A DNA stretch of 32,000 bases, from assembly GCA_016873165.1 (NCBI GenBank), contig VGXV01000001.1, forward strand, positions 93,643 to 125,642, in the 5' to 3' direction. The position numbers and the translations under genes are program-made. This document shows positions 1-32,000 of the stretch, in pieces (position 1 is the stretch's first letter; each line of letters opens with the position of its first letter). The DNA comes from Planctomycetota bacterium. GTDB lineage: Bacteria > Planctomycetota > Brocadiia > Brocadiales > Brocadiaceae. The notes under the pieces were generated by a model, which ran no database searches, had not been told where the DNA came from, and saw only the letters and a list, made by a program, of their open reading frames with translations.

Positions 1-190
1 GCAGATACATACCAACGTTTAGGGGCATTGATTTTTCCCCTATGGCGGTACTCTTTGGATTATGGTTTATTAAAAAATTTATCATTAATATGTTTTGAGC
101 AGCATTCATTTTAATAAGTATTTTTACTATACATCCTTCGTTGACATTCTCTTGCGGAATCCCATACCTTTCACATACAACCCCTTTTGA

Positions 191-1468
191 ATGCAAAATA
201 CTCCAAAAAATAAAATTATTATCCTTGATGTTGACGGCGTTCTTTTTCAAGGGCATTTTCTTATCTATATGTCAAGGCATCTGGGTTTTCTGATGTATAT
301 TCGGACTATTTTGTTATGCATACTATTCAATATCGGCAAATTACCTTTCCATGTGTTTATAAAAAGGGTGTATTCGTCTTTTCGTAACGTTCCGCTTGAA
401 CAAGCAAAGAAAGTGTACGAAGCTATTCCGCTTATACGGAATGCTAAGGAAACAATTGAAGTATTGCGCAATAATGGTTATGCGGTAGTTCTCATAAGCA
501 GCGGCGTTCCTGATGTGTTTGTCAAAGACCTTGCGGAACGGTTGTCCGCAATAAGCGGATATGGCATTACTGCCGGTATCAAAGACGGCAAATTGACGGG
601 CGAAATAACCGGTCATCTTATTATGCCCGGCGGAAAAGTAACAATGGTAGAAAAAGAATTACAGCAGTATAATCTTAGCTGGAAAGATGTGATTGTCCTT
701 GTTGATGACCGCAATAATTTAGAAATTCTAGAAAAATCATATATAAGTATCGGAGTAAACGCACAATATTCCATCCGCAAACGGGCAAACTATTTAATCG
801 ACAGTAAAAATCTGTCCGAAACACTGGACATACTGAATATAGCGGATGCAAATACATACAAAACACTGTTTTCCGGGATGCGTAAGCAATTTGCACATTC
901 ATGGTATCAGGAACTCCGCAGAAAATCCTTACATATTATCATTGCCCTTGTGCCGGTATTTTCCCAATTTCTGTTTGCAACAACCTTAACAGTGCTTTTC
1001 TCTTTGGTGGCGCTCTATTTGATTTCGGAATTTCTGAGGATCAACGGGTTTTCATTTCCTATGTTCGGCATTGTTACAAAATCAAGCATACGGAAACGGG
1101 AAGAACGCGGCATTGCTTTTGGGCCGGTTACGCTGATACTGGGAGCATCGTTATCCATATTGTTTTTTCCCAAAGAAATAGCAAGTGTTGTTATATGGAT
1201 AGTTGCCTTTTCTGATGCGGCAGCAACGCTTGTGGGGAAAAGTATCGGAAATTTCCGGATACCTTATAACAGGCAAAAAAGCATTGAAGGGTCTTTCGCT
1301 GCATTGATTGTTGCCGTATTTTGCGGATGCATTTATCTTCCTGTCATCCCCGCAATAATTGCCGCTTTTATCGCATGCTTTATTGAATCGTTGCCGCTAA
1401 GGGCGTTAGACAATTTACTTATGCCTGTTGGCACGGGATTGGTGTTATTGTGTTTTGGTTCTTTTTAA
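191..1468 (+). CDS. Fusion protein: N-terminal HAD-superfamily phosphatase (SerB-like) plus C-terminal polytopic membrane domain of the CTP-transferase-1 / polyprenol (dolichol/phytol) kinase-like family
   Basis: 425-aa ORF. HAD motif I 'IIILDVDGVLF' sits at the N-terminus and 'VLVDDRNN' lies later. The C-terminal half is hydrophobic and carries 'FSDAAATLVGKSIGNFRIPYNRQKSIEGSFA', typical of CTP-dependent polyprenol kinase/CdsA-family proteins. Confidence 0.7.
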   Translation: MQNTPKNKIIILDVDGVLFQGHFLIYMSRHLGFLMYIRTILLCILFNIGKLPFHVFIKRVYSSFRNVPLEQAKKVYEAIPLIRNAKETIEVLRNNGYAVVLISSGVPDVFVKDLAERLSAISGYGITAGIKDGKLTGEITGHLIMPGGKVTMVEKELQQYNLSWKDVIVLVDDRNNLEILEKSYISIGVNAQYSIRKRANYLIDSKNLSETLDILNIADANTYKTLFSGMRKQFAHSWYQELRRKSLHIIIALVPVFSQFLFATTLTVLFSLVALYLISEFLRINGFSFPMFGIVTKSSIRKREERGIAFGPVTLILGASLSILFFPKEIASVVIWIVAFSDAAATLVGKSIGNFRIPYNRQKSIEGSFAALIVAVFCGCIYLPVIPAIIAAFIACFIESLPLRALDNLLMPVGTGLVLLCFGSF

Positions 1469-1472
1469 ATTA

Positions 1473-1572
1473 GATTCTTCATTCCGCTTCGCTCCATTCA
1501 GAATGACTTTTGAGCATGTCATTCTGAGGAACGGAGTGACGAAGAATCTCGACTTTGAAATTCCTAAACATT
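1473..1572 (+). repeat. Intergenic module 1: long imperfect palindrome followed by a conserved 20-bp tail
   Basis: Outer arms are gattcttc (1473-1480) and gaagaatc (1541-1548). The inner perfect 10-bp stem is tcagaatgac (1498-1507) and gtcattctga (1518-1527). The tail ctttgaaattcctaaacatt follows at 1553-1572. Confidence 0.7.
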
Positions 1573-1599
1573 AAATAGGCATTGCGGCTGCTTTTTTGA

Positions 1600-1671
1600 T
1601 GTAGAGCGAAGTGCCACTTCGCTCGAACGAAGCAATCGCTTCGTTCTACAGCTTTGAAATTCCTAAACATT
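1600..1671 (+). repeat. Intergenic module 2: two adjacent hairpins closed by a short outer stem, followed by an identical copy of the 20-bp tail
   Basis: Hairpin A is gagcgaag (1604-1611) / cttcgctc (1617-1624). Hairpin B is gaacgaagc (1625-1633) / gcttcgttc (1638-1646). The outer stem is tgta (1600-1603) / taca (1647-1650). The tail ctttgaaattcctaaacatt (1652-1671) ends 8 nt before the U32 start codon. Confidence 0.7.
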
Positions 1672-1679
1672 TAATTATT

Positions 1680-2903
1680 ATGCATATTAAAAAACCTGAA
1701 TTGGTTGCGCCTGCCGGCGATATGGAGAAATTAAAAACAGCCATTGAATATGGCGCTGACGCCGTATACATCGGCGCTGAAGGGTTTAATCTCCGGATGG
1801 GCGCTGGAAATTTTAGTTTGCAGGAAATTCAGAATGCCACTGATTATGTCCATAAAAAAAAGAAAAAAATATATGTGGCGTTAAATATTTATGCGCGAAA
1901 TTATCATATCCAACACATCGGTTCGTATGTGAAAAAACTTGCGGATATCCCAATTGATGCGGTAATCGTATCGGACCCCGGGATTTTGTTAACGGTAAAA
2001 GAAATAGCCCCTCACATAAATATCCATCTTAGCACACAGGCAAATACCACAAACTATAAATCACTCGAATTCTGGCGTTTGCACGGGATAAAAAGGGCTG
2101 TTCTCGCACGGGAATTAACGATCGGTGAAATTAAAGAGATTATTCAGCAAACTCCTTTAGAGACGGAAGCATTTGTCCACGGCGCCATGTGCATGGCATA
2201 TTCGGGACGGTGTTTGTTGAGCAGCTACATGTCAAACCGGCATGCAAACCTGGGGGACTGCTCACATTCCTGCCGCTGGAAATACGTGCTGAAAGAAGAA
2301 AACAGGCCGGATGAAGCGTTTCCTATTATTCAGGATGAATTTGGCACATATATTTTGAGTTCCAAAGATTTATGCATGATTGAATACATTCCCGAATTAG
2401 TGTCCGCGGGCATTTCTGCCTGGAAGATTGAAGGACGCATGAAGAGCCAATACTATGTGGCCGCGGTGACGAGAATCTATCGTGAGGCATTGGATATTTA
2501 TTGTTCTGACCCGGAAAATTACGTATTTGATGAAAAATGGCTGTCTGAACTGGAAAAAACAAGCCACCGTGAATTCGGAACCGGTTTCTTTTTCGGATAT
2601 CGGGAAAATAATCCGCAAGTCAGCCATTATAGCCATTCTTATATCAAGGAGTATGAATTTTTGGGAATTATCGAAAATGTGTCCCATGATAATACGGCGG
2701 AAATTCTGGTAAAAAACACTATTCGGGAAAATGTTCCTCTTGAAATAATGGGGAAGAAATTAAATGACGATTTTGAAGTGTCGAATCTGAATATGAAAAA
2801 TGAATGTAACGAACCGGTAAAAGTAGCGAATATCGGACAAAAAATATTTGCAAAAATGTCAAAACCTGTTCATAAATATTTTATATTGAGAAAATGCGGT
2901 TAA
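1680..2903 (+). CDS. Peptidase U32 family protein (collagenase-like / U32-type hydroxylase family)
   Basis: The ORF-track frame 1611..2903 is trimmed to the ATG at 1680. N-terminus 'MHIKKPELVAPAGDMEKLKTAIEYGADAVYIG' is the canonical U32 start. 'ARELTIGEI', 'EAFVHGAMCMAYSGRCLLS' and 'KIEGRMK' are typical U32 blocks. Confidence 0.85.
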   Translation: MHIKKPELVAPAGDMEKLKTAIEYGADAVYIGAEGFNLRMGAGNFSLQEIQNATDYVHKKKKKIYVALNIYARNYHIQHIGSYVKKLADIPIDAVIVSDPGILLTVKEIAPHINIHLSTQANTTNYKSLEFWRLHGIKRAVLARELTIGEIKEIIQQTPLETEAFVHGAMCMAYSGRCLLSSYMSNRHANLGDCSHSCRWKYVLKEENRPDEAFPIIQDEFGTYILSSKDLCMIEYIPELVSAGISAWKIEGRMKSQYYVAAVTRIYREALDIYCSDPENYVFDEKWLSELEKTSHREFGTGFFFGYRENNPQVSHYSHSYIKEYEFLGIIENVSHDNTAEILVKNTIRENVPLEIMGKKLNDDFEVSNLNMKNECNEPVKVANIGQKIFAKMSKPVHKYFILRKCG

Positions 2904-2907
2904 TTTT

Positions 2908-2955
2908 ATGTTAAGGAATTTCAATCTTCGTAGGGTGGGCAATGCCCACCCTACG
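2908..2955 (-). repeat. Module 3 (inverted orientation): perfect 12-bp GC-rich hairpin plus a degenerate copy of the tail motif. It may also act as the U32 terminator.
   Basis: cgtagggtgggc (2929-2940), loop aat, gcccaccctacg (2944-2955). On the minus strand the hairpin is followed by attgaaattccttaacat (2925-2908), which matches about 16/19 of the tail seen at 1553-1572 and 1652-1671. It starts 5 nt after the U32 stop. No U-run follows on the plus strand. Confidence 0.6.
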
Positions 2956-3041
2956 ATTAAAAGTTGCCGAATGCCTGATTTATTATTATAGTAAACAAAG
3001 CTTATTTCCACCATTTTAAGAAAAGAGAGAGAACTGTAGGG

Positions 3042-4076
3042 ATGAATTCGAAAACGTTAGCAATTCTTGTTGTACTGATTTTATTTGCCGGATGCAGTAA
3101 TTCGAAAGAATATTTACAAAAATTATCTCCCTTTAAAAGCGAAGGAGAGGAGCTCGAACCGAAAAAAGGCGCAAAAGTTACTGAGGCAGATAAATATGAA
3201 AATATATTCGTCTGTTCAGGAGATATTAATGTCGCTTACAAGAAAATGGGGCAGGTGAGCCTTGGAGAATACGGATTTTCCGGGCACGATGTACTGGCGA
3301 AAAAAATAAAAGAAAAGGCTTTCCTTGTCGGCGCTCAGGCTGTAATAAATGTCCAATATGATTCGGGATATGCAAAAACCTGGAATGCATATGGAGAACT
3401 TGGAGGCACCGACATGGGTGTAAATAAAACATCATGGGTGAAGGGAACAGGCATCACCTTTATTGAAAAACATGATTCTGTTGGTTTAATAGTGTGCAGC
3501 TTAACAAAGGAAAACAAGGAATGGTTTCGGTTTAAAAGCAGCCAAAACGGCGTTCTTGTTGTCAGCGTTTTGGACGGAAGCAACGCCTCAAACGCCGGAA
3601 TCAAACCGGAAGATCTTATTATGGAATGGAACGGAGAGAAAGTCACTACAAAAAAACAATTTGCCATGTTAACAAATACCTCCATGAACAAAGAGGTAAA
3701 ACTTGCCATTCTGCGATCCGGCGGCATTAAAACGATTAATTTGCTTATTCCCGCAGCGGATTTTAGCCAACAGTCGCCGCCTGCAACAGAAGCAGCATCT
3801 CAAAACGAAACAAGTTCATTAACAACTCCCGGCAAACCGGCTATAAATAAACCGGAATTGAAATCTGCCGATGTGCACAACGAGATTGGCGATCTTTTTC
3901 TCCGGAAGGGAATGTACCGTGAGGCATTAGAAGAGTACAAAAAAGCTATTGAAGTTGATCCGTATAAAGCGCTTTCTCATTTCAATCTCAGCATCACCTA
4001 TGAAAAATTGGGCTTAAAAAGGGAAGCGGATGAAGAATTTGCCATATATAAAAAGCTGAAAAACCAAAACAAATAA
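3042..4076 (+). CDS. Lipoprotein with YbjQ-like N-terminal region, PDZ domain and C-terminal TPR repeat
   Basis: Signal peptide with lipobox 'LILFAGCSN'. 'GAQAVINVQYD' is YbjQ/UPF0145-like. 'GVLVVSVLDGSNASNAGIKPEDLIMEWNGEKV' is a PDZ-type block. 'YREALEEYKKAIEVDPYKALSHFNLSITYEKLG' is a TPR. Confidence 0.6.
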   Translation: MNSKTLAILVVLILFAGCSNSKEYLQKLSPFKSEGEELEPKKGAKVTEADKYENIFVCSGDINVAYKKMGQVSLGEYGFSGHDVLAKKIKEKAFLVGAQAVINVQYDSGYAKTWNAYGELGGTDMGVNKTSWVKGTGITFIEKHDSVGLIVCSLTKENKEWFRFKSSQNGVLVVSVLDGSNASNAGIKPEDLIMEWNGEKVTTKKQFAMLTNTSMNKEVKLAILRSGGIKTINLLIPAADFSQQSPPATEAASQNETSSLTTPGKPAINKPELKSADVHNEIGDLFLRKGMYREALEEYKKAIEVDPYKALSHFNLSITYEKLGLKREADEEFAIYKKLKNQNK

Positions 4077-4162
4077 TAATTCAGACATTTACGTAATGCA
4101 GAACGAATCGCCGCTTCAATTATCGGTACGTTGTCCTTCTTCTTGAAAGGAAATATTTCTTT

Positions 4163-4831
4163 ATGATTACGGTTCCGATAATACGTTATCTTTTTTCCCT
4201 TTCTATTTTGCCGGTTTTATTTTTTTCAAAAATTGCTCTTTCCGATGAATTACTTAAAAACGGCGACTTTGAAACTGGCGATGTTTCCGGTTGGACATAT
4301 TGGGAAACTTTTCCATGGGACGGTGACGGCATACCGGTGAAACATCCCGCAAGCGTTTCCATTATAGTTCCGGGAACAATTGGCGTCCCCATGCCGGCTG
4401 CCATAAGCGGGACATACTCTCTAACACAACAGGTAAGCGCTGAAGGAACAGCGCGCGGCGGTATTTATCAGGAACTGAATGTTTCAATAAATTCTTCATA
4501 CGTACTTACAGGAAGCATGGCACTCTTCGGAGATAATACCGGTGATACGACCACCATAGGCATTCTCGATGGGCAGTGGAATCCTTCTCACATCTTCACA
4601 ACTCCTTATAAATATCATATCGGCGGCAATACGATTTCCTCATGGAGCAATTTTTCCCTGTCGATTATACCCTCAAAAAATATCATTACTGTTTTTACAG
4701 AAACGAGACAAGACTGGGAACACGGGTATGTAGCCGGCTGGTACGACAACCTAAGTTTGCAGCCCATCCATGAGAGCAATAAACCCTTTCAAGCAAATAA
4801 ACACGCATCAGAAGAACGGAAAGAAAAATAA
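4163..4831 (+). CDS. Secreted protein with CBM4_9/CenC-like carbohydrate-binding (jelly-roll) signature
   Basis: Hydrophobic N-terminal signal 'IRYLFSLSILPVLFFSKIALS'. 'LLKNGDFETGDVSGWTYW' near the N-terminus and 'GWYDNLSLQP' near the C-terminus are the usual edge strands of CenC-like modules. Confidence 0.5.
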   Translation: MITVPIIRYLFSLSILPVLFFSKIALSDELLKNGDFETGDVSGWTYWETFPWDGDGIPVKHPASVSIIVPGTIGVPMPAAISGTYSLTQQVSAEGTARGGIYQELNVSINSSYVLTGSMALFGDNTGDTTTIGILDGQWNPSHIFTTPYKYHIGGNTISSWSNFSLSIIPSKNIITVFTETRQDWEHGYVAGWYDNLSLQPIHESNKPFQANKHASEERKEK

Positions 4832-5203
4832 ATTTGTAATGTATCGTCAAGCAAATCTGGTTTTCGAAAATTTATATTGCATTAACCTCTTAATGTTAAA
4901 TTCCCGTTGGCAATTTTACTAGAAATTAACATTTCAATAGGTTAAAAAAAGAAAGGGCATGTTGGGAACATGTTTGTGTGTTTTGAACCATCTCCTTATC
5001 GAAATTTTAGAAAAAACGAGATTGTAGCCCTATTCTATATTTTTTGAGGTAATAATCCGTGAGTGAAAAACCACGACCCTGTATTAGAATACTTGTGGCA
5101 TGACGCTTTTTTTTGGTGCAACGAACCTCGTCTTACCACAGTTGATTATTTCCAGTTTCAAAAGACTAAAGCGTTACGTGCATTCACATATTGGAAAATA
5201 TTT

Positions 5204-7267
5204 ATGGAAAACATACAAATAAATATTAACCACCTCTGGGTAATTATTGCCGCCTGCATGGTGTTTTTTATGCAGGTCGGGTTTACCTCCTACGAAACCG
5301 GATTTTCTCAGTCTAAAAATGCCATTAGCATTGCACTGAGAAATCTCGTAGTCACCCTTATTTCAACACTCGCATTTTTTTGTGTCAGCTACGGGTTCAT
5401 GTTTGGCAAAAGCTACAGGGGATTGATCGGGACGGATCTGTTCTTCGTAAACGATTTGACATTGCATCCAAATACGTTGTCGTATTCTTTCTTATTTTTC
5501 CAGATGGCCTTTGCCTCCACTGTAGCGACAATATTAACAGGCGCCATAGCAGAACGTTCCGGCTTTATTCCTAATGTGGCGGGCGCCGCTTTCATCATTG
5601 CTGTTATTTATCCGATCTTCGGGCACTGGGCATGGGGAAATCTTTTTTCCACCGATCAGGCCGGATGGTTGAAAAAACTGGGTTTTATTGATTTTGCAGG
5701 CGCAACGGTAGTGCATTCTATCGGAGGCTGGTTTGCCATGGCTGGCGCAATTGTCGTGGGGCCAAGAATCGGAAAATATAACGCCGATGGAACTTCAAAC
5801 CGGATAGGATTGCATAACGTTCCGCTAGTCACCTTAGGAACCTTTTTTCTTTGGTTCGGATGGTTTGGTTTTAACGGAGGGAGTCTTTTAAGGGTTTCTG
5901 CGAACATAGGATTGGTAATTCTGAATACAAACCTGTCTGCCGCTTCTGCCGGACTTTCCGCCCTCATATTTATTTACGTGACGAAAAAAAGGATCGAATC
6001 AGGAAGTCTTTTTACTGCAATACTTGCCGGATTGGTCGCCATAACGGCAAGTTCAAATATGGTCGATCCCGGCAGTGCGGTATATATTGGCCTTATCACC
6101 GGAATACTGGCAATCAATGCGGAAAGATTCATTGAAAGAGTTTTAAAAATTGACGACCCCGTAAGCGCCGTTGCCGTGCATGGAGTAGGCGGGGTAATCG
6201 GCACGCTCTGTGTTGCGCTATTCGCACAGAAATCGTTGCTTTTGACGGAAAACGGGAACAGGATATACCAATTAGGCATACAGGCATTGGGGGTTATCGT
6301 TGCGTTTTCATGGTCATTCGGCATGGGGATGCTTTTTTTCCTGTGCCTTAAGAAACTAACGAAGATACGGGTAACTCCTGAGGAAGAAAAGAGAGGACTG
6401 AATATTGCTGAATATGAGGATGTCGCATCATGGCTCGATTTTATTAAAATAACACGATTGCAGGATTTAAACCTGATACTTGAAAAAAAGGTAAATGAAA
6501 AAACAGAAGACCTGCAACAGGCAAATATAGCTTTGGAAAAGGCAAACAGGCTTAAATCGGAATTTCTGACAACAATGACGCATGAACTCCGCACGCCTTT
6601 AAACGCAATCATCGGTTTCGCTGAAGTATTGCGCGACGAAATTACCGGCGCTCTCAGCAAAGATCAAAAGGAATACGTAAATGATATTCACAGCAGCGGC
6701 CAACACCTGCTCAATATGATTAACAGCATATTGGATCTTTCAAGAATCGAGACGGGAAAGATGGAACTTCATTATGAGGAATTTTGCATAGAAAACGCAG
6801 TGAACGAAACATTAACCATTATCAACGCATATGCTGACAATAAAGGAATCTCCCTTCACACAAGTGTGCCGGATACGCTCCCCCTCCTTACTGCTGACAA
6901 AGCAAAATTTAAACAGATTCTTTATAATCTCTTATCAAATGCGGTTAAATTTACCCCTGAAAAGGGGAAAATCGACATCAGAGCTTTTCAAATAAACCAC
7001 TCTGTACGATGTGAAATAAGCGATACCGGCATCGGTATTACGCCAGAAGCCAAAGAGGGATTGTTCGATGCGTTTCGTCAGGCAGACGGCTCAATAACGA
7101 GAAGATATGAAGGAACAGGGCTTGGTTTGCACCTGACAAAGCGCCTTGTAGAATTACATGGCGGAAAGATATGGGTCGAAAGCGCTCCCGGAAAAGGAAG
7201 CACGTTCTTTTTTACCCTTCCGGTAAATCCATCAGATACTATCCAAAAAAACAATACAATCCCATAG
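5204..7267 (+). CDS. Ammonium transporter (Amt) domain fused to a HisKA/HATPase_c histidine kinase (ammonium sensor kinase)
   Basis: In-frame ATG at 5204 gives 'MENIQININHLWVIIAACMVFFMQVGFTSYETG', a typical Amt N-terminus. Amt blocks 'DFAGATVVHSIGGWFAMAGAIVVGPR' and 'AVHGVGGVIGTL' are present. A coiled-coil linker follows, then H-box 'MTHELRTPLNAIIGF' and ATPase boxes 'LLSNAVKFT', 'DTGIGI', 'GTGLGL'. The GTG start at 5063 in the track is probably an over-extension. Confidence 0.9.
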   Translation: MENIQININHLWVIIAACMVFFMQVGFTSYETGFSQSKNAISIALRNLVVTLISTLAFFCVSYGFMFGKSYRGLIGTDLFFVNDLTLHPNTLSYSFLFFQMAFASTVATILTGAIAERSGFIPNVAGAAFIIAVIYPIFGHWAWGNLFSTDQAGWLKKLGFIDFAGATVVHSIGGWFAMAGAIVVGPRIGKYNADGTSNRIGLHNVPLVTLGTFFLWFGWFGFNGGSLLRVSANIGLVILNTNLSAASAGLSALIFIYVTKKRIESGSLFTAILAGLVAITASSNMVDPGSAVYIGLITGILAINAERFIERVLKIDDPVSAVAVHGVGGVIGTLCVALFAQKSLLLTENGNRIYQLGIQALGVIVAFSWSFGMGMLFFLCLKKLTKIRVTPEEEKRGLNIAEYEDVASWLDFIKITRLQDLNLILEKKVNEKTEDLQQANIALEKANRLKSEFLTTMTHELRTPLNAIIGFAEVLRDEITGALSKDQKEYVNDIHSSGQHLLNMINSILDLSRIETGKMELHYEEFCIENAVNETLTIINAYADNKGISLHTSVPDTLPLLTADKAKFKQILYNLLSNAVKFTPEKGKIDIRAFQINHSVRCEISDTGIGITPEAKEGLFDAFRQADGSITRRYEGTGLGLHLTKRLVELHGGKIWVESAPGKGSTFFFTLPVNPSDTIQKNNTIP

Positions 7268-7365
7268 ATTGTTCATTACATTGATTCTGTATACGAATCA
7301 AATACTTCAAATTTTCCATTTACCACAAACCTACATTGTTTCCATTGAAAAATAACATACTTTAC

Positions 7366-7394
7366 TTGACTAACATATTCTTAATATCTATCAT
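7366..7394 (+). promoter_or_regulatory. Candidate sigma70-type promoter for the epimerase gene
   Basis: TTGACT (7366-7371), 17-nt spacer, TATCAT (7389-7394), about 60 nt upstream of the ATG at 7454. Pattern match only. Confidence 0.3.
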
Positions 7395-7453
7395 TATGAT
7401 TTTACATAATAGGCTGCTTATTTCCATATACTATCAAGAAAGTAGAGGTTTTG

Positions 7454-8386
7454 ATGAAAATACTTGTCACGGGTGGCGCAGGCTTTATCGCTTCTCATTT
7501 AGCAGATCACTTAATTGCGAAAGGGCACGAGGTAATAATCGTCGATAACCTTTCAACGGGAAAAAAAGAAAATATCAACCCCAAATCGGTATTTTATAAG
7601 GTTGATATTTGTGATATTGGCAGATTGGAAGATGTCTTTAATGAGGAACGGCCTGATGTGGTAAATCATCATGCAGCACATGCCGATGTACGTAAATCTG
7701 TGGAAATGCCTGCTTATGATGCGAATATAAATATACTCGGCTCGCTTAATCTTTGTCAATTATCAATGAAATATGGTGTTAAAAAAATTATTTACGCTTC
7801 TACGGGAGGCGCTGTCTATGGCGAACCAAAACACCTGCCCGTTACTGAAAATTCTCCCATCGAACCCATTTCCCAATACGGAGTAAGCAAACATACGGTG
7901 GAACATTATTTATTTGTTTTTAATAAATTATACAATCTGAATTTTACCATATTACGATACCCAAATGTTTACGGCCCAAGACAATCACCGTACGGAGAAG
8001 CGGGGGTTGTGGCTATTTTCAGCGAACACGTGCTGAGCAATAAACGTCCAACTATTTTTGGGGATGGGAGTAAAACACGGGATTATGTGTTTGTAGAAGA
8101 CATTATTTCGGCAAATCTGAAAGTCCTGGAAAACTGCGGAAATGGAGAAATCTTTAACTTGGGATGGGGCATTGAAGTTTCTGACTTAAATGTATTTCAC
8201 GCCATTCGAAACGCATTGAATTCCAAAATAGAACCTATCTTTGGAAGCAAACGCAACGGAGAAATAGAACATATCTGCCTGGACAATTCCAAGGCAATGA
8301 AAGTTCTTGACTGGAAACCCAGAGTTAAATTTGAGGAAGGAATTAAACTCTCGACCAATTACTATAAGCAGCTAAAAAATGTTTAA
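7454..8386 (+). CDS. NAD-dependent epimerase/dehydratase (extended SDR, UDP-glucose 4-epimerase-like)
   Basis: 'MKILVTGGAGFIASHL' Rossmann motif, catalytic 'YGVSKHTVE' (YxxxK), 'RYPNVYGPRQ'. GAGG lies 5 nt upstream of the ATG at 7454. Confidence 0.85.
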   Translation: MKILVTGGAGFIASHLADHLIAKGHEVIIVDNLSTGKKENINPKSVFYKVDICDIGRLEDVFNEERPDVVNHHAAHADVRKSVEMPAYDANINILGSLNLCQLSMKYGVKKIIYASTGGAVYGEPKHLPVTENSPIEPISQYGVSKHTVEHYLFVFNKLYNLNFTILRYPNVYGPRQSPYGEAGVVAIFSEHVLSNKRPTIFGDGSKTRDYVFVEDIISANLKVLENCGNGEIFNLGWGIEVSDLNVFHAIRNALNSKIEPIFGSKRNGEIEHICLDNSKAMKVLDWKPRVKFEEGIKLSTNYYKQLKNV

Positions 8387-8566
8387 CCTTTTGGTGCAAT
8401 ACGTTGATAGTTTCCAATGTTTGTAAAGAAGCGCATAAGATTCGATAATAACACTGAAATAGCCAACACGTTTCCCTTAAGCGCTGTCTTTAAAAAATCA
8501 AATTGCCAAGCGAAATTATTGTTTTAAAAAGTTACTGCTTTAACAAAAAACAAACACACTATTGGA

Positions 8567-8962
8567 TTAACGCTTCGTCCACTGGAAACTCTTTCTTGCG
8601 CCCTTTCGACCATATTTTTTGCGTTCCTTCATTCTGCTGTCGCGTGTCAAAAGGCCGTTTTCACGCAAACTATCAGTATGAGCAGAATCTAACTTAGCCA
8701 TAGCGCGAGCTAAACCCATACACACTGCCCCCGCCTGACCATTTACCCCGCCGCCTTTTACATTTACCAGCACATCATATCCACCTAGTGTTTTTGTAAC
8801 CTTTAATGGATTCTGAACTATATTTTTCAGACGATCGACAGGAAAATATTCATTAATATCACGTTTATTTACAATTACCCTGCCTGTACCTTTTTTTATT
8901 CTTACACTGGCAACGGAAGATTTGCGCCTTCCCGTACCCCAAACATACTGTTCTGTAACCAT
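8567..8962 (-). CDS. rpsI: 30S ribosomal protein S9
   Basis: '[14 protein letters not shown]', '[11 protein letters not shown]', C-terminal '[18 protein letters not shown]'. Confidence 0.97.
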
Positions 8963-8971
8963 TTTTCTCCT

Positions 8972-9406
8972 TTAATTCCTAATTGTTAACTCTTTCGGTT
9001 GTTGAGCCTGATGAGGATGATTTGCATCTTTATATATTTTTACTTTTTTCAGCATCGCCTTCCCCAATCTCGTTTTTGGCAACATAAGCTTAATGGATCG
9101 GTTCAGTATTTTTTCCGGCGATGTCTTCAGAGTGCTACCAACCATTCTCTTTCTCAATCCTCCCTGATATCCCGTCACATAATAGTGAATCTTTTCCTGC
9201 ATTTTTTTCCCGGTAAGTCTCACCTTGCTCGCATTTGTAATAATCACAAAATCTCCCACATCGACATGCGGGGTATATTCCGGTTTGTGTTTACCCTGCA
9301 GCACCCGGGCTATTGTTGTCAAAATTCTGCCAAGAACCTTATCCTCAGCGTCAACAATATACCAATCTCGCTTCACATCTTCTTTTTTTGCCATATAACT
9401 TTTCAT
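8972..9406 (-). CDS. rplM: 50S ribosomal protein L13
   Basis: 'MKSYMAKKEDVKRDWYIVDAEDKVLGRILTTIARVLQGKHKPEYTPHVD' is colinear with canonical L13. It lies 9 nt upstream of rpsI. Confidence 0.97.
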   Translation of the reverse strand: MKSYMAKKEDVKRDWYIVDAEDKVLGRILTTIARVLQGKHKPEYTPHVDVGDFVIITNASKVRLTGKKMQEKIHYYVTGYQGGLRKRMVGSTLKTSPEKILNRSIKLMLPKTRLGKAMLKKVKIYKDANHPHQAQQPKELTIRN

Positions 9407-9428
9407 TGCTTATATCCCTGAATCTTCT

Positions 9429-9460
9429 AAAAATAAAAAACGCCTTATATCGTAAGGCGC
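9429..9460 (-). terminator. Intrinsic-terminator-like hairpin plus U-run inside the rplM 5' leader (possible attenuator)
   Basis: Minus strand reads GCGCCTTA-cgata-TAAGGCGT followed by TTTTTTATTTTT. The U-run ends 22 nt before the rplM ATG. No minus-strand gene ends upstream of it. Confidence 0.45.
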
Positions 9461-9637
9461 TTCTCTATAAACTAAAGAATTTCAAATGTTTATCAAATTT
9501 TGCTTTAAATGTCAATTATATTTTAAAATACCACTTTAACTCAAATTTTAATTGACCTATGTACGGTTTGTATTTAACATAAATAACTAGTTTTTATTAT
9601 AGTGCCGGTTACCAACTTTTCAATAGGATTTTTAACT

Positions 9638-10111
9638 ATGCCAAATGATATTTTTGTCGATTTAAATACTCTGGACATAAACAACCCCGTCGTCGATATA
9701 GAAGGAATACGTAGCGTTATACCACATCGGTACGAAATGGAACAACTAAGCGGGATTTTACAATTTGACCCAGAACGTAAAATAATCGTTGGCTACAAAG
9801 TTATTTCACAGAATGAATTTTGGGTAAGGGGGCACATACCAAACCGCCCGCTCATGCCAGGGGTAATGATGCTTGAAGCTGCCGCTCAATTATGCACCTA
9901 TTATTACAAGAAAACAACACACGATGATCGTTTTCTTGGTTTTGGCGGGGTAGACAGTGTAAAATTTAGAGGCAAAGTTGTCCCAGGCGATAACCTTATA
10001 CTCATTGCCCGGAACAAAGAATTGAGACCACGAAGGGCAATCTTTGATACTCAAGGAGTCGTCGACGGAAAACTGGTATATGAAGGGGTAGTAATTGGAA
10101 TGGTCGTATAA
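9638..10111 (+). CDS. FabA/FabZ-family (hotdog fold) 3-hydroxyacyl-ACP dehydratase-like protein, orphan copy
   Basis: 'FWVRGHIPNRPLMPGVMMLEAAAQL' contains the catalytic His and Glu context of FabZ. The start is trimmed to the ATG at 9638. Confidence 0.75.
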   Translation: MPNDIFVDLNTLDINNPVVDIEGIRSVIPHRYEMEQLSGILQFDPERKIIVGYKVISQNEFWVRGHIPNRPLMPGVMMLEAAAQLCTYYYKKTTHDDRFLGFGGVDSVKFRGKVVPGDNLILIARNKELRPRRAIFDTQGVVDGKLVYEGVVIGMVV

Positions 10112-10213
10112 GATTAATACCGTATTGAAATAAATTTATAATATTGAAAAATTTTTCATATTACCGATAACAAATGTTTTCTCACATCTTATAAAGCAAT
10201 GTATTCACGATAG

Positions 10214-10930
10214 CTATTTTACATCGGACTCTTCTTTATTTAACAATTTTAAGATATCCGTTATATTTTTTATGGTGTAATCCGGTTTAATTTGAAATTC
10301 CCGTTTTTGTAAAAATGATTTATAATGCCTCCCATGTTCGTACATAACGGTAATCATACCCAACATTTTCCCCGCAGCAATTTCATCGTCTATTTTATCC
10401 CCTACACAGATAATTTCTTCTGATTTCAATTGGCAATGCTGCATAATATCCTCAAAATAATCCCTTTTTTTCTTTCCCCCGTTTCTTTCTACGATTAGTA
10501 TTTTATCAAAATAATTATTTCCCAACCCAAGCATATCTATTTTATGCTTCTGAACCTGCCTTTCTCCGGAAGTAACAAGGAACAGTTTATACTCTTGCCT
10601 TTTCAGTTGAATAAGAGTGTCTGTTACACCAGGAAACAGGCTAATATCAGAAATTTCTATGAATATATATTCGTCCAATAGTTTTTTGCAGTATGAGGGA
10701 TGAAGGTCATACATTGCAACAATGTGCTCATATACATTGCATTTTGTTCCATTCTTTTCTTCTACTTCATTTTGTAACTGGAACGCTTCTTCTTCACTAC
10801 AACCTATTAATTTAGCCATAGTTTTTGCAACACGACGTCTCCCGCGAACTACCAACGTACCACTGCAATCATACAACGTATCGTCAAGATCAAAAATAAT
10901 AGCTTTGGTTCTTGCTATATCACTTACCAT
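10214..10930 (-). CDS. HAD-superfamily hydrolase (subfamily IA-like)
   Basis: An internal ATG gives 'MVSDIARTKAIIFDLDDTLYD' (motif I). 'LFLVTSG' is motif II and 'ICVGDKIDDEIAAG' is motif IV. Confidence 0.75.
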   Translation of the reverse strand: MVSDIARTKAIIFDLDDTLYDCSGTLVVRGRRRVAKTMAKLIGCSEEEAFQLQNEVEEKNGTKCNVYEHIVAMYDLHPSYCKKLLDEYIFIEISDISLFPGVTDTLIQLKRQEYKLFLVTSGERQVQKHKIDMLGLGNNYFDKILIVERNGGKKKRDYFEDIMQHCQLKSEEIICVGDKIDDEIAAGKMLGMITVMYEHGRHYKSFLQKREFQIKPDYTIKNITDILKLLNKEESDVK

Positions 10931-11408
10931 ATCATGAAATTCCTTTTTTAAGCTAAAAAGAGATGATTTTTGACACAAATACAATATCAAATTTAAGTTT
11001 GCACAGTACCACACAATGCCATATTATATGGTATTTATGCCAAGCTTATTAAAAATATTATGACTTCCAACTTCTCTGAAATACGTTTGAAAGAAAAAAA
11101 TTAGCTCTAACTCTCGAAAAATGAAATTTTTAGAGAAATAATTTAGAAAATAAATGATGTTGGAATAATTTTCGCTTTATAGTTTTACATCGTATCTTTC
11201 TTCTGAAAATAATGTATTTTATTTAACGTAGATCAACTCCGGTATTGCAATAAATTTTCTTCGTTTTTTGATATTCCGCAACAAATATAATTTTTAGCAA
11301 TAATTCTTTATCACCGTAATATATTTATTATATTTTTCATTTGATATTTTTGAAACGCTGATTATTTATCCTCTTTTAACATCATATTTATTTTTTACTA
11401 AAGACAAT

Positions 11409-13640
11409 ATGATTAATAATAAGTTCATTCTGTTAATTGGAATCGGAATTGGCATTTTTTTTTGGATCGCTGAAAGTGTTATGCATTGCTCTCTGCATCA
11501 CCCGAATAGAAGTTACTTCCAAACTATTTTCATTTCATCACCGTATGAATTTTTCATGCGTTCCTGTATCAGTTTTCTTTTTATTGTTCTGGGAATAATT
11601 TCTCAATATTGGATTAATAAGTTAAAAAATATAAATATAGCATTAAATGAATCGAGAGGAAAGTACTATAACCTTATGAACACGGCAAATGATGCTATTT
11701 TTATCATTAATTCAAAAACAGGCATGGTTGTTGAGGCAAACAAAAAAGCGGAAGCTCTTATTGGCATCCCGGCACATAAAATAGTAAACACACATTACTC
11801 TCAGTTTATCCCCAAAAAAGATATCGATTTTTATCACAGAACCGGAGGGAAAATAAAAGAATCGGCCGTTTTTCATAAAGATGGACACACAATCCCTGTA
11901 GAGGTCAGTATCAACAGTGTAGAATACGATAACAACTCATGCATTCAAGGCATTTTCAGAGATATCTCCGAACGTTTAAAAATACAAGAACGATTTCGCA
12001 TATTATCTCTCGGGGCAGAACAAAGCCATAATCTGGTGTTGATAACAAATAAAGATGGTTTTATTGAATATGCAAACCCCTCAATTGAAAAAATAACCGG
12101 TTACAGCCAGAAAGAAGTGATTGGGCAAAAACCCTCTTTGTTTAAATCAGGGAAACATTCCGACAGATTTTATCAGGAATTATGGAATACGATACTCAGC
12201 GGAAAAACCTGGTATGGCACGCTAATCAACAGAAAAAAATCCGGTGAACTTTTTTACGAAGACACCACAATCGCACCCGTTTTAAATGAAAGTGGTTTAA
12301 TAACACACTTTATCGCACTAAAAGTAAATGTTACCGCAAGAAAACTCATAGAAGACACATTGGCAGAAACTCTCCAATATGAGAGAATCTGTGTAGAAGT
12401 ACTAGAGCTTTTCAACTCAACTTACGATCAAGGTGCTATTTTCCATGTAATACTCTCGCTTCTTGCAGAAAATAATATCTTCCCCGTTTCCGCCATTTTT
12501 TTACATGATAAGCAGTCAGATACATTAAATTGTGTTGAGGTTCAAGGCGTCCATAAGCATCATGATATATTCTTTCGTTTAGAAGACGATTTAGTTATGC
12601 AGGCAATCCGGCAAAGAAAAACGATCATCACTCATCTAAAAAATGAAATCCTGCTCTATACAAACAAAAACAATACCGTATTAAAAATTACACAAATAGT
12701 TGCGAGCCCCATTCTTTTTCAGGATAACATTTCCGGAATATTGGTAGTGGCTATGAGCAAACCGATAAATGAAACGACACTCAATTTTATAGAAAGGTTT
12801 TGCGTCCAACTTGGGGTTGCATTTAATAACCTTAAACAATACAATACACTGAAAACACTTTCTGAACAATTACAGAAAAGAGAGCAGGAATTATCTGAAA
12901 TAAATGTCACTCTCGGACATGCAAATAAAATGAAGACTGAATTTATATCAAATATGTCCCATGAATTCCGCACGCCTTTAAATGGAATTATCGGCTTCTC
13001 AGAGTTAATGCTTCATGAAATTCCCGGCAAACTGTCATCGGAACAAAAAGACTACATGAAGCATATATTCAGCAGCGCCGAGCGTCTCTCCTCACTTATC
13101 AACAACATTCTTGATATATCCACCATAGAAGCGGGCAAAATGCAGTTAGAACTTTCATCAGTAAATATTCCTGAAATTATCAATGCCGATGTCTCAATGT
13201 TAAAAGAAAAGATTCATGCCCACAATATCAATCTCTCTGTACACATAGAACAAGGAATCGATTTTATCCGGGCAGATGCGATAAAACTCAAACAAATCAT
13301 CTTAAATCTTTTGTCAAATGCTGTAAAATATACACCCGATGGAGGTAGTATTATTATTAGCGGCAAAAAAGTACACAATGATTCTATGGTTTTTTTTGAA
13401 CTTTCCATAACTGACACCGGTACCGGTATTTCGAAAGAAAACATGACCAGACTATTTAAACCCTTTGAACAATTAGACAATTCCCCCGAAAAAAACCATA
13501 GAGGTGCAGGTCTTGGATTGGTAATGGTAAAAAGACTTACAGAACTTCACAATGGCACCGTATCAGTTGAAAGTGAACCTGGAAAAGGAAGTTGTTTCAA
13601 AGTCCGGATTCCTATTTCTGCGCACAACTCAAATTCATGA
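11409..13640 (+). CDS. Membrane-anchored PAS-PAS-GAF sensor histidine kinase
   Basis: Two N-terminal hydrophobic segments. There are two PAS-like regions ('NTANDAIFIINSKTGMVVEANKKAEALIG' and 'LVLITNKDGFIEYANPSIEKITGYSQKEVIG') and a GAF-like region. H-box 'SHEFRTPLNGIIGF'; ATPase boxes 'LLSNAVKYT', 'DTGTGI', 'GAGLGL'. Confidence 0.85.
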   Translation: MINNKFILLIGIGIGIFFWIAESVMHCSLHHPNRSYFQTIFISSPYEFFMRSCISFLFIVLGIISQYWINKLKNINIALNESRGKYYNLMNTANDAIFIINSKTGMVVEANKKAEALIGIPAHKIVNTHYSQFIPKKDIDFYHRTGGKIKESAVFHKDGHTIPVEVSINSVEYDNNSCIQGIFRDISERLKIQERFRILSLGAEQSHNLVLITNKDGFIEYANPSIEKITGYSQKEVIGQKPSLFKSGKHSDRFYQELWNTILSGKTWYGTLINRKKSGELFYEDTTIAPVLNESGLITHFIALKVNVTARKLIEDTLAETLQYERICVEVLELFNSTYDQGAIFHVILSLLAENNIFPVSAIFLHDKQSDTLNCVEVQGVHKHHDIFFRLEDDLVMQAIRQRKTIITHLKNEILLYTNKNNTVLKITQIVASPILFQDNISGILVVAMSKPINETTLNFIERFCVQLGVAFNNLKQYNTLKTLSEQLQKREQELSEINVTLGHANKMKTEFISNMSHEFRTPLNGIIGFSELMLHEIPGKLSSEQKDYMKHIFSSAERLSSLINNILDISTIEAGKMQLELSSVNIPEIINADVSMLKEKIHAHNINLSVHIEQGIDFIRADAIKLKQIILNLLSNAVKYTPDGGSIIISGKKVHNDSMVFFELSITDTGTGISKENMTRLFKPFEQLDNSPEKNHRGAGLGLVMVKRLTELHNGTVSVESEPGKGSCFKVRIPISAHNSNS

Positions 13641-13707
13641 ATGTTGTACGCTAAAATATTTTGTTAATGTTAATTCATTCATTTTAGTTCCAGTATCATA
13701 CTTGCTT

Positions 13708-14841
13708 ATGAAAATTGATAAACTGATAGAGAGTAATCAGAAAATTTTAATTGTAGATGATGAAGAAGTTAATCGTGTTTTACTGAAAGCGATATTAAAT
13801 AATGATGGTTACCTCACAGAAACAGCATCAAACGGCAAGGAAGCTCTCAATGCCATAGAGAAGCACAATCCAGACCTCATATTGCTTGACGTCATGATGC
13901 CAAATTTAAACGGATACGACATCTGTAAAATTTTAAAAGATTCCCCCAATACCTCCAATATTCCGGTAATAATGGTAACCGCCCTGACTGATAAAGATTC
14001 AAAGCGCAAAGGACTTGATGCCGGCGCTATTGATTTTTTAAACAAACCGATAGATCGTATCGAACTGTTACTTAGAATTAAAAATATTCTTAAAATAAAA
14101 AAATATGATGATTTTCTCAGGAATTACAATACAGAACTGGAAAGTATCGTTGAAAAAAAGACCCATCAGTTAAAGAACGCTTTTATCGAAACTATTGATA
14201 AGCTCGCAAGCGCAGCAGAACATAAAGATGGTGACACCGCATTGCATATTAAACGTGTCAGCCATTACACAAAATTAATCGCAAAAGAGCTTGGATTTAA
14301 CGACGACAAAACTCAAATTATGTTTTATGGAAGCGCAATGCACGATATCGGAAAAGTAGGAACACCGGATCACATTCTTCTTAAAACCGGAAAATTAACT
14401 CCTGGAGAATTTGAGATTATGAAAAAACATACCATTATTGGACAAAAAATCCTTGCCAATTCTACTTCTGAATATCTGAAATCGGGAGAACTGTTTGCGT
14501 TATACCATCACGAAAGATGGAATGGCACCGGATATCCCAATCAATTAAGTGAAAACGAAATTCCTATAGAAGGAAGGATAATACATCTTGCCGATCACTA
14601 CGATGCGCTGCGCAACGCTCGTTCATACAAAACCGCTTACACCCATGAACAAACCTTAGAGATTATCATAAAAGGCGATCATCGGACAAAACCAACACAT
14701 TTCGATCCAGAAATTCTCTCATTATTCAAAAGTTGTCATTTAAGATTTGCTCAAATATATGAACAATATAAAGACCGCAGAAATGTTAAAAATCACGTGA
14801 ATGATTATTATACCGCAATTGCTTCAACACAGACTGCATAA
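13708..14841 (+). CDS. Response regulator with HD-GYP (c-di-GMP phosphodiesterase-type) output domain
   Basis: The ATG at 13708 gives 'MKIDKLIESNQKILIVDDEE'. REC 'DLILLDVMMPNLNGYD'. HD-GYP blocks 'HIKRVSHYT', 'AMHDIGKVG', 'HHERWNGTGYPN'. Confidence 0.9.
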   Translation: MKIDKLIESNQKILIVDDEEVNRVLLKAILNNDGYLTETASNGKEALNAIEKHNPDLILLDVMMPNLNGYDICKILKDSPNTSNIPVIMVTALTDKDSKRKGLDAGAIDFLNKPIDRIELLLRIKNILKIKKYDDFLRNYNTELESIVEKKTHQLKNAFIETIDKLASAAEHKDGDTALHIKRVSHYTKLIAKELGFNDDKTQIMFYGSAMHDIGKVGTPDHILLKTGKLTPGEFEIMKKHTIIGQKILANSTSEYLKSGELFALYHHERWNGTGYPNQLSENEIPIEGRIIHLADHYDALRNARSYKTAYTHEQTLEIIIKGDHRTKPTHFDPEILSLFKSCHLRFAQIYEQYKDRRNVKNHVNDYYTAIASTQTA

Positions 14842-14892
14842 AAGGACTTTCTGATATATTTACCCGTACCTTCAATATTACATGAAATCCTA

Positions 14893-15304
14893 CTACATTT
14901 TGTAAGAAGATAAGCAGTCTATCATAAGCGCACCGGTGCAATTTTGCCAGCAAAGCCCTGTCATGCTTAAAATAGACCGCAGCATAATGGGTATGCTGAA
15001 AACATATTGCCGATGGGGAAAGGAATAGAGGATAGTCTCATGTAATACATCTCTGAACCGAACAACCTTTTTTTTCATGATATGTCGGGCAAAACCACCT
15101 GCCTTTACAGCTAAAGGCAAGCAGATATTCCCTGCAGTAGTCACCGCAGCACACCCTGGCAAAGCCATTCTTCAGGTCGCCACCTATCAAATAATTCCGG
15201 ATATCTTCTCCTATGACAGGACGAAAGAAACCGTACCTCTGTTCAAACCGTTCTTCGTAGCATCGCTCGAAGTTTTCATAGTGGTTATTAAGCAACCTCC
15301 ACAA
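14893..15304 (-). pseudogene. IS91-family (Y2 transposase, zinc-binding N-terminal domain) transposase relic, frameshifted and 3'-truncated
   Basis: Frame A has 'YLIGGDLKNGFARVCCGDYCREYLLAFSCKGRWFCPTYHEKK'. Frame B continues with 'VVRFRDVLHETILYSFPHRQYVFSIPIMLRS'. The frames join at an A8 run (plus-strand T8 at 15068-15075). Only about 135 of an expected ~400 codons remain, and one zinc-ligand position reads CPTY instead of CPxC. Confidence 0.6.
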
Positions 15305-15529
15305 GGGGGAGTTATCAGGTTTTCGGGGATAAGTTCACAGTTTCATGGAGAGTACAGATGTATAACCTGAACCATCGTAAAGGTATGAAAGCTAAAATCG
15401 TCACCACTAACGACAGGAGATAAACCAGGCGCGCCACATATTTCAATTTGTTCGTCGTTATGCGAATATCTCCCATAGAAAAAAGGGCTTCAGGGGATTA
15501 CAAAGAAATGTGAAATGACATGCCTCAGA

Positions 15530-16198
15530 TCATGCATTAGGTTTTTTAGTACCTTTTCTGTCGGTTTCTTTAAGTTTGAGGTTAAGTATTTCCCGCTTTT
15601 TTCTTATTATTGCAGGTTGAACAAAATAAAAATTGAAAAGACTTTCAAGCACATCAAGATTCCAGTCTGCTTCGCCTGGTTCTATATCTACAACCTCACC
15701 AGTCCTTTCGCTTTTTATAGGATGCGCCGCAAAATTGCTGATTTTTTTCACGTCGTTAATTGTCTCCGCTAAGTATGGCGGTAAATTACCACTGTCTATC
15801 ACTTCCTGGATTGCATTAGCGAGATTGGATGATTTAACGTGTGCTTTTTCTCGCAATAGACGAAACAGACAACGACGGCTTATAGCGGCACTTGCCCTTG
15901 AACTATCCGCAAGAATAGAACAAGCCTCCCTATATTCCTGTGCAAATTCTTCCGGAATATCTTTCGAGAGTGGCACACGACTCTGCGACCTCGGGTAAAT
16001 GAGACGTTCTTCTTTGATAAATTCAAAGCTATGCCTGCCTCCGACACTGGTAATCTTTCCATTGCCAAGAGCCAGTATTATCCGGTCACAGGATGGACAC
16101 TTTCTGCTGATTATCCCCCAGTTACCGTTTGTGTCGTTACCAACAAGTATTACCTCATAGAAATCATGATATGACTCTAAACAATGCGGACATTTCAT
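15530..16198 (-). CDS. Zn-ribbon plus DUF4145-like domain protein
   Basis: The N-terminus carries two Cys pairs, 'CPHC' and 'CPSC'. The C-terminal helical region 'ACSILADSSRASAAISRRCLFRLLREK ... NFAAHP ... EADWNLDVLESLFNFYFV' resembles DUF4145. Confidence 0.6.
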   Translation of the reverse strand: MKCPHCLESYHDFYEVILVGNDTNGNWGIISRKCPSCDRIILALGNGKITSVGGRHSFEFIKEERLIYPRSQSRVPLSKDIPEEFAQEYREACSILADSSRASAAISRRCLFRLLREKAHVKSSNLANAIQEVIDSGNLPPYLAETINDVKKISNFAAHPIKSERTGEVVDIEPGEADWNLDVLESLFNFYFVQPAIIRKKREILNLKLKETDRKGTKKPNA

Positions 16199-16535
16199 AA
16201 TAATATACTACCTAAATCTTTTATCGTATAAATATTTTGAACAAGTCTTTTATACAATTTTTTTGATAAAAATGTCAAAATTTTTCCAGAAAGACAAATT
16301 GAAGAGATTTGTAGAGTGCATCTTAAATATTTAACAAGAGAAAGAAGATCTTTACATGTGAAATACTCCGGTGCGTATTATCATGTAAGGGTTTGGTAAG
16401 TTTTTCGGTGGTATACCATGAGCGGCGGTTACCATGAACTATAATCAGATCAATGCAGAACTAATGCGGAATAAACGCCTGAGTGATAAGTTAACAAATT
16501 TAAAGAAACAATTAGTTAATTTTTAAGATGTAGCC

Positions 16536-17951
16536 CTATTCCCTTGGTTTATCAATTATCGAATGAGCGGCCTCAAATAAAGCTTCTGACAATGTCGGAT
16601 GCGGAAATATGGTATTTGATATTTCCTGAATCGTACCTTCTAAAAGAGTATTTAGCGAAACACCCCACATCCATTCACCCACATGAGGTCCCATTGCATG
16701 CACGCCGAGAACTTCACCATATTTTTCCTCTGTAATAATTTTCACAAAACCATCCGATGACTCTCCTTCAATTATTGCCATGCTGTTCGCAGAAAATGGA
16801 AATTTTCCTATTTTCACCTTATATCCCATGCCTTCCGCTTCTTTTTGTGTAAGGCCGATACTCGCTACCTGTGGAAAACTGTAAACGACCCTTGGAATGT
16901 TTTTGCGGTTTGCTACTTGAGTCTCCTTGCCCGCAAGATGGGCTGCCAACATTAAACCTTCGTTCATTGCCTTGTGTGCAAGGAGTGGAGGTCCGGTAAT
17001 ATCGCCAATCGCATAAATTCCGCTTTGGCTTGTCTCCATCACTTCATTCGTCTGCAAATACTTACCGTCAAAATGTAACCCTAGATCCTTTATGCCAGAA
17101 TTATCCAGCTTCGGTGTTCTGCCCATTGCCAGTAATAATAACTCGGCATTTATAAACTCTTTTTTGCCGGAAGCATCTTCTTTTTCTCTTTTAATCTCTG
17201 CCTTAACACCATTCTCTATTTCTACTTTTTCCAAAGAGGTATGGGTCAAGACATCAACCCCTCCCCGTATAAGCAGTTTCTTTGTAGATTCACTGATTTC
17301 CCTATCTTCGGAAGGTAAAACGCACTCTAAAAACTCTACAACTGTAACTTTGGTTCCCAATGCGTTAAAGAGACATGCAAATTCAATCCCCACAGCGCCA
17401 CCTCCAACAATAATCATTGATTTCGGGATTTCTTCCCGAATCAAAATATCATCGCTGGTAAGTATGTATTTTTTGTCGTAAGGAATGGTTTCATGAATGA
17501 GAGGAACAGAACCGGTGGCAAGTACAATATTTTTTGCCTTTATCCGGTTTATTTCTGTTTTATCCCTGAAGAGTAAAACTTCCTGGGGGGAAGCGATATG
17601 CCCTTCGGCTCCGAACACTTCGACGCCATTTTTTTTTAATAAGAATTGAACCCCTTGAAATAATCGTTTAACGATGTATTCTTTGCGACGGTGGAATTGA
17701 GGATAGTTAATATTTAATCCGTTGGCAATAATTCCAAATTCAGTTGCATTGGCACACTTCCTGTAAAGTTCTGCTGAATATAACAGTGTCTTTGTAGGAA
17801 TACACCCCTGATGCAAGCACGTACCGCCAACTTTCTCTTTTTCTACTAAGGCAGTCTTTAAGCCGTACTGAGCGGCTTTTATTGCAGCAACATAACCCGC
17901 TGGCCCACCCCCAATGATGGCAAGATCAAAGGTTGAGTTGCTAACTGGCAA
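16536..17951 (-). CDS. lpdA: Dihydrolipoyl dehydrogenase (E3 component)
   Basis: 'FDLAIIGGGPAGYVAAIKAAQYG', redox-active disulfide 'GGTCLHQGCIPTK', 'IIVGGGAVGIEFA', C-terminal 'HPTLSEAL'. TTG start at 17951 preceded by AAAGGAGGAG. Confidence 0.95.
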   Translation of the reverse strand: MPVSNSTFDLAIIGGGPAGYVAAIKAAQYGLKTALVEKEKVGGTCLHQGCIPTKTLLYSAELYRKCANATEFGIIANGLNINYPQFHRRKEYIVKRLFQGVQFLLKKNGVEVFGAEGHIASPQEVLLFRDKTEINRIKAKNIVLATGSVPLIHETIPYDKKYILTSDDILIREEIPKSMIIVGGGAVGIEFACLFNALGTKVTVVEFLECVLPSEDREISESTKKLLIRGGVDVLTHTSLEKVEIENGVKAEIKREKEDASGKKEFINAELLLLAMGRTPKLDNSGIKDLGLHFDGKYLQTNEVMETSQSGIYAIGDITGPPLLAHKAMNEGLMLAAHLAGKETQVANRKNIPRVVYSFPQVASIGLTQKEAEGMGYKVKIGKFPFSANSMAIIEGESSDGFVKIITEEKYGEVLGVHAMGPHVGEWMWGVSLNTLLEGTIQEISNTIFPHPTLSEALFEAAHSIIDKPRE

Positions 17952-18080
17952 TCACTCCTCCTTTTTCCATGCAAATAATATTACAAAAATCAGAGCTATG
18001 GTTACCACCAAAATAACTTTAGGGCTAACATCCGGAATAATTGATTTCTCCATGGATAAAGACAACAATTTGCCTATCAT
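17952..18080 (-). CDS. Possible 42-aa single-pass membrane peptide translationally coupled to lpdA
   Basis: Minus-strand ATG at 18080, preceded by AAGGAG about 10 nt upstream. It encodes MIGKLLSLSMEKSIIPDVSPKVILVVTIALIFVILFAWKKEE. The TGA stop (17954-17952) abuts the lpdA TTG start. It is too short for the ORF track. Confidence 0.35.
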   Translation of the reverse strand: MIGKLLSLSMEKSIIPDVSPKVILVVTIALIFVILFAWKKEE

Positions 18081-18151
18081 TTTTTATCTTCTCCTTTCCT
18101 GTGCTTTCATTGATATTAACTATTTAAAAAAACCTTATCTATTTTAAGTAT

Positions 18152-18183
18152 AAAGGCACACCCTTTTGATTCGATGTGCCTTT
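18152..18183 (-). terminator. Hairpin downstream of the radical SAM gene (candidate operon terminator)
   Basis: aaaggcaca (18152-18160) pairs with tgtgccttt (18175-18183) across a 14-nt loop, 36 nt after the stop codon. A T8 run on the minus strand lies about 20 nt further downstream rather than adjacent. Confidence 0.35.
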
Positions 18184-18218
18184 AACTATTTCTACCGGCG
18201 CAAACAGAAACCACTCTA

Positions 18219-19676
18219 TTATGTGGCAGCGCTTCCTACCAGTGGTTTTGAAACAGACACGGAACTTGACTTATAACAATCTTTGTAATAGTCACCAGAA
18301 TCATACAGCAATCTAAGGTTTTCCAGTACTTGATCAAACACCTGTCGCCAATCGGAGCCTACACGAAAAGCAAACATGGAGTTTTTTGGATTTTTTGTAG
18401 TATTGATAGAATTTCTAAAACGTTTTCTCAAGTTATCACCAGCATAAATATGGTCGTAAACATATTGCATGCCCTCGATAAAATCCTCCAACGTCATATC
18501 TACCAAACGGTGAACAACATGCGCAGTATCATAATATTCCCAATCATCAGGATAATTTTTTCTGAATATCCTCTTCTCCGAGTCCAACCTTTGATACAAC
18601 TGTGTCTTTGGGAAAGGACAGTTAATTCCGAAAGTCAGAATATCAATGTTGTTTTCCAATATAAAATCGGTCATCCTTTTAAATGAATCTTTGCCGTCTC
18701 CATCAGCCCCGAAAACTACCGATCCCCAGACAACCAGGCCTGCATCGTGTATCTTTTGAATACAATCATAATAGCTATCGGTACCCAGCTTTAAATTTAC
18801 CTTTTTATTCATCTTTTCCAGAACAGTTTCATTGGTAGATTCGATGCCCATAAGCATACCAAAACAACCGCTTTTCGCCATATAATCCAATGTTTCCTTA
18901 TCCTGCGAAATATTTAATGCTGTAAACCCTAACCAGTCTTTTTGAAGATTACGGTCGACCATACCTTTAAAAAGATTTCTGGCTCTTTCGTTTGATCGCT
19001 TCCCATGTCCGTAAAAATTATCCTCTGCCAGCATGAGCCCCTTATAATCAGTTGCCGCCAATTCTTCCAATACGTCTTCGTAAGGTCTTTCCCTGAATTT
19101 TCTCCCCTGAAACGTCGGAACACTGCAAAAATCGCAATAATTCGGACACCCTTTTGTTGTAACAATGGAAGAAAATTTATAATTATATTTTTTCCTCATG
19201 AACTCCCTGTCCGGGAAAACCCTTTTCATCAAATTTAAAGGAGGCAGACCTCCGTCATAAATCTTTTTTAACTTTCCTGCTTCAAAGTCTTTTATTACCT
19301 GAGGCCATACTTCCTCCGCTTCACCAATAAAAACAGCGTCCACGTATTTGGAAGCTTCTTCAGGCACAACTGAAGCGTGTATCCCTCCCATAATTACAGG
19401 CATCCCCTTCTCTTTACATACTTTAGCAATTTTGTATGCTCTGGGTGATTGGTAGGTTACGGCCGTAATACAAACAAGGTCTACTGGCGCAAATGTAAGT
19501 TCCTCATTATCGTCAATTGCCAAATCAATATTTTCATCAATTACATCAAATTCCCAATCGCCAGGCGTAAGGGATTTAATGTAAGCAAGGTTCAGTGGCA
19601 TCTGAACAATTACCGTAATACTCTCCTCTCCATGCCTCCCCGGCTTATGCGGATTAATGAGCATCATTTTTTTCAT
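18219..19676 (-). CDS. B12-binding-domain radical SAM protein (class B rSAM)
   Basis: The N-terminal ~140 aa are cobalamin-binding-like ('VDLVCITAVTYQSPRAYKIAKVCKEKGMPVIMGGIH'). The CxxxCxxC cluster motif is 'GCPNYCDFCSV' (Cys177/181/184, nt 19125-19148). A GGAGG SD lies 7 nt upstream of the ATG, inside the upstream gene. Confidence 0.85.
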   Translation of the reverse strand: MKKMMLINPHKPGRHGEESITVIVQMPLNLAYIKSLTPGDWEFDVIDENIDLAIDDNEELTFAPVDLVCITAVTYQSPRAYKIAKVCKEKGMPVIMGGIHASVVPEEASKYVDAVFIGEAEEVWPQVIKDFEAGKLKKIYDGGLPPLNLMKRVFPDREFMRKKYNYKFSSIVTTKGCPNYCDFCSVPTFQGRKFRERPYEDVLEELAATDYKGLMLAEDNFYGHGKRSNERARNLFKGMVDRNLQKDWLGFTALNISQDKETLDYMAKSGCFGMLMGIESTNETVLEKMNKKVNLKLGTDSYYDCIQKIHDAGLVVWGSVVFGADGDGKDSFKRMTDFILENNIDILTFGINCPFPKTQLYQRLDSEKRIFRKNYPDDWEYYDTAHVVHRLVDMTLEDFIEGMQYVYDHIYAGDNLRKRFRNSINTTKNPKNSMFAFRVGSDWRQVFDQVLENLRLLYDSGDYYKDCYKSSSVSVSKPLVGSAAT

Positions 19677-19680
19677 ATTT

Positions 19681-21138
19681 CTACCTCCAATTCTCCAAAA
19701 TTAAATTAGCAACACCCCATCCTGAAGAAACAACAGCACATATTCCAGGGCCAGGCCTTGTCCAATGACCCGTTAAATAAAGACCACCTACCGGCGTTGT
19801 CGGCGAAAGCCTTTGGTCCCATATTTGATCGGTACTTACGGCCCATCCATAAGCAGCCCCATTCGTATTCAACGTGTAACGCTCCAGGGTTTTCGGAGTA
19901 GCCGCTTCTATTACTTCTATATATTTTTTTATATCAGGCAAATAACCTTCCAACCTCTCCAAAGTGTTTGTAATCATATTTTGTTTTAATAGTTTCCAAT
20001 CCGTTACGTTTTTATAAAAATTATCCTTCTTATATACCACCAATGATACTATTTGCTTATTTTGGGGAGCAAGGGTCGGACATATTTTGGTTGGCACAGA
20101 AATATACAACCATTCATTCTCCATAGAATCATAATCCGAGCCAGATAAATAAAACCCTCTTTTTAAATTACCTAAATCTATCCCTTTACCAATCCCCAGA
20201 TATAAAAGGAAAAAAGTACAACTCTCCTTCATCCCTTCGATTTTTTTACGATACACCACATCAACATCATTATCATCCATCAAATCATAAAATGTCTGCC
20301 TTGCATCAATGTTTGATACAACTACGCGAGAATGTATCTCCTTGCCATTATCTAATTTAACGCCTGCAATAAATTTTTTGTTTATTAATATTTTTTTGAC
20401 TTTGGATGATAGCATAACGTGCCCGCCAAAATCAATAAATTTCCTAAAAATTGCATTTGCAAACTCTTGCGTTCCTCCTTTTGGGAAATAGGCGCCATCT
20501 TTGAGATAATTAATCATCATTTGAGACATAGCAAGCGCAGATGCCTTCGATGGCGGCAAACCGATATAGCCCCATTGCCCCGAAAGAACCATTTTTAGCT
20601 CACTATCATCAAAAAAATGATCAAGCATCATCCCATACGTCATGTCTTTATATTTTTCTATAATCTGACTTTTTTCATTATTAAATGTAGCGCGATAAAG
20701 TTTTATGAAATCCTGGAAAAAAATCTTAATGTTATCACTTTCATGCGGATATCTTGTTTGTAAACGCAACTGATATTCATCTAAATCGGCAGGAATTTCA
20801 ATGCTGAATGAAGGAAAAACTAAATTGTCCATAGGATCTAAATGATAAAAATCCATCTCAATCCCAAGTGTTTTAAAACAACGTCCAACTACGCTCCATT
20901 TCCCACACCCTCCGATGTGATGGACAGCGGCATCAAAATGAAATCCTTTTCTTTTAAACGAAGTACAGTATCCGCCCGGAATAAAATGCTGCTCGACAAG
21001 AAGTACTTTTTTCCCACTTTTGGAAAGGAATGCGGCACATATAAGACCAGCAATACCTGCACCGATTACAATAACATCGTAAAAAGAGTATAATGCATCA
21101 ATTTTTGTGGATTTTACAGGAGAATTGTCTGATAGCAT
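19681..21138 (-). CDS. FAD-dependent oxidoreductase of the phytoene desaturase (CrtI)/amine oxidase family
   Basis: N-terminal dinucleotide fold 'YDVIVIGAGIAGLICAAFLSKSGKKVLLVEQHFIPGGY'; C-terminal 'GLYLTGHWTRPGPGI' typical of CrtI-like proteins. Confidence 0.8.
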   Translation of the reverse strand: MLSDNSPVKSTKIDALYSFYDVIVIGAGIAGLICAAFLSKSGKKVLLVEQHFIPGGYCTSFKRKGFHFDAAVHHIGGCGKWSVVGRCFKTLGIEMDFYHLDPMDNLVFPSFSIEIPADLDEYQLRLQTRYPHESDNIKIFFQDFIKLYRATFNNEKSQIIEKYKDMTYGMMLDHFFDDSELKMVLSGQWGYIGLPPSKASALAMSQMMINYLKDGAYFPKGGTQEFANAIFRKFIDFGGHVMLSSKVKKILINKKFIAGVKLDNGKEIHSRVVVSNIDARQTFYDLMDDNDVDVVYRKKIEGMKESCTFFLLYLGIGKGIDLGNLKRGFYLSGSDYDSMENEWLYISVPTKICPTLAPQNKQIVSLVVYKKDNFYKNVTDWKLLKQNMITNTLERLEGYLPDIKKYIEVIEAATPKTLERYTLNTNGAAYGWAVSTDQIWDQRLSPTTPVGGLYLTGHWTRPGPGICAVVSSGWGVANLILENWR

Positions 21139-21144
21139 AAAACT

Positions 21145-22383
21145 CTATTTAAATTTTGATACTATCAAAGAAGAGCTGTTTCCTAAACGTGAGATAGAAT
21201 TTATAAGGACGTTTTTGACTGGAACAGTTGCCGCTTTTTCTACAACCAAACCAAGATCACATGCCGGATCGGGTTCCTTATAGTTGATTATCGGAGGAAC
21301 AGTATGTGTTTTGATAGACATCACTGCCGCCACTGTCTGCAATGATCCGGATGCATCAAGACATTCGCCTGTCATGGATTTGATAGCAGTTACAGGAATG
21401 AGTTTCGCGCGCATACCGAAGACCTCTTTTAATGCCTTTACTTCCATTATATCGCCATAGACTCCGGAATATGCATTGGCGGATATATAAGAAATGTCAT
21501 GAAGCGTCAGTTTTGCATCTTCCAGGGCATTTTTGATAGCCCTGATGCTGCCGTCTGCTTGATAATCTTTGCTCATTGCCATTTTCGGATCAAAAGCGGT
21601 TCCATACCCCTTAACTTCAGCATAGATGTTCGCATTCCTCTTCAAAGCATCCTCCAGAGTTTCAAGAATAACCAATGCAGAGCCTTCACCAAGGATCATA
21701 CCATTACGCCTTTTATCAAAAGGTGCGCTGATTTCCAGAGTACCGCTTTTACTTCCTGCCAGTATTTTTGAATTGTGCGCTCCCCAAAAGATATCATGAC
21801 CCAAACCATAAACTCCCCCTGCAATTACCGCCTTCACCCTCCCCATCTTCAGGAAATCTGACGCGTAAATGATCGCGTCAATGCTGCTTGTTACGCCATT
21901 TGAAATTGTAGTATTTAACCCTGTCGCTTTGCAAAAAATTGAAGCACGGCTAGCAGGAGCGTTTATCACTGTGTTAGGAAAGTCCATAGGATTTACATAA
22001 TTTGGACCTTCCCGTAACGACTGAAAATCAAAAGAACTTATACTATCTATACTGCCATACGTAGAACCAACAACAATCCCTAATTCATCTTCGCTATATG
22101 TGTTATTTTCAAGATTTGCATCCTTGATTGCCAGGCATGTCGCAGAAGATACCAGGAGAGACGTTCTATCGATATGGCGAATGCCTTTTTTCCCCAAATA
22201 AACTGTGGAGTCGAAATTTGTAATTTCCCCCGCCAGTTTGCTATTAAAATTACTTACATCAAACAACGTTATCGGTTTAATACCTGATACACCGTTTATC
22301 AAATTTTGCCAAAAAACATCTTTCGTTTCTCCGAGAGGTGAAATGACAGATATTCCTGTAATGACAATCCTCGTTTCGCCCAT
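21145..22383 (-). CDS. Ketosynthase-like protein lacking the Cys-His-His triad (KS-beta / chain-length-factor-like partner)
   Basis: Full-length thiolase-fold KS homolog, colinear with the upstream KS. The aligned catalytic positions read Val ('ISNGVTSS' vs 'PTACAAG'), Asn ('ISANAYSG' vs 'ISAHGTGT') and Glu ('SMTGECLD' vs 'SMIGHTMG'). Confidence 0.8.
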   Translation of the reverse strand: MGETRIVITGISVISPLGETKDVFWQNLINGVSGIKPITLFDVSNFNSKLAGEITNFDSTVYLGKKGIRHIDRTSLLVSSATCLAIKDANLENNTYSEDELGIVVGSTYGSIDSISSFDFQSLREGPNYVNPMDFPNTVINAPASRASIFCKATGLNTTISNGVTSSIDAIIYASDFLKMGRVKAVIAGGVYGLGHDIFWGAHNSKILAGSKSGTLEISAPFDKRRNGMILGEGSALVILETLEDALKRNANIYAEVKGYGTAFDPKMAMSKDYQADGSIRAIKNALEDAKLTLHDISYISANAYSGVYGDIMEVKALKEVFGMRAKLIPVTAIKSMTGECLDASGSLQTVAAVMSIKTHTVPPIINYKEPDPACDLGLVVEKAATVPVKNVLINSISRLGNSSSLIVSKFK

Positions 22384-22485
22384 TTATAAACCTCTTCTTA
22401 ATCTTATACGCTTCAACTTGTGGAAAAACCGATATAAATACAATTACTTTTTTAACAAGGATACTATTGATAAAAACGCACCTAT

Positions 22486-23706
22486 TTAACCCGTGAATTT
22501 TTTTATCACCAAACAGCTGTTATTGCCTCCAAAGGCATGAGCATTGTTCAATGCGATGTTTACAACTTGTTTTCTCATCACGTTGGGAACATAATCCAAA
22601 TCACACTCCGGATCTGGAGTAACATAGTTTATCGTAGGAGGAATAATGTCATTTTGTACCACTAATGCACAGGCAATCGATTCTATAACACTTGCAGCCC
22701 CCATCGTATGCCCGATCATTGATTTTATTGAGCTAATTGCCAGATGGCCTGGCTTGTCGCCAAAGACCTTCTTTATTGAAATTGTTTCTGCCTTGTCATT
22801 TGCCGGAGTTCCTGTGCCATGAGCGCTTATGTATTGAACATCTTCAGGCCTGAGATTTGAGTACTTCAACGCCTTTGCCATTGCAGAAACTACTCCTTCG
22901 CCATCCGGATGCGGTATCGTGATATGATATGCATCGCAACTCAAACCATATCCGATAATTTCGGCATAGATATTTGCATTTCTTTTCTCTGCGCATTCCA
23001 GCGATTCTAAAACAAGTATTCCCGCACCTTCACCCACCAGCATACCTTTTCTATTCTTATCAAATGGCTGGCATATTTCAGGTGCTATTGCTCCTAAGCG
23101 GGCAAAACCGGTAAAAGCAACTTTAGAAAAGGGGTCCGACCCTCCGGCAACCATCGCATCAACCCTTCCGAATCTGATTAAATCATACGCATAACCAACC
23201 GCGTAATTCCCTGCCGCACAGGCAGTAGGTATTATGGTATTGGGGCCTTTTAACCCAAATTCAATCGCAATGTTGGCGGGAATATTATTACACGGATGCT
23301 TCAAAAACAAACCGGGGTCTACTTTATCCTCACCGTCTCTATGCCTGATATGATTTACCTTTTCTAATATTTGTATTTCACCGGCAGTTGTGCCTACAGA
23401 AACTCCCATTCTTTCCAAGTTAACCTTGGATAAATCAATTTTTGCGTCGTCTAACGCAAGCTTCGTAGCCGCTATGGCAAATTGTGATCCCTTACCAATC
23501 TCTTTTAAAACACCGTTCTTAATATAATCTGAATAGTTAAAATTTTTTACCTCACACCCTCTGTGCACTCTGTATCCGGAAGTATCTATGCAAGCCACTT
23601 CATCCACACCGGATTTACCTGCAATAAGCGCACTCCAAAAAACATCTTTCCCCGAACCAATAGGGGTTATCATTCCCACACCAGTTATTACAACACGTTT
23701 ATTCAT
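22486..23706 (-). CDS. fabF: 3-oxoacyl-ACP synthase II-type ketosynthase (catalytically complete)
   Basis: '[15 protein letters not shown]', active-site '[10 protein letters not shown]', '[15 protein letters not shown]', '[14 protein letters not shown]', '[14 protein letters not shown]'. The ATG at 23706 is preferred. An alternative TTG at 23718 directly abuts the fabZ stop. Confidence 0.88.
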
Positions 23707-23718
23707 GATATTTTTCAA

Positions 23719-24168
23719 TTAAACTAACGAACTTTTCTCCGCAATCCCAAAAGTCAAAGCCGCTTTAGCTGCAATCTTTTCCTGTACTTTCACTACAGAC
23801 TGAACTATAGCGCCTTTCGATACAATTTTCTCAACAATAACTTCTATAGTAAGTTGATCACCAGGAATGACGGGTTTTGTAAATCTGGCATTATTAACTG
23901 ACGCCAGCAGAAAAACCGTATCTCCATCGTTTTTGGAAGGAAGGCTTTTTTTGAACAAAATTATTGATGCTTGCGCCATCGCCTCAATGATTAACACACC
24001 GGGCATGATGGCAAAATCAGGGAAATGGCCAACAAAGACAGGTTCATTACCGGAAATATTTTTTACGCAAACGATCCTCTTGCCTTCTTCAAACTCAATC
24101 GCTCTATCAATAAATATGAAGGGATATTTTTGAGGAAGAAGATTCCGTATTTCCTCAAAAAGTATCAT
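23719..24168 (-). CDS. fabZ: 3-hydroxyacyl-ACP dehydratase FabZ, operon-dedicated copy
   Basis: 'LPQKYPFIFIDR', 'NEPVFVGHFPDFAIMPGVLIIEAMAQ' (catalytic His and Glu present). The start is trimmed to the ATG at 24168. Confidence 0.85.
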   Translation of the reverse strand: MILFEEIRNLLPQKYPFIFIDRAIEFEEGKRIVCVKNISGNEPVFVGHFPDFAIMPGVLIIEAMAQASIILFKKSLPSKNDGDTVFLLASVNNARFTKPVIPGDQLTIEVIVEKIVSKGAIVQSVVKVQEKIAAKAALTFGIAEKSSLV

Positions 24169-24214
24169 AGTTGAATATCTCTTTCTTCCATTGCGCAATA
24201 GTTTCGAATGATTC

Positions 24215-24478
24215 TTACTTCTCACTCTCCGCCAGAACCGATTTTGTCAAACCAATCGTGGCACTTAACGAGGTAATATCTACAAGTTTTTCTTCGGGAA
24301 TTTGCACTTTAAATTTCTTTTCTATGAGAGCCAAAATCTCAAGCGCCAAAAGAGAATCTATCTCTAAGTCTTGAAAAAAATTCGCATCCCTTTTCTCCCA
24401 GATTTCTTTTTCATCCATCTCTGTAACCTCAGCAACTATAGAGGTTACACCCTTTTCAATCTCTTCGTCGTTCAACAT
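24215..24478 (-). CDS. acpP: Acyl carrier protein (dedicated)
   Basis: 87 aa and acidic, with phosphopantetheine attachment motif 'FFQDLEIDSLLALEI' (Ser42, nt 24353-24355). AGGAGG lies 5 nt upstream of the ATG. Confidence 0.85.
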   Translation of the reverse strand: MLNDEEIEKGVTSIVAEVTEMDEKEIWEKRDANFFQDLEIDSLLALEILALIEKKFKVQIPEEKLVDITSLSATIGLTKSVLAESEK

Positions 24479-24608
24479 AATCCTCCTTAATAATTTTTGC
24501 CTTATAAAATCCCTACGTCCATCCCATCATTTGCGAAATCTAAAGGAGAATCATGGTAGCAGACACAAATTATATTGTCAATAATATTCTTTCTGCGAAT
24601 GATAAAAA

Positions 24609-24637
24609 TTGACATGTATTCATCTTATGACTATAAG
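24609..24637 (+). promoter_or_regulatory. Candidate sigma70-type promoter for icd
   Basis: TTGACA (24609-24614), 17-nt spacer, TATAAG (24632-24637), about 85 nt upstream of the icd start. Pattern match only. Confidence 0.35.
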
Positions 24638-24720
24638 ATTGAATTTATCCCAGTATAAATGTACTATAACTTTTTTTATAAATTTATACAAAATTCAATA
24701 AATTAACAGGAGGATAGGTC

Positions 24721-25968
24721 TTGGTAAAAAAAGCACAGAAATTGTCAAATAACGGTAGCGCTATAAAAACAGAAAAATCGCACTTGATTGTTCCTGATAA
24801 TCCTATTATCCCGTTTATCAGAGGAGACGGCACCGGCCCTGATATATGGAATGCTTCAGTACGAGTATTTGACGCGGCAGTAAGGATTGCTTACAAAGAC
24901 AAAAAAAGGGTTCACTGGCTGGAAGCGCTCGCTGGTGAAAAGGCTTTTAATGAATGTGGTGAATGGTTGCCCAAAGAAACCTTAAATGCTATAAAAAAAT
25001 ATAAAGTTGCAATCAAGGGACCCCTGACCACTCCTGTCGGAGGGGGAATCAGAAGTCTAAACGTCACGCTTCGTCAGGAACTTGATCTCTATGCATGTGT
25101 CCGCCCCGTCCGTTATTTCGAAGGCGTTCCCAGTCCTGTAAAGTCGCCAGAAAAATTAAATGTCATCATTTTTCGCGAAAATACTGAGGATGTTTATGCA
25201 GGCATTGAATACAAAAAAGGATCTCCCGAGGCAAAAAAACTTTCTGCATTTTTAGAAAAAGAATTTAAGAAAAAAATCAGAAAGGATTCCGGTATTGGCA
25301 TTAAACCGATAAGCGTGACAGGAACCAAAAGATTGGTAAGACGGGCTATTCAGTATGCTATTGACAAAAAAAAATGCAGTGTAACCCTCATGCATAAAGG
25401 CAACATCATGAAGTACACAGAAGGCGCCTTTCGTGAATGGGGTTACGAAGTTGCAAATGATGAATTTTCAAAATTTGTAATAACCGAAGACGAAGTACAA
25501 AAAAAATATAATGGCAAAGCGCCAAAAAATAAGGTTGTTATAAAGGACAGGATTGCGGACGCAATGTTCCAGCAAGTACTCCTTAGACCTGAAGAATACA
25601 GCGTTATTGCCACACCAAATTTAAACGGTGATTATATTTCAGATGCCTGTGCGGCACAGGTTGGCGGGTTAGGCATGGCACCGGGCGCAAATATCGGTGA
25701 TAAAGCGGCAATCTTCGAAGCAACGCATGGAACTGCGCCAAAATATGCCGGAAAAGACGTTGTTAATCCTGGCTCGGTAATTTTATCAGGGGTTATGATG
25801 TTTGAACATCTTGGATGGGATAAAGCAGCAAGTATAATTATAACAGCACTAGAAAAAACCATTCGCCAAAAGACTGTAACATACGATTTGGAACGGCAAA
25901 TGGAAGGCGCAAAATTAGTAAAATGTTCGGAATTTGCAGACAGAATAATCGCAAACATGACACAATAA
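24721..25968 (+). CDS. icd: Isocitrate dehydrogenase (NADP-type, homodimeric prokaryotic class)
   Basis: '[16 protein letters not shown]', '[36 protein letters not shown]', '[27 protein letters not shown]'. TTG start 7 nt after AGGAGG. Confidence 0.95.
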
Positions 25969-26030
25969 TTTTCAAATATTTAATTATATAGCATTTTGAA
26001 TTTTACAATTTCAGTATTCACACATCATGA

Positions 26031-26990
<960 letters not shown>

Positions 26991-27295
26991 ATTAATATCA
27001 ATATAAAGAAATAACTTCCCGATCATCTCTATAATTATTTTTGAATATGTAAAATTAAGGTTGTATTTTCTTCAATTATCTATTATTATAAATTCCATGT
27101 TGTGAATTATTTCGTCAATAAAATAAGGTGTAATTGATAATGATTGCATTGTGCAGCCATAGGCATTCAAGCGATACGAATCAAAATACCGCATTAAAAA
27201 AATCCTTCCCATTATCACAATTCAAACATTTCTGGATTAATTTTTACAAAACATCTTTTTACCTTATATGGGATTTTTTTTCCCGTTATACATCC

Positions 27296-28711
27296 ATGCT
27301 ATTTATTCTACTACTAGCAACCATTATTTTAAAATCAATTGCAATAGCAGGTGATCCGGAGAATTCTGTCTTTGGATATCATCCCGCGGCAGTATTAGAA
27401 AATGGCTATTCTGACAACGGTTTGTTTGATGCCGAATATATAGGCGTAAAGTGGACACGCCAGGCAACACCTGCTTATTGGTCAAACGTGCAACCAGATC
27501 TAAATGCCGATGAGTACGATTTTGATTTTTATGATAAACAGTGGGGTAATGTTCCGACAAGTATGTGCATTATGGGATGCCTTGCTCCGGGAAGCGGACG
27601 AACATTAGAAGATTCCTGGTATCCAACTAATGAGGAACAATATATCGCATTTGTAAAAGCAACTGTGGAACGTTACGATGGAGATGGAATTGACGATATG
27701 CCAGGTTTGCAGAACCCGATTAAATACTGGCAGGTGGGAAACGAGTTTGGAGGCTCCGGATGGTCGGATTTTGCAGACTTACAAAAAATATCTTATCAGG
27801 CAATTAAGGAGACATGTCCTGATTGTACTGTGTTGCTTGGCGGCATAGCAAGTTTATCTTTTGATTACATGTCCCGTTTTGATGAATATTACGGATCCGT
27901 TATTGAAGAATTGAACGGCAATTTCATAGATATTATCGATATTCATTGGTATGAAGAAGCTGACGGCGGTTATCGTTTGAAAGACAATACAACCGGTGAT
28001 GACATTTTGGACCATGTTCGTGATTTTCTGGTTAAGAGCGGCTTTCCCGAAGATATGCCTATTTGGTCAACAGAAATGGGAACTTATTCAGGCCAACCTG
28101 AAGGACTACCTTACCAAACAGAGCACCAGCATGCTACAGACAATTTTAAACGTTATATTTACGGTCTATCAAGAGGCATAGCAAAAATTTTCCAATCCTA
28201 TGGAATGATGGAAGGTTGGCAAGATGAAGATGATACTTTTGACCATACAGGTTTAATATATGAAGGGAAAAATTCCAGCGACAGAGGTCTTGGAATAAAA
28301 AAACTCGGATATTATTCTTATAAAAAAATGACTGAAACATTAGAAGGCGCCGATTGGTCAACATTAGAAATGTTACGTGATGGTACCGACACGGATTTAC
28401 TTTATCTTTTCAGGATTATAAAAGATAATATCCCCATCTACATTGCATGGTGGGACTATTTTGACGATCCGGATTATTTCCAGGGAAATACAAAAGATAT
28501 ACGTTTAAGAGGTATTCCGGGAAACATCATTTCCATTACAAAGGTTGTTCCGGAATATGTATATGGAGAAGAAATAACCGATTATGATACGGCTTTCACC
28601 GTTTATACCAGCCCCATACGAAGGGGTATTGCAAAAATCTCTCTAGATGAAACACCAGTTTTCATAACACTGTCTCAAGACTTCGATCCATCACGGAGAA
28701 AAAAAAAGTAA
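27296..28711 (+). CDS. Secreted clan GH-A (TIM-barrel glycoside hydrolase)-like protein, paralog 1
   Basis: The internal Met gives signal-like 'MLFILLLATIILKSIAIAG'. 'YWQVGNEF' is an acid/base NE motif and 'PIWSTEMG' is a nucleophile Glu context. The track start at 27134 adds 54 non-conserved residues. The function call is weaker than the gene call. Confidence 0.6.
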   Translation: MLFILLLATIILKSIAIAGDPENSVFGYHPAAVLENGYSDNGLFDAEYIGVKWTRQATPAYWSNVQPDLNADEYDFDFYDKQWGNVPTSMCIMGCLAPGSGRTLEDSWYPTNEEQYIAFVKATVERYDGDGIDDMPGLQNPIKYWQVGNEFGGSGWSDFADLQKISYQAIKETCPDCTVLLGGIASLSFDYMSRFDEYYGSVIEELNGNFIDIIDIHWYEEADGGYRLKDNTTGDDILDHVRDFLVKSGFPEDMPIWSTEMGTYSGQPEGLPYQTEHQHATDNFKRYIYGLSRGIAKIFQSYGMMEGWQDEDDTFDHTGLIYEGKNSSDRGLGIKKLGYYSYKKMTETLEGADWSTLEMLRDGTDTDLLYLFRIIKDNIPIYIAWWDYFDDPDYFQGNTKDIRLRGIPGNIISITKVVPEYVYGEEITDYDTAFTVYTSPIRRGIAKISLDETPVFITLSQDFDPSRRKKK

Positions 28712-28780
28712 AAACAAACAGTTATCGAATTTCAAAACCCTTTGCACATTGAATTCAGCAAATCATTCAGGTACATTGCC

Positions 28781-30199
28781 ATGTCTAAAATTACATCATT
28801 TTTCTCTCTCTTTAAATTGACTGTACCATTTATTATTTTAACAACATCCTCAATATCCACAGCAGCAACCACCGAAGAATCGGTGTTCGGATATCATCCT
28901 GCCGGTATATTTGAAGATGGTTATCAAAATAACGGCTACGAGGATGCAGAGTTTATAGGGATTAAATGGACCCGTCAGGCAACACCGGCATACTGGTCGA
29001 TAGTCCAGCCAGACATTGAAAAAGAAGAATATGACTTCGAATTTCATGACGAACAATGGGGTTCAGTGCCTGTAAGCATTTCCATAATGGGAGATTTGGC
29101 GCCGGGAAAAGACCGCACCGTAGAAAATTCATGGCAACCGATAGATGAAGATGCATATGTTGCATTCGTGAAAACAACTGTTGAACGTTATGACGGAGAC
29201 GGCATAGACGATATGCCCGGCCTCAAAAACCCTATAAAATACTGGCAAGTATGTAATGAATTCGGAGATTCCGATTGGTCTGATTTTGCAGATTTACAGC
29301 GAATTACCTACCTTGCCATCAAAGAAGCATGTTCCGAATGCTACGTTTTATTTGCAGGCATTCAAAGCCTCTCCTACGATTACATGCCTCGTTTTGAAGA
29401 GAAATATGGGCCCGTCATTAAAGAGTTAAATGGCAAGTACCTTGATATAATAGATTTCCACTGGTATGAAGAAGGCAACGGAGGGTACAAACTTAAGGAT
29501 AATACGTCCGGCAATGATATTCTCGATTATATCCGCAATTACTTTACAGAAAGTGGTTTTTCAGAAAACATTCCCATCTGGTCAACGGAAATGGGCACGT
29601 ATTCCGGTGAACCTGAAGGTTTGCCCTATCAAACGGAACACGAACAGGCAATAGACAACTTTAAACGCTACATTTACGGCCTCTCCAGAGGAATATCTAA
29701 AATCTTCCAATCGTATGGGTTGATGGAGGGTTGGCATGATGAAGATACAATATTCGATCATACAGGATTAATCTACGAGGGAAAAAATTCTGACGACCTC
29801 GGTTTAGGCGTAAAAAAACTTGGATATTATTCTTATAAAAAAATGACTGAGATGCTTACTAACGCTAATTTCTCGACATTAGAAATGGTACATGACGGCA
29901 CCCAATCCGATCTGGTCTATGTTTTCAAAGTAGAAAAGGAAAATGAACCACTTTACATTGCATGGTGGGATTATTTTGATGATCCAACCTATTCTTCCCG
30001 CGCAAGAAAACGAGTAAACATAAATGGTTTTGACGGAAGATACGTAACTATTACCAAAGTTGTTCCTGATTTTGAGTACGGGAAAGAAGTTGATGATTAT
30101 CATTCCGCATTTACCGTTAATACACGTCGTGTACAGAGAGGAAATGTCAGAATCTCTCTGGATGAAACACCCATCTTTATAACTATCTCGAACAATTAG
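28781..30199 (+). CDS. Secreted clan GH-A-like protein, paralog 2
   Basis: The ATG at 28781 gives 'MSKITSFFSLFKLTVPFIILTTSSISTAA'. It is colinear with paralog 1 over the whole mature length, with no obvious indels and roughly 70% identical residues by eye. It has 'YWQVCNEF' and 'PIWSTEMG'. Confidence 0.6.
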   Translation: MSKITSFFSLFKLTVPFIILTTSSISTAATTEESVFGYHPAGIFEDGYQNNGYEDAEFIGIKWTRQATPAYWSIVQPDIEKEEYDFEFHDEQWGSVPVSISIMGDLAPGKDRTVENSWQPIDEDAYVAFVKTTVERYDGDGIDDMPGLKNPIKYWQVCNEFGDSDWSDFADLQRITYLAIKEACSECYVLFAGIQSLSYDYMPRFEEKYGPVIKELNGKYLDIIDFHWYEEGNGGYKLKDNTSGNDILDYIRNYFTESGFSENIPIWSTEMGTYSGEPEGLPYQTEHEQAIDNFKRYIYGLSRGISKIFQSYGLMEGWHDEDTIFDHTGLIYEGKNSDDLGLGVKKLGYYSYKKMTEMLTNANFSTLEMVHDGTQSDLVYVFKVEKENEPLYIAWWDYFDDPTYSSRARKRVNINGFDGRYVTITKVVPDFEYGKEVDDYHSAFTVNTRRVQRGNVRISLDETPIFITISNN

Positions 30200-30277
30200 C
30201 ACATGAGAGAAATTTATTCGATAAACATCAATGGTGCCTGTGGCGCGAACAACCTTCTTTTTTTATAAAGAACACAG

Positions 30278-31117
30278 TTACCGGTAAAGTAAGATAGGAC
30301 AATCCGTGTGCCTCATAACCCTTACTGTTGTGCTGCCCAGAATCATTTCCTGTAGTTTGGAGTGTCCGTATGCGCCCATAACCAATAAATCACAGTTATC
30401 TTTGCATGCATCCTGTATCCCCTTTGCGTGATCCTTTCCTTCCATTGCAACAATATTCGCTGAAAGTTTAAAACCGCTGAGAAACATTTTTGCTTTAGAT
30501 AAGATACTCAGGGCTTTATCCTTCGTATCGTCAACACAAACTAATGTTATTTTTAAGTTCATTGATTGTGCCATTTCAGCCCCGATCTTCAATGCTTTTT
30601 CTGCAAACAAACTTCCGTCGAATGCAATGAGCATGTTACGAAACGGTTTGAATCTCGGAGGTGTTATAAGAACCGGTTTGTGTGTTTTCCGTACAACGAA
30701 TTCTACGTTTGAACCAAGAAATACATCACGCCATTCCGCGTGGATTCCCATCTTTCCCATAACAATCAGATCATAATTTGCCGATGATTTAACAATTTCA
30801 TGATTTACAATACCCTCTTGTATTTCACGGGTGAACGGGATTCCTGCTTGTATGCATTTCCCTTCTACCTGATTTAAGGCAGCATCTGCTTTCGAATCAA
30901 GCATTTCTCTGACTGTTTGATTAAACGTCCCATAAGGAACCATACCTCCAATACTCGTACCGATATCGTGAATTAAAGGGCCTGCCAATATTTTAATATC
31001 CTTCACAAATAATCCATGAACACTCGCATTATATATTTTTGCGATATTTACAGCATAATCAGCCGCAGCGAGGCTATTATCGGAACCATCTGTAGGAACT
31101 ATAATTTGTTTTAGCAT
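30278..31117 (-). CDS. Tandem universal stress protein (2 x UspA domain)
   Basis: Domain 1 has 'ILVPTDGS'-type 'IIVPTDGSDNSLAAADYA ... LIVMGKMG'. Domain 2 has 'MLIAFDGSLFAEKAL ... LLVMGAYGHSKLQEMILGSTTVRVMRHTDCPILL'. Confidence 0.85.
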   Translation of the reverse strand: MLKQIIVPTDGSDNSLAAADYAVNIAKIYNASVHGLFVKDIKILAGPLIHDIGTSIGGMVPYGTFNQTVREMLDSKADAALNQVEGKCIQAGIPFTREIQEGIVNHEIVKSSANYDLIVMGKMGIHAEWRDVFLGSNVEFVVRKTHKPVLITPPRFKPFRNMLIAFDGSLFAEKALKIGAEMAQSMNLKITLVCVDDTKDKALSILSKAKMFLSGFKLSANIVAMEGKDHAKGIQDACKDNCDLLVMGAYGHSKLQEMILGSTTVRVMRHTDCPILLYR

Positions 31118-31342
31118 AGGGAACCTTAATAAAAAGATTTAAATTGTTTGCCATCGATTAAGTTATTTTGAGCATGTTGCGAAGAAGCAACCTGATTATT
31201 ACGCTGAGCAAAATTTTTGTCAAGTTAAAATATAAATTAAGGAAAATTCAAACAATCTTTACGTAATTAAGTACTCCAAAAATTTATTCTGAGAGACGTG
31301 AGAATCTGTTATTTTTTATTTGTTTTTTTACTTAATTTGAGC

Positions 31343-31370
31343 TTGACATTATGTTTGATAGATATATAAT
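31343..31370 (+). promoter_or_regulatory. Near-consensus sigma70-type promoter
   Basis: TTGACA (31343-31348), 16-nt spacer, TATAAT (31365-31370), 70 nt upstream of the small ORF at 31441. Confidence 0.45.
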
Positions 31371-31440
31371 TTTTATCGATTTTTATTTATTTCTTGTTAT
31401 TTAAACTGAAAGAAATTTGTAAGCAGGGGAAAGTATTAAA

Positions 31441-31608
31441 ATGATTTTAGGAACTAATCATTCGGCAGATAAACAGGCAAAGAAACTGGAGCGTTTATCA
31501 TTCATCAAAGAAAGGTATCGGAAATTAGTGCTTGAGCCAAGAAAAGAAATTGAATTTGAAATTGAGCGAGCGCTTGATGATGAAGATGTCGATATGGAAC
31601 CTGCTTAA
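31441..31608 (+). CDS. Hypothetical 55-aa highly charged protein
   Basis: ATG preceded by 'agggga'. It encodes MILGTNHSADKQAKKLERLSFIKERYRKLVLEPRKEIEFEIERALDDEDVDMEPA. It is below the ORF-track cutoff and I recognise no family. Confidence 0.3.
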   Translation: MILGTNHSADKQAKKLERLSFIKERYRKLVLEPRKEIEFEIERALDDEDVDMEPA

Positions 31609-31723
31609 CTTATTCTGGTTTTATGAATCATGAATCATGAGTAATGACTTACGACTTACACCATTCTGTACTGTAAGAAGTTTTATTGATGATTTCTAAT
31701 TTCATGCAAGTGAAACTTTTTTA

Positions 31724-32000
31724 TTACCTGTAATTTAAAAGTCCTTCCACTACCACATCATCTGAAAATCTATATTGTCGTACTTCAGTTATTTTCAGGG
31801 CATCGCATATATTATCAACTCCTTTGCCCAGCACCGGAGATGCACCATCGCCTCCAATTATAATGGGGGCGATAAATACAATAATTTTATCTGCAAGACG
31901 TTCTTCTAATAACGAGGTAATTAGTTTACTACCCCCTTCCACCATAATATTTGTCAACCTCATTGCCCCCAACTCCAAAAACAGTTCTCTTAAATCGACA
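31724..32000 (-). CDS. ribD: Riboflavin biosynthesis protein RibD, C-terminal reductase domain (partial, continues beyond window end)
   Basis: 'NIMVEGGSKLITSLLEERLADKIIVFIAPIIIGG' is the RibD_C signature. The frame stays open upstream of the TTG at 31978 through nt 32000 ('VDLRELFLELGA...'). Confidence 0.8.
   Translation of the reverse strand, partial: VDLRELFLELGAMRLTNIMVEGGSKLITSLLEERLADKIIVFIAPIIIGGDGASPVLGKGVDNICDALKITEVRQYRFSDDVVVEGLLNYR

Follow-up and report, generated by a model that had tools for sequence, protein, structure and literature searches.

We found that the six minus-strand genes at positions 18219-24478 of the window (the whole 32,000-nucleotide stretch of Planctomycetota DNA that was analyzed, with a GC content of ~39%) are almost certainly the Kuenenia orthologue of the anammox Cluster I operon, kuste3603-3608. 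The operon is thus already known and not new. Cluster I is the field's prime ladderane candidate and was proposed for ladderane synthesis in 2009; the initial annotation had correctly named such clusters as anammox ladderane candidates. The relevant literature consists of Rattray 2009, Javidpour 2016, Dietl 2023 and the Granatino 2026 preprint. A ladderane role is plausible but circumstantial. In this literature, no experiment ties any Cluster I protein to a ladderane, and, as the initial annotation had noted, the cyclobutane-forming chemistry had still not been reconstituted by 2026.

All six genes lie on the minus strand. In order of transcription, they encode an acyl carrier protein (ACP; 24215-24478), a FabZ dehydratase (23719-24168, starting at an ATG, with an alternative GTG at 24225), an intact FabF-type ketosynthase (KS; 22486-23718, starting at a TTG, with an ATG at 23706), a KS homologue that lacks the catalytic triad (21145-22383), a CrtI-like flavoprotein (19681-21138) and a B12-binding radical SAM (rSAM) enzyme (18219-19676). 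The gaps of 46, 0-12, 102, 6 and 4 nt described previously can be read straight from the sequence, and all three of the Shine-Dalgarno sites described with them are present: AGGAGG 6 nt upstream of the ACP ATG, GAGG for the triad-less KS, and GGAGG for the rSAM gene, this last one sitting over the final codons of the flavoprotein gene. The gene-by-gene assignment is also correct, with all Pfam domains above their gathering cut-offs: PP-binding, FabA, the N- and C-terminal ketoacyl-synt domains (twice), Amino_oxidase/NAD_binding_8, and B12-binding plus Radical_SAM.

A domain search agreed that the operon contains no ketoreductase, enoyl reductase, malonyl transferase, thioesterase or transporter. 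No adh_short/KR gene was found in the operon or anywhere else in the window, and the operon contains no aryl-starter or export genes. Its neighbors are icd and mdh, which are divergent, and lpdA.

The top-scoring promoter site in our scan is a sigma-70-like match upstream of the ACP gene (24553..24581, minus strand; TTGACA-17-TACCAT with a TG extension, 10/12 positions). This is a consensus match only, and shuffled sequence yields at least as many promoter and terminator consensus matches as this region does. A stable stem-loop located 35-65 nt past the rSAM stop codon (18152..18183, minus strand) has a minimum free energy of -18.5 kcal/mol (z = -4.5 versus shuffles). It lacks a clean U-tract downstream, and is probably the 3′ end of the operon.

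The identification as Cluster I draws on several observations. The rSAM protein is 96% identical to that of Ca. Kuenenia hertensis, 94.4% to that of K. stuttgartiensis and 94% to that of a Kuenenia sp., and the flanking icd, mdh and lpdA genes are also syntenic in Kuenenia. Gene order and strand match both the published kuste3603-3608 and 51 anammox loci. These loci came from the phyletic and synteny survey that the initial annotation had proposed. It recovered 62 Brocadiales loci, of which 51 have the full set in the same order within 5.9-6.9 kb, nine are truncated at contig ends and two represent a solitary paralogue. The complete loci cover Kuenenia, Brocadia, Jettenia, Loosdrechtia, Scalindua and deeper Brocadiales. 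The order is identical in these 51 genomes although the families share only 54-80% protein identity. The rSAM enzyme and the ACP are the most conserved components across anammox loci (minimum identities of 72% and 75%).

For all six proteins, the anammox clade is sharply separated from outside homologues; for the rSAM enzyme, clade members share at least 68% identity with one another, and no sequence from outside exceeds 64% identity to them. In a neighbor-joining tree, the anammox rSAM clade was recovered in 200/200 bootstraps. It includes the rSAM protein of the window, whose identity is 71-96% to the other members and does not exceed 61% to sequences outside the clade. Lake-type metagenome contigs from JGI and a metagenome-assembled genome (MAG) from NCBI also encode proteins exactly matching those of the window. 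Compared with K. stuttgartiensis, our operon shares the genes, their order and orientation, the substitutions in the triad-less KS, and close similarity of the rSAM enzyme and the ACP. It differs in belonging to another species of the Kuenenia lineage, and no functional difference is evident.

Most of the analyses suggested by the initial annotation have already been published. These comprise HMM assignment, comparative genomics, the six-gene expression experiment in E. coli followed by GC-MS, detection of transcripts and proteins from heterologously expressed genes, and crystallography of the ACP, FabZ and KS/CLF proteins. Structures are available for orthologues of four of the six proteins (the ACP, FabZ and the two subunits of the KS/chain-length-factor (CLF) pair).

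The ACP has 87 amino acids, a DSL phosphopantetheine attachment motif and a PP-binding match of 51 bits. It is identical in 82 of 85 residues to PDB 7auf, which by this near-identity we take to be the published amxACP structure, and is predicted to be the dedicated ACP orthologous to amxACP/kuste3603. The FabZ protein (149 amino acids from the ATG) scores 150.8 bits with NCBIfam model NF000582, against a cut-off of 113, and 285 bits (E 7e-85) with PDB 8ayd. Its translation contains the GHFP and IEAMAQ catalytic motifs, which marks it as a predicted 3-hydroxyacyl-ACP dehydratase of the amxFabZ/kuste3604 type. The published amxFabZ prefers acyl chains of up to 6-8 carbons.

The first KS has an intact Cys167/His300/His337 triad, scores 439.8 bits with NCBIfam PRK07314 (cut-off 387) and matches chain B of PDB 9s5h with 806.6 bits. 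It is predicted to be an active FabF-type ketosynthase, the counterpart of amxFabF2 (kuste3605). The second KS, which matches chain C of the same entry with 747.5 bits, has Val164, Asn303 and Glu340 where Cys, His and His are expected. Identical substitutions in Kuste3606 are given in Table 2 of Rattray 2009. This protein is thus a predicted catalytically dead, CLF-like partner of the amxFabFmut (kuste3606) type, and 9s5h/9s5i are taken to be the amxFabF2/amxFabFmut crystal structure. The arrangement of an active KS beside a triad-less homologue recurs in all related loci examined. The orthologues amxFabF2 and amxFabFmut have been shown to form a heterodimer and to decarboxylate malonyl-ACP; the pair prefers the dedicated ACP, and crosslinking assays favor C6/C8 over C16.

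The flavoprotein matches Amino_oxidase (57 bits) and NAD_binding_8 (54 bits), and aligns over its full length with the CrtI structure PDB 4dgk (E 3e-25). However, it scores only 154.2 bits with NCBIfam crtI_fam TIGR02734, against a cut-off of 238.1, and 165.9 bits with a carotenoid isomerase model, against 586.9. We therefore classify it, from sequence comparison, as a CrtI/CrtISO-like FAD flavoprotein ("PDH", kuste3607-type). Kuste3607 itself did not desaturate phytoene and did not restore lycopene in a crtI-deleted pathway.

The rSAM protein has the class B architecture: an N-terminal B12-binding domain (PF02310, 39.5 bits; cut-off 32.1) and a radical SAM core (PF04055, 53.7 bits; cut-off 29.5) carrying a CX3CX2C cluster motif (CPNYCDFC). 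It is predicted to be a cobalamin-domain radical SAM enzyme of the kuste3608 type. No NCBIfam model passes its cut-off for this protein; the best, TIGR04072 rSAM_ladder_B12, reaches 88.6 bits against 360, and the nearest relatives fail it too. The closest solved structure is QCMT (PDB 9ccb, E 5e-10). Our protein shares with BchE, HpnJ, OxsB and QCMT the B12-binding and radical SAM domains and a weak DUF4070 match, and BchE, HpnJ and the QCMT family are among its best NCBIfam/PDB matches. By contrast, its scores of 70-90 bits are far under the family cut-offs of 360-650 bits. The family to which it belongs is large, separate and uncharacterized (1,421 clusters at 50% identity, with E<=1e-30) and often linked to KS/CLF gene pairs; the anammox enzymes form a well-supported subclade within it.

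We moderately favor a reading of Cluster I as a line that makes short enoyl- or polyenoyl-ACP and feeds a ring-building flavoprotein and rSAM enzyme. In this model, the operon would be a branch of type II fatty-acid synthesis that is self-contained and ACP-dependent. The KS/CLF-like heterodimer would decarboxylate malonyl-amxACP and so prime synthesis, as shown for the orthologues, while ketoreduction may be borrowed from the housekeeping FabG. No lineage's cluster contains a recognizable enoyl reductase, so the products delivered to the flavoprotein and the cobalamin rSAM enzyme are probably short enoyl- or polyenoyl-ACPs. These two enzymes would then construct the distal rings of ladderane fatty acids through redox and C-C bond chemistry, and ordinary fatty-acid synthesis or ligation might add the remaining linear carbons.

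Published tests do not favor the earlier suggestion that a long polyunsaturated acyl-ACP is remodeled. When kuste3603-3608 were expressed anaerobically in E. coli in 2016, transcripts and proteins were present and GC-MS detected no new fatty acids. Together with this result, the failure to desaturate phytoene and the preference for short chains (C6-C8) over C16 are unsupportive of a long substrate. Neither polyunsaturated nor cyclopropyl intermediates have been detected in anammox bacteria, which counts against a ladderane role, as does the low score of the rSAM enzyme with the NCBIfam model that has "ladder" in its name.

The model for forming rings one by one on a growing enoyl chain is the jawsamycin pathway. 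Its enzyme Jaw5 is of the HemN-like radical SAM class, with no cobalamin domain, and works with a type I iterative polyketide synthase (PKS). In the review literature covered, Jaw4/Jaw5 is described as an iterative PKS and a radical SAM cyclopropanase that acts on enoyl thioesters during chain growth, with Jaw5 forming cyclopropanes by transfer of a SAM-derived methylene. Besides the ladderane pathway, no further ketoacyl lipid system is proposed there to undergo rSAM modification.

The six-gene order is not confined to anammox bacteria; operons of almost the same layout are present in unrelated bacteria from soil. We found it in an Acidobacteria MAG, a Planctomycetota MAG with 57% GC and several high-GC metagenome contigs; these carriers have genomes of 53-72% GC and are of Acidobacteria, Planctomycetota and Myxococcota type. 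They share with our operon the gene order and a triad-less second KS, and some of their genes overlap by 4 nt. Compared with the proteins of the window, the KS is 54-59% identical, the rSAM enzyme 51-57% and the flavoprotein 38-43%, and the homologues fall outside the anammox rSAM clade. Unlike the anammox operon, these loci usually have adjacent ketoreductase (KR) and FabH genes, and some have a tandem second rSAM gene and a second KS/CLF pair. No enoyl-reductase-type domain was found among their annotated genes. The presence of KR and FabH with no such domain fits an enoyl or polyenoyl intermediate.

This distribution contradicts a recent assertion that only ladderane producers have the cluster. 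The initial annotation considered that its ladderane reading would fail if the same synteny were common in organisms that make no ladderanes and were linked there to a known product. The first part was borne out to the extent that the order does occur in non-anammox bacteria, from whose like ladderanes are not known; as to the second part, no product is known there.

A different modified lipid is the strongest alternative, though we consider it distinctly less probable than a ladderane role. The rSAM enzyme would be a C-methyltransferase or other tailoring enzyme acting on short acyl- or enoyl-ACPs, the flavoprotein would be a desaturase or saturase, the product might be, e.g., a methyl-branched fatty acid, and the ladder would be encoded elsewhere. 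The methylases QCMT, PhpK and HpnR are among the closest structure or best NCBIfam matches of the rSAM enzyme, but the ring-forming HpnJ and BchE score as well as these methylases. Most characterized cobalamin rSAM enzymes are methyltransferases and only a handful are non-methylating, and reviews place the "ladderane" enzyme among those that form or rearrange rings. The orthologous operons in non-anammox, high-GC bacteria also suit a different lipid, yet the anammox clade of all six proteins is sharply set apart from them. Other candidate clusters, with rSAM enzymes of their own, are present in K. stuttgartiensis. Cluster I is universal in the sampled anammox genomes and highly expressed, which weighs against this alternative. 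Finally, no ladderanes were obtained when the six genes were expressed in a heterologous host. This negative result is uninformative if active rSAM enzyme was not produced, and one paper states that the enzyme has so far not been generated by heterologous expression. On balance, a direct role of the operon in ladderane ring formation appears somewhat better than an even prospect.

It is improbable that the operon is instead a highly reducing type II polyketide-like cluster of the aryl-polyene/ishigamide type, making a polyene pigment or specialized metabolite and not a bulk membrane lipid. Ishigamide (Iga11/Iga12) and aryl-polyene systems have in common with our operon an active KS beside a triad-less partner, a discrete ACP, a FabZ/ApeI-like dehydratase and the lack of an enoyl reductase, a combination that is typical of such systems. 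The Granatino 2026 preprint itself draws an analogy to the KS/CLF of highly reducing type II PKSs. The first KS is about as similar to PDB 6kxd (341 bits), which, judging by its molecule name and the list in the preprint, we equate with the ishigamide KS Iga11, as to FabFs (~350 bits). Moreover, ApeI/ApeP-like Pfam matches occur in FabZ-type genes of an identical contig and of non-anammox relatives, and antiSMASH-type surveys list "ladderane" clusters in many phyla. However, the anammox operon has no dedicated KR, which such clusters contain, nor thioesterase, aryl-starter or export genes, and it additionally encodes a CrtI-like flavoprotein and a cobalamin rSAM enzyme. In aromatic type II PKSs, the CLF has Gln at the cysteine position. 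By contrast, the CLF-like subunit here is FabF-derived and has Val164, and relatives have Ala, Leu, Glu or Phe. The strict conservation of the cluster across anammox lineages, its high expression, and the fact that no polyene is known from anammox bacteria also argue against this alternative.

A chance grouping of unrelated enzymes with housekeeping fatty-acid genes, with which the unremarkable frequency of promoter and terminator matches would agree, is effectively refuted by synteny, since the same order in 51 of 62 Brocadiales loci does not reflect chance adjacency, and the short gaps (0-102 nt), the Shine-Dalgarno sites and the retention of the order in other phyla, with 4-nt overlaps, also oppose it.

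It is doubtful, but conceivable, that the bacteria with the non-anammox operons make ladderane-like lipids with radical-cyclized strained rings. If so, ladderanes would be neither a trait nor a biomarker of anammox bacteria only, and the pathway could be worked out in organisms that grow faster and may be tractable.

The window has six consecutive minus-strand ORFs, arranged head to tail. An ACP gene (24215-24478; Pfam PP-binding) is followed by a FabZ gene (23719-24168, ATG start; Pfam FabA, NCBIfam FabZ), a FabF-type ketosynthase (KS) gene (22486-23718, TTG start, with an ATG at 23706; Pfam ketoacyl-synt N and C, NCBIfam FabF-type), a second KS gene (21145-22383; both Pfam ketoacyl-synt domains), a flavoprotein gene (19681-21138; Pfam Amino_oxidase/NAD_binding_8) and a radical SAM (rSAM) gene (18219-19676; Pfam B12-binding and Radical_SAM). 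All Pfam assignments exceed the gathering scores. Read directly from the sequence, the intergenic gaps are, in gene order, 46, 0-12, 102, 6 and 4 nt. An alternative upstream GTG of the FabZ gene, at 24225, would create an overlap with the ACP gene. Shine-Dalgarno sequences precede the ACP gene (AGGAGG), the second KS gene (GAGG) and the rSAM gene, where GGAGG lies within the last codons of the flavoprotein gene. The gene order, gaps, Shine-Dalgarno sites and domains described in the initial annotation are thus borne out in every detail, and a profile-HMM assignment of each ORF recovered the domains that it named.

The two KS proteins are 33% identical. In their alignment, Cys167, His300 and His337 of the first correspond to Val164, Asn303 and Glu340 of the second, which agrees with the earlier description of the second KS as lacking a catalytic triad. 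The rSAM translation contains the motif CPNYCDFC.

The best promoter-like site in a consensus scan is TTGACA-17-TACCAT with a TG element, located approximately 75 nt before the ACP start codon, but neither promoter nor terminator consensus matches in the region exceed chance expectation. A stable hairpin (18152-18183; -18.5 kcal/mol, z -4.5) occurs 3′ of the rSAM stop codon. The 102-nt spacer between the KS gene and the second KS, or chain-length factor (CLF)-like, gene has no significant structure (z = +0.8), and its length differs between genera. Rfam and tRNA scans of the window found nothing. The operon is flanked by genes of central metabolism, namely the divergent icd and mdh and, downstream, a bona fide lpdA (TIGR01350, 513 bits). 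A hydrophobic 42-codon ORF with its own Shine-Dalgarno site (17952-18080, minus strand) terminates directly at the lpdA start codon (TTG), and is also called on JGI contigs carrying identical proteins. Elsewhere in the window, a gene at 5063-7267 (plus strand) fuses an ammonium transporter domain to a HisKA/HATPase histidine kinase; for K. stuttgartiensis, a fusion of this type has been reported to be an ammonium sensor. Neither of two adjacent large ORFs (27134-28711 and 28742-30199, plus strand; 525 and 485 aa) matches any Pfam or NCBIfam model.

In a genome scan, the window rSAM is closest to those of Ca. Kuenenia hertensis (96%) and Kuenenia sp. (94%), followed by those of Brocadia, Jettenia, Loosdrechtia and Scalindua. 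Its identity to the K. stuttgartiensis rSAM is 94.4%, and the exact rSAM and flavoprotein sequences also occur in an NCBI “Planctomycetes bacterium” MAG and in JGI metagenome contigs. Crystal structures exist for orthologues of four operon proteins; for the remaining two, the flavoprotein and the rSAM, a fold prediction would not tell the proposed reactions apart. The ACP differs from the anammox structure PDB 7auf at 3 of 85 aligned residues, FabZ matches the anammox structure 8ayd with 285 bits, and the KS and the triad-less KS match chains B (807 bits) and C (748 bits) of 9s5h, respectively. The K. stuttgartiensis “Cluster I”, kuste3603-3608, encodes amxACP, amxFabZ, amxFabF2, amxFabFmut, a phytoene-dehydrogenase-like (PDH) protein and a B12 radical SAM enzyme. 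The Val/Asn/Glu residues listed for Kuste3606 (Rattray et al. 2009) are identical to those in the window. The operon is therefore a rediscovery of the already known cluster that was proposed for ladderane synthesis in 2009. The interpretation in the initial annotation is partly supported: it had arrived at the right cluster and the right hypothesis from the literature, but it overrated their novelty, and the ladderane function itself is still a proposal.

The cluster is well conserved in anammox bacteria. All six genes occur in order, within 5.9-6.9 kb, in 51 of 62 Brocadiales loci; nine others are cut by contig ends, and the remaining two, from Ca. Anammoxibacter, have the rSAM gene alone. 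Conservation is highest for the rSAM and the ACP (minimum identity to the window 72% and 75%, respectively) and lowest for the flavoprotein (54%). We rejected a loss of the five partner genes in Ca. Anammoxibacter (loci L052 and L057), because another contig of the same assembly has the full cluster. Given this cluster, the solitary rSAM (L057, 10001-11383), which is of the anammox type and lies on a separate contig, is a second paralogue. An additional radical SAM gene (535 aa) and an O-methyltransferase gene come before the full cluster (JAIQZQ01; L086, 2196-11467). A divergent FabZ-like paralogue, below FabZ cut-offs and 31% identical to the operon FabZ, is located 8 kb from the cluster in the window (9602-10111, plus strand). 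It is kept at 73-90% identity, 4-8 kb from the cluster, in Kuenenia, Brocadia, Jettenia and Loosdrechtia loci, and was not found within 10 kb of the cluster in Scalindua loci.

A recent preprint calls the cluster unique to ladderane producers (Granatino et al. 2026). A pattern-based rSAM scan suggested exclusivity to anammox bacteria: beyond Brocadiales, it found five distant homologues (35-38% identity), none near the other five genes. This apparent exclusivity was an artefact, because such a scan reaches only close relatives, and it was overturned by an exhaustive search, context look-ups and a metagenome scan. A HMMER search of 1.84 billion representatives with the rSAM revealed a large family, with 1,421 clusters at E<=1e-30 and many members at 33-62% identity. 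No curated NCBIfam model covers the rSAM or its relatives; membership in TIGR04072 (rSAM_ladder_B12) was rejected at 88.6 bits against a cut-off of 360. The nearest single outgroup rSAM (P0122, 45% identity), an isolated gene among genes for chaperones, was uninformative. A search for PDH homologues gave no information on outgroups, as the best 120 matches listed are all anammox proteins.

We found the six-gene layout in bacteria that are not anammox bacteria. In “Acidobacteria bacterium 13_1_40CM_2_60_7” (L077, 5476-12338, and L078; GC 60%), genes for an ACP, FabA/Z, two KSs, an amine oxidase and a B12-rSAM, with 4-nt overlaps, are followed by a ketoreductase (KR) gene and a divergent FabH gene. 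In a Planctomycetota MAG (L079, 3859-14359, and L080; GC 57%), the same six genes are followed by genes for a second rSAM, another KS pair and a KR; we found no literature on the Planctomycetota MAG QQUA01. Compared with the window, the L077 and L079 proteins are 55-59% (ACP), 46-48% (FabZ), 54-59% (KS), 34-39% (triad-less KS), 38-43% (flavoprotein) and 52-57% (rSAM) identical. Shorter arrangements occur in a Myxococcota contig (rSAM-rSAM-KS; L081, GC 67%), a Planctomycetota MAG (KS-KS-rSAM; L082, GC 72%) and a metagenome contig (rSAM-KS-KS-ECH-KR; L084, GC 52%). A JGI metagenome scan seeded with non-anammox rSAMs added four complete copies (whole loci L087, L089, L093 and L095) together with nine that are partial but agree with this layout; the GC content of all these contigs is 53-71%. 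The second KS lacks the triad in every non-anammox locus compared. KR and FabH genes adjoin the high-GC six-gene clusters, for example in L077 and L087, and one variant has the tandem second rSAM and second KS/CLF pair; L095, like L079, is of the type with two rSAMs.

Other gene contexts were also observed. A small muconolactone-isomerase-like (MIase) gene lies near two unrelated non-anammox KS/CLF and rSAM clusters (L079, 20277-20639; L084, 15775-16113). Another rSAM paralogue, 52-57% identical to that of the window, adjoins the lipid-transport genes mlaD, mlaE and mlaF (L074, 179-1612; L083, 10001-11425; L107, 1-1353), and one of its carriers is labelled Ca. Hypogeohydataceae (class Brocadiia). 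In Vicinamibacterales/Acidobacteria MAGs (L062, 7159-15611; also L064, L065 and L067), an rSAM homologue of about 35% identity belongs to a conserved lipid-type cluster with genes for an AMP-dependent ligase, a class I/II aminotransferase, a CDP-alcohol phosphatidyltransferase and a large protein, which in L062 ends in a fatty-acid desaturase domain.

Neighbour-joining analysis grouped the anammox rSAMs in one clade (200/200 bootstraps), nested in a wider family that includes these outsiders (199/200). Members of the clade share at least 68% identity, and no outside sequence exceeds 64% identity to them. Judged by these sequence comparisons, the anammox operon appears to be a single branch of a broader operon family in which a KS/CLF pair is combined with a cobalamin rSAM. 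The survey qualifies the preprint's uniqueness claim for the operon architecture, but not for the anammox-specific clade. antiSMASH “ladderane” clusters were reported in several non-anammox phyla by earlier surveys, whose relevant passages give no gene content.

Cluster I has been studied experimentally. Anaerobic expression of kuste3603-3608 in E. coli yielded all transcripts and proteins, but fatty acids were unchanged, and Kuste3607 could not replace CrtI (Javidpour et al. 2016). amxFabZ is cited in the 2026 preprint as preferring acyl chains of up to 6-8 carbons, and heterologous expression is noted to have failed so far to generate the rSAM enzyme (Dietl et al. 2023). The two KS homologues assemble into a KS/CLF-like heterodimer that decarboxylates malonyl-ACP, prefers amxACP and, in crosslinking, favours C6/C8 over C16; an earlier idea that the triad-less KS couples two lipid halves was thereby refuted (Granatino et al. 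2026, preprint). Reviews from 2026 still describe three unproven ladderane mechanisms, namely cyclisation of a polyene, ligation of halves that are made separately, and formation of the rings one by one as an enoyl chain grows. They treat the cluster enzyme as a cobalamin rSAM that is uncharacterised and presumably does not methylate.

Like its orthologues, the operon would use a dedicated ACP and a KS/CLF heterodimer primed by malonyl-ACP decarboxylation, and the KS/CLF pair and dehydratase would prefer short chains. A KR is missing from the anammox operon but adjoins its relatives, so ketoreduction is probably borrowed from FabG. A recognisable enoyl reductase occurs in none of the cluster versions of any lineage. 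The products of the line are therefore probably enoyl- or polyenoyl-ACPs of short chain length, similar to what highly reducing type II PKSs make. Fatty acyl chains grow from the methyl end, so short-chain enzymes would act while the carbons of the distal (ladder) end are assembled. The short-chain preference therefore fits early ring formation, with the acyl chain still attached to the ACP, no less well than it fits the synthesis of a separate linear piece of C6-C8. Redox and C-C bond chemistry would then fall to the flavoprotein and the cobalamin rSAM.

Under the main rival explanation, the rSAM would be a tailoring enzyme, e.g. a methylase, for another lipid. The spread of the rSAM family beyond anammox bacteria and the dominance of methylases among cobalamin rSAMs speak for it, but we regard it as rather unlikely. 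We lean, if only somewhat, towards a direct role of the operon in ladderane synthesis.

How cells make five fused cyclobutane rings is among the oldest open problems of lipid biochemistry, and we know of no means of genetic manipulation in anammox bacteria. The operon is the field's prime suspect, and finding it again in a Kuenenia genome alone adds nothing. What may matter is the six-gene layout in unrelated soil-type bacteria, with the KR and FabH that are absent from the anammox version. In its light, uniqueness to ladderane producers becomes a weaker reason for concluding that the cluster must make ladderanes. These full six-gene homologues are the part worth following up, as fuller sets of genes to express heterologously and to use in comparative lipidomics.

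What the first reader, a model, noticed from the sequence alone, without database searches (positions are those of the whole stretch)
21145..23718. KS / dead-KS pair: the second ketosynthase has lost Cys, His and His (Val/Asn/Glu), unlike the Gln-type chain-length factor
Seen in sequence: the two adjacent thiolase-fold proteins are colinear. The upstream one keeps 'TACAAG', 'HGTGT' and 'GHTMG'. The downstream one reads 'SNGVTSS', 'ANAYSG' and 'GECLD' at the aligned positions (Val164 at nt 21892-21894). Established knowledge: type II PKS and aryl-polyene systems use KS-alpha/KS-beta heterodimers, in which the inactive subunit shapes the chain-length/substrate tunnel. Classical CLFs carry Gln at the Cys position to prime by decarboxylation. 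Inference: this is a heterodimeric KS whose beta subunit is purely structural. That would suit control of a defined, unusual acyl chain, with no decarboxylative priming by the beta subunit.
Basis: partly seen in the sequence, partly recalled or inferred. Interest (0 to 1): 0.68.

Follow-up and report, generated by a model that had tools for sequence, protein, structure and literature searches.

The report
Anammox ketosynthase with dead partner

Summary
On the minus strand, 22486-23706 encodes a 406-aa ketosynthase (KS) with Cys163/His296/His333. 21145-22383 encodes a colinear 412-aa paralogue (33% identical) with Val164/Asn303/Glu340 at those positions. The Val164 codon is at 21892-21894, as stated.

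The pair sits in a six-gene operon: ACP, FabZ, KS, dead KS, phytoene-desaturase-like oxidoreductase, B12-radical SAM. This is anammox "Cluster I" (KustE3603-3608), the candidate ladderane-lipid cluster. The window comes from a Kuenenia-related Brocadiales genome.

The two proteins are 87% and 82% identical to chains B and C of PDB 9S5H/9S5I, the Brocadia fulgida amxFabF2/amxFabFmut heterodimer. The Val/Asn/Glu substitutions were tabulated for Kuste3606 in 2009 (PMC2649909). A May 2026 preprint (10.64898/2026.05.19.726425) reports several results:
- The two proteins co-purify.
- They are active only together.
- They form a KS/chain-length-factor-like heterodimer.
- Residues Phe135 and Val139 of the dead subunit line the substrate tunnel. 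Both are conserved here.

My own comparisons add three points:
- The "triad" positions of the dead subunit drift across the family, while the tunnel motif stays invariant.
- KS and dead-KS trees mirror each other.
- Fused KS-dead-KS proteins exist.

Verdict: real, correctly interpreted, already known.

The parts
24215..24478 (-). Acyl carrier protein (amxACP orthologue), first gene of the operon. It carries a DSL phosphopantetheine-attachment motif and has an AAGGAGG ribosome-binding site upstream.
   Evidence: Pfam PP-binding 1.6e-13. Sequence and RBS. 73-96% identical ACP at the same position in all Brocadiia loci.
23719..24168 (-). FabZ-type 3-hydroxyacyl-ACP dehydratase (amxFabZ orthologue), 149 aa.
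   Evidence: Pfam FabA 2.2e-25. NCBIfam NF000582 FabZ 151.4 bits, above the cut-off of 113. Gene call of 149 aa on identical contigs.
22486..23706 (-). Active ketosynthase (amxFabF2 orthologue), 406 aa. Cys163 (23218-23220), His296 (22819-22821), His333 (22708-22710), Lys, and gate Phe392.
   Evidence: 86.7% identical to PDB 9S5H chain B. NCBIfam NF005589 439 bits, above 387. TIGR03150 fabF equivalog 459.5, below 493.75.
22384..22485 (-). 102-nt untranslated spacer between KS and dead KS, with its own ribosome-binding site (AAGAAGAGG) before the dead-KS ATG.
   Evidence: No Rfam family. No convincing terminator.
21145..22383 (-). Dead ketosynthase (amxFabFmut orthologue; CLF-like subunit), 412 aa. 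Val164 (21892-21894), Asn303 (21475-21477) and Glu340 (21364-21366) replace Cys/His/His. Lys335 is retained. Arg sits at the gate-Phe position.
   Evidence: 81.7% identical to PDB 9S5H chain C. Below both FabF NCBIfam cut-offs. Same residue set as Kuste3606 in Table 2 of PMC2649909.
21967..21981 (-). Codons for Phe135-Pro-Asn-Thr138-Val139 of the dead KS. This is the helix-loop-helix segment that lines the partner's substrate tunnel.
   Evidence: Identical to B. fulgida residues Phe135, Thr138 and Val139. Invariant in all 80 loci, including Omnitrophota at about 45% identity. Role shown by structure and mutagenesis in the preprint.
19681..21138 (-). Phytoene-desaturase-like FAD oxidoreductase (KustE3607 orthologue). 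It starts 6 nt after the dead-KS stop.
   Evidence: Pfam Amino_oxidase/NAD_binding_8. crtI_fam 154 bits, below the cut-off of 238. Colinear in Brocadiia loci.
18219..19676 (-). B12-binding radical SAM enzyme (KustE3608 orthologue), last gene of the operon.
   Evidence: Pfam Radical_SAM plus B12-binding. 71-96% identical in Brocadiia loci.
18152..18183 (-). Inverted repeat AAAGGCACA...TGTGCCTTT (14-nt loop) followed by a T-rich stretch, just after the radical-SAM stop. Possible end of the operon.
   Evidence: Seen in the sequence. Not reported by the terminator scan, whose loop limit is 8. Function inferred only.
24553..24581 (-). Sigma-70-like promoter match (TTGACA-17-TACCAT, with TG) about 75 nt upstream of the ACP start.
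   Evidence: 10 of 12 matches. The number of such sites in the region is not above shuffled expectation, so this is only a candidate.

Best explanation
The two genes are the orthologues of amxFabF2 (KustE3605) and amxFabFmut (KustE3606). These are the ketosynthase pair of the anammox 'Cluster I' operon (ACP-FabZ-KS-dead KS-phytoene-desaturase-like-B12 radical SAM), the candidate ladderane-lipid pathway. The genome here is Kuenenia-related.

Proposed mechanism:
- The two FabF-derived proteins assemble into an obligate heterodimer instead of the usual FabF homodimer.
- All chemistry happens at Cys163/His296/His333 of the active subunit: acyl transfer to Cys, then malonyl-ACP decarboxylation and Claisen condensation.
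- The dead subunit (Val164/Asn303/Glu340) has no nucleophile and no decarboxylating His pair.
- The dead subunit supplies the helix-loop-helix segment (Phe135, Thr138, Val139) that closes and dimensions the active subunit's acyl tunnel. It also contributes part of the ACP docking surface, so it works like a chain-length factor.
- The complex can self-prime by decarboxylating malonyl-ACP to acetyl-ACP and condensing it to acetoacetyl-ACP. It appears to prefer short (C6-C8) chains.

Shown here: identity, anatomy, the residue substitutions, the conservation pattern, synteny, and co-divergence of the two subunits.
Shown by others on 82-87% identical orthologues: heterodimer formation, activity only together, tunnel architecture, and mutational effects.
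Inferred: that this exact pair behaves the same way, and that the product feeds ladderane lipid synthesis.
For: (1) Sequence and alignment: the triad is intact in the KS and replaced by Val/Asn/Glu in the paralogue.

(2) Orthology: the proteins are 86.7% and 81.7% identical to PDB 9S5H/9S5I chains B and C. The six-gene order is identical in about 60 Brocadiia loci. The exact proteins occur on lake-metagenome contigs. The nearest named genomes are Ca. Kuenenia hertensis and Kuenenia sp. (90-94%).

(3) Literature: Val163/Asn298/Tyr300/Gly302/Lys328/Glu333/Gln342/Arg392 were tabulated for Kuste3606 in 2009. The window protein has the same set. The 2026 preprint reports co-purification, no activity of either subunit alone, malonyl-ACP decarboxylation plus acetoacetyl-ACP formation by the complex, 2.6 A and 2.1 A crystal structures, tunnel residues from the dead subunit, and Phe135/Val139/Phe394 mutants that shift chain-length preference.

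(4) Conservation pattern:
- In 115 close homologues the former Cys position is V, I, T or E, and the first His position is N or C.
- In the wider family these positions are F/M/A/Q and G/S/A/T respectively.
- Phe135, Thr138 and Val139 are invariant in all 80 loci, down to 44% identity. Selection therefore acts on the interface and tunnel, not on a catalytic centre.

(5) Co-divergence: in an NJ tree the dead-KS clade and the partner-KS clade show the same branching order (anammox, then delta-MAG, then Omnitrophota).

(6) Rosetta-stone evidence: many ~800-aa proteins fuse an N-terminal Cys-His-His KS to a C-terminal dead KS.

(7) An AlphaFold2 monomer of the dead KS is confident in the thiolase core. 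It has pLDDT below 50 in residues 109-164 and 207-229, the segments the preprint finds ordered only in the heterodimer. The best fold matches are FabFs.
Against: - No experiment or multimer model was done on this window's own proteins. Heterodimer formation is transferred from orthologues.
- The key source is a non-peer-reviewed preprint. In it, chain elongation beyond acetoacetyl-ACP was not observed, chain-length preference comes from a non-physiological crosslinking assay, and decarboxylation was not assigned to a subunit by mutagenesis.
- The link of Cluster I to ladderanes remains circumstantial.
- The dead subunit can crystallise as a homodimer (S. brodae).
- Lys335 and Glu340 are invariant in the dead pocket, and the dead subunit keeps a tunnel of its own. 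A purely structural role does not obviously require either.
- The low pLDDT of interface segments may simply reflect a shallow 29-sequence alignment.
- The NJ tree has no support values.
Confidence: 0.9

Rival explanations
1. The dead KS is an enzyme with a different chemistry. This was Rattray et al.'s 2009 suggestion. It would recruit or couple a separately made (ladderane) moiety into the fatty-acid pathway, using its altered active site independently of the neighbouring KS.
For: It is intact, conserved in every Brocadiia genome examined and reported as expressed. It keeps Lys335, an acidic residue at the second-His position and its own tunnel, which binds PEG in the crystal. The proposal is in PMC2649909.
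Against: - There is no nucleophile at the Cys position, and that position is not conserved (V/I/T/E in anammox; F/M/A elsewhere).
- The first-His position and the gate position also drift.
- No activity and no crosslinking were seen for the isolated protein.
- Its tunnel has no access to a catalytic triad.
Confidence: 0.03
2. The dead subunit is more than a ruler. Its tunnel or pocket would pre-organise or park an intermediate, or dock the desaturase or radical-SAM enzyme. That would make it a 'cyclisation factor' in the sense proposed for AmcG in cispentacin biosynthesis.
For: - KS partners with roles beyond length control have been proposed (AmcF-AmcG, PMC10698177).
- The active tunnel is bifurcated, and the dead subunit retains a separate tunnel.
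- Lys335, Glu340 and the GDxME motif are invariant in the dead pocket.
- Tight operon coupling to the desaturase-like gene (6 nt) and the radical SAM gene (4 nt).
Against: - No data show binding of anything but PEG.
- Entrance (gate) residues of the dead pocket vary: R, D, Y, P, Q, S or A.
- A Lys-Glu pair is most simply a buried salt bridge.
- Crosslinking data are explained by a length-filter role.
- The same dead-KS family occurs in Omnitrophota and delta-proteobacterial MAGs, which are not known to make ladderanes.
Confidence: 0.06
3. The second gene is a decaying duplicate with no function. The adjacency to an active KS is a remnant of tandem duplication.
For: Loss of all three catalytic residues. 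It scores below the NCBIfam FabF cut-offs.
Against: - Full-length intact ORF.
- 59-92% identity maintained across all Brocadiia lineages, with about 150 invariant columns.
- Invariant tunnel motif across phyla.
- Mirrored phylogeny with the partner.
- Fused KS-dead-KS forms exist.
- The active KS is inactive without it.
Confidence: 0.01

Closest known systems
amxFabF2/amxFabFmut (amxFabF-het) of anammox Cluster I: KustE3605/KustE3606, Broful02171/02170, PDB 9S5H/9S5I (Rattray 2009, PMC2649909; Granatino et al. 2026 preprint 10.64898/2026.05.19.726425)
   Same: Orthologous. 86.7% and 81.7% identity to the crystallised pair. Same six-gene operon order. Same Cys/His/His versus Val/Asn/Glu (plus Tyr, Gly, Gln, Arg) residue sets. 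Same tunnel residues Phe135, Thr138 and Val139, and same gate Phe.
   Different: Only species-level sequence divergence: a Kuenenia-related lake-metagenome organism, 90-94% identical to Ca. Kuenenia hertensis. The lineage-specific spacer between the two genes is about 100 nt here, against roughly 13-60 nt in Brocadia and Jettenia loci.
Classical aromatic type II PKS KS-alpha/CLF (e.g. actinorhodin ActI-ORF1/ORF2, PDB 1TQY)
   Same: An active KS plus an inactive thiolase-fold paralogue encoded next to it. An obligate heterodimer whose inactive subunit delimits the acyl tunnel.
   Different: - The CLF carries Gln at the Cys position and primes by decarboxylating malonyl-ACP (established knowledge: Bisang et al. 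1999). Here that position is Val, and both His residues are gone.
- The dead KS is far closer to FabFs (E 1e-72 to 1e-59) than to any PKS chain (act KS 1e-40). No CLF chain appears among the 60 best of its 149 PDB matches.
- The partner enzymes here are FAS-like (FabZ, ACP), and the genes are separated by 102 nt.
Highly reducing type II PKS KS/CLF: Iga11/Iga12 (ishigamide, PDB 6KXD)
   Same: A heterodimeric KS/CLF acting on reduced, non-aromatic chains. Iga11 is among the best PDB matches of the window's KS (1.3e-100), and is the closest structural homologue of amxFabF2 according to the preprint. Iga12 also lacks the canonical triad.
Aryl-polyene ApeO/ApeC
   Same: A KS/CLF heterodimer in a FAS-like cluster of Gram-negative bacteria (PMC8358021).
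   Different: [quoted passage not shown] The window's dead KS is full length, with both Pfam ketoacyl-synthase domains.
AmcF/AmcG (cispentacin type II PKS-like KS plus 'cyclisation factor')
   Same: A KS whose partner lacks all functional motifs, is needed as a heterodimer partner, and works with a FabZ-like enzyme (PMC10698177). Both window KS proteins give sub-threshold hits to the AmcF model: 231 and 164 bits against a cut-off of 325.
   Different: Below the family cut-offs. AmcG lacks secondary-structure elements of CLFs, whereas the dead KS here is a complete FabF-like fold. No evidence of a cyclisation role.
Canonical homodimeric FabF (KAS II)
   Same: Same fold and length. The best non-self sequence and structure matches of both proteins are FabFs.
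   Different: FabF is a symmetric homodimer with two active sites. Here one subunit is dead. Neither protein reaches the TIGR03150 FabF equivalog cut-off.

Membership tests
Anammox Cluster I amxFabF2/amxFabFmut pair | High sequence identity to the characterised or crystallised pair | tested here: met
   86.7% (KS) and 81.7% (dead KS) identity to PDB 9S5H chains B and C. E-values 3.9e-242 and 2.8e-224.
Anammox Cluster I amxFabF2/amxFabFmut pair | Operon order ACP-FabZ-KS-dead KS-phytoene-desaturase-like-B12 radical SAM | tested here: met
   Pfam assignments. The same colinear order occurs in the Brocadiia loci wherever the contig is long enough, and on identical metagenome contigs.
Anammox Cluster I amxFabF2/amxFabFmut pair | The dead subunit carries the Kuste3606 residue set (Val/Asn/Tyr/Gly/Lys/Glu/Gln/Arg at FabF positions 163/298/300/302/328/333/342/392) | tested here: met
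   Window residues V164, N303, Y305, G307, K335, E340, Q349 and the gate-position Arg, compared with Table 2 of PMC2649909.
Anammox Cluster I amxFabF2/amxFabFmut pair | Tunnel-lining residues of the dead subunit (Phe135, Thr138, Val139) and the gate Phe of the KS | tested here: met
   Identical residues at the aligned positions. Invariant across 80 loci.
Anammox Cluster I amxFabF2/amxFabFmut pair | Physical heterodimer; activity only when both subunits are present | not testable with these tools
   Shown for the K. stuttgartiensis and B. fulgida orthologues in the preprint. Here there is only indirect support: mirrored phylogeny, fused homologues, and low-confidence interface segments in the monomer model.
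Classical type II PKS chain-length factor (KS-beta) | Loss of the active-site Cys, and a gene adjacent to an active KS | tested here: met
   Val164 replaces Cys. The gene lies directly downstream of the KS.
Classical type II PKS chain-length factor (KS-beta) | Gln at the Cys position (decarboxylative priming by the CLF) | tested here: not met
   Val here. V/I/T/E in 115 anammox homologues. Gln appears only in a few distant representatives. Both His residues needed for decarboxylation are also absent.
Classical type II PKS chain-length factor (KS-beta) | Sequence membership of the CLF clade | tested here: inconclusive
   The top 60 of 149 PDB matches are FabF/FabB or KS chains, with none labelled CLF. 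FabFs score about 1e-72 against act KS at 1e-40. The best Foldseek matches are FabFs.
FabF (KAS II), NCBIfam TIGR03150 equivalog / NF005589 subfamily | Score at or above the curated cut-off | tested here: not met
   Dead KS: 330.3 against 493.75, and 313.3 against 387. Active KS: 459.5 against 493.75 (fails the equivalog), but 439.4 against 387 (passes the subfamily).
FabF (KAS II) | Cys-His-His catalytic triad | tested here: not met
   Not met for the dead KS (Val/Asn/Glu). Met for the upstream KS.
Aryl-polyene ApeC-type CLF | A truncated partner of about half the KS size, with a single thiolase half | tested here: not met
   The dead KS is 412 aa with both the PF00109 and PF02801 domains. 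ApeC is described in PMC8358021.

The most novel reading that the evidence does not exclude
The dead subunit may be more than a passive length ruler. Three features point that way: an invariant Phe-Pro-Asn-Thr-Val tunnel motif, an invariant Lys335/Glu340 pair in the former active site, and a separate ligand-accessible tunnel on the dead subunit's side.

These could make it a templating or holding subunit, a 'cyclisation factor' in the sense proposed for AmcG. In that role it would pre-organise or park the ACP-bound intermediate for the co-operonic desaturase-like and B12-radical-SAM enzymes.

The wider FabF-derived dead-KS family would then be an unrecognised class of such partners. I found that family in Omnitrophota, in delta-proteobacterial and Planctomycetia MAGs, and as fused KS-dead-KS proteins.
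Probability: 0.07. Interest if true: 0.75.

Novelty: already known. Interest (0 to 1): 0.2.

Why it matters
Ladderane lipids, built from fused cyclobutane rings, are among the strangest natural lipids, and their biosynthesis is unsolved. The KS/dead-KS pair is the chain-building core of the best candidate gene cluster. It is described as the first chain-length-factor-type partner found in a fatty-acid-like pathway.

That significance already belongs to published work: the 2009 sequence analysis and the 2026 preprint with its structures. This window adds another orthologue, from a Kuenenia-related lake organism.

My comparisons add modest context:
- The dead subunit's tunnel motif is invariant across phyla, while its former catalytic positions drift.
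- The two subunits have co-diverged.
- Fused versions exist.
- The family reaches well beyond anammox bacteria.

That context is useful for anyone asking whether Cluster I is really ladderane-specific.

Tried and rejected
(1) A 'Val-His-His' homologue (P0057) looked like an evolutionary intermediate. A pairwise alignment shows it is a chimera: dead-KS N-terminal about 255 residues plus active-KS C-terminal about 155 residues, on a 2.5-kb contig. I rejected it as an assembly or recombination artefact.

(2) The search for related loci with an 18-sequence alignment failed because no stretch was conserved enough. A 6-sequence alignment worked.

(3) The representative search did not return the anammox cluster's own representative as a full-length hit. 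The apparent representative is a truncated or chimeric 457-aa protein, P0223. The list was therefore used only for the wider family.

(4) The listing of cluster members gave almost no organism names.

(5) The AlphaFold2 monomer of the dead KS was only moderately confident (pLDDT 67.8). The Foldseek PDB library (entries to 2026-04-08) does not contain 9S5H/9S5I, so it could only confirm the FabF-like fold. No multimer prediction is available.

(6) An Rfam scan of the window found nothing. The promoter and terminator scan is not above the shuffled expectation.

(7) I considered that the cluster's radical SAM would match NCBIfam TIGR04072 'rSAM_ladder_B12'. It does not: 88.6 bits against a cut-off of 360.

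(8) Locus L048 is labelled Thermodesulfobacteriota, but its identity pattern and Thr/Cys/Glu residues are typical of Scalindua. I treat it as probable mis-binning, not as a non-anammox occurrence.

(9) I did not build an explicit tree including actinomycete CLFs, Iga12 and ApeC, because no such sequences were retrievable within the session.
Full report
**1. Checking the observation**

The coordinates 21145-23718 span two adjacent ORFs on the minus strand.
- The upstream ORF (22486..23718 from a TTG) most likely starts at the ATG at 23706, giving 406 aa. Gene calls on identical metagenome contigs use that start. It contains TACAAG, HGTGT and GHTMG.
- The downstream ORF (21145..22383, 412 aa) contains SNGVTSS, ANAYSG and GECLD.
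- Codon positions are as follows. KS: Cys163 23218-23220, His296 22819-22821, His333 22708-22710.

The equivalence of these positions is supported by three alignments:
- A HMMER alignment to B. subtilis FabF places Val/Asn/Glu under the catalytic Cys/His/His.
- A global alignment of the two window proteins (33% identity, colinear) does the same.
- A 122-sequence MAFFT alignment does the same.

Both proteins match both ketoacyl-synthase Pfam domains with E-values between 1e-24 and 1e-42.

**2. What it is**

The pair sits in a six-gene minus-strand operon:
- ACP (24215-24478)
- FabZ (23719-24168)
- KS
- dead KS
- a phytoene-desaturase-like FAD oxidoreductase (19681-21138)
- a B12-binding radical SAM enzyme (18219-19676)

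This is the anammox "Cluster I" (KustE3603-3608), the leading candidate for ladderane-lipid biosynthesis.

The window's KS and dead KS are 86.7% and 81.7% identical to chains B and C of PDB 9S5H/9S5I. By their identity to the sequences described in the preprint, I take these to be its Brocadia fulgida heterodimer structures.

The exact proteins occur on JGI lake-metagenome contigs. The nearest named genomes are Ca. Kuenenia hertensis and a Kuenenia sp. MAG: 94%/90% and 92%/91% for KS/dead KS. An ammonium-transporter/histidine-kinase fusion elsewhere in the window fits a Kuenenia-type genome.

**3. What is already published**

Rattray et al. 2009 (PMC2649909, Table 2) list Kuste3606 as Val163/Asn298/Tyr300/Gly302/Lys328/Glu333/Gln342/Arg392 and conclude it cannot perform normal FabF chemistry. 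The window protein has this same set.

Granatino et al. (bioRxiv, May 2026, 10.64898/2026.05.19.726425) report the following:
- The two proteins co-purify.
- Neither is active or crosslinks to ACP alone.
- Together they decarboxylate malonyl-amxACP and form acetoacetyl-ACP.
- Crystal structures show a heterodimer stabilised by charge-complementary helix-loop-helix motifs.
- The only tunnel that reaches a catalytic triad is lined by Phe135, Thr138 and Val139 of the dead subunit.
- Phe135, Val139 and gate-Phe mutants change the chain-length preference, which in wild type is C8 and C6 over C16.
- ACP contacts both subunits.

All the named residues I could map are identical in the window.

One nuance concerns priming. 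The complex does prime by decarboxylation, presumably at the active subunit. The dead subunit lacks both the Gln of classical CLFs and the two His residues needed for decarboxylation.

**4. Independent evidence gathered here**

(a) Residue conservation.
- Among 115 full-length close homologues, all Brocadiales, the three positions read VNE (43), VCE (38), TCE (20), INE (6), ENE (6) and END (1), never Cys or His. The single 'VHH' case is a chimera.
- In the wider family these positions read F/M/A/E/Q, then G/S/A/N/T/C, then E or D.
- Lys335 and the motif Phe135-Pro-Asn-Thr-Val139 are invariant in all 80 loci, down to 44% identity.
- Selection therefore acts on the tunnel and interface, not on a catalytic centre. 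This is the signature expected of a chain-length-factor-like subunit.

(b) Synteny. All Brocadiia loci with enough sequence keep the same six-gene order.

(c) Co-divergence. An NJ tree (no support values) separates a dead-KS clade from a partner-KS clade. Both have mirrored internal topology: anammox, then delta-proteobacterial MAG, then Omnitrophota. This indicates one old duplication and co-inheritance.

(d) Fusions. Many ~800-aa proteins fuse a Cys-His-His KS to a dead KS, including one from a Helarchaeota MAG. This is a Rosetta-stone argument for physical association.

(e) Structure prediction.
- An AlphaFold2 monomer of the dead KS (mean pLDDT 67.8) is confident in the core.
- It falls below 50 in residues 109-164 and 207-229, the segments that the preprint finds disordered without the partner. 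A shallow alignment could also explain this.

**5. Comparison with known families**

- Function: the pair works like a type II PKS KS/CLF heterodimer.
- Sequence: it is not a member of the classical CLF family. The defining Gln is absent, and the dead KS is far closer to FabFs (about 1e-72) than to PKS chains (act KS 1e-40). No CLF chain appears among its 60 best PDB matches.
- FabF membership: the dead KS fails both NCBIfam FabF cut-offs. The active KS passes only the subfamily model.
- ApeC: it differs from ApeC, which is half-sized.
- AmcF/AmcG: it scores below the cut-off for the cispentacin AmcF model.
- Gene spacing: unlike many PKS KS/CLF gene pairs, the two genes are not translationally coupled here (the comparison rests on my own knowledge). 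A 102-nt spacer with its own ribosome-binding site separates them, while the other junctions in the operon are 4-46 nt.

**6. Beyond anammox**

Dead-KS homologues with the same tunnel motif occur outside Brocadiia. They are found in Omnitrophota and Planctomycetia MAGs, arranged as dead KS followed by ACP-FabZ-KS and a desaturase-like gene.

A 'delta proteobacterium' MAG locus carries ACP-FabZ-KS-dead KS-desaturase-like followed by three radical SAM genes and further KS/dead-KS pairs. Rattray et al. had already noted similar clusters in Desulfotalea, Geobacter and Pelobacter. This is an extension rather than a discovery, but it qualifies the statement that the cluster is unique to ladderane producers.

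**7. Open point**

Lys335 and Glu340 are invariant in the dead pocket, while the neighbouring former catalytic and gate positions drift. The reason is unexplained. A buried salt bridge that stabilises the dead site is the simplest reading. A real ligand site on the dead subunit's own tunnel, which binds PEG in the crystal, is not excluded.

**8. Verdict**

The system is already known: residues since 2009, heterodimer and structures since 2026. Interest for the scan is low (0.2). The residual novelty lies only in the family-wide conservation pattern and the possible extra role of the dead subunit.

Noticed in passing
window 22384-22485 (-): A 102-nt untranslated spacer lies between the KS stop and the dead-KS start, with its own ribosome-binding site (AAGAAGAGG). 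The other operon junctions are 4-46 nt. The long spacer is shared with the Kuenenia loci (about 96-100 nt) but is much shorter in the Brocadia and Jettenia loci. No Rfam hit and no clear hairpin.
   Followed up: partly
P0057 (ENA contig, 2.5 kb), homologue of the dead KS: This is the only homologue reading Val-His-His at the triad positions. It is a chimera: the N-terminal ~255 residues are dead-KS-like and the C-terminal ~155 residues are active-KS-like (HGTGT, GHTMG). It is probably an assembly or recombination artefact between the two adjacent paralogues, not an evolutionary intermediate.
   Followed up: yes
L080 1-17212 (MAG 'delta proteobacterium MFD04944.bin.1.34', 381-kb contig); L070 ('Actinomycetota' MAG) is similar: A non-Brocadiia locus with a Cluster-I-like order. 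ACP-FabZ-KS-dead KS-desaturase-like is followed by three B12-type radical SAM genes (61, 54 and 45% identical to the window's). Two further KS/dead-KS pairs are present. The dead KS reads Ala/Gly/Glu and keeps the FPNTV motif.
   Followed up: partly
L067, L071-L073, L075-L079, L081-L084 (Omnitrophota and 'Planctomycetia' MAGs): A stand-alone dead KS (44-49% identical; Phe/Asn-or-Ser/Glu; invariant Phe135, Thr138, Val139). It is followed 1-2.5 kb downstream by ACP, usually FabZ and an active KS, and often a desaturase-like gene. This looks like a related but rearranged system of unknown product.
   Followed up: partly
P0122, P0124 and ~50 other representatives; P0124 cluster includes NVM52546.1 from a Candidatus Helarchaeota MAG: Proteins of ~800 aa that fuse an N-terminal Cys-His-His KS to a C-terminal dead KS with very variable 'triad' residues. 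These are natural fusions of the two subunit types, one of them in an Asgard-archaeon MAG.
   Followed up: no
window 17952-18183 (-): An inverted repeat AAAGGCACA/TGTGCCTTT (18152-18183) lies right after the radical SAM stop. It is followed by a 42-codon ORF (17952-18080) encoding a single-transmembrane-helix peptide, which abuts the start of the Pyr_redox_2 dehydrogenase-like gene (16536-17951). The mini-ORF is also called on the identical JGI and Logan contigs.
   Followed up: partly
window 5063-7267 (+): An ammonium transporter fused to HisKA and HATPase domains (734 aa). This resembles the ammonium-sensor histidine kinase described from Kuenenia (from memory) and is consistent with the anammox origin of the window.
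   Followed up: no
window 27134-28711 (+) and 28742-30199 (+): Two large adjacent ORFs (525 and 485 aa) with no Pfam or NCBIfam match. They are conserved in position on the identical metagenome contigs. They lie just beyond the isocitrate and malate dehydrogenase genes that flank the lipid operon.
   Followed up: partly
window 9602-10111 (+): A second, stand-alone FabZ/ApeI-like dehydratase (169 aa). It scores below both FabZ NCBIfam cut-offs (106 against 155; 103 against 113). It sits next to a HAD hydrolase and the ribosomal L13/S9 genes. Brocadia and Jettenia loci also carry a distant FabZ-like gene a few kb downstream of Cluster I.
   Followed up: no
window 18219-19676 (-): The cluster's B12-radical SAM enzyme scores only 88.6 bits on NCBIfam TIGR04072 ('rSAM_ladder_B12', cut-off 360). 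The curated 'ladderane' radical SAM model therefore describes a different paralogue.
   Followed up: no
Preprint 10.64898/2026.05.19.726425, Results, versus window and loci L005-L069: The preprint's text says amxFabFmut is encoded 'just upstream' of amxFabF2. In this window, and in every Brocadiia locus examined that includes both genes, the transcription order is KS (amxFabF2) then dead KS (amxFabFmut).
   Followed up: yes
L005, L008, L009, L011, L012, L017, L020, L025, L037, L039, L074 (deep-branching Brocadiia, e.g. Ca. Subterrananammoxibius): In these lineages the dead KS carries Glu at the former Cys position (Glu/Asn/Asp-or-Glu) and Tyr at the gate position. This differs from the Val/Thr types discussed in the literature.
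   Followed up: partly
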